From the NCBI GenBank assembly GCA_038867615.1, contig JAWBYA010000002.1:1-64000 (forward strand): a DNA stretch of 64,000 nucleotides, read 5' to 3'. The notes beneath the pieces are model-generated. The model had not been told where the DNA came from. It saw nothing but the letters and a program-made list of their open reading frames with translations, and did not search any database. Every line of letters starts with the position of its first letter. The stretch's first letter is position 1. Positions 1 through 64,000 of this stretch are shown here, one piece after another. The stretch comes from Sulfolobales archaeon. GTDB taxonomy: Archaea > Thermoproteota > Thermoprotei_A > Sulfolobales > AG1. The position numbers were made by a program, and so were the translations under genes.

Positions 1-127
1 TCAGGTTGATGAGAAATGTTTTTTCCGCACACCTCCTAATTATAATTATATCAATACTATCACTCCTCCCCATACCCAGCATCTCTGCATCCATACACAC
101 ATACCCACCAACCCAGATCTCCATCAA
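1..127 (+). repeat. Exact direct repeat copy 1 (same as 973..1099); may extend left beyond the window
   Basis: tcaggttgatgagaaatg...cagatctccatcaa reads identically at 1..127 and 973..1099, then diverges. Confidence 0.95.
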
Positions 128-155
128 TCTCAAAAACACAACAAATACACTATAA
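9..155 (+). pseudogene. Truncated copy of the 5' end of the 978..2405 gene (signal peptide plus N-terminal strand, 48 aa)
   Basis: ATG at 9 gives MRNVFSAHLLIIIISILSLLPIPSISASIHTYPPTQISIN-LKNTTNTL, stop TAA at 153..155. Confidence 0.7.
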
Positions 156-311
156 ACAATTCGACCAAGAATCAATTCCAGACCAGCGCAGAAAAACCAA
201 GAACATGGTCAGAGTTAGAAGCAGGGATAAAGAGTATTCTAGTTAATGGGAAGAGAAAGAACACAATTAAATTAGCCTAAAATTTATATATCACCCTTGC
301 TTAACAATTTA

Positions 312-947
312 ATGGAGAAGTCCATGAAGAAATTCGTGAGCATCTCCCACAATAAGAGGGATATTTTCATAGCAGCTACAGCAATAGCCCTAGCCCTATC
401 CATATCAATAGCATACGCCAACGTCTTCGTATATATGCCAATTGGCGTGAGCATACAGCCCGTCTCGCCGCCGGTTAAGTTTGACCTAGGAAGCGGTGCT
501 GGGAAACCTGATCTGGGTCCTGGTAATACTATAACCGTTAACTTTGATGCCAGCAATACCTCGCTTGACATAACGATCCATCCAACTTTCCGTGTATCGT
601 ATTACAAGAACCTATCCATCGTGATCAACACCGATACCAAAGCATACTACCTATACTTCAGAGTAGAGACACCAGCATCCTTGCCTGCTGGTAGTGTAGC
701 TAAGCTCTGTGTCTACCCAGCCGGTGCTGTTAGGAGCCTGAGCGGTTGGCCCGACCCGGATGTACCCTCCTCAGTAACATGCATAAGTCTAACCTCGACG
801 GGTACTAGCTCTCCCTTAACTCTGAGCGCTGGTGGCAAAGTGGAGATAGATGTGTATGTGAGGATACCTCCAGCAGCATCAGTGCCATCATCAACTACCG
901 CCCAGCTCCACCTGATCTACACGCCAACGGCAGAGACACCGCCGTAG
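312..947 (+). CDS. Secreted beta-rich pilin/fibre-like protein (putative major subunit)
   Basis: Signal peptide ending AYA; mature N-terminus NVFVYMPIGVSIQPVSPPVKF; rich in Ser/Thr/Pro; in an operon with a signal peptidase. ATG at 312 chosen because a TATA-like TTTATATA lies about 25 nt upstream (ORF track start 297). Confidence 0.6.
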   Translation: MEKSMKKFVSISHNKRDIFIAATAIALALSISIAYANVFVYMPIGVSIQPVSPPVKFDLGSGAGKPDLGPGNTITVNFDASNTSLDITIHPTFRVSYYKNLSIVINTDTKAYYLYFRVETPASLPAGSVAKLCVYPAGAVRSLSGWPDPDVPSSVTCISLTSTGTSSPLTLSAGGKVEIDVYVRIPPAASVPSSTTAQLHLIYTPTAETPP

Positions 948-972
948 AGTAGATGTAGAAAAGACTACGGGG

Positions 973-1099
973 TCAGGTTGATGAGAAATGTTTTTTCCGC
1001 ACACCTCCTAATTATAATTATATCAATACTATCACTCCTCCCCATACCCAGCATCTCTGCATCCATACACACATACCCACCAACCCAGATCTCCATCAA
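973..1099 (+). repeat. Exact direct repeat copy 2 (same as 1..127)
   Basis: 127-nt identity with the start of the window. Confidence 0.95.
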
Positions 1100-2405
1100 C
1101 CCAACTCCACCACCAATAATGCTTCAAGACCCTGGAACACCTGGTGTGAGCGTCAGCCTAGGGACTGCTGGTACCAGCGCGAGTATATCTGTTTCTCTTT
1201 CTCTAAGCTACTCGATACACCTCCAAACAAACCCTGTGGTTTACTATAACACGCTTGATCAGTTCCCCTTGACAGATTGGATAACAAGCAGGACTGGGAG
1301 CTCGAGCGGCACAACCACGGCGTGGGTTGGTGGGGCGCTTCAGATGTCATCTGGAGCTGTTCGTGTTACTTACTATAGCACAGATATAGTTGATAGAAGC
1401 TATAATGGGTTCTATAATGCATCGGCTTATGTTATGTCTGGGGATCTTAGAGCTGATCGTGTTGTTGGTATAGCCTATGTCCAGGATAGCAATAACTTCT
1501 ATGGTTGCGGGATAGGCGACGGTGGAGGTGGAAGGCTAGTTATACTTAAAAGGGAGAGTGGTTCTATCACCAAGCTTGCTCGAACACCAGGCTTATCGCT
1601 AAGCACCAATACATGGTATTTCTTGGTATGTGGCTTCAACCCGTCTACGGGAGAGATCCGGGCTTATCTATACAACCCAGCAAACGGGAATCTGATAAGC
1701 TCTATATCTTACACAGATACTACTCTGAGTCCGAGCATGGTTGGTTTTTTCGTATGGAGATCAAGCGGGGTCTTTGACGAGCTTGTTGCTGTTCAGGGCG
1801 CTGATCCTCTGAGGATAGCTGTTAACAATGTTCCGAGTGGTTGGAATGCTAGGCTTTACAACGGATCTACATTGCTTCAGAGCATAACCTCAACAGGCTC
1901 TGTGATTGTTTTTAACAACTTCTGGTACGTCAATCCTAATGATGGGCAGCATAGCACTATACTGAGGCAGGGGAGGATAGAGGTCTATGATAACAACGGT
2001 AATCTTAAGGCTGTCTACGGACCTGCTTTTATAATAGGGGGTCAGATTTTCAGCCTAAGTACCCAGACATCTAATGTTATAAGGATTCTTAATATAGGTA
2101 ACACTGATTCCAAGAACTATTACGGGATACTAACGCTCCATAGCTATAGTTCTAGTGGTTTCTCAAGCATATCTATCTATCTATGCAATCCTAGCACGTG
2201 TTCCACGCCAATAACAATACCTCCCGGATCTTTGCAGACTGGCGAGGTTGTGCTACCACTCCAAGAGGTTAGCTATATAATGCTTGAATATAGTGTAAAC
2301 TCTGCAGGAGCCTCGGCTGATATCGCCATACATCTCAGATACTCCTCACTCTCCAGCCAGAACGGTGTTTTGGCGATCTATCCTATAGAGATCCATGTGG
2401 GGTAG
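978..2405 (+). CDS. Secreted pilin-like paralog with an inserted ConA/LamG-like beta-sandwich (putative adhesin or minor subunit)
   Basis: Signal peptide; N-terminal ISINPTPPPIML resembles VSIQPVSPPVKF of the upstream gene; C-terminal ILNIGNTDSKNYY resembles LSIVINTDTKAYY; the middle has lectin-like LSTNTWYFLV and VFDELV motifs. Confidence 0.6.
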   Translation: MMRNVFSAHLLIIIISILSLLPIPSISASIHTYPPTQISINPTPPPIMLQDPGTPGVSVSLGTAGTSASISVSLSLSYSIHLQTNPVVYYNTLDQFPLTDWITSRTGSSSGTTTAWVGGALQMSSGAVRVTYYSTDIVDRSYNGFYNASAYVMSGDLRADRVVGIAYVQDSNNFYGCGIGDGGGGRLVILKRESGSITKLARTPGLSLSTNTWYFLVCGFNPSTGEIRAYLYNPANGNLISSISYTDTTLSPSMVGFFVWRSSGVFDELVAVQGADPLRIAVNNVPSGWNARLYNGSTLLQSITSTGSVIVFNNFWYVNPNDGQHSTILRQGRIEVYDNNGNLKAVYGPAFIIGGQIFSLSTQTSNVIRILNIGNTDSKNYYGILTLHSYSSSGFSSISIYLCNPSTCSTPITIPPGSLQTGEVVLPLQEVSYIMLEYSVNSAGASADIAIHLRYSSLSSQNGVLAIYPIEIHVG

Positions 2406-2410
2406 TTTTT

Positions 2411-3511
2411 ATGAAATTGCTGCAGGTAATAGCCTATCTAGTGCTGCTCGTTATAATTATTCTGAGCTTGGGGAGGTTTTTAGGATTACCTGTATTCATA
2501 GCCCTGGTCGCATCGGGCTCCATGGTTCCTGCTCTCCAGCCTCTCGACATGGTTGTCGCTGCTAGAGAGGATTACAGTGTTGGTGATATTGTGATCTGGT
2601 GTTCTACCCCGATGTATTGTGTGATCCACAGGGTTACTGAGATTCGAAGTGGTGTGATTATAACCAGGGGTGATGCCAACCCAGCCCCGGATCCTCCAAT
2701 AAGCCCGGGTCTAGTTAGGGGTGTGGCTATCCTTGTAATCCCCAGGTTTGTTTGGATCCCTCTTTTAATATTATCACTAGTCCTCTACGCTGCACTGGAG
2801 ATCCGTAAGGGGAGGCTCAGGATCCCTAGACCTCCTAGGGGGCCTATGACGGCCTATACTATTGTGATCCTCTACTCAGTCTCGGTTTTCCTCTTAGCTC
2901 TCACAAGCCCTGTAAATCCCGTGTTATTCGTTAGACTTCCGATACCGAGTGCCGAGATTGTTAAGGTTGGTTTCGATGATAACGATGGATCTATTGTTAT
3001 TATATATAACCTCAGCGATCTGGAGATCAGGTCTATTAATAGCTGCACCTTAATAACAACGGATACCTCTATCAACTGCAACTCTAGCCTCTCTGGCGGC
3101 TCTGTACGGATTGAGATCCCGAGCGAGGTTTTGAGGAAAATGAATCTCGATGGGGTCAGCATGATCAGAGTTGGGCTTAATATAAGCCTCTCAAAGAACG
3201 CCTCTCTCTTAACATACCTATACCCGGTATATATATCGCCAGCACGCCCAGAGATCAACATAACCAAAGGGATTGTTGCGATCCATAACCCCAACCCGTT
3301 CTGCCTCGACACCAATATAACGATCCTATGGGCAAACACTATAGGTCCTTGGAACACGAGCTCCTCTTCAAGATGTATAGAGCCTAAGGAGACAGTGAGG
3401 CTAGATCTAGGTGTATATAGATACGCCTACATAAGGGTTGAATATATAATTAATGGTAAAACCCTGGTAGATCAGAGGGAGGTTATGAGGGATGGCAGAC
3501 CATCTAGCTAG
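2411..3511 (+). CDS. Signal peptidase I, S26B/SipW-like, with extra TM segments and a C-terminal extracellular domain
   Basis: SGSMVP (catalytic Ser), VIHRV (His) and TRGDAN motifs. Confidence 0.85.
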   Translation: MKLLQVIAYLVLLVIIILSLGRFLGLPVFIALVASGSMVPALQPLDMVVAAREDYSVGDIVIWCSTPMYCVIHRVTEIRSGVIITRGDANPAPDPPISPGLVRGVAILVIPRFVWIPLLILSLVLYAALEIRKGRLRIPRPPRGPMTAYTIVILYSVSVFLLALTSPVNPVLFVRLPIPSAEIVKVGFDDNDGSIVIIYNLSDLEIRSINSCTLITTDTSINCNSSLSGGSVRIEIPSEVLRKMNLDGVSMIRVGLNISLSKNASLLTYLYPVYISPARPEINITKGIVAIHNPNPFCLDTNITILWANTIGPWNTSSSSRCIEPKETVRLDLGVYRYAYIRVEYIINGKTLVDQREVMRDGRPSS

Positions 3512-4124
3512 GGATCATGACGTTCTTATAAAAACATCGACCCTCCTGTCAAATATAGTCTGGATCCTCTTACTTCTGTGTTCAATAATATATGCTGTCT
3601 CACAAGCACTCTACCTGATCCTTCCCCTCTACATCTTCTCGGGAGATGCTGAGGGCTATGTAGGGATCATGAGCTATAAACTAAAGATCTTCGGACACGA
3701 CGTAGAATCCCCAGCCCTTGAGTCCCTCAGTTTCCTAGCAATACCAGTAATCATATCGATACCGATCACAACAGTGCTAGTAATAGCAGGCTATTTCCGG
3801 CGAAAACAAGGCTCAGGAATATGGGTAGCCATAGGAGGCTCAGGAATAGCTATAATAGCCTCTGGCATATCTCTAGGCTTAAGGAATGTCGCATCCCTCA
3901 TAGCAGATAATGTCTCGAGAAACTATGGTCATGCGACATCTGCAGGCTATATAATATTCCAGGGCTCTGTATCTACACCAACGCTTGCCCTAAACATGCC
4001 CCTCATAGCATATATATTCTCGCTGGCATTGATGATCCTTCTAACGATCTATTTTGTCATAGACTATCTAGCCAGACGCGCAGAGCACAGATCCGCTGAG
4101 CACAATGCCCCTGGATCCTATTAA
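3492..4124 (+). CDS. Hypothetical multi-pass membrane protein
   Basis: About 4 hydrophobic segments; overlaps the signal peptidase stop, so probably co-transcribed. Confidence 0.75.
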   Translation: MADHLARDHDVLIKTSTLLSNIVWILLLLCSIIYAVSQALYLILPLYIFSGDAEGYVGIMSYKLKIFGHDVESPALESLSFLAIPVIISIPITTVLVIAGYFRRKQGSGIWVAIGGSGIAIIASGISLGLRNVASLIADNVSRNYGHATSAGYIIFQGSVSTPTLALNMPLIAYIFSLALMILLTIYFVIDYLARRAEHRSAEHNAPGSY

Positions 4125-4154
4125 CCCTTATAGCACCTGTCCCGCGATGACGGG

Positions 4155-4877
4155 TTATAGAGCTTCTGCAATAAGGATCCTTTTTGCTATGTCCTCGATC
4201 CTTCTATATAGTTCCAAAATCTCCCTAGCATCGATCTCTGTGGGCTCGTAATCAGGATCATATCTAGCCTTATTCCTTCTCTCAAGGGCTCTGTATAGCT
4301 CTGCTATGATCTCTCGATCTATCGTCCCGCTTGCCACGTAGATCTCTCCAAAAACATGTATATATCCCGCATGGGTTCTCGGAAGATCTCTCCCCGAGAC
4401 TATTATTAGGGCTTTTATCAATAGCTCTACAGCGTTATATCCGAGATCTATTGCTGCTCTATAGATCAGCTGCTCTGCTATCCTTTCAGAATACTCGTAA
4501 TACTCTCTAGCTAGTCTAGCTAGCTTTAAAGCTCTCTCTCTAACGATGCTTTGGTTCATATATAGAACCTCCCCATATTTTTCGACCTCGTAGATAAATG
4601 GGCTATCGCTTCTCTTTGATAAGTATTCCTCAAGATCCATCGATATATACTCTATAGGCTCTCTGTATTCGAGCCATATCTGGTGTGCTGCTTCTGCAAG
4701 AATAGTTCTCGATCTATCATCAACCCTGTCTAGTATGACTAGAACATCTATATCGCTCTCCTCAGCTGCTTTTCCCTTAGCAACACTGCCGAAGAGGTAG
4801 ATCTTATGCACTCTGTTTGTTAGCTCTCTAGCAACTATTGACACGAATCTCGTTGCTGCCTCTCTCTTTCTATCCAT
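4155..4877 (-). CDS. Fused minimal nucleotidyltransferase (MNT)-HEPN domain protein
   Basis: LFGSVAKG...SDIDVLV MNT motif; C-terminal HEPN with YNAVEL, PRTHAG and RNKARY. Confidence 0.85.
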   Translation of the reverse strand: MDRKREAATRFVSIVARELTNRVHKIYLFGSVAKGKAAEESDIDVLVILDRVDDRSRTILAEAAHQIWLEYREPIEYISMDLEEYLSKRSDSPFIYEVEKYGEVLYMNQSIVRERALKLARLAREYYEYSERIAEQLIYRAAIDLGYNAVELLIKALIIVSGRDLPRTHAGYIHVFGEIYVASGTIDREIIAELYRALERRNKARYDPDYEPTEIDAREILELYRRIEDIAKRILIAEAL

Positions 4878-4966
4878 GCCTCTCTAGCTAATATATTGGT
4901 ATGCTAGATATATGCTTCTTATCGCTTTTATATCTCCATAGGTATTCTCCTAATGGGTGGCTTTTT

Positions 4967-5257
4967 CTGAAAGTCCCCAAGGTGATCACTACATACTGTC
5001 CGAGGTGCAAGGGCCATACGGAGCATAGTGTGTCTATCTATAAGCATGGCAAGAGGAGAACCCTCTCAGAGGGGCAGAGGAGATATCTAGCTAAGCAGGA
5101 GGGCTATGGCTCTAAGAGAAAGCCTGAGCAGAAGAGGTTCGCCAAGGTTACTAAGAAGACCGTGCTTAAGCTCAAGTGCCAGAAGTGCGGCTATATACTC
5201 CACAGAAGGGGTCTCAGGCTTAAGAAGGTTGAGCTTGTCGAGGTGGTTGGTGGATGA
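4967..5257 (+). CDS. rpl44e: 50S ribosomal protein L44e (probable CTG start)
   Basis: [14 protein letters not shown]...HTEH...KVTKK...LKCQKCG. CTG at 4967 sits where the conserved Met falls, behind GGGTGG; the ORF-track ATG at 4901 lies upstream of the TATA-like box. Confidence 0.93.
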
Positions 5258-5451
5258 GGAAGAGAAAGATCCTTATACCAGAGCCCAGAAGCAGGTTTGT
5301 GAGGGTAAGATGCCCCCAGTGTGGTAACGAGCAGGTTATATTCGATCACGCTACTTTTCCTGTGAGATGCTTTATCTGTGGAACCCAGCTTGTTAGGAGC
5401 ACCGGTGGTAAGGCTATAATCAACGGCGAGGTTATAAAGATCCTGGGGTGA
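5254..5451 (+). CDS. rps27e: 30S ribosomal protein S27e
   Basis: [20 protein letters not shown]...CFICG...TGGKA. Confidence 0.96.
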
Positions 5452-5458
5452 GGTTTTT

Positions 5459-6268
5459 CTGGTACTCAAGAGGAAACAGATCCCAGATGTTGGAGAGCTT
5501 GTTATAGCAACCGTTAAGGAGATCTTTGACTACGGTGCCTATGTAACCCTGGACGAGTATAGGGGTTACAGAGCCTTCCTACCGTGGAGCGAGATTACTG
5601 CAAGGCATTTCAAGGATGTTAAGGAAGTGCTGAGGGAAGGGCAGAGGGTTGTGGCTAAGGTGATAAGGGTTGATAGGACTAAGAAGCCCCCCGCGATCGA
5701 TATATCAACTAAGAAAGTGAGTGAGGAGGAGAGAAGGGATAAAATGATCCTTTGGAAAAGGGCTCAGAAGGCCCACAACGTGCTAGAGGTTGTTGCAAAA
5801 AGACTCGGTGTAGGGGTTGAGACTATCTATGAGAAGGCTGGGTGGAAGCTTGAGGATAGATATAGAGAGATCATGAGGGGGTTAGAGGAGCTCGCGATAA
5901 GAGGAGAGGATGCGGCCGCAGGACTGGGGATTGATGAGAACATCCTGAAGATCCTTGTGGAGGAGGCTAGAAGGCATGTAGAGATCAAGAAGGTATCTAT
6001 CTCCGGGATAATAACGGCTAAGTCCAGAGCCCCTGACGGTATAAAGAGGATCAAGGATCTCTTGGGAGGAATGATTGACGAGGTCTCGAAGAAATACTCC
6101 GGGGGCAATATAAAGATAGAGATCTACACCCTAGGAGCCCCCAGATATAGACTGACCCTCGAGGGTACGGATTACAAGGTCCTTGAAAGAGTATTATCGG
6201 AAGCTATAGAGAATGCTAAGGATACTGCTAAGAAGCTCGGTATCGAATTCTCCTTCGAGAGATCCTAG
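5459..6268 (+). CDS. eif2a: Translation initiation factor 2 alpha subunit (probable CTG start)
   Basis: Reading in frame upstream of the ORF-track start gives the S1 domain (PDVGELVIATVKEIFDYGAYVTLDEY...AFLPWSE); C-terminal GAPRYRL; conserved L44e-S27e-aIF2alpha-Nop10 order. Confidence 0.93.
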   Translation: MVLKRKQIPDVGELVIATVKEIFDYGAYVTLDEYRGYRAFLPWSEITARHFKDVKEVLREGQRVVAKVIRVDRTKKPPAIDISTKKVSEEERRDKMILWKRAQKAHNVLEVVAKRLGVGVETIYEKAGWKLEDRYREIMRGLEELAIRGEDAAAGLGIDENILKILVEEARRHVEIKKVSISGIITAKSRAPDGIKRIKDLLGGMIDEVSKKYSGGNIKIEIYTLGAPRYRLTLEGTDYKVLERVLSEAIENAKDTAKKLGIEFSFERS

Positions 6269-6282
6269 AGATCGAGGCTAGC

Positions 6283-6516
6283 GTGATGAAATATAGGATT
6301 AGAAAATGCTCTAGGTGCGGGAGATACACTCTCAAAGAGAAATGCCCCATATGCGGTGCAGAAACAATATCCCCGCATCCAGCCAGGTTCTCGCCAGACG
6401 ATAAATATGTGGAATACAGGGTAAAAGCACTATATAGCGAATCAGGGAAGAGCGAGGAGACAGGGAGTAGCAGTGATAGAGAGGGTAATGCAGCATCTAC
6501 AGATGCCAAGACCTGA
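6283..6516 (+). CDS. nop10: H/ACA RNP component Nop10
   Basis: IRKCSRCGRYTLKEKCPICG...PHPARFSPDDKY. Confidence 0.95.
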   Translation: MMKYRIRKCSRCGRYTLKEKCPICGAETISPHPARFSPDDKYVEYRVKALYSESGKSEETGSSSDREGNAASTDAKT

Positions 6517-6547
6517 AGATTCAAACAAACCGTACGGGTAGATCTAT

Positions 6548-7606
6548 ATGGTGCTGAGAAAAACCCCGTTTGTTGGGAGGGCTAGGGAGCTTGAGTGGAT
6601 AAGGAGACGCAACGAGAACCAGGTATACTTACCAATATTCATCTACGGTCCCGAGGGTTGTGGTAAAACTACACTCTTTATAGAGGCTGTTAGAATGTTC
6701 AAGAGATGGTTTAGCGATGGCCTTGCTATCTATATAAATGCTGAGGAGGACAGAGATCCCAGAAGGATCTTTCATTTCTCAGAGAGCCTAGAAGCGATCG
6801 TTGATTCAATAGCAGAGTCTCTAGGTATGTCGCTGCTCAAGCTGGCTGGTAGATTAGTGGCTGATAAGGTTGGGCTCGTGGTTGAGAAGATCTATCTGAG
6901 ATCCAGGGGTGTGGATCGCGTTTTCGTTGTTATCGATGAGGTTGTAAGATCGCTGGGCTTAAGGAGTGTTGAGGGCTATGCAAAATCCCTCTATAATGCC
7001 ATGAACTTTAGGAGTGAGGGTGAACCCCTCTACGGAAAGATCCTGAACTACATGGCGATAACATCCGAGGGTAGATCTAGAGATCTCCTCTCGAGACATA
7101 GCTATGTGGGCCAATCATATATATGGAATCTCTCTAAAGAGGATTTTGAAAAGCTATATATAGAGCTAGTAAAGATCTATAGCCCTGAGGATCCGTCGAG
7201 AACCCCTAGCTTTTCCACAATATGGAGACTTTATGGCGGTAACCCTAGGAGACTCATTGAACTTGCTACGGAGTTTAGGTGGGATATAGAAGCCCATATA
7301 GAATCGATCAGGCGTGAAAAAGGGATCCCAGGGATCGTTCATATAGCGAGGGAAAAGAACCTGGTCAAGAGGTTAAGAGAAGCTACAGAAGATCCCGACA
7401 ATCTCTATAAAGCAACAGGCACGCTAAGATTAGCCAGACTCCTAGTAGAGAAAAACCTGATCATGGAGCTTCCCCGAGGCCTAGCCCTTGGAGACACCGA
7501 TCCCCCCGTTAATAGCGAGCTAGGAATAGGTGAGAATTGGGCGTGGCAAGTACCGGTATATAGGGATCTTGTTCTCAAAGAGATCGAACGTGTGTCGAGC
7601 GCTTGA
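6548..7606 (+). CDS. Archaeal P-loop ATPase (expanded crenarchaeal paralog family)
   Basis: FVGRARE, Walker A YGPEGCGKT, Walker B VVIDEV, GGNPR and AWQVP. Confidence 0.85.
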   Translation: MVLRKTPFVGRARELEWIRRRNENQVYLPIFIYGPEGCGKTTLFIEAVRMFKRWFSDGLAIYINAEEDRDPRRIFHFSESLEAIVDSIAESLGMSLLKLAGRLVADKVGLVVEKIYLRSRGVDRVFVVIDEVVRSLGLRSVEGYAKSLYNAMNFRSEGEPLYGKILNYMAITSEGRSRDLLSRHSYVGQSYIWNLSKEDFEKLYIELVKIYSPEDPSRTPSFSTIWRLYGGNPRRLIELATEFRWDIEAHIESIRREKGIPGIVHIAREKNLVKRLREATEDPDNLYKATGTLRLARLLVEKNLIMELPRGLALGDTDPPVNSELGIGENWAWQVPVYRDLVLKEIERVSSA

Positions 7607-7857
7607 TTAGAGATAGGTACTAATCCTGCTTCAACTATATGTGGTTTTCACTGTTAGAGGATCTTATCCTGCATATCTGATCATCGATCAAGTGAAATAC
7701 CCAGGTATTTCGCTATCTACCCTAGGATCTTTCTTTTCTTGGGGCTATGTGCTATCACCCCTCCTATCCTATAATATATATGGGGTCTCTCTTCTTGTTC
7801 CTCTTATCAAACATAGTTACTCCTAGTAAGGGTTATCTAGCAATCTCAAGAGGATCT

Positions 7858-8307
7858 GTGGAGTTGCGAGAAGAGATAGCTAGGCATATCCTATCAAAGG
7901 CGAGCAAGGCCGAGATCCTTTGCAGGAACCCGCTTATCATAAGGCTTAGGGCTAGGGGTTATAGTGAGGCTAAAGCCCTTATAGAGGATCTCAGTAGTGA
8001 TGTAATCATAGTGAGGGAGAATGGAGAGCTTGTTAGAGAGCTCTGTGGGGCTGGGAAGAGCTCCCCATATGCCGAGATCTTTGCCTCTCTAGCTAACCAG
8101 ATCCGTGTTAAGGGTCGCAACATACTTTCAGAGCTTGTCAGAGTAACCCCTCTAGTAGCCCCTTCAGCTGTGTCTACGGTTGGGAGGATTATAAACGATA
8201 TGAACATGATCATTGCGGGGTCTATAGCAAGTGGTGGTATACTTATAATTAATCTCTATAGCTCGAGAAAAAGGCAAAGCCACGGGAAGATTTCGAAAGA
8301 GGCTTGA
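7858..8307 (+). CDS. Hypothetical protein
   Basis: Coding-like ORF; GTG at 7858 is the likely start (ORF track 7747); no family recognised. Confidence 0.55.
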   Translation: MELREEIARHILSKASKAEILCRNPLIIRLRARGYSEAKALIEDLSSDVIIVRENGELVRELCGAGKSSPYAEIFASLANQIRVKGRNILSELVRVTPLVAPSAVSTVGRIINDMNMIIAGSIASGGILIINLYSSRKRQSHGKISKEA

Positions 8308-8429
8308 GGCGATATATAATTATATGAAGGCCTAGACGATCTGATCTCAGCTAATAATATCGATCTACTCAAAACCGCATTGACCCGCTGGTTGTTTGTC
8401 ACACAACAAAGATGGTTCTTAATAATAAG

Positions 8430-9137
8430 CTAACGATCAGGGTTTGTTCTAGGCTCAGCATAGCATCCCGAGGGTTTACCGCGAAGCAATATCCTCAACA
8501 CATGGGTTAGATAAGCCACAGGCCCTGGCCTTCTCTCTACAGGCTCTACCATGCCTTTTCTAATGCTCTCCAGGATGTCTTCTACCTTTAGATCGCTTAT
8601 CTCTATGATATTATGAGCAACCCCGATGAAACTAGGTATATGGGCATCGCTGTCCGAAAGGCCTGGAAGCCCTAGTCTCTCTCTAGCCTTTCTAGCTTTT
8701 CTATTGGATAGAGGGTCTGAGAGGGAGTTGAAGACCTCTATCGCGTCTAGCCTTAAACCATAGATCTTTTCCCCCAGCCCTAGCCTCCTTATATCGAATG
8801 GGTGGGGAGCATAGGATATACATCCCTCTTCTCTCGAGACCTCTATAACCTCTTCAGGATCCCTCCCAACCATCCTCTCAACCCTGTCAGAGGGTTTTTC
8901 ACAGAGAACTATTAGATCGCCCATGCTTGTCTTAACCTCGTTACCAGGGATCACTACCATGCTAGCACCGATCCTCTCAACAGCCTTTACTGCAAGCCAG
9001 TACCCCGAGAATGTATTATGATCTGTGACCGCTATAGCCCTCAAACCCCTCATAAGTGCCCTCCTAACTATCTCCTCACCCCCCATAGAGCCGTCGCTAC
9101 ACACACTATGGATCTGTAGATCTGCCTTTATCCTCAA
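8430..9137 (-). CDS. PHP-domain metal-dependent phosphoesterase
   Basis: DLQIHSVCSDG, AVTDHN, APHPFD, IEVFNS, SDAH. Confidence 0.9.
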   Translation of the reverse strand: MRIKADLQIHSVCSDGSMGGEEIVRRALMRGLRAIAVTDHNTFSGYWLAVKAVERIGASMVVIPGNEVKTSMGDLIVLCEKPSDRVERMVGRDPEEVIEVSREEGCISYAPHPFDIRRLGLGEKIYGLRLDAIEVFNSLSDPLSNRKARKARERLGLPGLSDSDAHIPSFIGVAHNIIEISDLKVEDILESIRKGMVEPVERRPGPVAYLTHVLRILLRGKPSGCYAEPRTNPDR

Positions 9138-9334
9138 AAGCCCCCCCCCACATTATCTCTCAACAACCCATTAATTCAACACTATAAGGCCTGTGCCTTA
9201 GCTATTATGAGCCGCATACGCTGCAAAGCTAGTTTGTAGAAGCTTTTCTTTACAATGGTCCTGTAACTATGGGTAGCCATCCTCCGTTTACTAATCAATA
9301 TATCTCCCCACACCTCTTGCTATGTGTGATTAGA

Positions 9335-10027
9335 ATGTATATGTGGATCTCTTCTCTGAGGTTTCTCAACAGCTTCTGGAGCTCTAGCTCTAGAGGTGAG
9401 ATTGCTGAAGATCTGTTAAGGGGTTTTGAGGAGATATCCAGAGAATCTCTTTTAACAAGGACATATCTACCCCTCAGGGGAGGTATAGATCTTATTGTAT
9501 GGCTTGCATCGGAATCGCTATCCCCTATATCTAGGCTAAGGATCCTCTTGAGAAGCTCTTTCGGGCAACACGTTGAGGAGATCCATACATTCCTAACAAT
9601 ATATAGAGCATCACCCTATCTAGCCCATCACCAGGATCTTAGAGAGAATATTATTAGGGCTTCGAAAGAGCCGCTGAGGTATTTAATAGCATACCCAATG
9701 AAGAAATCGCCCGAGTGGTACCTATTACCATTTAAAGAGAGGGTCGAGATAATGGCTGAGCATGCATCGATGGCGAGAAGCCTCTCCTCAGGCAAAAAAA
9801 TAAGATCCTATACCACCTATAGCTATGGTATTGATGATAACGAGTTCCTCGTAATCTACGAGGTAGAGGATCTCGCTGAGTGGTCTGTTATCGTGGAGAG
9901 GCTTAGAGAGGCGCGGCATAGAAAATGGATCGTGAGGGAAGAGCCCCTGCTAGTTGGAGAGCTATTAGAGGATATTAGATCATATATAGGTGGGAGATCT
10001 ACAGCATCACCTAAGCTGGATCAATAG
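9335..10027 (+). CDS. Chlorite dismutase/coproheme decarboxylase (Cld/ChdC) family heme protein
   Basis: YPMKKSPEWYLLPFKERVEIMAEH (proximal His) and TYSYGIDDNEF; likely start ATG 9335 (ORF track 9269). Confidence 0.85.
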   Translation: MYMWISSLRFLNSFWSSSSRGEIAEDLLRGFEEISRESLLTRTYLPLRGGIDLIVWLASESLSPISRLRILLRSSFGQHVEEIHTFLTIYRASPYLAHHQDLRENIIRASKEPLRYLIAYPMKKSPEWYLLPFKERVEIMAEHASMARSLSSGKKIRSYTTYSYGIDDNEFLVIYEVEDLAEWSVIVERLREARHRKWIVREEPLLVGELLEDIRSYIGGRSTASPKLDQ

Positions 10028-10525
10028 CCCTATAACAAACAGGATCAACCCTGCCACCAGAGCTATAGATCTATCGATATTAAAGCCCAGAAGCCCAACG
10101 TATAAGAGATAGCCAGCAATAGCTGAAGTAACGAAAACCAGGATCGGGTTGTGGAGCATGAAGCCTATTATAAAGCCTAGAAGTCCTGCCAGCAATCCCG
10201 CCAAGAGCCCGCCTAGAGAGAAGCCGATTGTGAAGAGCACTAGGGCGAGACCGAAACCAACTGCTATTGGTAGTAAGAGAACACCGAGCAAGCCACCTAG
10301 TATAAAGCCAACTATACCGATGATGATCGATAATGGAGATCCTAGCATCATGTTTCCCAAATAGTATAGAAGCAAACCTAGAGAAGCACCTCCTAGAAGG
10401 AAAACAACAACCTTCGCAAAGGTCTTCCCAGCAAAGGCAAGGATCAGGGATAACACGACCAACAGGATAGATCCTAAGGCGCCTCCAGGGATCTGACTAG
10501 CCCTGATCATAAGAATATAGCCCAT
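10007..10525 (-). CDS. Gly/Leu-rich multi-pass membrane protein (DUF4203-like)
   Basis: About 6-7 hydrophobic helices. Confidence 0.75.
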   Translation of the reverse strand: MGYILMIRASQIPGGALGSILLVVLSLILAFAGKTFAKVVVFLLGGASLGLLLYYLGNMMLGSPLSIIIGIVGFILGGLLGVLLLPIAVGFGLALVLFTIGFSLGGLLAGLLAGLLGFIIGFMLHNPILVFVTSAIAGYLLYVGLLGFNIDRSIALVAGLILFVIGLLIQLR

Positions 10526-10888
10526 CCTATACTAGTTTAGCGTAAATAAAAATTAGGAAATAAAGATCGTAGTAAAATCCCTGGAGAGAAAATGGGAACT
10601 GCCCTCCAGAGATCTTCGAGGCTCATCCGCATAATCCCGTATCCACAGGTATGATCATATCTACAAGATCCTTGTCAGCCTAGCTGGGGCAGGTCTGGCA
10701 ATAACTACAAGACATAACTACGCAAAATGTATAATGCGGTTATTTTGATTGGCAACGATACCTGCTCTACGCACCTAACGATCATCTTAGCTATTAAAGC
10801 AAAGCTAAACAGAGATCGGTAAAGAATACCAAGCCTGCGGGAACAAAAGACTATTAGGCAGAAAAACTGCTTTTTATATTGAAACCCT

Positions 10889-11965
10889 CTAGAGTATTAT
10901 AATGACTCTACCAAGGTGTTTAGCCCCAGCTACTGATTTGATCGCCTCGTTAACCTCCTCCTCATCGAATCTGTATCTTTTGCTAATCACTTTCACATAA
11001 TTCACCAAGCCTTTGCGTGCGTGCTTTATGACCTCATGCTGATCGCCTAGGGAGCCTGTGTAAACACCGAAGATCTTGATCTCGTTACGGATTATGTATG
11101 GCACGGGAATGGTGGCTTCGTAGCTCATTAATCCCACCATAGCGTATACACCAAGAGTTGTGAGGGTCTTTAGATATGTTCCAATGGTTTGGGATAAACC
11201 TACTAAGTCTATTACGGCCTTGACACCCTCGCCCCTAGTTATCTCTGAGATAGCTTTCACGGGATCTTCTCTAGCGGGGTTTACCGCAGCATCGATCTTG
11301 ACCAGCTTAGAGACAAACTCTATAGCCTCGTCCCTGATATCAGCAACCAGTAGGTTGGCGTGTGGCAACAATGCTTTTACCCATTGAACCGCATAGGCTC
11401 CCAGACCTCCAAGCCCGACTACTAGCACGTGTTCATCCGAACCTACGTAGGGCTTTATCTTCTTCACAGCATTATATGTCGTTAGCCCAGCACAGGCTAG
11501 CGGTGCTGCTGCCTGGGGATCTTCAAGGCCATCGATATTCACTATATATCTATAATGCTGCACAAGCAGGTATTCCTGCAAACCGCCTGGAACATCTATG
11601 CTAAGCCGGGCGCGTTTTCTGGCTAACTGTGTATACCCGCTTAACGTACGCTCATCCTCCTCAGCAAACCCCCACGGATATACTAGAACCCTACCTCCAA
11701 CCCTAATATTCTCCGGCACCTTATCGCCTTTGGCTACAACCACACCTGTTATTTCGTGAGAAAGTATCCATGGCAGCGTCTTAGGTACTCCTACAGGCCT
11801 ATAGTCACCTGCCCAGAGATGAATATCCGAGTGACAGATCCCGGCTGAAATAACCCTCACAAGCACCTCATCGTCCTTCGGTGCAGAGGTTGAGACCTCT
11901 TCTATCGTTAATGGTTTACCGAAATCGCGGATGAGTGCTGCTCGGTGCTTGGTGGGGATTGCTAT
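10889..11965 (-). CDS. Zinc-dependent alcohol dehydrogenase, MDR family (probable ATA start)
   Basis: GICHSD, LSHE, ACAGLTTY, VGLGGLG; the frame extends upstream to IAIPTKHRAALIRDFGKPLTIEEV, a typical MDR N-terminus. Confidence 0.88.
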   Translation of the reverse strand: MAIPTKHRAALIRDFGKPLTIEEVSTSAPKDDEVLVRVISAGICHSDIHLWAGDYRPVGVPKTLPWILSHEITGVVVAKGDKVPENIRVGGRVLVYPWGFAEEDERTLSGYTQLARKRARLSIDVPGGLQEYLLVQHYRYIVNIDGLEDPQAAAPLACAGLTTYNAVKKIKPYVGSDEHVLVVGLGGLGAYAVQWVKALLPHANLLVADIRDEAIEFVSKLVKIDAAVNPAREDPVKAISEITRGEGVKAVIDLVGLSQTIGTYLKTLTTLGVYAMVGLMSYEATIPVPYIIRNEIKIFGVYTGSLGDQHEVIKHARKGLVNYVKVISKRYRFDEEEVNEAIKSVAGAKHLGRVIIIL

Positions 11966-12120
11966 GATCCCACCACTATAACGCTCTGTAGGGCGGTTAA
12001 TATGATTTTGATTTATTTCAACTAGCCGAACTATCAGAGGCTTCTATATTCTTGATTTTTGTAAGCCTAGTTTCTCGCGATCTAGGGTTGATGTTTAAAT
12101 ATGCGGGATTCGTGGTTGGG

Positions 12121-13302
12121 TTAGCTAGGACTTGATCCTCGATATATAATGGATCTATCTATTTTTATGGATCTGCTGTTCAGTATTGTTAGTTTAACGC
12201 TCTCTGGACCTCCTCTCTTTACTATAGCATATTCTATGTTGGCTATGTTTGAAAGATCTATCCATGGGCTTCTAAGCCCTATGAGTCTTGATGGCATCCC
12301 CTCGTCTATGTAGTTTTTATAACCAAGGATCTCTGCTGCTTCTATAGTGGCGATCCTTATTATTCTCAACGGCTCTAGATCCACGCCCTGTTGTCTTGAG
12401 AGTAGGAGGAGCAGTTCTAGATCTCTCCATATGTCTGGCTTAACCCAGCCCCCATTATCACTTCCAACACCGACCCTTATACCGGATCTCAGGATCGCTC
12501 TGAGATCTGGTTGTCTTGAGAACCACATATTGCTCCTAGGACACATAGCAAGCCCAACTCCCCTCGATGCTAGGTAACCCAGCTCGCCCTCATCTAGAAA
12601 AACCCCGTGGATCGCTAGCCTAAGCCTCCTGAGGTTAGATATAGCCTCGAAATCCCTCTCGTTTCTCGTCTCTCTAACCTCTGCTACATGGGATGCTATG
12701 TAGCCGTCCAGCTCTTCTGCAATCCTGTCCAGAAGCCCTAGCTCTTCTTTTGAGTAGTAATGGGGTGAGGAGATCCCTATCCATCTAGCTCTTGAGAATA
12801 GCCCTCTAACCTCTTCCCCGAATCCTTGTTCCCCAATCTTTGTAGGCATAGCCATCGGTATATAGATCCCCTCGAAACCCTGAGCCCCTTCGAAACCCTG
12901 TTCAAGCCCCTCTAAGCCTCCTTCCCTAAAATCTGCTACAAAACCCACTCCAGCTTCTTTCTGCATCTCTAGAAAGAGCCTTATACCACTCGGGATCCTG
13001 TCTCTCATTTTCCTAAGCATTATATACTTAGCACCATATGGCTCGCCGACAACGCTATCTATATCTAGATCCGATCCAAGCTCCATGAAGCTCGTATCAG
13101 CTGTGTGGACGTGGAGATTAACTAGGGGAGGCATAACAACCCCCTCCCTAAGATCTATGACCATATCAGCGTTATGATCGTTTGAGAACCCATTATATAT
13201 GCTTACTATAACCCCGTCCTCTATATAGAGGCTAGCCCTCTTAGTAATAATAGGCTCCGAACCCCGCACCAGGGCCCCAGCCCAGATAAGGATCCTCAAC
13301 AA
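12121..13302 (-). CDS. Amidohydrolase family protein (deaminase-like)
   Basis: PPLVNLHVH, SHVAE, IHGV, CPRSN, GVGSDN. Confidence 0.88.
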   Translation of the reverse strand: MLRILIWAGALVRGSEPIITKRASLYIEDGVIVSIYNGFSNDHNADMVIDLREGVVMPPLVNLHVHTADTSFMELGSDLDIDSVVGEPYGAKYIMLRKMRDRIPSGIRLFLEMQKEAGVGFVADFREGGLEGLEQGFEGAQGFEGIYIPMAMPTKIGEQGFGEEVRGLFSRARWIGISSPHYYSKEELGLLDRIAEELDGYIASHVAEVRETRNERDFEAISNLRRLRLAIHGVFLDEGELGYLASRGVGLAMCPRSNMWFSRQPDLRAILRSGIRVGVGSDNGGWVKPDIWRDLELLLLLSRQQGVDLEPLRIIRIATIEAAEILGYKNYIDEGMPSRLIGLRSPWIDLSNIANIEYAIVKRGGPESVKLTILNSRSIKIDRSIIYRGSSPS

Positions 13303-13368
13303 AGCCCCAAGGATCTTCTCATAGCCAGGCTATATATCGATTAAACAAGAACTACATATGGGCTTACA

Positions 13369-14688
13369 ATGAGCCATGAGTATGATGTCACAATAATAGG
13401 TGCTGGGATTCTAGGGGCCTCCCTCGCGTTCTGGCTATCTGAGAAGCTGGATGCAAGGATAGCTATAATAGATAGAGAGAAGAAACCAGCCCTCCATGCT
13501 AGTGGGAGGAACACCGGTGTTATTCACAGACCCTTTCACCTCGATCCCGCTAGGAGGAGGATCTCGGCTCTAGCGTCAAACGCCTCCTATGCTTTCTGGA
13601 AAGAGCTCTCGTCAAGGTATAGCCTCCCATGGAGGCAGGTTGGTACCTTGAAGGTGGCTCTAGAGGATAGAGATCTGGCTGTTCTTGAGAAGTACCTAAG
13701 ATGGGGTGAGGAGAATGGGATGGATAGAGAGGAGATGGAGCTTCTAAGCGGGTCAGAGGTTCTAGAGATAGAGCCTGAAGTAAGATGCCCCGGAGCATTG
13801 CTGATCAAGAGCGAGGCCTCGGTAGACTTTGCACTCTATGCTGAAAAACTGGTTGAGCTGAGCATCTCAAACGGTGCTAGGTTTCTGGGAGGATTGAGGG
13901 TTACCAGGATCTCTGAGCAGGGCGAGGGTGTCGAGATCCTTGTTACCAATGGTGGCAAGACCACGAGGATCAGGTCGAGGATGCTTATTAACGCAGCAGG
14001 AGGCGAGTCCCTGGATCTCGCTAGACAGCTAGGCCTCGGTAGAGAATATGCTGTGCTCTTCTTCAGAGGCGATTACTGGAGGGTTAGCCAGGACTCTGGT
14101 TTGAGGATTGGGAGGAACATCTATAGCGTCCCAAGGCATGCAGGCTTCCCCTTCCTCGATCCCCACTTTATAGTGAGGCATGATGGGTCAAACGATGTGG
14201 GTCCCAATGCTGTCCCTGTGTTAGGACCTTATGCATATAAAGGATTCTCAGAAAGCCTTGCTAGGGCTGTGAAAACCGTTTTTGGAAAACCCCTCTACCC
14301 AAAACTAAGGCTTGTGTTTAACAGGGAGTTCCTCTCCCTAGCCTATAGCGAGTGGATGAGCACTCTATCCAAGAGGGCCATGGCTTCTAGAGTGGCTAGG
14401 TTTATCCCAAGGCTTAAGCACCAAATGCTTGTGGAAAGGATCCCTGGGGGTGTTAGGAGCCAGGTTATAAGCTCCAGCGGGATCATGCATGACCCGGTGA
14501 TCCTTGTTGGGGGGAGGAGTATACACGTTATCAACTATAACTCGCCAGGTGCTACAGGAGCCCCAGGCTTCGCAGCATATATCTATAGGCTTGCTGAGGA
14601 GAAAGGATTCATAGAGGGTTTTAAAAAGAGACAACCTATGCATGGCGACCTTATAGATGTTGTGGAGAAAAGACTAGATCTTCTCTAG
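13369..14688 (+). CDS. FAD-dependent oxidoreductase, L-2-hydroxyglutarate oxidase-like
   Basis: IIGAGILG, HASGRNTGVIH, FRGDYW, PFLDPHF, GPNAV, NSPGAT. Confidence 0.82.
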   Translation: MSHEYDVTIIGAGILGASLAFWLSEKLDARIAIIDREKKPALHASGRNTGVIHRPFHLDPARRRISALASNASYAFWKELSSRYSLPWRQVGTLKVALEDRDLAVLEKYLRWGEENGMDREEMELLSGSEVLEIEPEVRCPGALLIKSEASVDFALYAEKLVELSISNGARFLGGLRVTRISEQGEGVEILVTNGGKTTRIRSRMLINAAGGESLDLARQLGLGREYAVLFFRGDYWRVSQDSGLRIGRNIYSVPRHAGFPFLDPHFIVRHDGSNDVGPNAVPVLGPYAYKGFSESLARAVKTVFGKPLYPKLRLVFNREFLSLAYSEWMSTLSKRAMASRVARFIPRLKHQMLVERIPGGVRSQVISSSGIMHDPVILVGGRSIHVINYNSPGATGAPGFAAYIYRLAEEKGFIEGFKKRQPMHGDLIDVVEKRLDLL

Positions 14689-14707
14689 ATCTGTGAAACG
14701 CTCTGCC

Positions 14708-15082
14708 TTACCGCCTCACCAGAGCTAGCAGTGATAAGATACCAAGGATTGTTAGGAGAAGCAGCACAGGAATGTGTGCCTCCCACATGGGCGATAGTGT
14801 GCCATAAGGTGTTATAACGCTCCTAGAGATCCTTCCTGAGTAGAAGAGCGATACCAGGGCCAGTATGGAGGCTCCTGTAACAAACCATCTAGTGGTTAAG
14901 AGAACACCGAGGATCATGGTTATAGCTACCACGATATTCTCAGCCACAAGGAAGCTGGGTAGAGGTACTGCTATGTTGATTGCTATAAAACCCACTGCGA
15001 GGAGCACTGCCAAGGCTCTGAGGATCTGTATCAAGGCTTTCGAAGAGCCATTCATAGTGCTGACCATAATGAATATAAACAC
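14708..15082 (-). CDS. Small hypothetical membrane protein
   Basis: About 4 TM segments; start uncertain. Confidence 0.65.
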   Translation of the reverse strand: MFIFIMVSTMNGSSKALIQILRALAVLLAVGFIAINIAVPLPSFLVAENIVVAITMILGVLLTTRWFVTGASILALVSLFYSGRISRSVITPYGTLSPMWEAHIPVLLLLTILGILSLLALVRR

Positions 15083-15121
15083 AGACTATTAAGCTAGCAG
15101 CCAGGCATGGCAGAGATATTC

Positions 15122-16489
15122 TTAGCATTTCTTCAAAACCCACTCCATATATTCTATCGCCCTATCTATGAGCTCTCTATAGCTTCCTAGATACCTCTTG
15201 GGATCCAGGGCTGCTTTTATCTCCTCCCTCGATAGGATCTTTGATACCTCCTCATCCATTTCCAGAACCTCCTCAAGGCTTCTATTACCCATGCTTCTCG
15301 TCAGTTCTGCTAGCTTCTTATGAGCCCTATGCCTCGGCAGCCCTTTCTCTACAAGCTTGATCATAACAGCTTCAGCCATTATAGCTCCTCTCGTTAGCTT
15401 TAGATTCTCGCTCATTTTACCAACATCTATATATATTGTTTTTAAAAGCCTCTGGGTATCCTCTAGCATTTGATCGATTGTTACGAGCGAGTGCGGTATA
15501 AGGATCCTCTCACTACTACTGTTAGTCAGATCCCTCTCATGCATCAGAGCTATGTTCTCGAGAGCTGTCATAACCATGCCCCTCATGATCTTAGCTAGTC
15601 CCGAGATCCTCTCCGAAATAACGGGGTTTCTCTTCTGGGGCATCGTACTGCTCCCAATCCTCTCACCAGCCTCGTAGATCTCGCTTATCTCTGTTCTGGA
15701 GAGCTCTCTAACCTCTAATGCGAGTCTATCAAGCTGGCTAGCCAGTATTGCTAGCACTGAGACTAGCTCTGCAAAACCATCCCTAGGGGCTACCTGGGTT
15801 GTTATCACATGGGGCTCGAGACCAAGCACCTCCGAGGCTTTCCTCTCAACCTCTAATCCTTTATCGCTCCAGGCGGCCATAGTGCCTACAGCGCCAGAGA
15901 TCTTGGATCTTATGAGCCTAGCCTCGAGAGAGCATATCCTCTCATAACTCCTGCTAAGCTCATAAACATAGTTGGCAAGCTTAAAGCCAAGGGTTATTGG
16001 TAGTGCATGCTGACCATGCGTCCTCCCCGGCATCAGAGCCTCTCTATACCTTATAGAGAGATCTGCGAGATCCTCCAAAACCCCTCTGAGCTTTCTCTTA
16101 ACAACCCCGAGCCCTTCTCTCAAGAGAAGAGCCCATGTGGTGTCAACAATATCATAGCTCGTTGCACCGAGATGCACATAACCCCCGCAGGAGCCGCATC
16201 TCTCGCCGAGGAGGTATGTCAGGGAGGCTATATCATGTCCAAGAACCCTCTCAAGCTCGTAGACCTCTTTAACCTCTATGTCTTCGGAGCATTTCTCGAG
16301 AACCTCAACACAGCCTCTTGGTGCAAGCCCTGCTTCAACAAGCCCTGCCATGAGGGCTGCTTCGACTTTGATGTATGTTTTGACAATGTTTCTTAGAGAG
16401 AAGATCTCTCTTATCTCCTTGGAACCATATCTCCACTCAAGAGGACATATATTGGTTGAGATCATATCAGCATCCATAGATATCACCAA
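15122..16489 (-). CDS. purB: Adenylosuccinate lyase
   Basis: HLGATSYDI, GRTHGQHA, GAVGT and the SSTMPQKRNP signature. Confidence 0.96.
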   Translation of the reverse strand: MVISMDADMISTNICPLEWRYGSKEIREIFSLRNIVKTYIKVEAALMAGLVEAGLAPRGCVEVLEKCSEDIEVKEVYELERVLGHDIASLTYLLGERCGSCGGYVHLGATSYDIVDTTWALLLREGLGVVKRKLRGVLEDLADLSIRYREALMPGRTHGQHALPITLGFKLANYVYELSRSYERICSLEARLIRSKISGAVGTMAAWSDKGLEVERKASEVLGLEPHVITTQVAPRDGFAELVSVLAILASQLDRLALEVRELSRTEISEIYEAGERIGSSTMPQKRNPVISERISGLAKIMRGMVMTALENIALMHERDLTNSSSERILIPHSLVTIDQMLEDTQRLLKTIYIDVGKMSENLKLTRGAIMAEAVMIKLVEKGLPRHRAHKKLAELTRSMGNRSLEEVLEMDEEVSKILSREEIKAALDPKRYLGSYRELIDRAIEYMEWVLKKC

Positions 16490-16649
16490 TAGAGTGTTTC
16501 CCTTAGTATTTTATCTCTGATAGCAAGGTTAGATCTATTTGTGGGTTTCAATACTTCTGAGCTCACCACCATGTCGCGGATTATTAAGGATCTACTTATC
16601 CACAACATAGCCACCCATAGGTATCTTACCACCATCAACGCGATACAGC

Positions 16650-17777
16650 CTATGTGATGATATCGCTTAAGCAGCCCCTCTCCACACATTCCCTAATCTC
16701 CTCAGCTATCCTCCATCCCATGCTGACAGGTCTGCCGAAGTATAGTTTAGAGTACTGGCTCCCTACCCCCATATACGCGTTAGTACCTCCCCCTATTCTG
16801 AAAGCTACATCGAAGACCACTATGTCTAGATCCTTCGTAACAACTAGCTGGAGCGTGAATGGACCCACTATCCCTGGCGGCTCTATCTTACGTGTAGCCT
16901 CAACAAATCTATCCCCAGCATCGAAGAGCTTCTCCAACATGCTCTCACGTATTGTAACTGGCTCATGCCCTATCTCGATCATCTCGATATCGATATAGTC
17001 GCCAAGATCTAGCTGTATGTTTGCTGGGAGCTTGAGTATACCATCTAGGTTCGTCTGGATCCTTCTATCGATACTGAGTATCTCGATCCTATTCTTGGCA
17101 ACAGAGTGGAAGTAGTTTACATTGAAATGGGCTCCCAGCACGAGCTCTTCTATCGATGCTCTCCCCATATCTTCCTCCCTAACCACGCCCCTTTCTATGA
17201 GTCTATCCAGCTTACGTTTTAGATCGCTTTTATCTAATGCTATAAAGAACCCCCTCTCAACCCTCTTCTTCGCATGAGGAATCTTAACAATAACAGGCCT
17301 ATCCACCTCATCCACATCCCTGAAGATCATTGGGCGCCTCAGCCTAGCCTCATCGAGAAGCTTATAGTAGGTCTTATCCCCCACACGCTCCTCATATCTA
17401 AGTAGATATCTGTTACCAAAGATAGGTAACGGGAATTCTCTCTCGATGTTCTCATACCCAACATATACCGCAAAGCTTCTGTTGGGGATAAAGATCGCGG
17501 AGCGTTTTCTAAGCCTGTCTATGATCTCAGGCCTAACCACGTCAGCGAATCTGTTTAGCAAGACTACCTCGTCTATAACCCTACTAAACCTAGCATAGGT
17601 CTTCTCCCTCCCCACCTCACAGACCGCTATCGTTTCAAAACCCACATCCTTAGCCCCGTCAAAGACGTCTAGCGCCGAGTGACTAGCTATAGCTGCTATG
17701 CCTATTCTCTTAGTATCATAACCCTTTAACAGATCGTTGGGGTTATATTTCAATGCTCTCACCACACCTCCACCCAA
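16650..17777 (-). CDS. purP: PurP-family ATP-grasp formate-dependent ligase
   Basis: ASHSALD, PNRSF, ERGFF, DRRIQTNLDG, GPFTLQ, RIGGGTN; the start is probably the GTG a few codons in. Confidence 0.88.
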   Translation of the reverse strand: MGGGVVRALKYNPNDLLKGYDTKRIGIAAIASHSALDVFDGAKDVGFETIAVCEVGREKTYARFSRVIDEVVLLNRFADVVRPEIIDRLRKRSAIFIPNRSFAVYVGYENIEREFPLPIFGNRYLLRYEERVGDKTYYKLLDEARLRRPMIFRDVDEVDRPVIVKIPHAKKRVERGFFIALDKSDLKRKLDRLIERGVVREEDMGRASIEELVLGAHFNVNYFHSVAKNRIEILSIDRRIQTNLDGILKLPANIQLDLGDYIDIEMIEIGHEPVTIRESMLEKLFDAGDRFVEATRKIEPPGIVGPFTLQLVVTKDLDIVVFDVAFRIGGGTNAYMGVGSQYSKLYFGRPVSMGWRIAEEIRECVERGCLSDIIT

Positions 17778-18080
17778 GCCTTATCCTGACAGACCCGGTT
17801 CCTTCGGTTATTCTACCTAGAACCCATGATCTAAACCCAATTCTGCCTGCTGGGCTGAGGAGCTGCTCAACCCTATCAGGAGGGCTGGTTAGAATGAGAC
17901 CCACCCCCATGTTGAAGACCCTGTAGGACTCATCTAGATCTATATCACCGTAAGACAAGATTATCTCGAAGATCCTGCCAGGTTTTGGAGCATCAGCCAC
18001 AGCATCTAGGCTGTTGCCCAGGACTCTCTCCATCTTCAACCATCCTCCACCGGTCACATGAGTAGCTGATGATATATATA
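17743..18080 (-). pseudogene. purM: 3' remnant of AIR synthetase
   Basis: ATHVTGGGW...ESYRVFNMGVGLIL...VLGRITEG matches the PurM C-terminus; the N-terminal two-thirds is absent. Confidence 0.8.
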
Positions 18081-18316
18081 GCTATTTTGAACACTTTCAT
18101 AGTGATCCCTCTGAAGCCATCATGATCTAGAAAATGAGCCTCAAACCCAGAGTCCTCAAGCATCCGGGAGAGACGTGAAGAAACAGATACGCAAAGAGCA
18201 CCCTTGCTCAGCGCCGACGCCTTAATAGCGCAGTCACTTGCTGTGGCCTCTTCTTTAAACTCGAACACAAGCTCGCTAGTCTTTCTTACAAAAACGCGCT
18301 TACTTTTACCCCTCAT
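18081..18316 (-). pseudogene. purC: 5' remnant of SAICAR synthetase
   Basis: RGKSKRVF...LVFEFKEEATASD...KGAL...SRMLEDSGFEAHFL matches the PurC N-terminus (GKAK...FKD.ATA.DG...GKG...THF); breaks off after about 78 codons. Confidence 0.75.
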
Positions 18317-18477
18317 ATACTGGGCTACAACGGTGTTTCATCAATAGTTATACATTATTCAGGTAATAATATGAGCTTTTTCTTAAGATACTCGCTCTGG
18401 CTTTTTACATATTAATGTTAATAAGCCCGGCCCAATATATTTTACTGGAATTAGATAAAACCCTAGGCTGGGGTTCT

Positions 18478-19530
18478 ATGCCTGAGGGATACGATCTAGA
18501 TAGGCTGGCTATAGCCACACTGGCAAGCCATAGCTCTCTCCAGATAGTCCATGGGGCGAAGAAAGAGGGGTTCGAGACCCTGCTTGTGGTGACAGAGGAT
18601 AGGGCACAGTTCTACAGACAGTTCAACCATCTCGTAGATCACTTTATCCTAGTTGGAAAATGGAGGGATATATGTTCCGAGCATGTGATGAGATCCCTGC
18701 GTGAGCATAACGCTATCCTCGTACCACATGGGAGCTTTGTGGAGTATGTTGGAATTGACTGTGCACTAAGCCTCCGGATCCCCTTCTTCGGCTTGAGAAG
18801 CCTGCTCAAAGTTGAGGCTAGCCAGCGTGCTAAGATGGAGTTGTTGAGGAGATCAGGGATCCCTGTACCGAGAGACTTCCTCCCAGGAGGCGAGATAGAG
18901 GGGTTAGTGATAGTAAAACTCCCGGGAGCCAAAGGGGGGCGAGGCTATTTTGTAACTAGCTCGCGGCAAGAGGTTGTGGAGAGGCTTGAGGATGCTATAA
19001 GGAGAAGAGAGCTGAACGATATCAACGAAGCCATAGTTCAGGAATACCTGGTCGGGGTGACCGTATATATCCATTACTTTTACAGCCCAATACTTAACCG
19101 TCTAGAGATAACCGGCGCTGATATAAGGTATGAGTCAGATGTGGACGGGCTGAGAAGAATACCCCTGAGAGCACTAGCTGAGCTAGACCTTGAACCCACA
19201 TTCACAGTAGTGGGAAACGTGCCATTAGTGCTTAGAGAAAGCCTGCTACCAATTGTCTACGATTATGGTATGAGGTTCGTGAATACAACTAAAGAACATT
19301 TACCACCAGGCATTATAGGACCCTTCTGCCTTGAAGGAGTAATAGATAGGAATGCCGGCATCAAGATCTTCGAATTCTCAGGAAGAATAGTGGCCGGAAC
19401 CAACATCTATCTAGACGGCAGCCCCTACTCATACCTATACTGGGACGAGCCTATGAGCGTGGGCAGGAGGATTGCTAGAGAGATAAGGCTCGCACTCGAA
19501 AGAGGAGCCTTGGATAAGGTGCTTACCTAA
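18478..19530 (+). CDS. purP: Second PurP-family ATP-grasp protein
   Basis: [43 protein letters not shown]; ATG at 18478 behind GGGG (ORF track 18415). Confidence 0.87.
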
Positions 19531-19734
19531 CCAAGCAAGTTGGGATCTAAACACCTATTAATTATTATAAGCATTGATCGAGGAACCCGCGAGATCATTG
19601 ATAGAAGGTAAAATTCGGATATTGAAGTTTTTATCTAAAATGGAAATCTTATGAAAGACATATAGTAGCTAGAGAGAAGTTTAGCGCACTAACCTTGAGC
19701 CTTGTTTATTATCTATGGCGCTAATCAGTAATAG

Positions 19735-20165
19735 GGTAACATTCATCGAGAGCTACTATGGAGGCTTGCCGGAGGAAACCCCAGGGCTCTTGGGCTAATT
19801 AGGAGGAGCGGGTTGAGGGTGTGGCTTGAGAACGAGGTGATCGATGGTGTTTTGAGAGCCTTAGACAGTGCTTTTGAGGAGGCTAAAATGCTTGGTAGGG
19901 ATCGCTCATGGGTCATGGATCAGGTTAGGGCTGTTGCAGAGGGTCCCGATGGTCTCTTCGGAGAGCCGCTCAGAGATCATCTTATAGCCAATAACATAGC
20001 GATCTATGTGGCAGCGTCGGAGAAGCTGACAGAACTCCCCAGAGAACCCTGGATAGGAAGGATTTATGCGTTCCAGATCCCGCCTATTACTACACGTTTA
20101 GAGCTATTGCTAAGAAGAACAGTCTAGAAGTGTCGATAGACGATGTAGTAAGGGAGGCGTCGTAG
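19735..20165 (+). pseudogene. C-terminal remnant of an archaeal ATPase paralogous to 6548..7606, with a frameshift
   Basis: The in-frame upstream sequence reads LLWRLAGGNPRAL, then PDGL and WIGRIYAFQIP (compare WRLYGGNPRRL, PDNL, GIGENWAWQVP); no Walker A/B; a frameshift after QIP restores a YY...REAS* tail. Confidence 0.72.
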
Positions 20166-20230
20166 AGCATATTTAGAATCATCTGAGGAATAGATAACCT
20201 CCTAGAGGTACTTTTGTTTAGGAGATTCTG

Positions 20231-21187
20231 TTGAGGAGCATAGATACTAGTGAGGTGTGGAGGGTCTTAGGCGCTACGGAGGCTGCTGCAAGCATCCTAA
20301 AGGGGTTTCTTGAGGATGTGAGATCCTCTAGAAGCTGGGGAGATATCCTGAGCGCTTTCGACAAGCTTTATCAGGCATGTGTTAAGAGACCCTACTCAGC
20401 TCTTCTGATAAACACGGCGAGGGATATATTCTCGAGGTTCTTGGAAGAGGCTCCAAGAGATCCTGGGGAGGCCTCTAGAATCATAGAACCCATCGTCTCC
20501 AGGGTCTTTGATAACGTGAGGATCATGACGGAACAGGCTTCGCTGATAGCCTCGAAAAGGATCTCTAATAACGAGACAATATTCACGCTATCATTTAGCG
20601 GGACTGTCCTTAGAACTGTTGAGAATGTTTTGAGGAGAGGCGATAGCTTGAGGATCATTGTCCCGGAATCGAGACCATTTGGAGAGGGGGTTGAGATGGC
20701 TAAGGCTCTGAAGAGGCTGGGAGCCGATGTGGTGCTGATCGTTGACTCAGCTATTAGGAGTTTTATCAGGAGAGCCTCTAGAGTGGTTATAGGGGCTGAG
20801 GCGATCTCTTCCAACGGTGCTGTTATAAACAAGATCGGTACGGCTATACTTGCACTCACAGCTAAAGAGGCTAGGATAAGAGTCTTCGTCGTTGCTGGAA
20901 GCTATAAGATCATGCCTGAAACGGTTTTCGGCGAGTTAATAGGCTCGCCAGAGATAGGTTTGCCCGACATACCAGGGGATCTATTATCCCTCGGCGTCTC
21001 ATCAAGCTTCCCCCTATTCGAGGCCGTGCCTCCTGAGTATATAGATGCCATTATAACTGAGAAGGGTCTTATCTCGCCAGCAGCAATCCCCTATATAGTT
21101 AGGGATGTATTCGGATCCTGGCCCCCGTCTGTGAAGAGGATAGATGAGCTCTATGGCGAGATAAGAAGAACTATAGGGGGGCTGTAG
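20231..21187 (+). CDS. aIF-2B/ribose-1,5-bisphosphate isomerase family paralog with degenerate catalytic motifs
   Basis: ESRPFGEG, VINKIGT, IDAIITEKG; TLSFS and GAEA stand in place of THCxS and GADA. Confidence 0.85.
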   Translation: MRSIDTSEVWRVLGATEAAASILKGFLEDVRSSRSWGDILSAFDKLYQACVKRPYSALLINTARDIFSRFLEEAPRDPGEASRIIEPIVSRVFDNVRIMTEQASLIASKRISNNETIFTLSFSGTVLRTVENVLRRGDSLRIIVPESRPFGEGVEMAKALKRLGADVVLIVDSAIRSFIRRASRVVIGAEAISSNGAVINKIGTAILALTAKEARIRVFVVAGSYKIMPETVFGELIGSPEIGLPDIPGDLLSLGVSSSFPLFEAVPPEYIDAIITEKGLISPAAIPYIVRDVFGSWPPSVKRIDELYGEIRRTIGGL

Positions 21188-21188
21188 A

Positions 21189-22154
21189 GTGACCAGGATA
21201 CCGGGTGAGGTGCTAAGGATAGCTGATGATATTAGGAGTATGAGGATAAGGGGGGCTGGCAGGATAGCGAGAGCTGCTGCCGAAGCCCTCATGATAGCTG
21301 CGACCAACTATAGAGGTGAAGATCTTGGCGATTTTACCCGCTATATGGAGGATATATCAAGACTGCTCCTATCCACAAGACCTACTGCTGTCTCGCTACC
21401 CAATGCCGTCTCGTATGTTATGAAACAGCTTAGAAAAGACTATAAAGAGGTTGAGGATGCTAGAGCAGCTGTGATCAGTGCTGCGAGGAGCTTTATAGAG
21501 CACTCTAAGAGAGCTGTTGAGGCTATAAGCATCATCGGCTCTAGAATGATAAAAGGTGGCGAGACTATAGTGACGCACTGCAACTCATCAGCCGTCACAG
21601 GGATTCTCACCAAAGCCTGGAGCGATGGGAAAATGTTCAGAGTATATGCTACAGAGACCAGGCCGAGGTTCCAGGGATATATTACTGCGAGGGATCTCGC
21701 ATCAAAAGGGATCCCTGTGACACTCATACCAGACTCTGCAGCAGTCTATGCTATGAGGAGAGCCGATCTCGTGATCGTTGGTGCCGACGCTATAAGCTCC
21801 AACGGAGCTCTGGTAAACAAAATCGGAACCTCACAGATAGCATTAGCAGCAAAAGCACATAGTGTCCCCTTCTATGTGGCTGCCGAGACGTATAAATTCT
21901 CTCCATACACACTCATCGGAGAGCCCATTGAGATCGAAGAAAGAGAGGCTGAGGAGGTAATACATCCCGTTCCACAAGGGGTTGAGGTTAGAAACCCCGT
22001 CTTCGATGCCACTCCAGCTGAATATATAGATGCCATAATAACTGAGATAGGGGTCATCAGCCCCGAGATGGCTATCATCATAATAACAGACTATCTAGGT
22101 CATAGTGTTAGTGTTGATATGCTAAGGAGTTTAGAGGATAGCGAACCTCTATAA
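21189..22154 (+). CDS. Ribose-1,5-bisphosphate isomerase (e2b2 family)
   Basis: IRSMRIRGAGRIA, RPTAVSLPNA, THCNS, ETRPRFQG, GADA, NKIGT, NPVFDATP. Confidence 0.88.
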   Translation: MTRIPGEVLRIADDIRSMRIRGAGRIARAAAEALMIAATNYRGEDLGDFTRYMEDISRLLLSTRPTAVSLPNAVSYVMKQLRKDYKEVEDARAAVISAARSFIEHSKRAVEAISIIGSRMIKGGETIVTHCNSSAVTGILTKAWSDGKMFRVYATETRPRFQGYITARDLASKGIPVTLIPDSAAVYAMRRADLVIVGADAISSNGALVNKIGTSQIALAAKAHSVPFYVAAETYKFSPYTLIGEPIEIEEREAEEVIHPVPQGVEVRNPVFDATPAEYIDAIITEIGVISPEMAIIIITDYLGHSVSVDMLRSLEDSEPL

Positions 22155-22274
22155 AGTCTCTCCCTTACTAATCATCATGCCTCCTGAAATCATTGTGTTT
22201 CTTATAATCTTAGATTTAATGTTTCAACTACACCTCGGGAAGATCTATCAATATATGATTGGTGTAGCTTCCAA

Positions 22275-22630
22275 CTATAAATAGATCCTCCTAACGACCC
22301 TGATAGATATAGTAACGATATACCAAGTACGGAAAACCGCTCCCCTAATATTGATAAACTCTGCCCTAGGTTCGGGTTTCATAGCGGTTTTCTCTATCAA
22401 CAGCTCTCCCCATGGCTTCAATAGCTCCATAGGCCTCCACCCATCCATAGAAACTCCAACCCACAGCCCCCTATCATGACTCTGCCCAATACTATGGAGA
22501 AACCCCCACATCCCGGCTCAACCGTAAACTAAATAGAGCTTATACTATGTTCCCACAACACTATAGGTTTAACATCAACCCTCTATAAACCCTCATGAAT
22601 TTCGAAACAGCCGGCTACAGCTAAGCTCAA
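22275..22630 (-). pseudogene. Possible badly decayed IS200/IS605-type tnpB remnant
   Basis: Broken frames in an otherwise gene-free gap; DVKPIVLWEHSISS loosely recalls the TnpB G.PV..V.E..TSS motif. Weak evidence. Confidence 0.2.
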
Positions 22631-22774
22631 CAACTATTCGTAAATCTAAGGGGATAAGGATCTCTATCAGCTAGGTAAGGATCCCCGACACTAGGGTGCG
22701 GCGACAAAGCGGGATAAAGGGATAGAGAGTCTTATAAACCCTATTACGCTCAATAACTGGGGAGCTCTATAGAG

Positions 22775-23065
22775 TTGATAAAGCTTCAAGCTGACTATGT
22801 ATGGCAGCTTTTCATATTACTATTTATAATGTTCCTCATAATGTCCATGCTCAGCAATGTTCTCCAACAGAGGGAGAGAAAGCCTAGAGAGAAGATTGTG
22901 GTTTACACGGTGCTTGCCTGCATTAACAATGACTACGAGGAGAGGAGAGAGTTCATCCCAGGCGACTATGTTGGGAAGATTGTGAAGGATAAGAGGTGCC
23001 CTAAGGATAATTCCGAGCTTAGAATCAAGGCTATATATGCTGAGAAACAGCAGATAGGAAAATGA
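22775..23065 (+). CDS. Small membrane-anchored hypothetical protein with a degenerate Zn-ribbon
   Basis: N-terminal TM helix; C...REFIPGDYVGK...CPKD...IKAIY. Confidence 0.75.
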   Translation: MIKLQADYVWQLFILLFIMFLIMSMLSNVLQQRERKPREKIVVYTVLACINNDYEERREFIPGDYVGKIVKDKRCPKDNSELRIKAIYAEKQQIGK

Positions 23066-23089
23066 TCTTTGAGAACTGGGTAGTGATAG

Positions 23090-23584
23090 CTATAGCTTGT
23101 TAAGGTTGTTCAAAAGATCCTCGATATATCTCGATACATATGCTAGATATGCTTCTAAATCCCTCAGGGCTGTCTCCATAAAATGTTTGCCCGAGCCACT
23201 GTATCTCCTCAGATCCTCTTTGAGCGCGCTTAGCGTGGTATACATGACCTCCAGGTGTGGCTGTATATATATGCAGAGCCTAACTCCTGGGGGCGATGAG
23301 AAGATCTTGGTCTTCATAACCGATAAAACCCCTTCGAGGGTTTTCACCGCATCCTCCGGGGCTAGTGATGCGACGTTCCTTACTCTTGATATTTGTTGAG
23401 CTATCTCAGCTAGATCTTTCGAGTATCTCCTGAGATCCTCTGTTAGTTCTCCAAGGATCTTCTCTGCTTTCTCAACCTCGCCCTTAGATATATATTCCCT
23501 CAACATATAGATCGGTTTAAAACACCCAAGCCTGGCTATTGTATCAAGCCTAGGGCTTAGGGTTTTTTCGCTCTCCATAAGCAT
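23090..23584 (-). CDS. Hypothetical alpha-helical protein
   Basis: Starts 3 nt after the rnhB stop; coding-like composition. Confidence 0.7.
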   Translation of the reverse strand: MLMESEKTLSPRLDTIARLGCFKPIYMLREYISKGEVEKAEKILGELTEDLRRYSKDLAEIAQQISRVRNVASLAPEDAVKTLEGVLSVMKTKIFSSPPGVRLCIYIQPHLEVMYTTLSALKEDLRRYSGSGKHFMETALRDLEAYLAYVSRYIEDLLNNLNKL

Positions 23585-23587
23585 ACC

Positions 23588-24256
23588 TCAACCATTATTA
23601 ATATATCTATCAAGGGTATTAGCGTACCTCTCTAGCCTTCTCACAGTAGCCCATTTATGTCTAATAAATGGAGACTTTGTTAGCTTCACCATATCTTCAG
23701 AAACAGTGCTAGAGATCCAAGCCTTTGTCTTGGGATCCGAGGGGTATCCGGATCCGAAATCACCTATAGCCCTTCTCAAACCCTCTACATGCCAGTCCCT
23801 GAGAACCTTGGCTATGATGCTCGCAGCAGCCACCACAGTATACTTACTATCGGCTCCATGCTCAGCCACTATATCACTACAAATACCCTTTAGCCTTGAT
23901 ATGTGCTTCTCTGTGGTGAAGAGGTCTATATATGTCTTGGGACACTGGTTATGAATCCTGACCACAGACTCCAAGATCCTCTCTATCGCCTCAACCTCGA
24001 TCTCGTTGACGTTACCCCTATCTATATCTATAGGAGAAATCATGATCGCTATTACGCTTGATGCCCTTTCGATAATATCTCCCAAGAGCTTTTCTCTCCT
24101 AGACCTCGTAAGCCTCTTACTATCCCTAACCCCCAAGCCAGCAAGATCTTCAAGCCATCTCTCCTCAATAGCAAGCCCCACTATCACCATGGAGCCTATC
24201 AATGGACCCCTACCAGCCTCATCCACTCCCAGCAGGATCCCTGTATCCCTCTTCAC
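23588..24256 (-). CDS. rnhB: Ribonuclease HII
   Basis: GVDEAGRGP, DSKRL, AAASIIAKVLRD, GSGYPSDP. Confidence 0.96.
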   Translation of the reverse strand: MKRDTGILLGVDEAGRGPLIGSMVIVGLAIEERWLEDLAGLGVRDSKRLTRSRREKLLGDIIERASSVIAIMISPIDIDRGNVNEIEVEAIERILESVVRIHNQCPKTYIDLFTTEKHISRLKGICSDIVAEHGADSKYTVVAAASIIAKVLRDWHVEGLRRAIGDFGSGYPSDPKTKAWISSTVSEDMVKLTKSPFIRHKWATVRRLERYANTLDRYINNG

Positions 24257-24311
24257 AACATCTACCCGGATTTATAAATTCTCTAAGAGATTTTTTAAGG
24301 GGTATTTATAG

Positions 24312-24920
24312 GTGATAACTCCTAAGCCTGAGACGAGGATTGAAAATATAGTTGCTACCGTTATCTTTGAACATCAACTAGATCTAGATATGATCGAGCA
24401 GGGAGTACCAAACATAGAGTACAACCCTGACCAGTTCCCCGGATTAATACTAAGACTCGATAGCCCGAAGGTAACAGCCCTTATATTTAGATCTGGGAAA
24501 ATGGTTGTGACAGGTGCTAAGAGAACCGCGGATCTTATAAAGGCTGTTAAGAAGATACTAAGGATGTTTGTTAAAAGCGGTGTCACGATAACAGGGAAAC
24601 CGAAGATCCAGATACAGAATATAGTGGCATCAGCAAACCTCGGGATGGAGGTTCTTCTAGAAAAGGCAGCATATCTCTTAGAAAACACTATGTACGAGCC
24701 AGAACAGTTCCCCGGATTAATACTAAGACTCACAGAACCCCGGGTAGTTCTCCTCATCTTCTCCTCAGGCAAGATGGTTATAACAGGTGCTAAGAGCGAG
24801 GAAGAGGTTGAGAAGGCTGTTAACCACACATACAACACGCTTGTTGAGCTCAACTGCCTCAAGAAGAGCGAAAAGAGCGAAGAGGATGTTGAGAAGGAGA
24901 TAACGCTAGACGAGATCTAG
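24312..24920 (+). CDS. tbp: TATA-box binding protein
   Basis: Two NIVA...[11 protein letters not shown]...LIF.SGKMV.TGAK repeats and an acidic tail. Confidence 0.98.
24432..24731 (+). repeat. Identical 27-nt blocks in the two TBP repeats (24432..24458 and 24705..24731)
   Basis: cagttccccggattaatactaagactc occurs twice, 273 nt apart; acaggtgctaagag also occurs at 24510 and 24783. Confidence 0.93.
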
Positions 24921-24932
24921 AGAAGTGCTGGG

Positions 24933-25376
24933 TTGAAGATAGACAGCTTTATAGAGGCGATGTATGGAATCCTTAACAACCCAGAGGATCTTTTAACAGC
25001 TTTTGAAGAGGCTAAACATCTGGGGATGAACCATCTATACCTGCTTATGAGGAGAGAGGATTTCAAGCTAGCCATGATCATTCACATGAACCCTTTCAGC
25101 GAGGAGCTAGTAAGCATAGTATTCATGATCCCCCTCGGATGCGGAGCAGAACAACCAAGCATGGAGCAGGTTAACAGGTTAGCAATAAGCCTCAGAGGTG
25201 CTGTGATGGCCTATGGCGAGTGCTCATCAATCCTTGTAGGGTATGATGGTAGTAGCGGGATAGGCGAGTTCCTTGACACGATCTCCCAAGCGGTGCTGGG
25301 TAGAAAAGCTAGCGGGAGGTTTGATGTTGAGCACTACTCATACGATCTATTAACAATATACACAGAAAATCCATGA
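24933..25376 (+). CDS. Hypothetical protein
   Basis: ORF directly after tbp with a TTG start. Confidence 0.65.
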   Translation: MKIDSFIEAMYGILNNPEDLLTAFEEAKHLGMNHLYLLMRREDFKLAMIIHMNPFSEELVSIVFMIPLGCGAEQPSMEQVNRLAISLRGAVMAYGECSSILVGYDGSSGIGEFLDTISQAVLGRKASGRFDVEHYSYDLLTIYTENP

Positions 25377-25430
25377 CCACAAGATCCTAGTGAGATATTC
25401 TTATAAGAACCCATGCCATATGGATAAGAG

Positions 25431-25643
25431 GTGGAGAAACTGCAGAGACTCGCGACACCCGTTATCATAGATTCGAGCACGCCCCCTATATGCACAAGCT
25501 GTAAGAGGTTCGTAACACCATATGAGAAAGGAGTCTCGTTCCCATGCCCTAACTGTGGAAAAACAGTTATATGGAGATGCTATAGATGCAGAGCACAGGG
25601 GATACCGTATAAATGCCCTAACTGCTGGTTCGAAGGACCATGA
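25431..25643 (+). CDS. Small zinc-finger protein (DUF1610/HVO_2753-like)
   Basis: CTSC...FPCPNCG...RCYRCR...YKCPNCWFEGP; typical position just upstream of aEF-1beta. Confidence 0.9.
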   Translation: MEKLQRLATPVIIDSSTPPICTSCKRFVTPYEKGVSFPCPNCGKTVIWRCYRCRAQGIPYKCPNCWFEGP

Positions 25644-25652
25644 GGTGGGTTT

Positions 25653-25925
25653 ATGGCTGATGTAGTTGCAATAGTCAAGATATACCCCTCAGAAGATGTG
25701 GGCGATATAGAGAACCTTATCTTAAGGATCTCTGAATCCCTTCCAAACACGTATAGAATAATAGCCAACGAAACAATAGAAATAGCCTATGGATATAAAG
25801 CCTTACTCCTACATATAAGATTCCCAGAAAACACGGAGGGAGGCACAGAAGAACTGGAATCAAAGATCCTGAGCGTTACTGGGGTTAGCAGTGTCGAGAT
25901 CGAGGCTGTGTCAAGAGTATTATAA
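25653..25925 (+). CDS. ef1b: Elongation factor 1-beta
   Basis: MADV...KIYP...IAYGYKAL...EGGTEELE...GVSSVE. Confidence 0.92.
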   Translation: MADVVAIVKIYPSEDVGDIENLILRISESLPNTYRIIANETIEIAYGYKALLLHIRFPENTEGGTEELESKILSVTGVSSVEIEAVSRVL

Positions 25926-25991
25926 TAAATGATCCTAGCACGGTTTTTCAAAAACATAATAGATAAAAACAAAAAAACCGAGCTCTGTACT

Positions 25992-26612
25992 CTATGTCGT
26001 TACAAAGTAAGGCTCTGTTACAGCATCTGAAGAGACCAGGATAATCCACATACCGCTTATACCGTGACCGGGTACTCCACAGGCTATCCAGTAAACGCCC
26101 TTCTGGATAGATGAAGCTTCCATCACAGTTGTCTCATCAGGGCCTATACCTTCCTTGAACCCCGATACGCCGAGCTTTCCATCAGGCGCCCACACAACAA
26201 GCTTTCCATCCTTAGTAAGATCCGCGTTCTTGGGCGTGGGTGTGTTATTCGCCACTATCCCAACGCTGTGCGGAAGACCGCTGGGATCTTTGTTAACATA
26301 CTTGATCACGAGGTTCCATCCAGCAGGGATATATATTACTAGCTTACCCTTAGTACTTCCGTTAAAATCATAGTTAGCGGTCCTGGTATCTAGTGTAACA
26401 TATACAGTTTTACTCGATGCATCGTAAGGCAGCTTATTCCCTGTAGGTGCTGGCGAAGGTGTGGTTGCTGGTGCTGTTGCAGGGGGTGTGGTTGCTGGTG
26501 CTGGTTTTGACGCTATCTGCTGATAGTAGAGATAGATTATAGCTACTGCTAAAACGATCACGACTATAGCGATGACAGCTGTTGTAGCACTCACAGCCCT
26601 TCCCAGCTTCAC
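25992..26612 (-). CDS. Sulfocyanin-like membrane-anchored blue copper protein
   Basis: TM anchor, Pro/Ala/Thr linker, FNG...IYIPAGW, LPHS and YWIACGVPGHGISGMW (His/Cys/His/Met type-1 Cu ligands). Confidence 0.88.
   Translation of the reverse strand: MKLGRAVSATTAVIAIVVIVLAVAIIYLYYQQIASKPAPATTPPATAPATTPSPAPTGNKLPYDASSKTVYVTLDTRTANYDFNGSTKGKLVIYIPAGWNLVIKYVNKDPSGLPHSVGIVANNTPTPKNADLTKDGKLVVWAPDGKLGVSGFKEGIGPDETTVMEASSIQKGVYWIACGVPGHGISGMWIILVSSDAVTEPYFVTT
26458..26503. repeat. 19-nt direct repeat with period 27, encoding the APATTP linker
   Basis: ggtgtggttgctggtgctg at 26458 and 26485. Confidence 0.8.
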
Positions 26613-27252
26613 ATTTTACACCTTTATGTATATTAGCTAGGCGGTATAAATACCGAGATGCTAATATGTTAGGTGGGTATTAGTTATAACAGTATATCCA
26701 TAATATTACAATAAAAACAGAGAGTGCGCTTTTAACCTGCCATAGCGGGCTGTGTCTGTTTCTATGAAGGTTTATAGCGATTTGTATCGATCCTCCCATA
26801 GATCCCCATTATTTATATCCTATAGATATGATGATAAGCTTAAACCAAGTTATAGCAAAGCCTGCTCACAATGTAGGTACTCAATAAAACATAAAATAGG
26901 CTGAATATAGAGCAAAATGCGATTCAAGGATCACCCAGAGCATAGAGATGTCGAGCAGGCAAAGAGACGTTTACAAGCCTGATCGCTATGGTTATGCTAT
27001 GAATCGGCCCCAGTATTGTTGCTAGATAGCTTGGAATATTATTTCCATTTCTATCCAGAAACGATCTCCCAGTAGATTGGAAAACTATTTGTTGGGCTAA
27101 CAATAACCCATAAGCACGCCAGCATCTCCGTCTCGCTCTCATAGATCCAGAGATCCCTGGGAAAAAATATAAGAAACAATCGATGGATATCAAGGGCAAA
27201 TGGGTTCTAATATTAAAGCCCTCTGTAGGTATATAATCGATATGGAGCGATA

Positions 27253-27825
27253 ATGCAGGCTGAGCTATATATAGAGGCAATCAGGGCTGCGAGGAGGCTT
27301 GCCCCGGTAAGCGTAGCTGTGCTTAGAAGCATTGGTAAAACTCCTTTTACCGATGTTGAGCTTATCAGGGGATCCGAGGTCGAGATCCCGAGATGGGCTG
27401 CTGAGGTTCTTGAGAAAATGGGTTATGTTGAGGTTAAGAGAGAGGTGGGGAGCTCGAGCGATGTTAATAGGATCAGGTTCGCCGAGGAGGATCATGCTAG
27501 GAGGGGTGGTTTATCCATATCAAAGATCCCTGGGGATTTCTACATAGAGGTTGGCCGTATTATTAGGGAGCTTAGTGAGAAGATCAAGAAGGGAGGGTCT
27601 CCCAGCGATATTGTCGAGCTTGATAGAATAACAAGAGCCCTTGATAGGATCGTCTCTATAAGGCTCCAGAAGATCCTGATGGCATCTATACTCCACAGCG
27701 AGAGATCCGGGGATTTCGAGAAGAATCTAAGCTTTGAGGAAAAAACACTCTATAGGATCATAGATAGCGATGTGAAACACTGGCTGAGAACCGTTTTAGG
27801 TGAGAGCTATGGAAGCGTCAGCTGA
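27253..27825 (+). CDS. gins23: GINS complex subunit Gins23
   Basis: EIPRWAAEVL, IPGDFY, RLQKI, NLSFEEK; directly upstream of mcm. Confidence 0.87.
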   Translation: MQAELYIEAIRAARRLAPVSVAVLRSIGKTPFTDVELIRGSEVEIPRWAAEVLEKMGYVEVKREVGSSSDVNRIRFAEEDHARRGGLSISKIPGDFYIEVGRIIRELSEKIKKGGSPSDIVELDRITRALDRIVSIRLQKILMASILHSERSGDFEKNLSFEEKTLYRIIDSDVKHWLRTVLGESYGSVS

Positions 27826-29881
27826 TCTTAGAGAGGCTAGGGAAGATCTGCTAGGAAGGGTTTTGGAATTCATAGAGAGTGTGAGGGATAAGGATGGGAG
27901 TATAAAATACAGGGCTAGGGTTAGAGAGGCAATAGCAAGCGGCTCTAGAAGCGTTGTTATCGACTATATAGATATGATTAACTTTGACGATGAGCTGGCT
28001 AGAAACGTTATAGAGAACCCAGAAGAACTGATCAAAGTATTCTCCGAGGCTCTAACAAACATCGCCAGGACAGAGTATATATTGTTCCAAGGATCCCTCA
28101 GCCCTAGATTCAGAGGAATCCCTCAAACCATAGCGATCAGAGAGCTTAGGAACGAGCATATAGGAAAGCTCGTCCAGGTGAGCGGTATAGTTGTGAAAAT
28201 GACACCGCCCAAGCAGAGAATGATCAAGGCTATGTGGCAACACATAAGCCCCGAATGCGGCGAGAAATTCGACCAAGAAGTCAAATCCGACACCATCGAA
28301 AGACCCCCATACTGCCGCAGATGCGGGCTATCCTCAGGGATCTTCAAACTACTTGAGAACGAGAGCCTCTACACAGACCACCAGAGGATCTCTATAGGAG
28401 AGATGCCTGAAGAAGTTCCTTCTGGGCAGATGCCACGGCAAGCACAGGTGATTCTCGAGGGGGATCTTGTGGATCGTGTGAGACCAGGTGATAAGGTGCA
28501 GGTTGTCGGCATTGTAAGGCTTAGCAGTGTTGGGAGCTCCTCCAGGAGATCCAGGGCTGTATATGAGATAGAGATCTATGGGAATAATATTGAGACTAGA
28601 GACAAGGGTGTGGAGGAGATAGAGCTCTCTGAGGAGGATATAGATGAGATCAGAAAGCTTGCTAAAGATCCGATGATAACCAGGAAGATCATTGCAAGCA
28701 TAGCTCCCGCAATATATGGTCACTGGGATGTTAAAGAGGCAATAGCCCTCCTACTCTTCGGAGGCGTCCCCAAGCATAGGAGCGATGGTACAAAGATAAG
28801 GGGTGATGTGCATGTGCTCATAATAGGAGACCCTGGTACAGCTAAATCCCAGCTCCTCCAATTCGCTTCTAAGATAGCACCCAGGGGTATATATACCACA
28901 GGCAAAGGATCCACAGCTGCAGGGCTTACAGCTGCTGTTGTTAGGGATAAGAATACCGGCGAGTATTACCTCGAAGCCGGTGCCATGGTGCTCGGCGATA
29001 TGGGTGTTGTGTGTATAGATGAGATTGATAAGATGAGGGAGGATGATAGGACAGCTATACATGAGGCGCTCGAGCAACAAACAGTATCTATCTCTAAAGC
29101 AGGGATCCATGCTACCCTCAATGCAAGGGCCTCGGTACTTGCGGCTGGGAACCCTAGATATGGTAGATATATAGATGACAGGCCTTTAATAGATAACATA
29201 AACCTCCCAGTAACGATACTCTCAAGATTCGATCTCATATTCGTTCTCAAAGACCAGCCCTCGTTAGAGGAGGATAGACAGCTGGCTGAACATATAACCA
29301 GTGCACACACATCATTTGAGGATGTAAAGGCCCCAATAGACCCTGGGCTTCTCAGAAAATACATAATATATGCAAGGAGGAATGTTAAGCCCAAGCTAAG
29401 CGAGGAGGCGAGGAAAATGATAGCCGACTTCTTCGTCGAGATGAGGAGAGCTGCTGCAGAGAACAAGGAAGCACCTATAGCTATAACAGCAAGGCAGCTC
29501 GAAGCACTAATAAGATTGACAGAGGCCCACGCAAGAATGAGGCTGAGCAGCATCGCTACAGAAGAGGATGCCGCAGAGGCTATAAGGCTTATGAGAACAA
29601 TGCTGGAGAGCGTTGGGATAGATATTGAGAGCGGCTCCCTAGACATAGACACCATAATGACTGGAAAACCCAAGAGCAGGAGGGAGAAGATGTTATTGAT
29701 AGAAGACATAATAAAGGATCTCTCCGGCAAAAGCCAGACAGGTTGTGCAAACGTCAAGGAGATACTAAGCAGGGCTAAGGAACACGGGATAGAGGAGGAG
29801 ATCGCGGAGAAAATGCTCTCACAGCTACTCAAAGAAGGAATCCTCTACGAGAAAGCCCCTGGGTGCTATAGAAAAGCCTAA
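27800..29881 (+). CDS. mcm: Replicative helicase MCM
   Basis: GDPGTAKSQ, GLTAAV, IDEIDKM, SRFD, ITARQLE; no intein. Confidence 0.98.
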   Translation: MRAMEASADLREAREDLLGRVLEFIESVRDKDGSIKYRARVREAIASGSRSVVIDYIDMINFDDELARNVIENPEELIKVFSEALTNIARTEYILFQGSLSPRFRGIPQTIAIRELRNEHIGKLVQVSGIVVKMTPPKQRMIKAMWQHISPECGEKFDQEVKSDTIERPPYCRRCGLSSGIFKLLENESLYTDHQRISIGEMPEEVPSGQMPRQAQVILEGDLVDRVRPGDKVQVVGIVRLSSVGSSSRRSRAVYEIEIYGNNIETRDKGVEEIELSEEDIDEIRKLAKDPMITRKIIASIAPAIYGHWDVKEAIALLLFGGVPKHRSDGTKIRGDVHVLIIGDPGTAKSQLLQFASKIAPRGIYTTGKGSTAAGLTAAVVRDKNTGEYYLEAGAMVLGDMGVVCIDEIDKMREDDRTAIHEALEQQTVSISKAGIHATLNARASVLAAGNPRYGRYIDDRPLIDNINLPVTILSRFDLIFVLKDQPSLEEDRQLAEHITSAHTSFEDVKAPIDPGLLRKYIIYARRNVKPKLSEEARKMIADFFVEMRRAAAENKEAPIAITARQLEALIRLTEAHARMRLSSIATEEDAAEAIRLMRTMLESVGIDIESGSLDIDTIMTGKPKSRREKMLLIEDIIKDLSGKSQTGCANVKEILSRAKEHGIEEEIAEKMLSQLLKEGILYEKAPGCYRKA

Positions 29882-29968
29882 GCATATTAATATCGTAACC
29901 GTTTGTCGTACTCAGAAAAAATACATAAGCATGGCTAACCCAATCCCAGATATTCCAGAAACATATAC

Positions 29969-29981
29969 AAAAACTTATTAA
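29969..29981 (+). promoter_or_regulatory. BRE/TATA promoter for the putative sRNA
   Basis: AAAAAC-TTATTAA about 20-25 nt before the C box. Confidence 0.5.
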
Positions 29982-30000
29982 TACACTACAGAACTATTAT

Positions 30001-30056
30001 CTTGATGAGCTGGGTTTTAAGTCCTGACATATGATGAAAAACCCACGCGGCGAATC
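30001..30056 (+). ncRNA. Box C/D-like small RNA
   Basis: C box TTGATGA (30002), D' CTGA (30024), C' ATGATGA (30031), degenerate D box GCGA (30050); intergenic, with an upstream TATA. Confidence 0.6.
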
Positions 30057-30363
30057 CAAAACACCACCCATAGATCCCCGCCATTCTATTAGATAAACCC
30101 ATAACTTCGCGTAGAGTAATAGAAGGCCCGTACCGTCGACACAGCCAGTTAAATGTGACCCCTATCCACGAGGTTAATAAAACCAGTGCCGAGCAATTAG
30201 CTCAGAGCAAATACTAATAATACTAATCACTATGATGCGAACCTTATATTTGATCCATGGATGGATCAGAGGCGATGTAGATCTACTATAGAGATAGATC
30301 CTTGGAGGAAGAGATTCTGCATAACCATAAATATAAAAAAGATCTATCCTGCTATAGAAATTC

Positions 30364-30999
30364 CTACTTAGAGTTGAAAATTATGATGCTTATAGACTCT
30401 AACACTGCTAGCTGGGGTGCCTTGTTAGAGTATCTTTTTATAGATTCGGAGAGCCCCTTTATAGTAGGTTCAAGATAGGTTTCAAGAAGTCTGGCTGTCT
30501 CTTTGCATGACTCAACACCTTTGGAATCGCCTTTGGCTTCGAAATAAGCCTCTTTAACTTTGATGAATGAGAATAGCTGGAGCATTGGGGCTATATGATC
30601 TGGCATCTCCTCTCTAACCCTGATCCCGTGATTTCTATAGAGACCCGATATCTCGGATTTAAGGCGAATCTTATCCGCATCTCTTACATAGTCAGAGGCA
30701 TATGGAGATATGCCTCCCAGCTCTACCCTTGAGTTGATATCATCAGCCAAGCTGGGGTTCTCGTTCAGAGCGCTTAAAGCCTCTTCAAGCAGAGCCGCTA
30801 TTTCAGGTCTTAACATGCTAGCTATCCGTGTCAGCTTTGTAAAAACTTCTTTTAACTCTTCCCCCCTTGTAGTGAATATCGAAGAGGCATAGTTTAGGAA
30901 AGCAGCCAAGAGCAGTTTTTGAGCATCACCCTCTAGACTCATAAAACACTCACCATATCCATAGACAGTCGTTCCTAGAGCCTCATTTATACCTACCAT
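30364..30999 (-). CDS. TorD/DmsD-family molybdoenzyme chaperone (delta)
   Basis: SPYASDY...ISGLY...EMPDHIA; last gene of the molybdoenzyme operon. Confidence 0.85.
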   Translation of the reverse strand: MVGINEALGTTVYGYGECFMSLEGDAQKLLLAAFLNYASSIFTTRGEELKEVFTKLTRIASMLRPEIAALLEEALSALNENPSLADDINSRVELGGISPYASDYVRDADKIRLKSEISGLYRNHGIRVREEMPDHIAPMLQLFSFIKVKEAYFEAKGDSKGVESCKETARLLETYLEPTIKGLSESIKRYSNKAPQLAVLESISIIIFNSK

Positions 31000-31010
31000 A
31001 ATAGTATGTA

Positions 31011-32009
31011 TTACTCAAGCCTTAGTGTCAAGAGCGAGGTCACACCCTTCCTACTGCCCCTCTCCCCCTTAGAGCCCTCCCATACAGCGAACGCTATGTG
31101 GTATGTGTTTCCAGGCGTTAGTTCTATTTCTCCCTGATCCTTATCTGAAGCTTTTAGTCTCTTCACAATGACGACGCTCCAAACACCGTTTGACCATTTA
31201 CCCTTACCATTCGCATCCTGTGTCCTAGCCGTCACTATTGTGCCTGGTCCTTTTCCTATGATCTTCTCAATGTATTTCCTTTCCAACCTAACCCTGTTTA
31301 TAGGATTGCCCGCGGCAAATGCTGCTAGATAGACCTCTTCCCCCTTAACCTCACCTATTCTAATAGGCTTGGGCTCTGCCTCTTTCACAGTACCCTTGTA
31401 TGGTGGATACGCATCTATAGCAATATTGGGGAACATATCTGTTATATCCTGAAGCCCCTTCTCCGCTTCGAGCTGTAATCTAGCCTCCCAAACCAGCATT
31501 GTGGCTGGGTACTCTGGGGTTCCCATCATCCATGCCTTACCTGCTAGTTCATCTGGTATCGGGTATTTGAGTAGCATGACCGCACAGCGATCGCTGAACC
31601 TATCTACATCCAACCCAAAGTCGGGGGTCTTATCAGCCCATTCGATCCTGAAGGCTATGTTCTCAGCATCGTATAGGGCTTTGACCTTAACACTCTTAAC
31701 TCCAGGGCTTGGTTCGAAGGGCCTCACCATTGCCTGAGGATCTAATGTAAACTCGACTTCCCTGACCAGGTTCCATTTAGGATCGTCAGGATCTATGGGC
31801 ACACTATCTACCCTAGAAGCAGAAATATCAGCCGGAGTCGGAGTCGGAGTAACTGGTGCTGGTGTAGGCTTCGGAGCCTCTGCTGGGGGTCTCTGTGTAA
31901 GCCTAAGGAACGAGGCAATACCTATCGCAACACCTAGTATCGTGGCTGTTATGCCTAGAAATGCTGTTAAAAGCCTCCTTCTAACCCTTCTACCCGTATT
32001 CTTAGCCAT
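31011..32009 (-). CDS. Heme b DOMON-type gamma subunit (ethylbenzene dehydrogenase gamma-like) with an Arg-rich N-terminal signal/anchor
   Basis: RIEWADKT, FSDRCAV, MMG (Met ligand), W.VVI.R.L, IAFAVWEG...ERGSRK (Lys ligand). Confidence 0.85.
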   Translation of the reverse strand: MAKNTGRRVRRRLLTAFLGITATILGVAIGIASFLRLTQRPPAEAPKPTPAPVTPTPTPADISASRVDSVPIDPDDPKWNLVREVEFTLDPQAMVRPFEPSPGVKSVKVKALYDAENIAFRIEWADKTPDFGLDVDRFSDRCAVMLLKYPIPDELAGKAWMMGTPEYPATMLVWEARLQLEAEKGLQDITDMFPNIAIDAYPPYKGTVKEAEPKPIRIGEVKGEEVYLAAFAAGNPINRVRLERKYIEKIIGKGPGTIVTARTQDANGKGKWSNGVWSVVIVKRLKASDKDQGEIELTPGNTYHIAFAVWEGSKGERGSRKGVTSLLTLRLE

Positions 32010-32020
32010 TTGCTATCACC

Positions 32021-33175
32021 TCACACATCGTTCCTCCTATAGACCCCGAGCTTTTCATCATAGTAGGGTCTCACCACTACCTGTTCTGTTATGGGGATCC
32101 TGACGACCTCGTTGCCTTTCTCGTTATAGCCTGCGACATACTCGCCCCCTATAACTTTAAACCTGTGGATTATCCTGTCGGTAGAGTTCGAAAGGATCAG
32201 GGCTCCTATGACCTCCATATCCTGCTTCTCAATCGCCCTCACATAGTTGTTCACAGCCTCCTCGCCCATGGGGCCGAACATCATTCTCACGAAATCCGTG
32301 TTCTTTATATTGATGGGGGGTATGTAGTAAATGTTAGGCTCAAGACCTAGTTGTGGAAGCAGAGGAGCCGCGATCCTCTTTACATGGACTAGGAAGTCTA
32401 TTGGGTTCTCCGGATCCGCTTTCTCAGGTAAGCTTATATAGCCAAACATCCTTATCTTACCTATACAGTTCCTGAAGCACCTCGGTATCTCTCCCTTCTC
32501 CAAGGCTGGATAGCAGAATATACATTTCTCCGAAACCCTTGTTACCGGGTTATAGAAGACCTTTTTATAGGGGCATGACTTCACACACTCCCTATAACCC
32601 CTACACCTGAACTGATCCACGAGGACAACACCGTCGTCCCTCTTATAGATAGCCTGCCTGGGACATGCTGCAAGACATGAGGGGAAGGTGCAGTGGTTAC
32701 ATATCCTTGGTAGGAAGAAGAACCACGGGTCGAAGGGGGCCCTATAGGAGCCCAGCCTTAAGGAGTTGCTAGCCTCACCCTCTCCTATGGCTGGGAAGGC
32801 ATAATCATGGCTCTCAGGCATATAGCCTAGAGCTACCTCGCCCGAGGGCGCAGCCTCGAATATGGTCTTACCTCTATAGACCCAGGCGCTGCCCTCTTTC
32901 CTCCACCTCATAGGCTCGAGCTTAGCAAGCATGGATAGTATTTTTACATCCCAGCGCAGCGGATACGACCCCCAAGGCTTATCCTCAACGTTATTCCATA
33001 GCATGTACTCCTGGCCTCTCCCAGAAGTCCATGTAGTCTTACATGCTACGGTGCAGGTCTGGCAACCTATGCACTTGTTAAGGTTGAATATACCGGCAGC
33101 CTGTCTCTTAGGTCTAGCTGCTGGATATGGGTAATCCATCTCCCTCCCAATCTGCCAATTATAGACCCTGGGCAT
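32021..33175 (-). CDS. Fe-S beta subunit, NxrB/NarH-like
   Basis: MPRVYNWQIGREMDYPY N-terminus typical of Nitrospira-type NxrB; CIGCQTCTVAC, ICNHCTFPSCLAACP, CRGYRECVKSCPY, KCIFCYP. Confidence 0.92.
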   Translation of the reverse strand: MPRVYNWQIGREMDYPYPAARPKRQAAGIFNLNKCIGCQTCTVACKTTWTSGRGQEYMLWNNVEDKPWGSYPLRWDVKILSMLAKLEPMRWRKEGSAWVYRGKTIFEAAPSGEVALGYMPESHDYAFPAIGEGEASNSLRLGSYRAPFDPWFFFLPRICNHCTFPSCLAACPRQAIYKRDDGVVLVDQFRCRGYRECVKSCPYKKVFYNPVTRVSEKCIFCYPALEKGEIPRCFRNCIGKIRMFGYISLPEKADPENPIDFLVHVKRIAAPLLPQLGLEPNIYYIPPINIKNTDFVRMMFGPMGEEAVNNYVRAIEKQDMEVIGALILSNSTDRIIHRFKVIGGEYVAGYNEKGNEVVRIPITEQVVVRPYYDEKLGVYRRNDV

Positions 33176-33181
33176 GTGACA

Positions 33182-36100
33182 TCACCCCTCCACGATCACA
33201 TAACCACCTTTAAGATAGATCTTCATGTCATCATCCTCGTATGTAGGCCTCACCTTCAACCTCACAGGCCTCCAAGGAGATTTCCCATCCTCACCTCCAG
33301 GCTCGAGCTTTACTATTTTGGCGAACCCCTCTCTAGGCGCCCCCACAGGGCTGTGTATATCTGGTGCGAACCCTTTACCCATTACTGCTACTAGCGGCGA
33401 CTTCCTGAATAGATCGTCTGTCATTAGAGTGGGTTTAAGCCATGTCCTCGTAACACTCTGGTGGCCTCCATACCTGAAGGAGGATATATAGCCTGTTCTC
33501 TCGTTTAGTGCCAGCCCATCAGGCCTCTTCTCATGCCCCTCAACGGTTCCATGACTTGCCATGTAGAAGTTAAACCATATCCTAGTCATACCCGGTGGTA
33601 TGCTATTGTTAAACCTGATCCTAGCCACCAGAGTGAAGGCTTTACGCTCCTCGGGCTTCTTATCAAGCCCCATGAAAGGCTCATAATCCGGATCTCCCTC
33701 AACCCTTACATAATCCCCATCGTCTAGTCCAAGCCTCCTCCCATCCTCAGGGTTTATGTCTACATAGCCCTCCGCAACCCAGGGCATCCTTTTATCCCTC
33801 CTGTAAATATCGCCGTATGGTGTGTAGTGTATTGCTAGTATATCGACGTTGCTGCATATGGTATGTATTAGTCCTTTATGCTTCGGGGTTATAATTATAT
33901 GGGTATATCCCTTAGCCTTGAGCGGGTGGCTTGTGGTTTTAACAACACTCCAAGGCTTGGCCACATGCCTAACCTGTCTAACCTCCTGGTCTAGGTTGTT
34001 AGGATCTAGCCCTAGATCTTCTGGCTTTAGAGGTCTTATTGCTTGGTGCGGCTTGTTAAGTATTATAACATTGGGCTCATAAGGCGTCGAGTTAGCAGGC
34101 TCCCTATAGACCGGTATGTTCTCCCCACTCTCTATGAAGGGGACTTCCTCTTTGTAGAACTCAAGCCTCCCAGTCTTAGTCCACCACGGCGCGCTCTCAT
34201 TGGTCTGCTCCCACCCGACAACGCTTGGTGTTGTCCTTGTAGCATACACAAACGGTATACCCTTCTTAGCATACTCCTCCAGCATCTCGTACGTCAGCCC
34301 CTTAGTCGCGTTGCCTGCAGCCAGCACTCTGTTAATATAAACCTCAGCCTTGTTCTCATGGATAAACCTCCAGTAATCCTTCATTCTCGGCTCTCCTAGG
34401 AGCTCGGCCATTTTAGCTGATATCCCAGCCATAACCTCCATATCGTCCTTCGTGTCGAATATCCTTGGCAACGGGGTTCTGGGCCATGCTACTATGAACG
34501 GGGTTGTCACGGTAACGGCTATGTCTGGGAGTTTCCTTTCAATCCAGCTGTCAACCCCGAATACAACGTCGGAGTACTCACATGTTAGAGTCCAGAACCA
34601 TTCTAAGGTTACTATAAGCTCTACTTTGGGTAGAACGTTAACTATAATGTTATAAGCCCATTTAGAGTTGCCGAGCGTCGAGTTAGCGTTTGCAAAGAAC
34701 ACTACCTTGGTTGGTGTGGGCATGTGGGTCTTGCCTGTGAACAGCCTACCAGCAATCTCTAGAGGCCTATCACCATAAGCATAGTAGTGAGCCGACTCTG
34801 CTGTGAAGTAAGATCTAACTCTAGCAGGCTTAGTTGGATCGAGCTCTGGATTGAAGGGATCCTCGGCTGTCCATTGTATTATACCATTAGTTAGCTCGAG
34901 TTTGAAGTTCCCAGCGTAGGTTCCTAAAGTCCCACCCATGTTGCCTATGTTGGCCGTTAAGGCTGCGAGAAGCATTATAGCTCTGTCTTTGAGGTCTCCA
35001 TGGAGGTATTGGTTTATACCCATGCCTAGGACAAAGAGGGTTTTACCCCTATTCTCTGCTATCTTCCTAGCAAGTCTCTCTATAGCCTCGGGCTCCACAC
35101 CCGTTATCTCGGATACTGTCTTCGGATCCATGCTGCTCATCACATACTCCTTCACGAGGTCAAAGACAGGCCTAACCTTGACTCTAGTACCATCTACCAA
35201 TGCAACCTCGAATTCTCCCTCCAATGCGGGGTCTACTCCCAACTCGTCGAAGTATTTGCCAACATGATCCCTTGAGACCACTTTAGGCGAGCCGGTCTTC
35301 AGATCCCAGGCTACGAAATCATCTATCTCATCTCTTAAAGCCTTGGGCCAGAACTGTACCCCTTGGAGCGCAGGGGGCGGGGGCGTCTCTTCAGGAGCTA
35401 TGACCTTAGTCCTGTTCTTGAGCTCCACAGGCTTGTAATCCTTGATTATATCTCTCGCCCTCAGGAATTTCAGGTTATCCATTCTAACAAGCAAGGGCAG
35501 GTCTGTGAACCTCTTGATGAAGGCCTCATCGTAGAGTTTATCCCTGATTATAACGTGAACCAGGCCTAGGGCTAATGCTGTGTCGGTTCCGCTCCTCACA
35601 ACTATATGTTCACGAGCCTGTGTAGCTGTGATCATGTATTCGTTAGATATTGTTATAATCTCAACACCCTTCGTACGAGCCTCTGAAAGCCATTTTGCTA
35701 CAGGCATTTTGGTCGAAACCCAGTTCATGCCCCAGATTATCGCGAGCCTTGCATGCTCCACCAGGTGTAGGTGGAAGTCTACAGCCTTAATCCCTGCTGT
35801 CATAGGCTGCCCCGGCGCCAAGTCGGTATGCCAGGCATAGTTATCCCAGGCTCTTCCACCTGCAGCCTTATCTGGGCCTACACCTCTGATCTTAGCGTCT
35901 AGTAGTGCGAGCATGTTGGCGAATCTCCAGAGAGAGGTTATCCTCATGGGGGCATTGAGAGGCATGCCAGCTCTAAACTTAAATGTTCTAACCCCAGCCT
36001 CGCTTACGGTCTCAACCATTTTGGGATGATAGCCTTGTTTGAGTAGCTTCTCAGCACCTGCCTTTCCACTATATGTCTCAGCTATATTGATCAACGCTTT

Positions 36101-36691
36101 GGCTACTATCTCGAACGCCTTATCCCACGGAACCTTTACAAACCTTTCCTTACCCCTACCCTCAAAATATCTAGCCGGAGGCAGTCCGGTCTCAGGGTCT
36201 CTGGGGAACCCGTCTTCAACCCATCTGAGGAAGCCTTCCCTGATATATGCGCCCTTAACCCTTCTATTAGAGTAAGCCCTCCTAGCTATAGCTACACCTG
36301 TAGGACATGTCATGGGATCCCATCTATGGGAAACCTTGTTACCATAAACATCCATAGCCTCTCCATAGCCATAGCTTGGATCTACATAGACCACAATACC
36401 GTTCTTAACAGCGGCTCTCAATATACACACGAAAGTGCAGTTGGGAACGCATGAGAACATGAACGTCTCGTCAGGCTCATAGATCCTCTTATAAACATCC
36501 TCCCAACCCCTGCCATAAGGATATGCCTCCAGCGGGTTGAAACCCTCAAGAGGCATTAGATACCTGTATACAAGAACCCCTTCAGGGATTAGGGTTGAAA
36601 ACGCAAGGGCCAGAGAACCTTTAACAGTGAGTGTGAGGAACTCTCTCCTCGAGATAGCAACATCTAGACCTTCTAACCTTGGCTCCGATAT
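33182..36691 (-). CDS. Molybdo-bisPGD catalytic alpha subunit, periplasmic NXR/Nar-like, with TAT signal (probable ATA start)
   Basis: The frame extends upstream to ISEPRLEGLDVAISRREFL plus a hydrophobic segment; FS0 motif CVPNCTFVC...C; TFKFRAGM; WDNYAWHTDL (Asp Mo ligand); FTGKTHMPTPTK; FRYGGHQSVTR. Confidence 0.92.
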   Translation of the reverse strand: MSEPRLEGLDVAISRREFLTLTVKGSLALAFSTLIPEGVLVYRYLMPLEGFNPLEAYPYGRGWEDVYKRIYEPDETFMFSCVPNCTFVCILRAAVKNGIVVYVDPSYGYGEAMDVYGNKVSHRWDPMTCPTGVAIARRAYSNRRVKGAYIREGFLRWVEDGFPRDPETGLPPARYFEGRGKERFVKVPWDKAFEIVAKALINIAETYSGKAGAEKLLKQGYHPKMVETVSEAGVRTFKFRAGMPLNAPMRITSLWRFANMLALLDAKIRGVGPDKAAGGRAWDNYAWHTDLAPGQPMTAGIKAVDFHLHLVEHARLAIIWGMNWVSTKMPVAKWLSEARTKGVEIITISNEYMITATQAREHIVVRSGTDTALALGLVHVIIRDKLYDEAFIKRFTDLPLLVRMDNLKFLRARDIIKDYKPVELKNRTKVIAPEETPPPPALQGVQFWPKALRDEIDDFVAWDLKTGSPKVVSRDHVGKYFDELGVDPALEGEFEVALVDGTRVKVRPVFDLVKEYVMSSMDPKTVSEITGVEPEAIERLARKIAENRGKTLFVLGMGINQYLHGDLKDRAIMLLAALTANIGNMGGTLGTYAGNFKLELTNGIIQWTAEDPFNPELDPTKPARVRSYFTAESAHYYAYGDRPLEIAGRLFTGKTHMPTPTKVVFFANANSTLGNSKWAYNIIVNVLPKVELIVTLEWFWTLTCEYSDVVFGVDSWIERKLPDIAVTVTTPFIVAWPRTPLPRIFDTKDDMEVMAGISAKMAELLGEPRMKDYWRFIHENKAEVYINRVLAAGNATKGLTYEMLEEYAKKGIPFVYATRTTPSVVGWEQTNESAPWWTKTGRLEFYKEEVPFIESGENIPVYREPANSTPYEPNVIILNKPHQAIRPLKPEDLGLDPNNLDQEVRQVRHVAKPWSVVKTTSHPLKAKGYTHIIITPKHKGLIHTICSNVDILAIHYTPYGDIYRRDKRMPWVAEGYVDINPEDGRRLGLDDGDYVRVEGDPDYEPFMGLDKKPEERKAFTLVARIRFNNSIPPGMTRIWFNFYMASHGTVEGHEKRPDGLALNERTGYISSFRYGGHQSVTRTWLKPTLMTDDLFRKSPLVAVMGKGFAPDIHSPVGAPREGFAKIVKLEPGGEDGKSPWRPVRLKVRPTYEDDDMKIYLKGGYVIVEG

Positions 36692-37138
36692 GGAGACCTC
36701 ACCCCGCAGTGTGTGCCGTGGTAGTATGATAAGTTAAGCTAAATCAGCTGCACCTTAATAATAAGATGCCCGGTCTAAAATCTACTCACATATAAAAACC
36801 TATGAAATAGTGCATCTTTACAAGAATATGCAGAACTATATATGGATATATAGAGATACATAGATCACTATTCAAAGATCTTTGAAAAAGAAGCACCACA
36901 CAGCATTGCTTAGATCTCATATCATCGATGCTGTTTAACACCAATAACTCTTTATCCTTGGTCCGTGTTGCTAAAAACCTGCCCCAGCTATTAACCAAAC
37001 CCCCGTACGAAAGGCTTATAATCAGTTCAATAATAAAAGTAAGGCCTACTTACCAACGGGGTTGAGGAGGAATTGGGAAGGTAAAGATATTAAGGTGTGT
37101 TAGTCAACATATTTTAGAGCGATGGTGGAGGAAGCAGG

Positions 37139-37813
37139 TTGGCTAGATCTATATATCACTATATAGCTGAGGCTTGGAAGAGGCCTCGTGAGGGTGAGCT
37201 CGGTAGGCTTAACAGGGCTAGGATTATTGAGTGGAGGAAAGAGGAAACCGTGGTTAGGATCGATAAGCCGACGAGGCTTAACAGGGCTAGGAGCATCGGG
37301 TACAAGGCTAAACAGGGTTTCATTGTAGTAAGGGTCAGGGTTAGCAAGGGTGGGAGAGAGAAGCCGAGACCTAACAAGGGTAGAAGGCCTAAGAGAATGG
37401 GTGTCTATGGCTACTCCCCCGAGAAGAGTCTCCAGCTAATAGCAGAGGAGACAGCTGCTAGAAAATACAGAGGGCTCGAGGTTCTTGGGAGCTACTATGT
37501 TGGGGAGGATGGCGAGCATAAGTGGTACGAAGTGATCCTAGTAGATCCGAATCTACCCACTATAAAGAGCGACCCAGACATAAACTGGATCACCCATCCA
37601 TCCCAGAGGGGCAGGGTGTTTAGAGGAAAAACCATGGCTGGTAGGAAGATGAGAGGGCTTCTAAGCAGCAGAGGGCTTAAGGGTACGCATCACTATAAGT
37701 GGAAGAAGAAGCAGAAGGAGAGGGAGGAGAGGAGAAGGCACGAAGCGTCAAGAGGAGCTAGGGTTATACTACCCCAGGAGAAATACGAGGAGGTTTTTGG
37801 AGAGCCTAAATAA
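37139..37813 (+). CDS. rpl15e: 50S ribosomal protein L15e
   Basis: [37 protein letters not shown]. Confidence 0.97.
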
Positions 37814-37860
37814 AAAGAACAGCCAGTATCTCTTTCCAGAGTTTTTAAAACCACGCCCAG

Positions 37861-38367
37861 CTAGCTATTAATAATCCCTAATATTTTGTCTTTTAGAAAT
37901 GATGGGTTGTTGGATACAGCTATATATATAGTTGCCTCCTCTCCTTTTTTGAGAAAATCTATTAAATCTCTTCTGAGATCAGCTGCAGCCTTATTAGATC
38001 TCAGCATTATGGTGTTTGGCGCTATGTATGTGCTCCTCCTAGCAATAATCTTAACAGGGTCGCTTAGCTCGAGACCAGGGTCGCCATACCCTATAGCCAT
38101 ATCCCATATATTGTTAACAACAATCACTATCGCTACCACCCAGCCCTTTTTTATCCTATCCCTCAGTTCTGGGTCTAGATCTCTTATAGATTTATTAGCA
38201 GATATAGCTATTATGCAGTCGCCCCTCGGCGTGAGGCTATCCTCCCTCGTTATCTCAAACGTTGTTCTATGTGTAGCCCTTATATTCCTATGACCCCTGG
38301 CATATACCTTGTCAACATAGATCTCGTCATGACCAGACACTAGATCTCCCTCAACACTATACCCCAA
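37861..38367 (-). CDS. DUF371 family protein
   Basis: ARGHRNIRATHRTTFEITRE...LTPRGDCII...SNKAAADL. Confidence 0.88.
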   Translation of the reverse strand: MGYSVEGDLVSGHDEIYVDKVYARGHRNIRATHRTTFEITREDSLTPRGDCIIAISANKSIRDLDPELRDRIKKGWVVAIVIVVNNIWDMAIGYGDPGLELSDPVKIIARRSTYIAPNTIMLRSNKAAADLRRDLIDFLKKGEEATIYIAVSNNPSFLKDKILGIINS

Positions 38368-39947
38368 TCACGGGGGCTTATCACCATCTGCCTCAATATC
38401 GATGCAACCTCAACGCTCCATGGAATCTCTCTCGAGTAGTAGATAATGATCCTCGATACATTGCCCCTGATCCTGGTTACAAGCCTATAGATCTCCTCAC
38501 CGAGATTCCTAATAAGGCTCAGCTCTACAGACTCAGGCGCCTCGTGCTGTGAGAACGGATATGTCTCCTCAAGATCCTCTGGGATTGCCCCAAAATACGG
38601 TGTATAGAAAAACACAAAAACATCTTCAAGCAGGGATTCTCTTGATAGATCTCCGAGAGCCCTTGCATAGAGAGGAGAGCTGGAGAAAGGCTTGATAGAA
38701 CCATCCCCAGGGATCATCGCAACAATCTTCATACCAGGGATTCTCTTCTCAACAACGTAGGAGAGGTATCTGTTAAGCCTCTCCATGGTTCTTATCATCT
38801 GCGGCTTGTATCTAGATGTGGAGTCATATATGAATAACCCCCTCCTCCCCTTAGAATATGGTGAGTATTTCTCTATCTTATCCGAGCCCATAACGATCCT
38901 GTTCATTGCGTCTAGCAATGATGGGTGGGATCTTGATCTCTCGACCAAGAGATCCCATAACCTTCCCTCCCTGATATAGGTCTTAACCCTCCTAACCTCC
39001 TTATCGATCATGTATAGGTTATGTCTTGCTATCAACCCAACCCTCTCCCTACGATCCATCTCTAACAGATCCTTTGGCGAGTATTTAGAACAAACAGGGC
39101 AGCTGCATGGAAAAACCTCGAGCTCCTCAACCCTCTCGGTTCCATACTCAGTTATATATCTATTATCCTTGGCGTAGAGCATATAGCTCGCAGAATCAAA
39201 CATATCTATACCCAAGGCTATCGCGAAGGGTAGTATCATTGGATGCCCCGCGCCGAATAAATGCACTGGATAGCTTGGGAGGAGCTCTTCCTTAGCTGTT
39301 ATTATCATATCTATTATTTTTGAATACCTATAGCTTTGGAGAAAAGTAACAGGGCTTCCTATAGCATAGAGAGAGTAGCCATCAAGCTCTCTAGCCTCTC
39401 TAGCAGATCTCCTCACAAGATCTAGATAAGCTCCCCCCTGTATTGGGAGAACCCAGAGGGTCTCTGACCTTGACACTATATCTATAACCTCTCGAGCCCT
39501 TCTGAGGGTCTCCTCAACACTGTGTAGGGCTTCACTATAGCTTGAACTTTCTTTTGTTGGTATATCGAGTATAACTGCTATATCGCTTCCAAGCCTCTCC
39601 TGGAACTCGACGATCTCTCTGTTACCTACATCAACGCTCCCATAGACCATATGCTGATAGGCTCCTGAATCGGTCATCACGATCCCGCTAAAACCTATAG
39701 TACCTTTAACTCCCCTCTCGGCAGCGGATTCTCCGTATGTTTTTTTGATCAGATATGCATTGGTTATAATAGCTTTGAAGCCCATCTTCTCGATCTCGTT
39801 TGCAGGGAGGATCGCCTTATCCCCAACCTGCTCCACAGGATCTATTACTGGTAAAAAAACAGGTGTTTCGAGTCTTCCACTCTTGGTCTCTATCACACCT
39901 ATCCTTCCCATCAGATCCTTATCCTTGATCTGGAAGTTGTCAGGCAT
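38340..39947 (-). CDS. tgtA: Archaeosine tRNA-guanine transglycosylase
   Basis: ETPVFLPV, MTDSGAYQ, LDIPT, PIQGG, HLFGAGHP, DMFDSASY and the CSCPVC Zn site. Confidence 0.95.
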   Translation of the reverse strand: MPDNFQIKDKDLMGRIGVIETKSGRLETPVFLPVIDPVEQVGDKAILPANEIEKMGFKAIITNAYLIKKTYGESAAERGVKGTIGFSGIVMTDSGAYQHMVYGSVDVGNREIVEFQERLGSDIAVILDIPTKESSSYSEALHSVEETLRRAREVIDIVSRSETLWVLPIQGGAYLDLVRRSAREARELDGYSLYAIGSPVTFLQSYRYSKIIDMIITAKEELLPSYPVHLFGAGHPMILPFAIALGIDMFDSASYMLYAKDNRYITEYGTERVEELEVFPCSCPVCSKYSPKDLLEMDRRERVGLIARHNLYMIDKEVRRVKTYIREGRLWDLLVERSRSHPSLLDAMNRIVMGSDKIEKYSPYSKGRRGLFIYDSTSRYKPQMIRTMERLNRYLSYVVEKRIPGMKIVAMIPGDGSIKPFSSSPLYARALGDLSRESLLEDVFVFFYTPYFGAIPEDLEETYPFSQHEAPESVELSLIRNLGEEIYRLVTRIRGNVSRIIIYYSREIPWSVEVASILRQMVISPRDWGIVLREI

Positions 39948-39948
39948 T

Positions 39949-40401
39949 TCAGCTCCTCTTCGACTTCTTACCCTCCATGTACTCCTGCCATATGTCGAAG
40001 ATCTTGTTGGCTAGTGCTCCGGATCCCTCAACACCGTTCTCAGAAACCCTATATCTATCCAGAATAACCACTGATCCCGACTCTTTATAGACCTTCACAT
40101 TAGCTGGGTTTATGTTGAGTCTCTGAACAACTAGGTTGAAGAACTCCTCGGGGTCGAAGAGGGGTATCTCCTCAACAACGATCTCAGAGATCCTGCTGCC
40201 ATTTATAACAACCCTGAAGAACCTCTTACCCTCGGAATCAGCCTCTCCGAGAACCACGTTAAGGCTTGGCTGGTCTATGCCTAGTAAAACACCCCTATAG
40301 ACCTTGCCATCAACAAGTCTAACATACACTCTCTTATCCACGAGACTCCCTATCTCAGTGTAAAACCTTCTCGCACCTGTTTGCGTGCTCAGACTCATCA
40401 C
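39949..40401 (-). CDS. Sm-like protein with C-terminal domain (SmAP3-like)
   Basis: Sm1/Sm2 motifs (V.VRL.DG..Y.G.L.G.D...NVVL...VINGSRISEI) plus a C-terminal extension. Confidence 0.87.
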   Translation of the reverse strand: MMSLSTQTGARRFYTEIGSLVDKRVYVRLVDGKVYRGVLLGIDQPSLNVVLGEADSEGKRFFRVVINGSRISEIVVEEIPLFDPEEFFNLVVQRLNINPANVKVYKESGSVVILDRYRVSENGVEGSGALANKIFDIWQEYMEGKKSKRS

Positions 40402-40619
40402 CTTATAAATATTTATTCAGGGGGAGTAATATTGGAAATAATGCTAAGCATAGGACTTAGATCCCGTGTTACACAGGCGCTTATGATCAGCTATCTATAA
40501 TCATTAAATCCGATCTAGACGCCAACGGGGCAAAGCATGGATCCAGAGCATAGCATTAGCTACAACCAACAGTAAGCTTATTTACTCGGAAAATCCTATC
40601 TTGGCGGGAGAACAAGGAT

Positions 40620-40982
40620 ATGGATAGTATTAGATCCAGGGTTAAGGTTTTATCTATAAAGGATAGCAGGATCCCCGGCGTCAAGATCATAGAGCTAGAA
40701 GGTGAGGAGCTCAACATAACGATGGATCTACATAGAGAGCTAATAACATTCAGAGAAGGTGAGGAGCTCGAGATGGTTACCTCAAAGAATCTTCCTAAGT
40801 ACAAAGATGGTGTTGATCTCTGTGCAAGAGGGGTTGTTGTCAGTATAAAAGATAAGGATCAGAAGAGGATCGTGATAAGCCTCTGGGGATATCTAGTGAT
40901 CATAAAACCTAACAACCCCTCAATACTTGATAAGCTCGACCTAAAACCAAGCGATGAGATCTACTACTGTTTGATCAAATAG
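40620..40982 (+). CDS. rpoG: RNA polymerase subunit Rpo8 (RpoG)
   Basis: 120 aa OB-fold; SRIPGVKII...MDLHRELITF...LCARGVVV...ISLWGYLV. Confidence 0.8.
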   Translation: MDSIRSRVKVLSIKDSRIPGVKIIELEGEELNITMDLHRELITFREGEELEMVTSKNLPKYKDGVDLCARGVVVSIKDKDQKRIVISLWGYLVIIKPNNPSILDKLDLKPSDEIYYCLIK

Positions 40983-41105
40983 AACTACCCAAGAATCCCG
41001 CAGAACTAGACAAGCGATATAGGAATCGATAATACTGTGTGAAGTACGCCCTTCTATAATAAGAATCATTAAGGATCGGGCTTTCGCTGGTCTTAAAGCT
41101 GGCTA

Positions 41106-41594
41106 CTATGATACAGACCCGATGCTTAGCTCCTTAGCATTAGCCTCAACATATGTCTTCTCCTTTTTCCTAGCAGCTATCGCCTTCTTCAGCTCTGTAG
41201 CCACCTTTCTAACCTCCTCTTCGAGGTCTTCGTAGTGATGCTTCTTAAGATGATCTTCGGGAAACATGTTCACAAGCCTTCTACCACATATCATGCAAAC
41301 CTCTGGTCTCTTGCTCCTATCTATCTTTGGCTGAACCATAGATAGTATCAGTGGAGTGGCCATCTTTATGAGGAACTCTGCAAGTCTCCTATCACCAGCC
41401 TTCTCATTGATCCTCTGGACAAACCCTCTCAGCTGGTGTTTAGAGATCCCATATCTATCGTTGGCTTGTGACGGAGGGAGGGAGCCGCCTAGATACTCGA
41501 TCAAAGCTTCGAGAACCTCAGGTCTACCTGCCATCTTCTTCAACACCAGGTATTCGAGAACCTCTATTGCAGGCGATATATGACCCTTATCCAT
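41106..41594 (-). CDS. Hypothetical protein with an HTH-like segment and a C2H2-like motif
   Basis: YGISKHQLRG; CMICG...HLKKHH; probable start ATG 41594 (ORF track 41648). Confidence 0.7.
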   Translation of the reverse strand: MDKGHISPAIEVLEYLVLKKMAGRPEVLEALIEYLGGSLPPSQANDRYGISKHQLRGFVQRINEKAGDRRLAEFLIKMATPLILSMVQPKIDRSKRPEVCMICGRRLVNMFPEDHLKKHHYEDLEEEVRKVATELKKAIAARKKEKTYVEANAKELSIGSVS

Positions 41595-41824
41595 TATGTT
41601 ACCTATTATACTAGCTAGAATATAGAGTGTTCCATATTTAAATAACAACCCCTATATATATTTGACAAAGCGTATTACCAAATAGATCTGCTAGGAGAGA
41701 TTCACATCAAAAAATACAGGACACCAAGGATCCATATTACCCTATAATAAATGAAAAGAAGAGAAACACCAAAGAGTATATATCTGACCCTTAATATATG
41801 TTTCTAGGAACCCGGAGGGGGCTT

Positions 41825-42124
41825 ATGACGATCATAGTCAGGAAGGTAAGTTCAGAGAGCTTCGAGCTCAATGTAAGAGTCCCGAGAATAATATCGATAA
41901 AGCTAGAACAAGGAACACTGAGAATGCTTGATGACGCATGGAAAAAAGCAGGGTATAGAAGCAGAAGCGACTTCATAAGAGACGCGATAAAGATCTACAT
42001 GGAGCTCTTAGAAGAGATATCGAAGCGAGAAAACAACGCAGGTGGGATCGATAGAACCAAGGTTACGTCGCTCAGAGAAGAACTGCTCAGAATGGTACTG
42101 CAGAAGAATATTACTACAAAGTAG
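41825..42124 (+). CDS. CopG/ribbon-helix-helix DNA-binding protein
   Basis: IISIKL...LDDAWKKAGYRSRSDFIRDAI; ATG at 41825 behind GGAGGGG. Confidence 0.8.
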   Translation: MTIIVRKVSSESFELNVRVPRIISIKLEQGTLRMLDDAWKKAGYRSRSDFIRDAIKIYMELLEEISKRENNAGGIDRTKVTSLREELLRMVLQKNITTK

Positions 42125-42619
42125 AGGATCGAGTGTTTTTTTAATAGCAACCCTACCTTATAATAAAACCGCCACTAGTTAGAGCTATACATGTGCATCT
42201 AAATAGACAACGACAGATCTACCAATAATATTACCCTATCGATCCCTAGATATCTATTGATCTTCTCTCTTTGATATTCCTATATTATCTAGGAACCCCA
42301 GCCAGACCACAGAGATCCTTTACCCCTATGGGTTTTCATCTAACCAGGCAGCCTGGACACTATCTACTAAAAAGGCATTCCCCAGGAGACCACATCGAAA
42401 CTGAATCATAACAAAAAGTAATCGATCAAACCACGGATCTCCCATACATCAAAAGAAAACAGACGAGTTGTAAAAACTATATCCCTAAGGATTGTCAGAG
42501 CTTAGCCACATACAGACTATCCCTACCCAGATTCCAGGTAGCTCTTACAAAACCCAAGAGTCTCTCGATCCCTAGCATTATGTCCTCCACACCGACCCCT
42601 AGACTGCTAACAATAGCAT

Positions 42620-42631
42620 AAAAGCTTATAG
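42620..42631 (+). promoter_or_regulatory. BRE/TATA promoter of tRNA-Ala
   Basis: AAAAGCTTATAG about 28 nt upstream of the tRNA. Confidence 0.65.
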
Positions 42632-42658
42632 CACCCAAATCTTTATTTCTACAATGGT

Positions 42659-42735
42659 GGGCCGGTAGCTCAGCCTGGAAGAGCGCTCGGTTGGCATCCG
42701 AGAGGACCCGGGTTCAAATCCCGGCCGGTCCACCA
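42659..42735 (+). tRNA. tRNA-Ala(GGC)
   Basis: Acceptor stem GGGCCGG/CCGGTCC with G3-U70; anticodon arm CTCGG-TTGGCAT-CCGAG; GGTTCAAATCC; encoded CCA. Confidence 0.96.
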
Positions 42736-42990
42736 ATAACCATACCGAGTTCGCTGCTAAGAGTATCTTTACATGTCTGCCTTGATCTCTTTAACACACA
42801 CCGACCAGACATAAAAACAAATAGACCAAAGCCCAAGGGCTTAGAATGAGACATAACCTCGTAGGGATAGAGAATCCTCTGCAGATTATTGTGTGTTTTA
42901 GATGCAGAAGGAGAGGATCAGAGATCTCTGGGATGGATTATACTCACTACTACTCTGTAATGCTAGCTACATTGTTTTATAGATCGTGGT

Positions 42991-43428
42991 CTATGTGATT
43001 ACTATATTATCTATATTGTAGTATCTCTTAAGGATAAGCTTAGCTTTATGAACGTTCCTACCTCCTCTGCCTATTGCTATACCCTTATCCTGTGGATGCA
43101 CACTAACATATAGTGTCACTTTCCCACTCGGAGTCTGCACCCTCTTGATCGAGGCTATTCTCGCTGGTGCGAATATATTTCTCACCAGCTGGTCGAAATC
43201 GTTTGAGTACTCAACTATCTCTATGTTCTTCTTAAGTATAGCCTTCACCTTCCTGATATTGCTCCCATTCTTACCGATAGCTAGGCCTGCCTCTCCCTCC
43301 TTTACTATGAATATCAATGTGTTGTTCTCCTCATCAACTATACAGTCCCTTATAGTGGCTCCTGTGAGGTCTTGAACCAGCGATATGTATCTCATCTCTT
43401 CGAGGCTTAGCCTTATCTCGGACGACAT
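42991..43428 (-). CDS. nusA: NusA-like KH-domain transcription factor
   Basis: GLAIGKNGSNI and KGIAIGRGGRN; follows L30e. Confidence 0.95.
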   Translation of the reverse strand: MSSEIRLSLEEMRYISLVQDLTGATIRDCIVDEENNTLIFIVKEGEAGLAIGKNGSNIRKVKAILKKNIEIVEYSNDFDQLVRNIFAPARIASIKRVQTPSGKVTLYVSVHPQDKGIAIGRGGRNVHKAKLILKRYYNIDNIVIT

Positions 43429-43449
43429 GACCTCACCCTATCCCTCTAT

Positions 43450-43770
43450 CTATTTAATCGCCACCTCTTTTATCACATCCATACTAACACTCCCTGGATC
43501 TATAACACCGATCACAGTTACTGGGAACGGTTTCCCTATCAGACCGCCCAGATCCATGCTTGAACCCTTAAACATGATCACAGGAACACCCCCGAGCCTG
43601 GCGTAGTAGAGCGTATCTGAGACAATATTCCTTGGAGACCCCTCAGCCAGTATAACTGCCTTCAGCCTCCCCGTCTTGAGCAGCCTCGATGATACCCTGA
43701 AACCTATGGTTATCTTTCCACCCCTAACTATGTTCTTTATAATACTATCCACAGAGGCGCTCTGGGACAT
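43450..43770 (-). CDS. rpl30e: 50S ribosomal protein L30e
   Basis: GKITIG...LGGLIGKPF...VIDPG; conserved operon position. Confidence 0.92.
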   Translation of the reverse strand: MSQSASVDSIIKNIVRGGKITIGFRVSSRLLKTGRLKAVILAEGSPRNIVSDTLYYARLGGVPVIMFKGSSMDLGGLIGKPFPVTVIGVIDPGSVSMDVIKEVAIK

Positions 43771-43773
43771 TTA

Positions 43774-47636
<3,863 letters not shown>

Positions 47637-50600
47637 CTAGCCCCACCCCCACTTCTCCCTAAACACCTCAACCTTCTCTTTAACAATTAGTCTCGGCATT
47701 ATAAGCATGGCCATGAGCTCTTGCATCAAGAGCTTGAACGAGTATGCCACATTAACAGGAACAACCTTTGACTTATCACCATGTATTGGGCAGACAGGTT
47801 TCTTGCTATTCCTGTCAAACCAGCCTATATGTCCGCACTCTGTGCAGACATAGATTGTAGTCTTATCACTAGCATCAAGTAGCTTCTCCTTGAGCAGCAT
47901 GGCGGCACCGTGCCCAACCAGGCTATCCCTCTCCATCTCTCCAAACCTCAGTCCTCCCTCTCTAGCTCTCCCCTCTGTTGGCTGTCTAGTGAGGATCTGG
48001 ATCTGACCCCTAGCCCTGGCATGGATCTTGTTAGCAACCATGTGGTGAAGCTTCTGGTAGAAAACAATCCCTATAAATATAGGGCTCCCAATAAGCTCTC
48101 CAGTCCTGCCATCATACATAGGCTCTGTCCCGTCGAGGGGATATCCTAGGAATAATAGCTCCTGCTTAAGCGAATCAATATCCTCACCATAGAAGGACGT
48201 GGCATCCACAGGCCTACCCCTGAGAGCAGCAACCTTACCCGCTATGCTCTCCATAAGCTGCCCAAGAGTCATTCTCGAGGGCAGTGCGTGTGGGTTTATA
48301 ATGAGATCGGGCGTTATACCCTCGCTAGTAAACGGCATATCGCTCTGGGGTATGAGCATCCCAGCAACACCTTTCTGACCATGCCTCGATGCAAACTTAT
48401 CCCCTATCTCAACTATACCTAGATCCCTCACCCTCACCTTAATAAGCCTATGACCCTCGGAGGTTGTTGTCATAATAACCATATCAACGGTACCTTTCTC
48501 ACCATGCCTCACACCAACAGAGGAGTCCTTCCTCTTAGCCGCTATAACGCCGAACTCCCTCATCTCCTCCATGAACCTGGAGGGGGAGGTTTTTCCAACA
48601 AGGATCTCGCCACCCTCCACCGGGACCTCGACCCCTATTATACCCTCGCTATTAAGCTTGGAGTAGAACTGCCTACCTCTGTAACCATGGACGCTTGGAT
48701 CAGGGATCTCGATCCTGTCCTCCTCGCCTCCAGGGTATTTCCTCTCCTCTATGGTGTAGAGCCTGAAGAAAGTAGATCTAGCAAGCCCTCTCTCAACGCT
48801 TGATTTGTTAAGTATAACAGCATCCTCCATGTTATACCCAGTATAGCTCATAACAGCAACAACCATGTTATGCCCAGCAGGCTTGCTGTTATAACCGATC
48901 ACGTCTAGGAACTTTGTCTGCACCAAGGGCTTCTCTGGGTAGTGGAGGAGATAGGATCTAGTATCAGTCCTTATCTGATAGTTAGAGGCATAGATCCCCA
49001 GCGCCTGCTTAACCATAGCAGACTGGTAAGTATTCCTTGGGCTCTGGTTATGCTCAGCATACGGTATCGTCGCGGCAGCTATACCAACAATCGCAGGCGG
49101 GTAGATCTCCATGTGGGTGTGCTCCTTAGTAATCTCTCCCGGCTCGAGCGCTATATAGGCGTTCTCCTCCTCCTCAGGGTCTAGGTACTCGACAACACCC
49201 ATCCTCACAAGATCCTCAAACCCTATCTCGCCCCTCCTAAGCGCTTCTGCATGGCGGCTTGTGAAAACAAGCTCTCCATCTTTAACAACAAACACGGGTC
49301 TCAGGAACCTTCCTGGATCTGTGTTTATATATATCTCATCAATATATTGCGTCTTTATATGGGCTATACTGACCTCGTAATGAAGCTTCCCAGATCTCCT
49401 CATATTTCTAAGGAGCTCAACCAGCTTCTCACCATTTCTACAGAAGCCTATCGGTCTCCCGTTGAGCAGAACCCTTGTTCCCTTGATCACATCAGCATCC
49501 TTACCCCTTCTCAGATCGTTGAACACCTTCTCTATCTTCTCGATCCTGATCTCGGGATCGTCTATCTCCTCAAGGATCTCGAAGACGGAGTTCTCATCAA
49601 CACCCACAGATATATATGCTGTTAGAGCCATGTTCTTCACAAGCCCACAGTTGGGGCCCTCAGGAGTCTCGAATATACATATCCTGCCCCACTGGGTTCC
49701 ATGAAGATCTCTCGCCTCGAAGTTAGGCTGGCTCCTACTGAGGGGTGAGATAACCCTCCTTAGATGGCTATGCATAGAGATCCAGTTGGTTCTATCGAGT
49801 ATCTGGCTAACCCCAACCCTATTACCAGCCCAGTTACCAGTAGCCATTGCATGCCTTATCCTCTCAGTTATTATATCAGACCTCACCAGAGCACCTATCT
49901 GCGTAACCTTCCTGGTCCTCGCCCTTGCCTTCTCGAGTTGGTATCTAAAGTCCTTTAGAAAAGCCCTATACGCTACCCTGAACTGGACTGCCAGGAGATC
50001 CCCGGCTAGCTTTAACCTCTTATTCTTATAGTGATCCTTATCATCGGGAGGCCTTCTACCAAGCATGAACTCCAACAACTTCTGAGCCATATAGCCCAGG
50101 AAAAGGGCTTTCTTAATCCTATCCTCCCTATTAACTCCGAGGTGGGGTAAGAAATATCTGTCAATGATCTGCTCAGCCCTCTCGATCCTAACCTCTCTAG
50201 GCTGTCCAACAGCAACCCTGTTTCCTATGAATTCGAGAGCGTCTGTCGATGTCTTTATCTCTGTGCTCTGTAAGAGAGAGGGTATTAGCTCTTTCTGCAC
50301 ATCCTGGTCGTGGGAGACGGCGAGGGCTATCTCTAAATCGCTTTCAAGCCCGAGGGCTCTCATCATAACTACAAACGGGATCTTGCCAGTAACTGCGGGG
50401 AATGATACGTGGAGGGTTCCGTCCTTATGCCTATCAAGTATTATAGGAACCCTATAGCCTGTTGTTGCAGAGACAACCTTAGCCATATGGGTGACATTGA
50501 GGCCTTCCTTAGCATAGTCAACAATAACCCTATTTGGTGCGAGATCCTCTTGGGCAACGAGGATCCTCTCGCTACCGTTTATTATGAAATAACCACCAGG

Positions 50601-51062
50601 ATCCTTCGGATCCTCGCCAACCTCTCTCAAAGTCTTTTCATCCATGGATGACGTGGGATCCTTGATACTCCTAACCATAACAGGGATCTCGCAGAGGAGT
50701 ATAGGCTCTTGGGAGGACGTCTTTATACCATCCTCGACAAGCACTATGTTAACATAAACAGGGGCGGCATATGTCAGATTCCTCACCCTGCACTCGAGAG
50801 GCGTTATGGTTGTGTTCACACTACCATCGAACTCCCTAACCTGTGGGTTGCCTATAATAACGTTTGTTATCATGGCATAGAAGTTAGGCGACGTGGTCTG
50901 GACTATCGATTCCTCTTCTATTATCTGTCTAAGCCTCTTGGTTATAAAATCGTTATAGCTGTTTATATGCTGCTTTACAAGCCCCTTCTCCTTAATAAAG
51001 CTCTCTATAACCAGCCACCTATCGTCGTGAGATAAGAGGCTTTTCTGCTTATCCCTACCCAT
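47637..51062 (-). CDS. rpoB: RNA polymerase subunit B (Rpo2, unsplit)
   Basis: GGYFIINGSER, ETPEG.NCGL, GDKFASRHGQKG, GGLRFGEMERD; start ATG 51062 (ORF track 51098). Confidence 0.98.
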   Translation of the reverse strand: MGRDKQKSLLSHDDRWLVIESFIKEKGLVKQHINSYNDFITKRLRQIIEEESIVQTTSPNFYAMITNVIIGNPQVREFDGSVNTTITPLECRVRNLTYAAPVYVNIVLVEDGIKTSSQEPILLCEIPVMVRSIKDPTSSMDEKTLREVGEDPKDPGGYFIINGSERILVAQEDLAPNRVIVDYAKEGLNVTHMAKVVSATTGYRVPIILDRHKDGTLHVSFPAVTGKIPFVVMMRALGLESDLEIALAVSHDQDVQKELIPSLLQSTEIKTSTDALEFIGNRVAVGQPREVRIERAEQIIDRYFLPHLGVNREDRIKKALFLGYMAQKLLEFMLGRRPPDDKDHYKNKRLKLAGDLLAVQFRVAYRAFLKDFRYQLEKARARTRKVTQIGALVRSDIITERIRHAMATGNWAGNRVGVSQILDRTNWISMHSHLRRVISPLSRSQPNFEARDLHGTQWGRICIFETPEGPNCGLVKNMALTAYISVGVDENSVFEILEEIDDPEIRIEKIEKVFNDLRRGKDADVIKGTRVLLNGRPIGFCRNGEKLVELLRNMRRSGKLHYEVSIAHIKTQYIDEIYINTDPGRFLRPVFVVKDGELVFTSRHAEALRRGEIGFEDLVRMGVVEYLDPEEEENAYIALEPGEITKEHTHMEIYPPAIVGIAAATIPYAEHNQSPRNTYQSAMVKQALGIYASNYQIRTDTRSYLLHYPEKPLVQTKFLDVIGYNSKPAGHNMVVAVMSYTGYNMEDAVILNKSSVERGLARSTFFRLYTIEERKYPGGEEDRIEIPDPSVHGYRGRQFYSKLNSEGIIGVEVPVEGGEILVGKTSPSRFMEEMREFGVIAAKRKDSSVGVRHGEKGTVDMVIMTTTSEGHRLIKVRVRDLGIVEIGDKFASRHGQKGVAGMLIPQSDMPFTSEGITPDLIINPHALPSRMTLGQLMESIAGKVAALRGRPVDATSFYGEDIDSLKQELLFLGYPLDGTEPMYDGRTGELIGSPIFIGIVFYQKLHHMVANKIHARARGQIQILTRQPTEGRAREGGLRFGEMERDSLVGHGAAMLLKEKLLDASDKTTIYVCTECGHIGWFDRNSKKPVCPIHGDKSKVVPVNVAYSFKLLMQELMAMLIMPRLIVKEKVEVFREKWGWG

Positions 51063-51066
51063 AGGA

Positions 51067-51312
51067 TCACCCCGCAACAACATATCTATAAACCACAATC
51101 TCTCCCGCAGTCTCGCTCTTCCTAATGATCCTCACGATATCGCCCGGCTTAGCACCGATAGCCCTAGCAGCAGGATCGCTAGCCTTTATCCATGGAAGCT
51201 GCTCGGGCCTTACCCCAAGCTCTTTCAAGATCTTCACAGCCTCCTCTATGGGAACCACCTCATGCTTTGGAACAAGCTCGTGTTTAAAGATATTGAATCT
51301 CTTCTCCGACAT
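51067..51312 (-). CDS. rpoH: RNA polymerase subunit H (Rpo5)
   Basis: HELVPKHE...QLPWI...DP...[13 protein letters not shown]...YRYV; the ORF-track extension runs antisense over the tRNA and is spurious. Confidence 0.96.
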
Positions 51313-51395
51313 GAAGGAGCAACCACCACTCTTCTCTGTATATATACATATCCTCAGAAGAGTTATAAGCTTTCCATATACAAAGTAATATAGAT

Positions 51396-51491
51396 GGGCC
51401 CGTAGCTCAGCCCGGTAGAGCGGCGGGCTTTTAACCCGTAGACCAGACCGCTGGGCGGAAGTCCCGGGTTCAAATCCCGGCGGGCCCGCCA
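51396..51491 (+). tRNA. tRNA-Lys(TTT) with a 19-nt intron at position 45/46 (51442..51460)
   Basis: Acceptor GGGCCCG/CGGGCCC; anticodon loop CTTTTAA; removing the intron restores the AGGTC variable loop; encoded CCA. Confidence 0.93.
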
Positions 51492-51579
51492 CATCTACTA
51501 AAGGCTCCTAATAGCCAAAGATCATAGCAATCGAGCTCTAAATAGAACCTTCTAGGGATATCTATCTGGGGGACAGCTT

Positions 51580-52476
51580 CTGAGGGTAATGATAGTGGGG
51601 CTAGTGCCCCACGAGTCTGGGAAAACAACGATCGCAAAAGCTCTTGTGGGGGAGCTTGTTTCCAGGGGATATAGGGTTGGTGTTGCTAAACCAGTCGCTG
51701 GGCACAATATATGGTACCAGAGGCTCTCGGTGAAGAATAGCTATGAGCACAGGATCCTCGTTGGCGAGGATGCTGTCGAGCTCAAAAGAGTATCAGGCTC
51801 TGAGGATCCTCTGGAGGTTATAAACCCCCTCGACATAGCTGCAGCACCGCAGGATCCAGAGCCATATCTAAAGAACCTGAGAAGCTATCACGAAACCCTA
51901 TCATCGATACTGCTCTCTGCGGTAATGCTTCGGGTAAGCATATGTGAAGGTAAAAATATATATACATACCACTATATAGTTGAGAAAAGAGCCGAGAGAT
52001 CCCCGAAATCTATTAAGGATCTAGTATTATCGATAGCAGAAAGGATCTATCCGAAACCAACCCCCATAGATCCTGAGGCGCTTGAGAACCTAGTATTGGC
52101 AGGATATGCAACTGCAGAGCTCTGCTATAGATATTTATCTGAAAAACACCAAACCCTCGTACTAGAGAGCTTCAATGACGCTGCATCACCCGTAACAGAC
52201 CCCGGAACCACGGATCTAGTGCTAGCAGTATCCCCTGGAAAGCTATTCATATACAATGGCTCTGTATATAGAAAAGCCCTCAACGTCGTACTAGGGATCG
52301 AAGGCAGCATCCATAGAAAATGGTGGCCATCCACAAGCGAGATCCTGAGGCTCATCAGCCCAATATCGTCTATGGATATACCCTTCCTAGAAGATATAGC
52401 TAGCTTCGCCTCATTCGCAGAAACCCTTGTCGACAATATAGAGAGTCTTATTAAAGAATCGTCCCTTTCTCGATAA
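51580..52476 (+). CDS. Predicted P-loop ATPase/GTPase (COG4028-like), possible CTG start
   Basis: (M)RVMIVGLVPHESGKTT, KPVAGHN, INP.D, LVLESFNDAA. Confidence 0.8.
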   Translation: MRVMIVGLVPHESGKTTIAKALVGELVSRGYRVGVAKPVAGHNIWYQRLSVKNSYEHRILVGEDAVELKRVSGSEDPLEVINPLDIAAAPQDPEPYLKNLRSYHETLSSILLSAVMLRVSICEGKNIYTYHYIVEKRAERSPKSIKDLVLSIAERIYPKPTPIDPEALENLVLAGYATAELCYRYLSEKHQTLVLESFNDAASPVTDPGTTDLVLAVSPGKLFIYNGSVYRKALNVVLGIEGSIHRKWWPSTSEILRLISPISSMDIPFLEDIASFASFAETLVDNIESLIKESSLSR

Positions 52477-52629
52477 CCCCTAGGAATCGCCTGATAGCGA
52501 TGGGACAACTCTCCAAGCCTTCTAGAAGCTATCTCCTATCCTACATAGAAGGTGCAGGAGCTCTAGATATGAATGAATACCAAAACACCAAAGAACACAA
52601 GCGGGTAAGCTGTGGGCTGTGGTGAATAT

Positions 52630-53331
52630 CTAGCTAGTAAGGATCTTCCACTTCTTCTCAGTAGCGTCAAACACTATTAAAGCCGAGTCTTTTAACCTTT
52701 CAAACAACTCCAGCTCCTTCCTATCCCTTAGCACAGATCTTATAGCCTCTCCTGTATCGCTCCTTATCCTTGAGACTTTCTCGCTAAACTCGTTCCAGAA
52801 ATCGCTATCTACAGCTATTCTCTCCCTATCGGTGGCGATGATCACTGCTCCCTCATTTTCAAGCCTCTGGAAGAACTTATCCCTATCCTTAATCTTACCC
52901 ACTATGGATGATTCGTAGAATACCTTCTGCTGCTTTAGTATCTCTATAGCCGTAGCCTTCCTCTGCTCCCGCCTCCTCTGAATAGCCTGACCTCTCTCCT
53001 CCCTAACCTCTTGAGTCCTTCCCTCGAGATCATCTATCCTGGATTTTATATCCTCCATCTCCTCCACGAGTGATGCGACTCTCGATGCTACCTCCTCTAT
53101 CTTCGAGGTATAAGCATTGATCACGTCTGAAAGCTTCCTCTCAGCCCTTGAAACGTGCTTGGCAACAAGATCCTCAACGTATTTACCAAGATCCAGCGTT
53201 TGTGGAGTAGATATGGATGATAATATTAGGTGTAACAAATACTCTCCAGGATCCTTGTAACCAGCCTTAGCAGCCCTCTCAAGAAGCTCCCTATATATAT
53301 TATCAGGTATGTTGATTATGATCTCAGGCAT
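52630..53331 (-). CDS. RHH/CopG-like N-terminal domain plus coiled-coil protein
   Basis: IIINIPDNIYRELLERA..AGY; central heptad repeats; probable ATG 53331 (ORF track 53379). Confidence 0.72.
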   Translation of the reverse strand: MPEIIINIPDNIYRELLERAAKAGYKDPGEYLLHLILSSISTPQTLDLGKYVEDLVAKHVSRAERKLSDVINAYTSKIEEVASRVASLVEEMEDIKSRIDDLEGRTQEVREERGQAIQRRREQRKATAIEILKQQKVFYESSIVGKIKDRDKFFQRLENEGAVIIATDRERIAVDSDFWNEFSEKVSRIRSDTGEAIRSVLRDRKELELFERLKDSALIVFDATEKKWKILTS

Positions 53332-53465
53332 CAGTGTCCCAGTATAAAATGCGTTAAGTAGAATAAAACACACACCCAACCGATCAAAAAGATCTTTGAA
53401 AACGGATCAATCATCAAGACACGGCTCCCACAAAATACCTGGCTTATAACCAGGGTAGGACGGTC

Positions 53466-53798
53466 TCAACATACTTTAGAACCAGGGTCTGGCTGTCCAT
53501 CTACTGTAAGTACATAGGGCTTTTCGTCTCTTCCACACCCTGCCGCAAGGATCATGCCCTCGCTCACATACCCCCTTATAGTCTTCGGCTTCAGGTTAGC
53601 TACAACTATAACCCTCGAGCCAACGAGCTTCTCAGGCTCGTACCACTTTCCTATCCCAGCCACTATTTGCCTCTCACCAAGCCCCCCTAGATCTACTACT
53701 AGTCTTAGGAGACCTGTACCCTCTATTCTAGACGCGCTTTTCACAACCCCAACTCTGAGATCTATTCTTGAGAACTCGTCTATAGTGATCTCTCCCAC
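53466..53798 (-). CDS. tRNA-binding OB-fold protein (Trbp111/MetRS C-terminal-like)
   Basis: FSRIDLRVG, RQIVAGI, VANLKP...SEGMILA; GTG at 53798 behind GAGGTGG. Confidence 0.9.
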   Translation of the reverse strand: MGEITIDEFSRIDLRVGVVKSASRIEGTGLLRLVVDLGGLGERQIVAGIGKWYEPEKLVGSRVIVVANLKPKTIRGYVSEGMILAAGCGRDEKPYVLTVDGQPDPGSKVC

Positions 53799-53823
53799 GA
53801 GAACCACCTCTAGCGAGAGCCGC

Positions 53824-54513
53824 CTAGATGGTTGTGCTCTCACCAGGTTTCAGGATTCTGACGCCCACCTGTAGCCCTTTACTCCCGATGAGGTTTAGAA
53901 GCTCCTTAGGATCAGCCCTTATCAGTGGGAACGTGTTATAATGCATAGGTATCACCACAGCTGGCTTGAGAAGCTCTATAGCTTTAACAGCCTCCCTAAT
54001 ACCCATTGTGAAGTGCCCGCCTATGGGGAGCATGGCTACCTTGGGGCTATAAAGCTCTTTTATAAGTGCCATATCGCTAAATACTCCCGTATCGCCTGCA
54101 TGATAGATCGTGGTCTCGCTGCTTTCTATCACAACACCTGTCGGTGAACCTCTAGAGGAACTATGCATAGCTGGTGTGAGATATACTGTGACACCCTCTA
54201 GGGATATGGGGCCTCCTATGTTTGCACCAATAGCCCTATCCCTGGCTCCTGCTTCTGAAGCTAGGTACTCGGCTAACTCGTATATAGCAACGATCTTTGC
54301 CTTCTTGCTCCTCTTAAGTATATTAACAGTATCTCCAACATGGTCTCCGTGATCGTGTGTAACTATTATATAGTCAGGCTCAGGGATCTTGTCAGGCGTT
54401 GTGGGGGAGAGGGGGTTGGTGATCCATGGGTCTATCAAGATCTTCTTCCCAGAGGTCTCTACCAGAAATGCAGCATGCCCATACCAAGTTACACTCGCCA
54501 AACCGCCCACCAT
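53824..54513 (-). CDS. Metallo-beta-lactamase-fold hydrolase (UPF0173)
   Basis: WYGHA, IDPW, THDHGDH, YHAGDT, LPIGGHFTM, PMHYNTF. Confidence 0.92.
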   Translation of the reverse strand: MVGGLASVTWYGHAAFLVETSGKKILIDPWITNPLSPTTPDKIPEPDYIIVTHDHGDHVGDTVNILKRSKKAKIVAIYELAEYLASEAGARDRAIGANIGGPISLEGVTVYLTPAMHSSSRGSPTGVVIESSETTIYHAGDTGVFSDMALIKELYSPKVAMLPIGGHFTMGIREAVKAIELLKPAVVIPMHYNTFPLIRADPKELLNLIGSKGLQVGVRILKPGESTTI

Positions 54514-54668
54514 CTTCTATTCGATACAAGCTGATAAAAGCATGACTAGAAACGTATTGAGATATAGACACACAGATGGAGAACGATGTTAACCAAACAT
54601 CTTCATCTCAGAGAAGTAATGGAGATGGATCTAAACAGCCATCGAGTAAAGATCTTTTAGTACTACTG

Positions 54669-55001
54669 CTAACCCTGTTTAAGCTCGAGTCTATGTATAT
54701 TCCAGCATAGGAGGCACGTAACGATCCTGAGCTTTCTAGAACCCTTCCTCCTAAGCCTAACCATAGCTGTTAACCCTGGTATAAGGGGGGCTCTACACTT
54801 CTTACAAAACCCCCTCTTAATCTCCTTTGGAAGCCTTACCGAGTTCCTCATAGAGAGCCTAAAGATCATGCTGCTAGCTACAAGGGCTAGCTCTACATCA
54901 CCTCTCCTTATAGCCTCGTGGGAGAGGTCTCTGAGGATGTGGATCCTCTGGATCACGAGATCCCTAAGGATCCTCTTACTCCTTGTAAAGCCCAAGCACA
55001 A
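54669..55001 (-). CDS. rnp4: RNase P protein component 4 (Rpp21)
   Basis: QRIHIL...RLPKEIKRGFCKKC..PLIPG...VRL...TCLLC...R. Confidence 0.9.
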   Translation of the reverse strand: MCLGFTRSKRILRDLVIQRIHILRDLSHEAIRRGDVELALVASSMIFRLSMRNSVRLPKEIKRGFCKKCRAPLIPGLTAMVRLRRKGSRKLRIVTCLLCWNIHRLELKQG

Positions 55002-55068
55002 CCCCTATTTAGATAAAATATAAGGTGAATATTCTATATATCTCGGAAACCGTTGGAGGTGGCACCAA

Positions 55069-56547
55069 TTTTCAGAAGCAGAGAGGATCCTGAGCAAGAG
55101 TGAGATCGAGGTTTTAAGAGCCATAGCCAGGATTAGGAGAGGCTCGATAGACGATGTTGAAAGAGCAAGCGGGATCCCGAGGAGCACTATAGCATCTATA
55201 GCAGAATCCCTAGCCCTGAAGAATCTCGTGAAGATCGAGAGGAGGGCGAGACAGATCTATAGAACAACCGAGGAGGGGCTTAAGAACCTGAACTCATTTC
55301 CAGAAGAGGAGCTTCTCGAACTCCTAAAGAGAATGGGCGGGGCAGCATCTATAAAGGAGATAGAGGATCTGTTTGGAAAAGAAAGAGCCTCGATCGCAAT
55401 AGCATGGGCTAGGAGGAGAGGGTGGGTAAGGATCGATAGCGGGAGGATCATATCCACAGGGGGGTATTCTATGGAGAGATATAGAAAAGCCCTCGAAAAA
55501 GCCGTGAAAGGCGCCACTGCCGAGGATCTCGGGCTATCGTCGGAAGAGCTTGCCGAGCTGGTTAGGAGGAGAATGCTTGTTAAGGAAGAAGCCGCCGAGG
55601 TTATCATCGAGATCTTAGAGAACGGGCTGAAAACACTAGAAGATCTGGGAGATCTTGTTATTGTGTCAAAACTAACGAGGGATATAGTGATCCAGAAGCC
55701 CAGGGGCATCTATATCAAGCCCTATAATGTAGAGGCAGAGCCTGCAAGGATCTATCCAGCCTATAGGCACTTTTACGTCGATTTCCTCGAAATGCTGAGA
55801 GAGATCATGCTATCCCTAGGCTTTGACGAGATTAGCGATGACCTTGTGGTTCCAGAGCTATGGAACTTCGACGTACTCTTCCAAGCCCAGGATCACCCCG
55901 CAAGAGAGATCCACGATACGCTTGTGGTGGAGGGAGGAGAGGCGGATCTGGGGATCTATGGTGATCTTTTGGAGAGGGTCTCTAGAGAGCATTCAAGGGG
56001 GTGGGGCTATGAGTACAATAGATCCATCGCCTCTAGGCTTGTCATGAGGAGCCAGACGACAGCTGCAACTATAAGGTATCTACACTACCATAGAGAACCC
56101 CCCGTGAGGGCCTTCATAATAGGTAGGGTGTTTAGGTTCGACAGGATCGATGCGAAACACTTGCCAGAGTTCCACCAGCTTGACGGGATTGCTATGGAGC
56201 ATGATATGAGTCTGAGGAAGCTTTTAGGAATACTTACACAGGTCACGAAAGCCCTGGGCTTCAGAGAGGTTATATTCAAACCCGGCTATTTCCCATTCAC
56301 AGAGCCCAGCGTCGAGGGGTATGTGAGAATAGGTGATCTAGGCTATGTAGAGATCTTCGGCTCAGGATTATTCAGACCAGAGGTTCTCAGAATGGCTGGT
56401 GTCAAGCATAACGTTGCTGCGTGGGGTATGGGGGTTGATAGGCTTGCAATGGCCTATCTAGCTATAAACGATATAAGGGAACTCTATACCCCGGAGATCG
56501 ATAGGCTGAGGTGGCATAGGATTGCCAGTTATAAGACTATCCATTAA
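55069..56547 (+). CDS. pheS: Phenylalanine--tRNA ligase alpha subunit (true start unclear; no canonical codon before 55228)
   Basis: WNFDVLFQAQDHPARE, RSQTT, GRVFR, HLPEFHQ, YFPFTEPS, WGMGVDRL; the upstream in-frame sequence LSKSEIEVLRAI looks like the usual N-terminal winged helix. Confidence 0.93.
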   Translation, partial: FSEAERILSKSEIEVLRAIARIRRGSIDDVERASGIPRSTIASIAESLALKNLVKIERRARQIYRTTEEGLKNLNSFPEEELLELLKRMGGAASIKEIEDLFGKERASIAIAWARRRGWVRIDSGRIISTGGYSMERYRKALEKAVKGATAEDLGLSSEELAELVRRRMLVKEEAAEVIIEILENGLKTLEDLGDLVIVSKLTRDIVIQKPRGIYIKPYNVEAEPARIYPAYRHFYVDFLEMLREIMLSLGFDEISDDLVVPELWNFDVLFQAQDHPAREIHDTLVVEGGEADLGIYGDLLERVSREHSRGWGYEYNRSIASRLVMRSQTTAATIRYLHYHREPPVRAFIIGRVFRFDRIDAKHLPEFHQLDGIAMEHDMSLRKLLGILTQVTKALGFREVIFKPGYFPFTEPSVEGYVRIGDLGYVEIFGSGLFRPEVLRMAGVKHNVAAWGMGVDRLAMAYLAINDIRELYTPEIDRLRWHRIASYKTIH

Positions 56548-58174
56548 CAGACTCATAAAAGCCATAGGGAAAGAGGTCTCTCTAAAGGAGCTTGAGAGAC
56601 TACTCATGAGGCTTAAAGCGGAGGTTGAAGAGGTTGGCGATAACCATATCTCGATCGAGATAAATAGCGACCGCCTCGACATGATGATCTCGGAGGGTGT
56701 TGCTAGAGCCCTGAAAGGACTGCTTGAAATCGAGGTCGGGATGCCTCGATATAGTTATAGAGATAGTGGTTACAAGCTAGAGGTTCTCGACGTACCATCA
56801 AGGCCATATATAGCAATGGCTATTGTTAGGGGTATTGAGAGCTCTGAGAACTATATCGAGGAGCTCATACAGTTCCAGGAGAAGCTCCACACAACGATTG
56901 GTAGGATGAGGAGAAAGGTTGCCATAGGGATCCACGATCTCTCGAAGGTACCCTCGAGAGAATGCGTATATAGAGAGCTCGAGCCGAGTGAGAGGCTCAT
57001 ACCCCTCGGGTACTCGAGATCCATGAGTGTTGCGGAAACCCTTAGCTCGACGGAGCAGGGAAGGCTCTATGGATCTATATCCCTAAGGGGTGGGAGAACC
57101 CCGGGGATCGTGTGTGGGGAGACGATCATAAGCATGCCGCCTGTTATAAACTCCAACATTACACGGATCACAGAGCACACAGAGGATCTTTTGATAGACG
57201 TCACAGGAATCGATCTAGACGCTGTTATAAAGACCCTCGAGATCCTATCAACAACGCTTGCAGAAGGCTCCAGATCTAGGGTGATAGAGAGAGTACTAGT
57301 AAAAGCTCCATGGGGTGTTATCGAAACCCCTAGGGGTGATGCCAAGGTTATGGAGATAGGTACAGACTGGGCATCAAGGATCCTTGGTATAGAGGGCATG
57401 GATCCCGGCGAGATGGCTAGAAAGCTTCTCATGATGAGGATAGATGCGAGGGTTCTGGATAGGGTTGTCGAGGCGACTATCCCACCATATAGAGTAGATA
57501 TAATAGATCCTGTGGATCTTGTGGAGGAGATCGCTATGGCCATGGATCTCAACACCCTAGAACCAGAACCACTAGCAACCATACTGCCTGGGAAGCCTAG
57601 TAGGGAGAGTGTTGTTAGAAGAACAATCAGGGATATAATGATCGGTCTCGGCTTCACAGAGATCTATAGACACGTGCTCACATCAAGCAAAATACTCACA
57701 GATCTCGGCTATAATGGCTTCCTCAGGATAAAGAACCCAGTATCGAGCGAGATGGACGCGGCAAGACCATCGATAATCCCAAGCCTCCTCGAGACCCTTA
57801 GACGCTCGCAACACTCACCCAAGCCCATCAAGATCTTCGAGATCGGGGAGATCGTGACCAGGGATCCTTCAATATATACCGGGTGGAGGACGAGACTATC
57901 GCTAGCGGCAGCGATCCTCGACTATGAGGTTAGCTTCGAGGATATACAGGCACCGCTCTTCTCACTACTAAGATCCCTGGGGCTCGAGCCAAAGACAGTG
58001 CAGGCTAAAAATAGCGTGTTTATAGATGGGAGAACAGCCCTCGTGGTTGTTAATGACAAACAGTTAGGATATGTGGGAGAAGTAAGAATAGAGATCCTCA
58101 GCACCCTTGAGATAGACTTCCCAGTAGCCCTGTTCGAGATCGATATATCTAAGATCCTTGAGATCCTTGGATAA
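56522..58174 (+). CDS. pheT: Phenylalanine--tRNA ligase beta subunit
   Basis: MPVI, DRLD, QEKLH.TIGR.R.KVAIGIHD, SMPPVINS, PPYRVDI...DLVEE, KIFEIG. Confidence 0.96.
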   Translation: MPVIRLSINRLIKAIGKEVSLKELERLLMRLKAEVEEVGDNHISIEINSDRLDMMISEGVARALKGLLEIEVGMPRYSYRDSGYKLEVLDVPSRPYIAMAIVRGIESSENYIEELIQFQEKLHTTIGRMRRKVAIGIHDLSKVPSRECVYRELEPSERLIPLGYSRSMSVAETLSSTEQGRLYGSISLRGGRTPGIVCGETIISMPPVINSNITRITEHTEDLLIDVTGIDLDAVIKTLEILSTTLAEGSRSRVIERVLVKAPWGVIETPRGDAKVMEIGTDWASRILGIEGMDPGEMARKLLMMRIDARVLDRVVEATIPPYRVDIIDPVDLVEEIAMAMDLNTLEPEPLATILPGKPSRESVVRRTIRDIMIGLGFTEIYRHVLTSSKILTDLGYNGFLRIKNPVSSEMDAARPSIIPSLLETLRRSQHSPKPIKIFEIGEIVTRDPSIYTGWRTRLSLAAAILDYEVSFEDIQAPLFSLLRSLGLEPKTVQAKNSVFIDGRTALVVVNDKQLGYVGEVRIEILSTLEIDFPVALFEIDISKILEILG

Positions 58175-58246
58175 GCCGAGCCGAGTCCTTACTCTCAAAC
58201 AATAGTATGGATTCCAAGTGTGTTTAGATCCAGTCCGACTCCATGT

Positions 58247-58258
58247 GAAAGCTTATAA
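58247..58258 (+). promoter_or_regulatory. BRE/TATA promoter upstream of the tRNA half
   Basis: GAAAGCTTATAA, nearly the same as the tRNA-Ala promoter AAAAGCTTATAG, about 25 nt before the RNA. Confidence 0.7.
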
Positions 58259-58284
58259 GCGATAGTGGTTTATTAGAAATGGGC

Positions 58285-58341
58285 GCCGCGGTAGTATAGC
58301 CCGGCCCAGTATGCGGGCCAGGTAGGCCGCCGGGGCCGCGG
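58285..58341 (+). tRNA. 5' half of a tRNA-Asp/Glu-type gene (positions 1 to about 32) plus a 22-nt GC-rich tail; candidate split tRNA
   Basis: GCCGCGGTAGTATAGCCCGGCCCAGTATGCGGGCC matches crenarchaeal tRNA-Asp/Glu 5' ends; no anticodon or T-arm follows, only AGGTAGGCCGCCGGGGCCGCGG and TTTT. Confidence 0.7.
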
Positions 58342-58377
58342 TTTTCCACAATATTTTCTCTGATAGTATAGTAATGG

Positions 58378-58944
58378 ATGGAGACCATGTTGAATAGAGA
58401 AGAGGATGTCCTTCCGGGTACGTTGCTCGGGGTTATAGAGGAGTTCATTCCAGGGGCTAATGTTTATGAGATCGATGGTAAGATCTTCTCAAGCGTTATT
58501 GGGGTACCAAGGCTTGATATGATTAAGAGGGTTGCGTGGGTCGAGCCTAGATCGAGGGTACAGACCCCGACCCAGGGATCCATGGTGTATGCCTTCGTCA
58601 CCAGTGTTAGGGAGGAGACCGCGATGCTAAGGGTAATAGCACAGGATCTTAGAAACCCCTATAAGCATGGGTTCGGAGGCATTCTCCACATATCCCAGGC
58701 GAGGAGCAGCCCTGGTGAGAGGAATCTTCAGGAGATCATCAGGCTAGGAGATCTTGTCTATGCTAAGGTTCTTTCTAAGAGCAATCCCTATATATTATCG
58801 CTGAAAGCCCCAAAAGCTGGTGTGGTTCTCTCACTATGCCCCAAATGCGCCTCCTACCAGAGGCTTAAGGGAGGGAAGCTAGTATGCCCTAGATGTGGTT
58901 TTGAGGAGAGTAGAAGGGTTTCACAGCTCTATATATCACTCTAA
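58378..58944 (+). CDS. csl4: Exosome complex component Csl4
   Basis: VLPG..LG.IEEF.PG, S1 domain GILHISQ, GD.V.AKV, C-terminal Zn ribbon CPKC...CPRCG.EE.R.VS. Confidence 0.92.
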   Translation: METMLNREEDVLPGTLLGVIEEFIPGANVYEIDGKIFSSVIGVPRLDMIKRVAWVEPRSRVQTPTQGSMVYAFVTSVREETAMLRVIAQDLRNPYKHGFGGILHISQARSSPGERNLQEIIRLGDLVYAKVLSKSNPYILSLKAPKAGVVLSLCPKCASYQRLKGGKLVCPRCGFEESRRVSQLYISL

Positions 58945-58955
58945 CCGGGATCATC

Positions 58956-59795
58956 TTGACCAGGATCGGGTTTTCAGTATGGAAAGGGGATTCGGGAAGA
59001 ATAGGGTCTCTCGTAAAGAGCCTGATCGAGAGCGGTATGGATCATGCTGAGGTAAGCGTTGATACCCCCTTAGATATAGAGCTAGAGGATCTCAAACCCG
59101 TTTTAGAGAGCATAAGAGATGCTGGGATAAGCCTCGGGATCCACCTCCCCTGGAGAGAGCTTCCCATAGCCTCACCGATCGAGGAGGTAAGGTTAGCCTC
59201 AACAACTGTTATAATGAGGATCATTGATAGGCTATCGAGATACGAGCCAGCGTATTTCGTGCTACATGGGTCAAGCGAGCAGGCTCTGTGCTCAGAGCGG
59301 GAGGATCTATGTATAGGCTATCTAAAAAGATCCCTTGAGGAGTTGTTGAGAATAAGCGATCGGATCGCTTTAGAGACTATCCAGGGGAGCTGTTGCGGGA
59401 AGATAGGGCAGATAGTCAAAATCCTGGAAGATCTACCCCAGCTAAGGATATGCATAGACCTAGCCCACGTTGCCGCCGAGAACCTGGTAAGGGGTAAGGG
59501 TAGATGGCCTTCAACGGTCTCTGAAGCCTTATCAGAGGTGGTGGAGAGTATTTGGAGAAGATCCGTTGTGATCCACCTCCACGGATTAAAGAACAAGGAT
59601 AGAAGGCCAAGGACCCATTATGACTTCTCACAAACACCGCTAGGGGCAGAGGATATAGCTAGAGCAGTAAAGATCTGGGGGATAGGGTATGTGGTGTTCG
59701 AGGTCTTCTACAGATCCTCCGGAGGAAGCCCCGAGCCTGGGGATCTCTCTGACGAGGTTAGGAGGATAAGGAACTGGATTTCACTATTAGGTTAG
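58956..59795 (+). CDS. Sugar phosphate isomerase/AP endonuclease 2 TIM-barrel protein
   Basis: GIHLP, VLHG, IALET, CIDLAH, IHLHG, VFEV. Confidence 0.82.
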   Translation: MTRIGFSVWKGDSGRIGSLVKSLIESGMDHAEVSVDTPLDIELEDLKPVLESIRDAGISLGIHLPWRELPIASPIEEVRLASTTVIMRIIDRLSRYEPAYFVLHGSSEQALCSEREDLCIGYLKRSLEELLRISDRIALETIQGSCCGKIGQIVKILEDLPQLRICIDLAHVAAENLVRGKGRWPSTVSEALSEVVESIWRRSVVIHLHGLKNKDRRPRTHYDFSQTPLGAEDIARAVKIWGIGYVVFEVFYRSSGGSPEPGDLSDEVRRIRNWISLLG

Positions 59796-59884
59796 TATTA
59801 CAATGCTCCTCACCGCAACCTGTGTAGGGTTTCATGAAGCACTTATAAGTGTAAAAATATAGGCTTTCTACCAGCTTCCCAGAC

Positions 59885-60619
59885 CTATGGCGGTACTATC
59901 TTGCCTTTATCAACTCTATATTCTATAGGCTCTACACAGTGGGCCGATGCCCTCATTTTCTTTATATAGAAATACCTAGTAACTCTCTTCTTAGCTATAT
60001 CCATTTCTAGGTTTGTGACCACAACGCCGTCGAGCACGTTTTCAATAGTCTTTAACCATTCCGCTATATCCTCGGAATCCGTGTGAATGATAACTAGGGT
60101 TGTGACCCCGTATCCCTTTGAGGCTACAGCCCTTATTCTTTTTAGAAGCTCTGTTGCACTGCTTATCTCTATAGATGAGAGGATCTCATTATATGAGTCA
60201 ATGATCATTATACCCCCACCCCCTCTCTCGGACATATATGCCGACTCAAGCCTTACAGCTGATAGTATCTCCTCGGGTGTTAGCGATGATATGGATCTCG
60301 ATATAATATCCTGGGGAGGTTTTAGGGGAAGCATCCTGTGAGAGAAACCATCTATTATCCTGAATGCCCCACGCGATATAGAGGATCTCACAAGCTCTTC
60401 CCCAGCAACGCTTGATAGTGAGTTAACAACATGCTGGGGATCATCGTCCAAGGCTAGGTATGCGACGAAACCCCCTCTGCTAAGGTGATAGGACGCTGTG
60501 TTTCTAACAAGCAGGCTCTTCCCACCCCCAGAGGGGCCTACGATAGCGATCATGGATCTGGGGTTTATTCTCTCAACACACCAGTCAAGGATCTTAACCC
60601 CAAATACAAACCCAGGCAA
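59885..60619 (-). CDS. KaiC/RAD55-like RecA-superfamily ATPase
   Basis: GPSGGGKS, IIDG, IIDS, LDGVV, IKKMR; probable TTG start 60619 (ORF track 60757). Confidence 0.85.
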   Translation of the reverse strand: MPGFVFGVKILDWCVERINPRSMIAIVGPSGGGKSLLVRNTASYHLSRGGFVAYLALDDDPQHVVNSLSSVAGEELVRSSISRGAFRIIDGFSHRMLPLKPPQDIISRSISSLTPEEILSAVRLESAYMSERGGGGIMIIDSYNEILSSIEISSATELLKRIRAVASKGYGVTTLVIIHTDSEDIAEWLKTIENVLDGVVVTNLEMDIAKKRVTRYFYIKKMRASAHCVEPIEYRVDKGKIVPP

Positions 60620-60936
60620 GCTGATCCTAAACCACCAGTTATACTTACCAGGCATGGTTAAATCTACCCACATCGAGAGAGACCCTGCTGGATAGATGAA
60701 AGCCCCGCGCCCTTGGACTCGATCGCGACTTACGAATATACCGAAACATAGATCCATGTAGGCAGGGTTGAAGCCCTAGATATAGAAGGATATCACTGAT
60801 ATAACGAAACTTAAGGAACAAAGAACCGTTATACAGGGCTGGCTAGAGCTTATTATTAATAGCGTCATATGGGCATCTATTCTATTTGATTTGCTGCATA
60901 TTAGTCAGCATTTATGAAAAAACATGGGTGTATTGA

Positions 60937-61869
60937 ATGCCTGCATTCAATATACACAGATTATCCCACGCAGCTCTCAATGTATCAAACATAGAGCGTG
61001 CCAGGGAGTTCTACGTAGATATCCTGGGCTTTGTAGAGGTTGAGAAGAGCGGGGATGAGCTTTACCTCAAGGGTGTTGAGGAGGGACAGCATCACAGCCT
61101 TATTCTTAAGAAAGGAGAACCGACAGGGCTTGTCTATGTTGGTTTCAGGGTATCGTCGCCCGAGGATCTGGATCGGGTGCGAAGCTACTACGAATCCCGC
61201 GGCTGCAAGGTAACCAAGTATAAGGAGAAAGCCGTAGATGATGCTCTGCTCGTGATAGATATGTTCGGTGTACCTATGCTCTTTTACTACGACATGGAGT
61301 ATATAGGGGATCTGGGGCTTATGTTCCACATCTACAGAGGAGCCCCGCCTGTGAGGATACACCATGTCAATCTAGGGCTCAAGACACACGATCTAGAGGA
61401 GGGGCTTAGATACTATACCGAGGATCTTGGATTCATACTAGCCGAGTATTTCCTAGGCCCAGACGGGTCTAAACAGATCGCATGGCTAACAGGACGCTAT
61501 ATACATAGCTCCCACGAGGTTGCAATAGCTAAGGCTGGTGATGCAGCTTTCCACCATATAGCATACTACGTATTCGAGTTCAGGGATATGGTTAGAATAG
61601 CAGATATACTCGCTAGCCTGGGCATGTGGGACTCTATAGAGAGAGGGCCTGGGAGGCATGGTGCAACAAGAGGATTCCACCTATACCTAAGAGATCCTGA
61701 TGGGAATAGGGTAGAGCTCTACCAAGGGGATTACGTTATACTAGATCCTGATAAGTGGAAGCCTATTGAGTGGAGGTATGAGCAGGCTAGATATAGATCC
61801 GATTTCTGGGGAAGACCGACGCCCGAGAGGTGGAGAGAGGTAAAACAAGTGATCCCGCCAAGCCCATAA
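60937..61869 (+). CDS. hpaD: Extradiol ring-cleavage dioxygenase, HpaD-like (3,4-dihydroxyphenylacetate/catechol 2,3-dioxygenase)
   Basis: RLSHA.L.V, HHSL.L, IHHVN, FHHIAY, ERGPGRHG, YLRDPDGNRVELY, FWG. Confidence 0.82.
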   Translation: MPAFNIHRLSHAALNVSNIERAREFYVDILGFVEVEKSGDELYLKGVEEGQHHSLILKKGEPTGLVYVGFRVSSPEDLDRVRSYYESRGCKVTKYKEKAVDDALLVIDMFGVPMLFYYDMEYIGDLGLMFHIYRGAPPVRIHHVNLGLKTHDLEEGLRYYTEDLGFILAEYFLGPDGSKQIAWLTGRYIHSSHEVAIAKAGDAAFHHIAYYVFEFRDMVRIADILASLGMWDSIERGPGRHGATRGFHLYLRDPDGNRVELYQGDYVILDPDKWKPIEWRYEQARYRSDFWGRPTPERWREVKQVIPPSP

Positions 61870-61980
61870 ATATCTGACCCATAGATCTTTTTCTTTTATG
61901 GAGACTGTGTACAGCCGGCTAAGCGGTCTGCTTTTCAATTGTAGAGAGATATTTTTCCTTAGATATATAATTAGGGGATC

Positions 61981-64000
61981 ATGGGGGAGGAGGTTCTAGA
62001 CGTCTTTATCCTGGATCTCAGCTATGAGGTTGTTAGATCAGAACCCCATATTGTGATCTGGGGTATAGATTCTTCCGGAAACAGGGTGCTTCTCCGAGAT
62101 AGGAGTTTTAGACCTTACTTCTACGCAGTGCTTGAGGACGATGCTCCTGTAGAGCAGGTGGCAGAGATGATCAGAAGGCTGAGCGTGCCATCATCGCCAA
62201 TAACCGAGGTTAAACCAGTTGATAGGAAATACTATGGGAGGCCTGTCAACGTCCTCAGGATCCAGACTGTTATTCCTGAGAGTGTTAGGGATTATAGGGA
62301 GAAGGTTAAGGGTATTGCGTATGTTAGAGAGGTGCTTGAGGCTGACATAAGGTTCGCCCTGAGGTATATGATAGACAGGGAGACTCCTCCCAGCACCTGG
62401 CATAGGTTTAGGGTTAGGAAGATCCCGAGGAGTAATGAGTATAGAGTCTCTGAGGAGTACGAGGTTATCGAGAGAACCGGCTATAGCGATATAACAAAGC
62501 CACCTAGCATGAGGAGCATAGCCTTTGATATAGAGGTATATAACCCCAGAGGCTCTCCAAGAGCAGAGACCGATCCTGTGATAATAATAGGCGCCATGAA
62601 TGACAAGGGGGAGAAGGTTCAGTTCCTCGCAGAAGATCCAGGGCCGAGGGATGCAAAACCACTTAGAGAATTCATTGAATACGTGTTAAACGAGGATCCA
62701 GACATACTTTTCGGATATAATAGTGCTTATTTCGACATACCATACCTCATGGAGAGGTGTAAGAGGTATGGATTGAAATTCGATATCGGTAGGAGGAGGG
62801 GGGCTGAGCCGAGACCTAGTGTTTATGGTCACTACTCAATCCCCGGGAGGCTGCACGTGGATCTCTATGACTTTGCTGAGGAGATACACGAGATAAAGAT
62901 CAAGAGCCTCGATGTCGTTGCAGAATACTTCGGGATCATGAGTAGGTCTGAGAGGACAAACATACCCTGGTATGAGATAGCGCGGTACTGGGATGACAAG
63001 TCGAAGAGACAGATTCTCCTGAAATACTCTATGGAGGATGTTATATCGACATACGGAATAGGGATGAAGATCCTCCCCTTCGCGATCCAGATATCATCTC
63101 TAACAGGATTACCACTAGACCAGGTTGGATCAGCATCTGTAGGGCATAGGCTGGAGTGGTATCTAATGAGAGAAGCCTATAGATATGGAGAGCTCGTACC
63201 AAACAGAGAGGAGAGACCCTACGAACCCTACAAAGGAGCAGTTGTTCTAGAACCAAAGCCCGGTGTTCATGAGAACATAGCTGTTATGGATTTCTCATCC
63301 ATGTATCCAAACATAATGATCAAGTATAACATTGGTCCAGACACATATATAGATAACGAAGAAGAATGCGGAGAAGACGGGTGCTGGGAAGCCCCAGAGG
63401 TTGGCTATCTCTTCAGAAAAAGCCCTCCGGGGTTTTACAAGAGGGTTCTTGAGACGCTCTTAAAGCTGAGGAGAAGTATTAGGAGTGAGATGAAGAAATA
63501 CGATCCCGATAGTATTGAGTATAGAATCCTTGACGAGAGGCAAAAAGCCCTGAAAATACTCGCCAACGCTGCCTACGGCTATATGGGGTGGGTGGGGGCT
63601 AGGTGGTATTTCAAGCAAGGGGCAGAGGCTGTGACAGCATGGGGTAGGGCTACTATTAAGAGGGCTATCGAGATCGCTAAGAGCATGGGGTTAGAGGTTA
63701 TCTATGGAGATACAGATTCGCTCTTCATAAGATACTCGAAAGGATTGGCTGAGGAGTTCGCGGAGAGGATCTCTAGGGAGCTTGAGATGGAGATAAAGAT
63801 AGATAAGATCTATAGGAAGGTTTTCTTCACAGAGGCTAAGAAGAGATATGTAGGGCTGACAGAGAATGGAGGGATAGATATAGTTGGCTTCGAAGCGGTG
63901 AGGGGAGACTGGTCAGAGCTTGCCAAAGAGATCCAGGAGGAGGTGGCTAGAATAATACTCGGGACAAACGATGTGTCAAAGGCTATAGAGTATGTGAGAA
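61981..64000 (+). CDS. polB: Family B DNA polymerase (PolB3 type), cut off by the window end
   Basis: Open frame from ATG 61981 (MGEEVLDVFILDLSYEV); exonuclease AFDIEVY and GYNS..FD; polymerase DFSSMYP, KILANAAYGY, YGDTDS and KKRY. Confidence 0.96.
   Translation, partial: MGEEVLDVFILDLSYEVVRSEPHIVIWGIDSSGNRVLLRDRSFRPYFYAVLEDDAPVEQVAEMIRRLSVPSSPITEVKPVDRKYYGRPVNVLRIQTVIPESVRDYREKVKGIAYVREVLEADIRFALRYMIDRETPPSTWHRFRVRKIPRSNEYRVSEEYEVIERTGYSDITKPPSMRSIAFDIEVYNPRGSPRAETDPVIIIGAMNDKGEKVQFLAEDPGPRDAKPLREFIEYVLNEDPDILFGYNSAYFDIPYLMERCKRYGLKFDIGRRRGAEPRPSVYGHYSIPGRLHVDLYDFAEEIHEIKIKSLDVVAEYFGIMSRSERTNIPWYEIARYWDDKSKRQILLKYSMEDVISTYGIGMKILPFAIQISSLTGLPLDQVGSASVGHRLEWYLMREAYRYGELVPNREERPYEPYKGAVVLEPKPGVHENIAVMDFSSMYPNIMIKYNIGPDTYIDNEEECGEDGCWEAPEVGYLFRKSPPGFYKRVLETLLKLRRSIRSEMKKYDPDSIEYRILDERQKALKILANAAYGYMGWVGARWYFKQGAEAVTAWGRATIKRAIEIAKSMGLEVIYGDTDSLFIRYSKGLAEEFAERISRELEMEIKIDKIYRKVFFTEAKKRYVGLTENGGIDIVGFEAVRGDWSELAKEIQEEVARIILGTNDVSKAIEYVR

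Follow-up and report, generated by a model that had tools for sequence, protein, structure and literature searches.

A putative NXR was reported in an Ignisphaera/Desulfurococcaceae-related crenarchaeal MAG by Kitzinger et al. (2018, mBio, PMC6050957), who proposed archaeal nitrite oxidation. The same paper describes, around the NxrA of Nitrotoga, the sister clade of the Nitrospira/anammox-type NXR, to which Ca. Nitrotheca patiens NxrA belongs. Another member is the periplasmic nitrate reductase of Hydrogenobacter thermophilus, confirmed by biochemistry (PMC6050957), and the clade can therefore respire nitrate. The A-B-C(-D) gene order is described as typical of Nitrotoga/Chloroflexota NOB (PMC11009272), and the NXR of Kuenenia works in both directions (Chicano et al. 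2021, PMC8387239).

Here we describe a locus of this kind in a crenarchaeal window, by which we mean the whole 64,000-nt stretch of DNA analysed. We propose, with a probability of roughly 0.45, that it encodes an accessory, outward-facing, membrane-tethered nitrate/nitrite oxidoreductase that would function most often as a reductase in nitrate respiration under oxygen limitation.

An intact four-gene unit of NXR type

The locus consists of four minus-strand ORFs with intergenic gaps of 6-11 nt (Table 1). All four frames are intact, and their products match the expected families: alpha scores 81.1 bits against PF00384 (cut-off 24), beta 100 bits against PF13247, gamma 104.4 bits against PF09459 (EB_dh; cut-off 33.3) and the chaperone 28.9 bits against PF02613 (cut-off 22.2). 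These matches bear out the original prediction of a complete alpha/beta/gamma/chaperone unit. The motifs on which that prediction drew are likewise all present in the translations, namely NPLEAYPYGRGWEDVY, TFKFRAGM, WDNYAWHTD, FTGKTHMPTPTK and RYGGHQSVTR in alpha, and MPRVYNWQIGR at the N-terminus of beta. At the level of NCBIfam subfamilies, all scores of the operon proteins lie under the curated cut-offs (alpha, 303.2 bits against TIGR03479, cut-off 984.75; beta, 255.4 bits against TIGR03478, cut-off 480.7; chaperone, 22.4 bits against TIGR03482, cut-off 152.3).

The interval between the flanking MCM and L15e genes contains no further ORF of at least 60 aa free of the four genes; short frames there are one of 66 aa, which overlaps the alpha start region, and one of 70 aa in the upstream spacer. 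Within this interval, the predicted absence of NarI and of a quinol-oxidising subunit gene holds. All six Chloroflexota loci and all three other crenarchaeal loci compared have their genes in the same A-B-C(-D) order.

Table 1 Features of the locus and its surroundings (window coordinates)
Feature	Coordinates	Strand	Remarks
nxrA-like catalytic alpha	33182..36691	-	1169 aa from ATA codon; Mo-bisMGD domain
nxrB-like Fe-S beta	32021..33175	-	384 aa; four Cys groups
nxrC-like haem b gamma	31011..32009	-	332 aa; EB_dh domain
nxrD-like NarJ/TorD-family assembly chaperone	30364..30999	-	211 aa
Cassette segment, 7.0 kb	30054..37080	.	four genes and flanks only; present in window and AG1
Sulfocyanin (blue copper)	25992..26612	-	TIGR03094, 130 bits, cut-off 168.4; one of three genome copies
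Twin-arginine motif S-R-R-E-F-L	36635..36652	-	codons 14-19 from 36691; hydrophobic h-region follows
Probable non-canonical ATA start codon	36689..36691	-	aligns with Met1 of P0001; kept in AG1
GGTGAGG, Shine-Dalgarno-like	36697..36703	-	5 nt 5' of ATA; identical in AG1; putative function
TTATTATTAA, TATA-box-like element upstream of operon	36755..36764	-	identical in AG1; putative, from sequence

Cofactor ligands and subunit features

The Mo ligand Asp of alpha lies within NYAWHTD, and the alignment retains Asn where Kuenenia has Asn70; this Asn is proposed to hold nitrite/nitrate and is replaced by Ile in ethylbenzene dehydrogenase (PMC8387239). The FS0 motif, CVPNCTFVC, is all-Cys, with Cys where 108 of the 120 nearest homologues have Asp. 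The Cys groups of beta are CIGCQTCTVAC, CNHCTFPSCLAACP, CRGYRECVKSCP and CIFC...CFRNC. Gamma begins with a hydrophobic anchor, followed by a Pro/Thr-rich linker and then the EB_dh domain. Its predicted haem ligands, Met162 and Lys321, are invariant in a four-row alignment and align with Met155 and Lys305 of Kuenenia NXR-C (numbering of PMC8387239), in agreement with the Met/Lys haem b ligand motifs initially predicted.

Phylogenetic placement of the alpha subunit

PDB 7B04 is the best solved match for alpha, beta and gamma. Alpha scores 828.2 bits to Kuenenia NXR-A (7b04_B), as against 192 to PcrA, the runner-up among solved alphas, 126 to NarG and 117 to EbdA, and is thus 3-7 times nearer in bits to the Kuenenia enzyme; beta scores 348.4 bits to 7b04_A (EbdB, the runner-up, 222.9; PcrB, 203.4; NarH, 171.7), and gamma 54 bits.

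We placed alpha in trees of 39 and 65 rows, both drawn without named Nitrotoga, Hydrogenobacter, Nitrospira, Pyrobaculum or Aeropyrum sequences. In the 39-row tree, the window alpha and that of AG1 fall within a seven-row crenarchaeal group (100/100), which adjoins four Caldarchaeales/Nitrososphaerota rows. Both archaeal groups and the NxrA of Ca. Nitrotheca patiens lie in a 22-row clade (100/100), and a stand-in for Kuenenia-type NXR (P0122, 1060 bits to 7B04) branches just outside it. The 65-row tree gives the same picture, and in both trees the window alpha is far from the NarG of Haloferax pNar, ClrA, the Pcr-like enzyme and NarG. A NarKGHJI operon from a genome of the same order has a typical narG (1596 bits, cut-off 1084) that is 48% identical to E. 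coli NarG. We conclude that the window alpha is a member of the periplasmic NXR/pNAR sister clade containing Nitrotheca NxrA. The original assignment to the Nitrospira/anammox lineage therefore stands as far as the sister relationship goes, but the enzyme lies outside the Nitrospira/anammox clade proper.

Members of this enzyme family act on diverse substrates. Taken with the subfamily scores, the unusual FS0 motif and a chlorite-dismutase-family gene 20 kb away, this could suggest that the enzyme acts on chlorate, selenate or another candidate instead of nitrate/nitrite. We consider this unlikely, since alpha is distant from ClrA and from the Pcr-like enzyme with adjacent cld, and the Asn associated with nitrite/nitrate is kept. 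Moreover, the Cld-family protein scores 144 bits to Thermoplasma TA0507, 64 to coproheme decarboxylases and about 40 to working chlorite dismutases. The (per)chlorate reduction considered at the outset thus finds no support.

The alpha N-terminus

Counted from its first ATG, alpha spans 33182-36556 and is 1124 aa long. The predicted Tat motif, SRREFL, is in frame, but lies 5' of this ATG; after the upstream stop, the frame runs to Met46 without an ATG, GTG or TTG. Several public annotations begin the protein at Met46, and a relative in haloarchaea, carried on a Natronococcus plasmid, contains a frameshift. These observations would fit a decaying or mislocalised operon, with translation of alpha starting at Met46, the Tat signal lost and no working outward-facing complex. 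We regard this as very improbable. None of the four frames is broken. Across the signal peptide, alpha codons 13-45 differ between the window and AG1 by seven synonymous and three conservative changes, and AG1 has Val in place of Met46. In addition, the ATA codon stands opposite Met1 of the 84% identical homologue P0001, and is preceded in both genomes by GGTGAGG. The codon at the predicted start, 36691, is ATA; we consider it probable, judging from sequence comparison, that this ATA initiates translation. Because the Tat signal lacks a canonical start codon, the export of alpha is a prediction; TatC is present in the host genome.

Host genome and distribution of the cassette

RpoG, sulfocyanin and about 92% DNA identity over 19.5 collinear kb to 'Desulfurococcaceae archaeon AG1' identify the host as a crenarchaeon, as predicted. 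In a congener (G069), MCM and L15e are separated by 197 unrelated bases in place of the 7.0-kb segment, which leaves an empty site. Searches at the segment revealed no flanking direct repeat, and no tRNA, integrase or Rfam family. Full-length orthologues (at least 63% identity) occur in 4 of the 351 genomes of the class, window genome included. Three of these belong to the genus, which is represented by six genomes, and the fourth (85% identity) to another family; the cassette sits in three different genomic contexts. This patchy distribution and the clean presence/absence difference support the horizontal mobility proposed originally. We conclude that the cassette is an accessory, self-contained nxrABCD-type unit.

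Electron carriers and direction of the reaction

The host genome is 94.4% complete, and neither NarI nor a Ccm/ResC family match (cytochrome c maturation) was found in it. A search for the oxidases and nitrite reductases that might accompany the enzyme returned two haem-copper oxidases with CuA subunits and one NirK-like protein (137.8 bits, cut-off 296.3). There is also one SoxL2/SoxC-like Rieske/cytochrome b pair, and the other molybdoenzymes are FdnGHI-like, TtrBCA-like and Psr-like. Because neither a quinol-oxidising subunit nor a c-type cytochrome system was found, electrons would be exchanged via a small carrier on the outer face.

The sulfocyanin encoded in the window resembles gamma in its N-terminal anchor and Pro/Thr linker. 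A predicted gamma-sulfocyanin complex scored 0.59 (best control, 0.16), in a range (up to 0.60) where the mark is reached by 5 of 78 solved complexes and by all four passing mismatches (of 180); overall, 51 of the 78 solved complexes reach it, as do 2 of 108 mismatched pairs. Runs agreed on at least 97% of contacts, with a partner pLDDT of at least 92. The model thus weakly supports sulfocyanin as a candidate for electron exchange with the gamma haem, a proposal that draws also on the lack of alternatives.

In the mechanism that we propose, alpha (Mo-bisMGD, Asp ligand, FS0), matured by the NarJ/TorD-like chaperone, and beta, with four Fe-S clusters, would be exported folded via the Tat system. 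The alpha-beta complex would then dock on gamma, which a single N-terminal helix and a Pro/Thr stalk would tether to the outer face of the membrane. The gamma haem would exchange electrons with the respiratory chain via a small carrier on that face, for which the three sulfocyanins are the likeliest candidates. For nitrate respiration, the path would run from quinol through the SoxL2/SoxC-like Rieske-cytochrome b, sulfocyanin, haem b, Fe-S and Mo to nitrate.

As the original prediction recognised, nothing in the sequence settles the direction of this reversible chemistry. We infer the sulfocyanin link and the direction, and slightly favour nitrate respiration: the thermophilic host respires oxygen and has several anaerobic-respiration molybdoenzymes.

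The enzyme might instead be a physiological nitrite oxidoreductase at the outer face, from which the host, at least facultatively, would gain energy from nitrite at 70-80 C, with electrons passing from Mo through Fe-S, haem b and sulfocyanin to a haem-copper oxidase. We hold this to be quite possible, if on the whole doubtful. Among relatives of known phenotype, the nearest is NxrA of the nitrite oxidiser Nitrotheca patiens, and the clade of both is sister to one of exclusively nitrite-oxidising enzymes (PMC6050957). The host is aerobic, with high-potential copper carriers, which is the condition named in that paper for hidden nitrite oxidisers; it has two haem-copper oxidases and three sulfocyanins, and its two 4-hydroxybutyryl-CoA-dehydratase-like genes are compatible with autotrophy. 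Icelandic enrichments at 75 C oxidised nitrite and had their sole nxr-like genes in the Ignisphaera/Desulfurococcaceae-related MAG (PMC6050957), and reactors with archaeal nxr-like genes produced nitrate at 70 C (PMC5877337). The window DNA recurs in hot-spring metagenomes from several studies, and two exact, small alpha-gene contigs in one RNA library give a weak hint of transcription, which such contigs cannot prove. However, the cassette is absent from three of the six genus genomes, one with a demonstrably empty site, whereas core energy metabolism is expected to be indispensable; the clade contains a proven nitrate reductase (PMC6050957); and the Ttr-, Psr- and Fdn-like modules are typical of facultative anaerobes. 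In open-access full text and on bioRxiv, we found nothing that takes the 2018 hint further. If nitrite oxidation were nonetheless the true function, the host would be the first nitrite-oxidising archaeon, as originally suggested, although the idea of inferring this from such genes has been in print since 2018 (PMC6050957).

Comparison with known systems

Canonical NarG, as in the NarKGHJI of the same-order genome, is only 27% identical to the window alpha. The pNar of Haloferax mediterranei (NarGH with NarB/NarC) is likewise an outward-facing archaeal type II enzyme, whose gamma is of EB_dh type and whose chaperone is of TorD type. However, it is 28% identical over half of alpha and falls in a separate clade, the first residue of its FS0 motif is His, like that of NarG, and its operon holds Rieske and cytochrome b genes, which the window cassette lacks; this last difference would also suit nitrite oxidation. 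The Hydrogenobacter thermophilus enzyme shares with that of the window the sister clade, a periplasm-facing position and a thermophilic host (PMC6050957, from which the relation is taken), but that host is a bacterium.

Kuenenia stuttgartiensis NXR-ABC (PDB 7B04) has the same Mo-Asp, substrate Asn, Fe-S chain and Met/Lys haem b, at about 40% identity and in a different clade. Its FS0 is 3Cys/1Asp (C67, D71, C75, C115), the Asp being Cys in the window, and its tubule subunit NXR-T has no counterpart there. The Kuenenia complex, obtained from the soluble fraction of the cells, forms tubules in the anammoxosome, whereas the window enzyme is predicted to be membrane-tethered.

The NXRs of Nitrotheca and Ca. 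Nitrotoga fabula share with the window the nxrABCD order, the alpha Tat motif, an EB_dh-type haem b gamma and the chaperone. Nitrotheca NxrA is 55% identical (634/1158) to the window alpha and in the same well-supported clade, Nitrotoga itself being outside the tree sampling. Their hosts are bacteria that use c-type cytochromes and are nitrite oxidisers by phenotype; for the window host nitrite oxidation is a possibility, and copper proteins are its likely carriers. Nitrotoga NxrC is described without a membrane helix (PMC6050957), in contrast to the anchored, stalked gamma of the window.

The Kitzinger MAG and AG1 share with the window the kind of host and the enzyme clade, grouping with Caldiarchaeum-type sequences, and raise the same question of direction, but the window is a different species-level genome. 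The AG1 alpha (GAY25870.1, 96-97% identical) carries the public annotation 'nitrite oxidoreductase/nitrate reductase alpha subunit'. In the portions of PMC6050957 consulted we did not find the all-Cys FS0, the ATA start with its mis-called N-termini, the empty site of G069 or the inventory of sulfocyanins with no cytochrome c; the FS0 motif and the ATA codon are new details.

A four-gene molybdoenzyme operon

Four closely spaced minus-strand ORFs with intergenic gaps of 6–11 nt occupy positions 30364–36691 of the window and encode an alpha subunit, a beta subunit, a gamma subunit and a chaperone (see table). The ORFs, the family matches and the translations agree with the four-gene molybdoenzyme unit of the original prediction, and all motifs quoted there are found in the translations, the beta translation showing four Cys groups that make up four Fe-S cluster motifs. 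Against curated models the alpha scored 303.2 bits with TIGR03479 (below the cut-off of 984.75) and 143.3 bits with narG (cut-off 1084), and the beta 255.4 bits with TIGR03478 (below the cut-off of 480.7). The gene order is nxrA-B-C-D, as in the sister clade of periplasmic NXR/pNAR; PMC11009272 describes this order as typical of Nitrotoga/Chloroflexota nitrite oxidisers. As judged from its alpha, beta and gamma/chaperone features, all of which are present, the operon belongs to type II of the DMSO-reductase family (Nar/Nxr/Ebd/Pcr/Clr/Ser/Ddh).

Features of the window, the host genome and related loci
Feature	Location	Strand	Details
Alpha subunit	first ATG at 36556	-	1124 aa; PF00384, 81.1 bits
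Fe-S beta subunit	within 30364-36691	-	384 aa; PF13247, 100 bits
Gamma subunit, EB_dh domain	within 30364-36691	-	332 aa; PF09459, 104.4 bits
NarJ/TorD-family chaperone	within 30364-36691	-	211 aa; PF02613, 28.9 bits (cut-off 22.2)
54-nt element	30000-30053		right after MCM
Chlorite-dismutase-family gene	9269-10027	+	252 aa; 20 kb from operon
Fused nucleotidyltransferase-HEPN protein	4155-4877	-	240 aa; adjoins ribosomal protein L44e gene
Two short ORFs	17743-18316	-	match just fragments of AIR-synthase C-terminal and SAICAR-synthetase domains; lie between two divergent DUF1246/DUF1297 (PurP-like) genes; may be gene remnants
Two haem-copper oxidases with CuA subunits	host genome		one a subunit I+III fusion
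Three sulfocyanins	host genome		one 3.7 kb from operon
SoxL2-like Rieske and SoxC-like cytochrome b pair	another contig of host genome		one pair
Sole NirK-like gene	G000:C2:190020-190817, outside window (L038 409-2028)		137.8 bits (cut-off 296.3)
Two 4-hydroxybutyryl-CoA-dehydratase-like genes	host genome
FdnGHI-like, TtrBCA-like, Psr-like and one further molybdoenzyme	host genome
FdnGHI-like formate-dehydrogenase operon	G000:C1:165000-185000 (L017)		1226-aa alpha, Fe-S, cytochrome b561, FdhD; with MobA, MoeA; directly adjoins SoxM-like oxidase genes
63% nxrABCD cassette of a congener, variable region	flanks at L052 (G059:C41) 7334-8267 and 15478-17019		flanked by three HEPN/nucleotidyltransferase pairs; MoeA and MobB after
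NXR-type alpha, Natronococcus occultus SP4 plasmid 2	L020, ~5400-9195		43% identical; frameshifted

We scored alpha, beta and gamma against all PDB chains. With Kuenenia NXR (7B04), the alpha reached 828.2 bits, as compared with 192.3 for PcrA, 125.6 for NarG and 116.6 for EbdA; the beta reached 348.4 bits (chain 7b04_A), as compared with 222.9 for EbdB, 203.4 for PcrB and 171.7 for NarH; and the gamma reached 53.6 bits, as compared with 39.3 for EbdC. Since E-values against solved structures ran from zero to 1e-13, chance is not an issue for these matches. In the passages covered of Chicano et al. 2021 (PMC8387239), the residues assigned roles in Kuenenia NXR are the Mo ligand Asp275, the proposed substrate-holding Asn70, the haem ligands Met155/Lys305 and Asp71, a ligand of FS0, the N-terminal Fe-S cluster of alpha. 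The Mo ligand is kept in the window alpha (NYAWHTD aligns with Kuenenia NYTWHGD), the position of Asn70 is conserved, and gamma M162 and K321, which align with Met155 and Lys305, are invariant in all four aligned gammas. The FS0 motif reads CVPNCTFVC, with Cys where Kuenenia has Asp71, and so departs from the rule of the Nitrospira/Nitrospina/anammox clade (3 Cys + 1 Asp, C-x3-D-x3-C). This position is Asp in 108 and Cys in 12 of the 120 nearest alpha homologues, and nine of the 12 carry the form C..NCTF.C of the crenarchaeal subclade. Because the same paper, in those passages, infers from alignment just 3Cys/1Asp or 3Cys/1His for FS0 in NXRs and NARs, we regard the all-Cys FS0 as a lineage-specific variant.

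A non-canonical start codon and the Tat signal of alpha

The twin-arginine motif SRREFL lies in frame 27–32 codons upstream of the first ATG of alpha, and there is no in-frame ATG, GTG or TTG between the upstream stop and Met46. The start coordinate of the original prediction, 36691, is an ATA codon that aligns with Met1 of an 84%-identical homologue, P0001 (ISEPR... versus MSEPR...), and is kept in 'Desulfurococcaceae archaeon AG1' (AG1), a close relative carrying the same operon. In both genomes GGTGAGG stands 5 nt before the ATA, and a TTATTATTAA stretch farther upstream is identical between them. Over the stretch starting at the S-R-R motif and ending with codon 45, seven synonymous and three conservative changes separate AG1 from the window, and AG1 has Val at the position of Met46. 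Given that these changes are mostly synonymous or conservative, and that the ATA and the upstream stretches are conserved, the signal region is under coding constraint. We infer that ATA is probably a non-canonical start codon of alpha. Genome-wide codon counts after GGTGA/GAGGT motifs, a check on ATA starts, were confounded by reading-frame periodicity. Public gene calls of alpha give either 1124 aa, with the signal dropped, or 1201–1225 aa, extending into the promoter region. They miss the Tat signal because the likely start codon is non-canonical, and automated 'cytoplasmic' versus 'periplasmic' calls would therefore be wrong. TatC is encoded in the genome, and together with the Tat motif it predicts export and an outward orientation of alpha.

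Alpha branches with Nitrotheca NxrA and apart from ordinary Nar

A word-indexed search scored 7998 candidates, of which 1820 had E ≤ 0.001. The best alpha matches are 84% and 79% identical, and the next, at 65–55%, come from MAGs labelled Sulfolobales, Caldarchaeum, Nitrososphaerales and Armatimonadetes; identity to 'nitrite oxidoreductase subunit A [Candidatus Nitrotheca patiens]' is 55%. When the 50%-cluster representatives were searched exhaustively, 3739 matched at E ≤ 0.001 and 218 of these at E ≤ 1e-30. We constructed two alpha trees, a quick one of 65 rows (LG+G4) and a careful one of 39 rows (UFboot/SH-aLRT). Their rows comprise the window alpha and its AG1 counterpart, 33 sequences selected by name and spread from the top 120 matches, and 23 full-length representatives; of the 150 representatives listed, fragments were excluded. 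Named references, drawn from annotated records, were Haloferax mediterranei NarG, Alicycliphilus ClrA, a Pcr-like enzyme with adjacent cld, Cupriavidus and E. coli NarG, Halobaculum and a long piece of a frameshifted Natronococcus gene.

Both trees agree on the placement of the window alpha. Together with AG1 it falls in a crenarchaeal group (11 rows with SH-aLRT 100 in the 65-row tree; 7 rows with 100/100 in the 39-row tree), which adjoins a Caldarchaeales/Nitrososphaerota group. Both archaeal groups lie inside a large clade with Nitrotheca NxrA (38 rows in the 65-row tree and 22 rows in the 39-row tree; 100/100), and the window alpha and Nitrotheca patiens NxrA share a clade of 16 rows (100/100, 39-row tree) or 27 rows (100, 65-row tree). 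P0122, a homologue used as a stand-in for Kuenenia/Nitrospira-type NXR (1060 bits to 7B04_B; 40% identical to the window alpha), falls just outside the 22-row clade; beyond it, at growing distance, come the Pcr-like, Clr, Haloferax pNar and NarG groups. The Nitrospira/anammox NXR lineage proposed originally needs narrowing: alpha is not inside that clade proper, as represented by P0122, but in the clade that holds Nitrotheca NxrA. By its tree position, alpha belongs precisely in what Kitzinger et al. 2018 describe as the 'sister clade' to the Nitrospira/Nitrospina/anammox NXRs, a grouping of Nitrotoga, Nitrotheca/Nitrocaldera, Hydrogenobacter and Caldiarchaeum enzymes. In the passages covered (PMC6050957), that paper assigns to it the NxrA of Nitrotoga and a periplasmic nitrate reductase, confirmed biochemically, from Hydrogenobacter thermophilus.

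A canonical NarK-NarGHJI locus in a complete same-order genome clears the cut-offs of the curated models (narG 1596 bits against 1084; narH, narJ and narI likewise), and its NarG shares 27% identity with the window alpha, as compared with 48% with E. coli NarG. An alpha branching inside ordinary archaeal Nar had been named as the outcome that would overturn the NXR-type assignment; in both trees it branches elsewhere. Because the trees and the 27% identity place ordinary Nar far away, that assignment stands. We reject membership of archaeal pNar (Haloferax type) or canonical NarGHI on the separate clades, the narG score below cut-off, the Cys FS0 and the lack of a partner gene.

The suggested (per)chlorate reduction fared less well. 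ClrA and the Pcr-like enzyme with adjacent cld branch elsewhere in both trees, and no functional-type Cld stands alongside the operon; we therefore reject Pcr/Clr. The Cld-family protein of the window scores best with Thermoplasma TA0507 (144 bits) and coproheme decarboxylases (64 bits), with working chlorite dismutases at ~40 bits. This kinship rules it out as a clue to (per)chlorate respiration, and the protein is probably haem-related. That the enzyme acts on some other substrate is, in our estimation, very unlikely.

The operon is an accessory cassette

AG1 is collinear with the window across 19.5 kb at ~92% DNA identity, with the operon inside. Among 201 genomes sampled from the order, four, including the window's own, have an alpha match at E ≤ 1e-50. 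Of 351 genomes across the class, 17 match alpha at E ≤ 1e-20, and only four have a full-length orthologue: the own genome, G049 (96%), G242 (85%, another family) and G059 (63%, same genus). The cassette is absent from three of six genomes of the genus, which are 81, 86 and 93% complete. In the congener G069, MCM (96.7% identical) and L15e (96.0%), the genes that flank the operon, are separated by 309 bp, as compared with 7.2 kb in the window, and the extra segment of the window (30054–37080) carries just the four operon genes. The variant of G059 is at another site, between HEPN/nucleotidyltransferase pairs and adjoining MoeA/MobB, and that of G242 is in a third context. At the 7-kb indel we found no flanking direct repeat, Rfam family or integrase-size ORF, and the only tRNA within 20000–45000 is a tRNA-Ala at 42659. 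The operon has a GC content of 0.49 and its flanks 0.45–0.47; since the RNA polymerase operon is also at 0.49, this is no anomaly. Patchy presence and differing contexts lead us to conclude that the cassette is accessory, passed between hot-spring crenarchaea or lost from them. Horizontal acquisition, as first proposed, is supported by this accessory, multi-context behaviour, although the archaeal subclade, taken as a whole, seems to be old.

The operon-bearing segment starts directly after a 54-nt element that is 96% conserved with G069 in an otherwise diverged spacer. With its two TGATGA boxes and single CTGA box, the element looks like a C/D-box sRNA; it has no Rfam match at gathering score. 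Metagenome contig depth there is ~5x that of the surrounding sequence, and loose ends occur at 30013 and 30048.

On the Natronococcus plasmid, the reading frame of the NXR-type alpha shifts after its 148-aa N-terminal part, which bears the Tat motif, and the remaining 1068 aa are read in another frame. The gene is missing from the record's gene table; a beta and a TorD-type chaperone lie downstream, and a haem-copper oxidase gene is near.

Near-identical DNA was found in hot-spring and sediment metagenomes, ten rows containing half or more of the sampled words, four of them marked as possible sources. One metatranscriptome run contained 6% of the sampled words, and five small contigs from this RNA library matched the window: two agree exactly with the alpha gene, a third resembles beta at 93%, and the others fall one each in MCM and the spacer. 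These contigs are at best a weak hint that alpha is transcribed. We consider a non-functional operon highly improbable.

Electron transfer and direction

The host genome (2.22 Mb, 94.4% complete) yielded no NarI and no Ccm/ResC-family protein. Its NirK-like protein (539 aa) has an extra amicyanin-like cupredoxin domain at residues 378–442. We propose that Tat would export alpha and beta, which would dock on gamma, whose N-terminal helix and Pro/Thr-rich stalk would hold the Met/Lys haem b domain outside the membrane. The sulfocyanin near the operon has the same anchor-plus-stalk design as gamma. Given that neither a quinol site nor a cytochrome c system was found, a sulfocyanin is the most plausible link from the gamma haem to the respiratory chain. 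Beyond it, electrons could run down to an oxidase (nitrite oxidation) or come up from the Rieske/cytochrome b complex (nitrate reduction).

Complex prediction for the gamma domain plus haem with the neighbouring sulfocyanin scored 0.59 (best control, 0.16), with runs agreeing in at least 97% of contacts and partner pLDDT of at least 92. The mark is reached by 51 of 78 solved complexes and two of 108 mismatched pairs, and at scores of 0.60 or below by just five of the 78 solved complexes and all four passing mismatches (of 180). The model thus lends weak support to gamma binding this sulfocyanin, and is silent on direction and on which of the three copies is used.

We slightly favour nitrate respiration as the main role of the enzyme, with a probability of roughly 45%, since members of the genus can do without the cassette, a proven nitrate reductase belongs to the clade, and the host encodes several modules for anaerobic respiration as well as a NirK-like protein. 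Operation as a nitrite oxidoreductase in the host is a possibility that we hold tentatively: among relatives with a phenotype the nearest is a nitrite oxidiser, no quinol module comes with the cassette, and the host has oxidases and high-potential copper carriers. In addition, the passages covered of the 2018 study (PMC6050957) report nitrite oxidation in 75 °C enrichments, the sole nxr-like genes being in a related MAG, although no follow-up of this hint was found in open-access full text and bioRxiv. Under nitrite oxidation, electrons would pass from nitrite to Mo, through the all-Cys FS0 and an Fe-S wire to the Met/Lys haem b, and on via membrane-tethered sulfocyanin to a SoxM-type haem-copper oxidase. 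It is somewhat doubtful that the lineage is a genuine thermophilic nitrite oxidiser with a cytochrome-c-free chain, the cassette spreading the ability among hot-spring archaea; if it were, it would be the first nitrite-oxidising archaeon and would extend complete nitrification above 70 °C.

Comparison with known systems

To our knowledge, no archaeon is known to oxidise nitrite. The source of nitrate above ~70 °C is an unsettled question for which this genome offers a concrete candidate, with a fully specified and testable electron path (NXR-type enzyme to sulfocyanin to oxidase) and a natural control in congeners that lack the cassette at an otherwise identical locus. Because the cassette is accessory and mobile and the clade includes a proven nitrate reductase, nxr-like genes are no proof of nitrification.

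The kind of enzyme is known, and the lineage-level observation is already in print. Such genes in a related crenarchaeal lineage are described in the covered part of Kitzinger et al. 2018 (PMC6050957), which alone came up for nitrite-oxidising archaea in open-access full text and bioRxiv. The AG1 protein is publicly named NXR/NAR alpha, and excerpts of papers on Caldarchaeales and Nitrososphaeria list the same ambiguous genes (PMC10547907, PMC10833072). The same sources gave no papers on 'Desulfurococcaceae archaeon AG1', the covered part of the Zestomicrobium paper has nothing on nitrate enzymes, and Kato et al. 2018 concerns other MAGs. Four features were not found in the portions of literature covered: the crenarchaeal subclade's all-Cys FS0, the ATA start with mis-annotated N-termini, the empty site in a congener, and the cytochrome-c-free, sulfocyanin-based context.

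Haloferax-type pNar and canonical NarGHI have an FS0 of His-x3-Cys-x3-Cys and a Rieske/cytochrome b or NarI partner alongside, whereas the FS0 of the window alpha starts with Cys and the cassette is without a partner gene. The all-Cys FS0 of the crenarchaeal subclade falls outside both coordination types inferred by Chicano et al.
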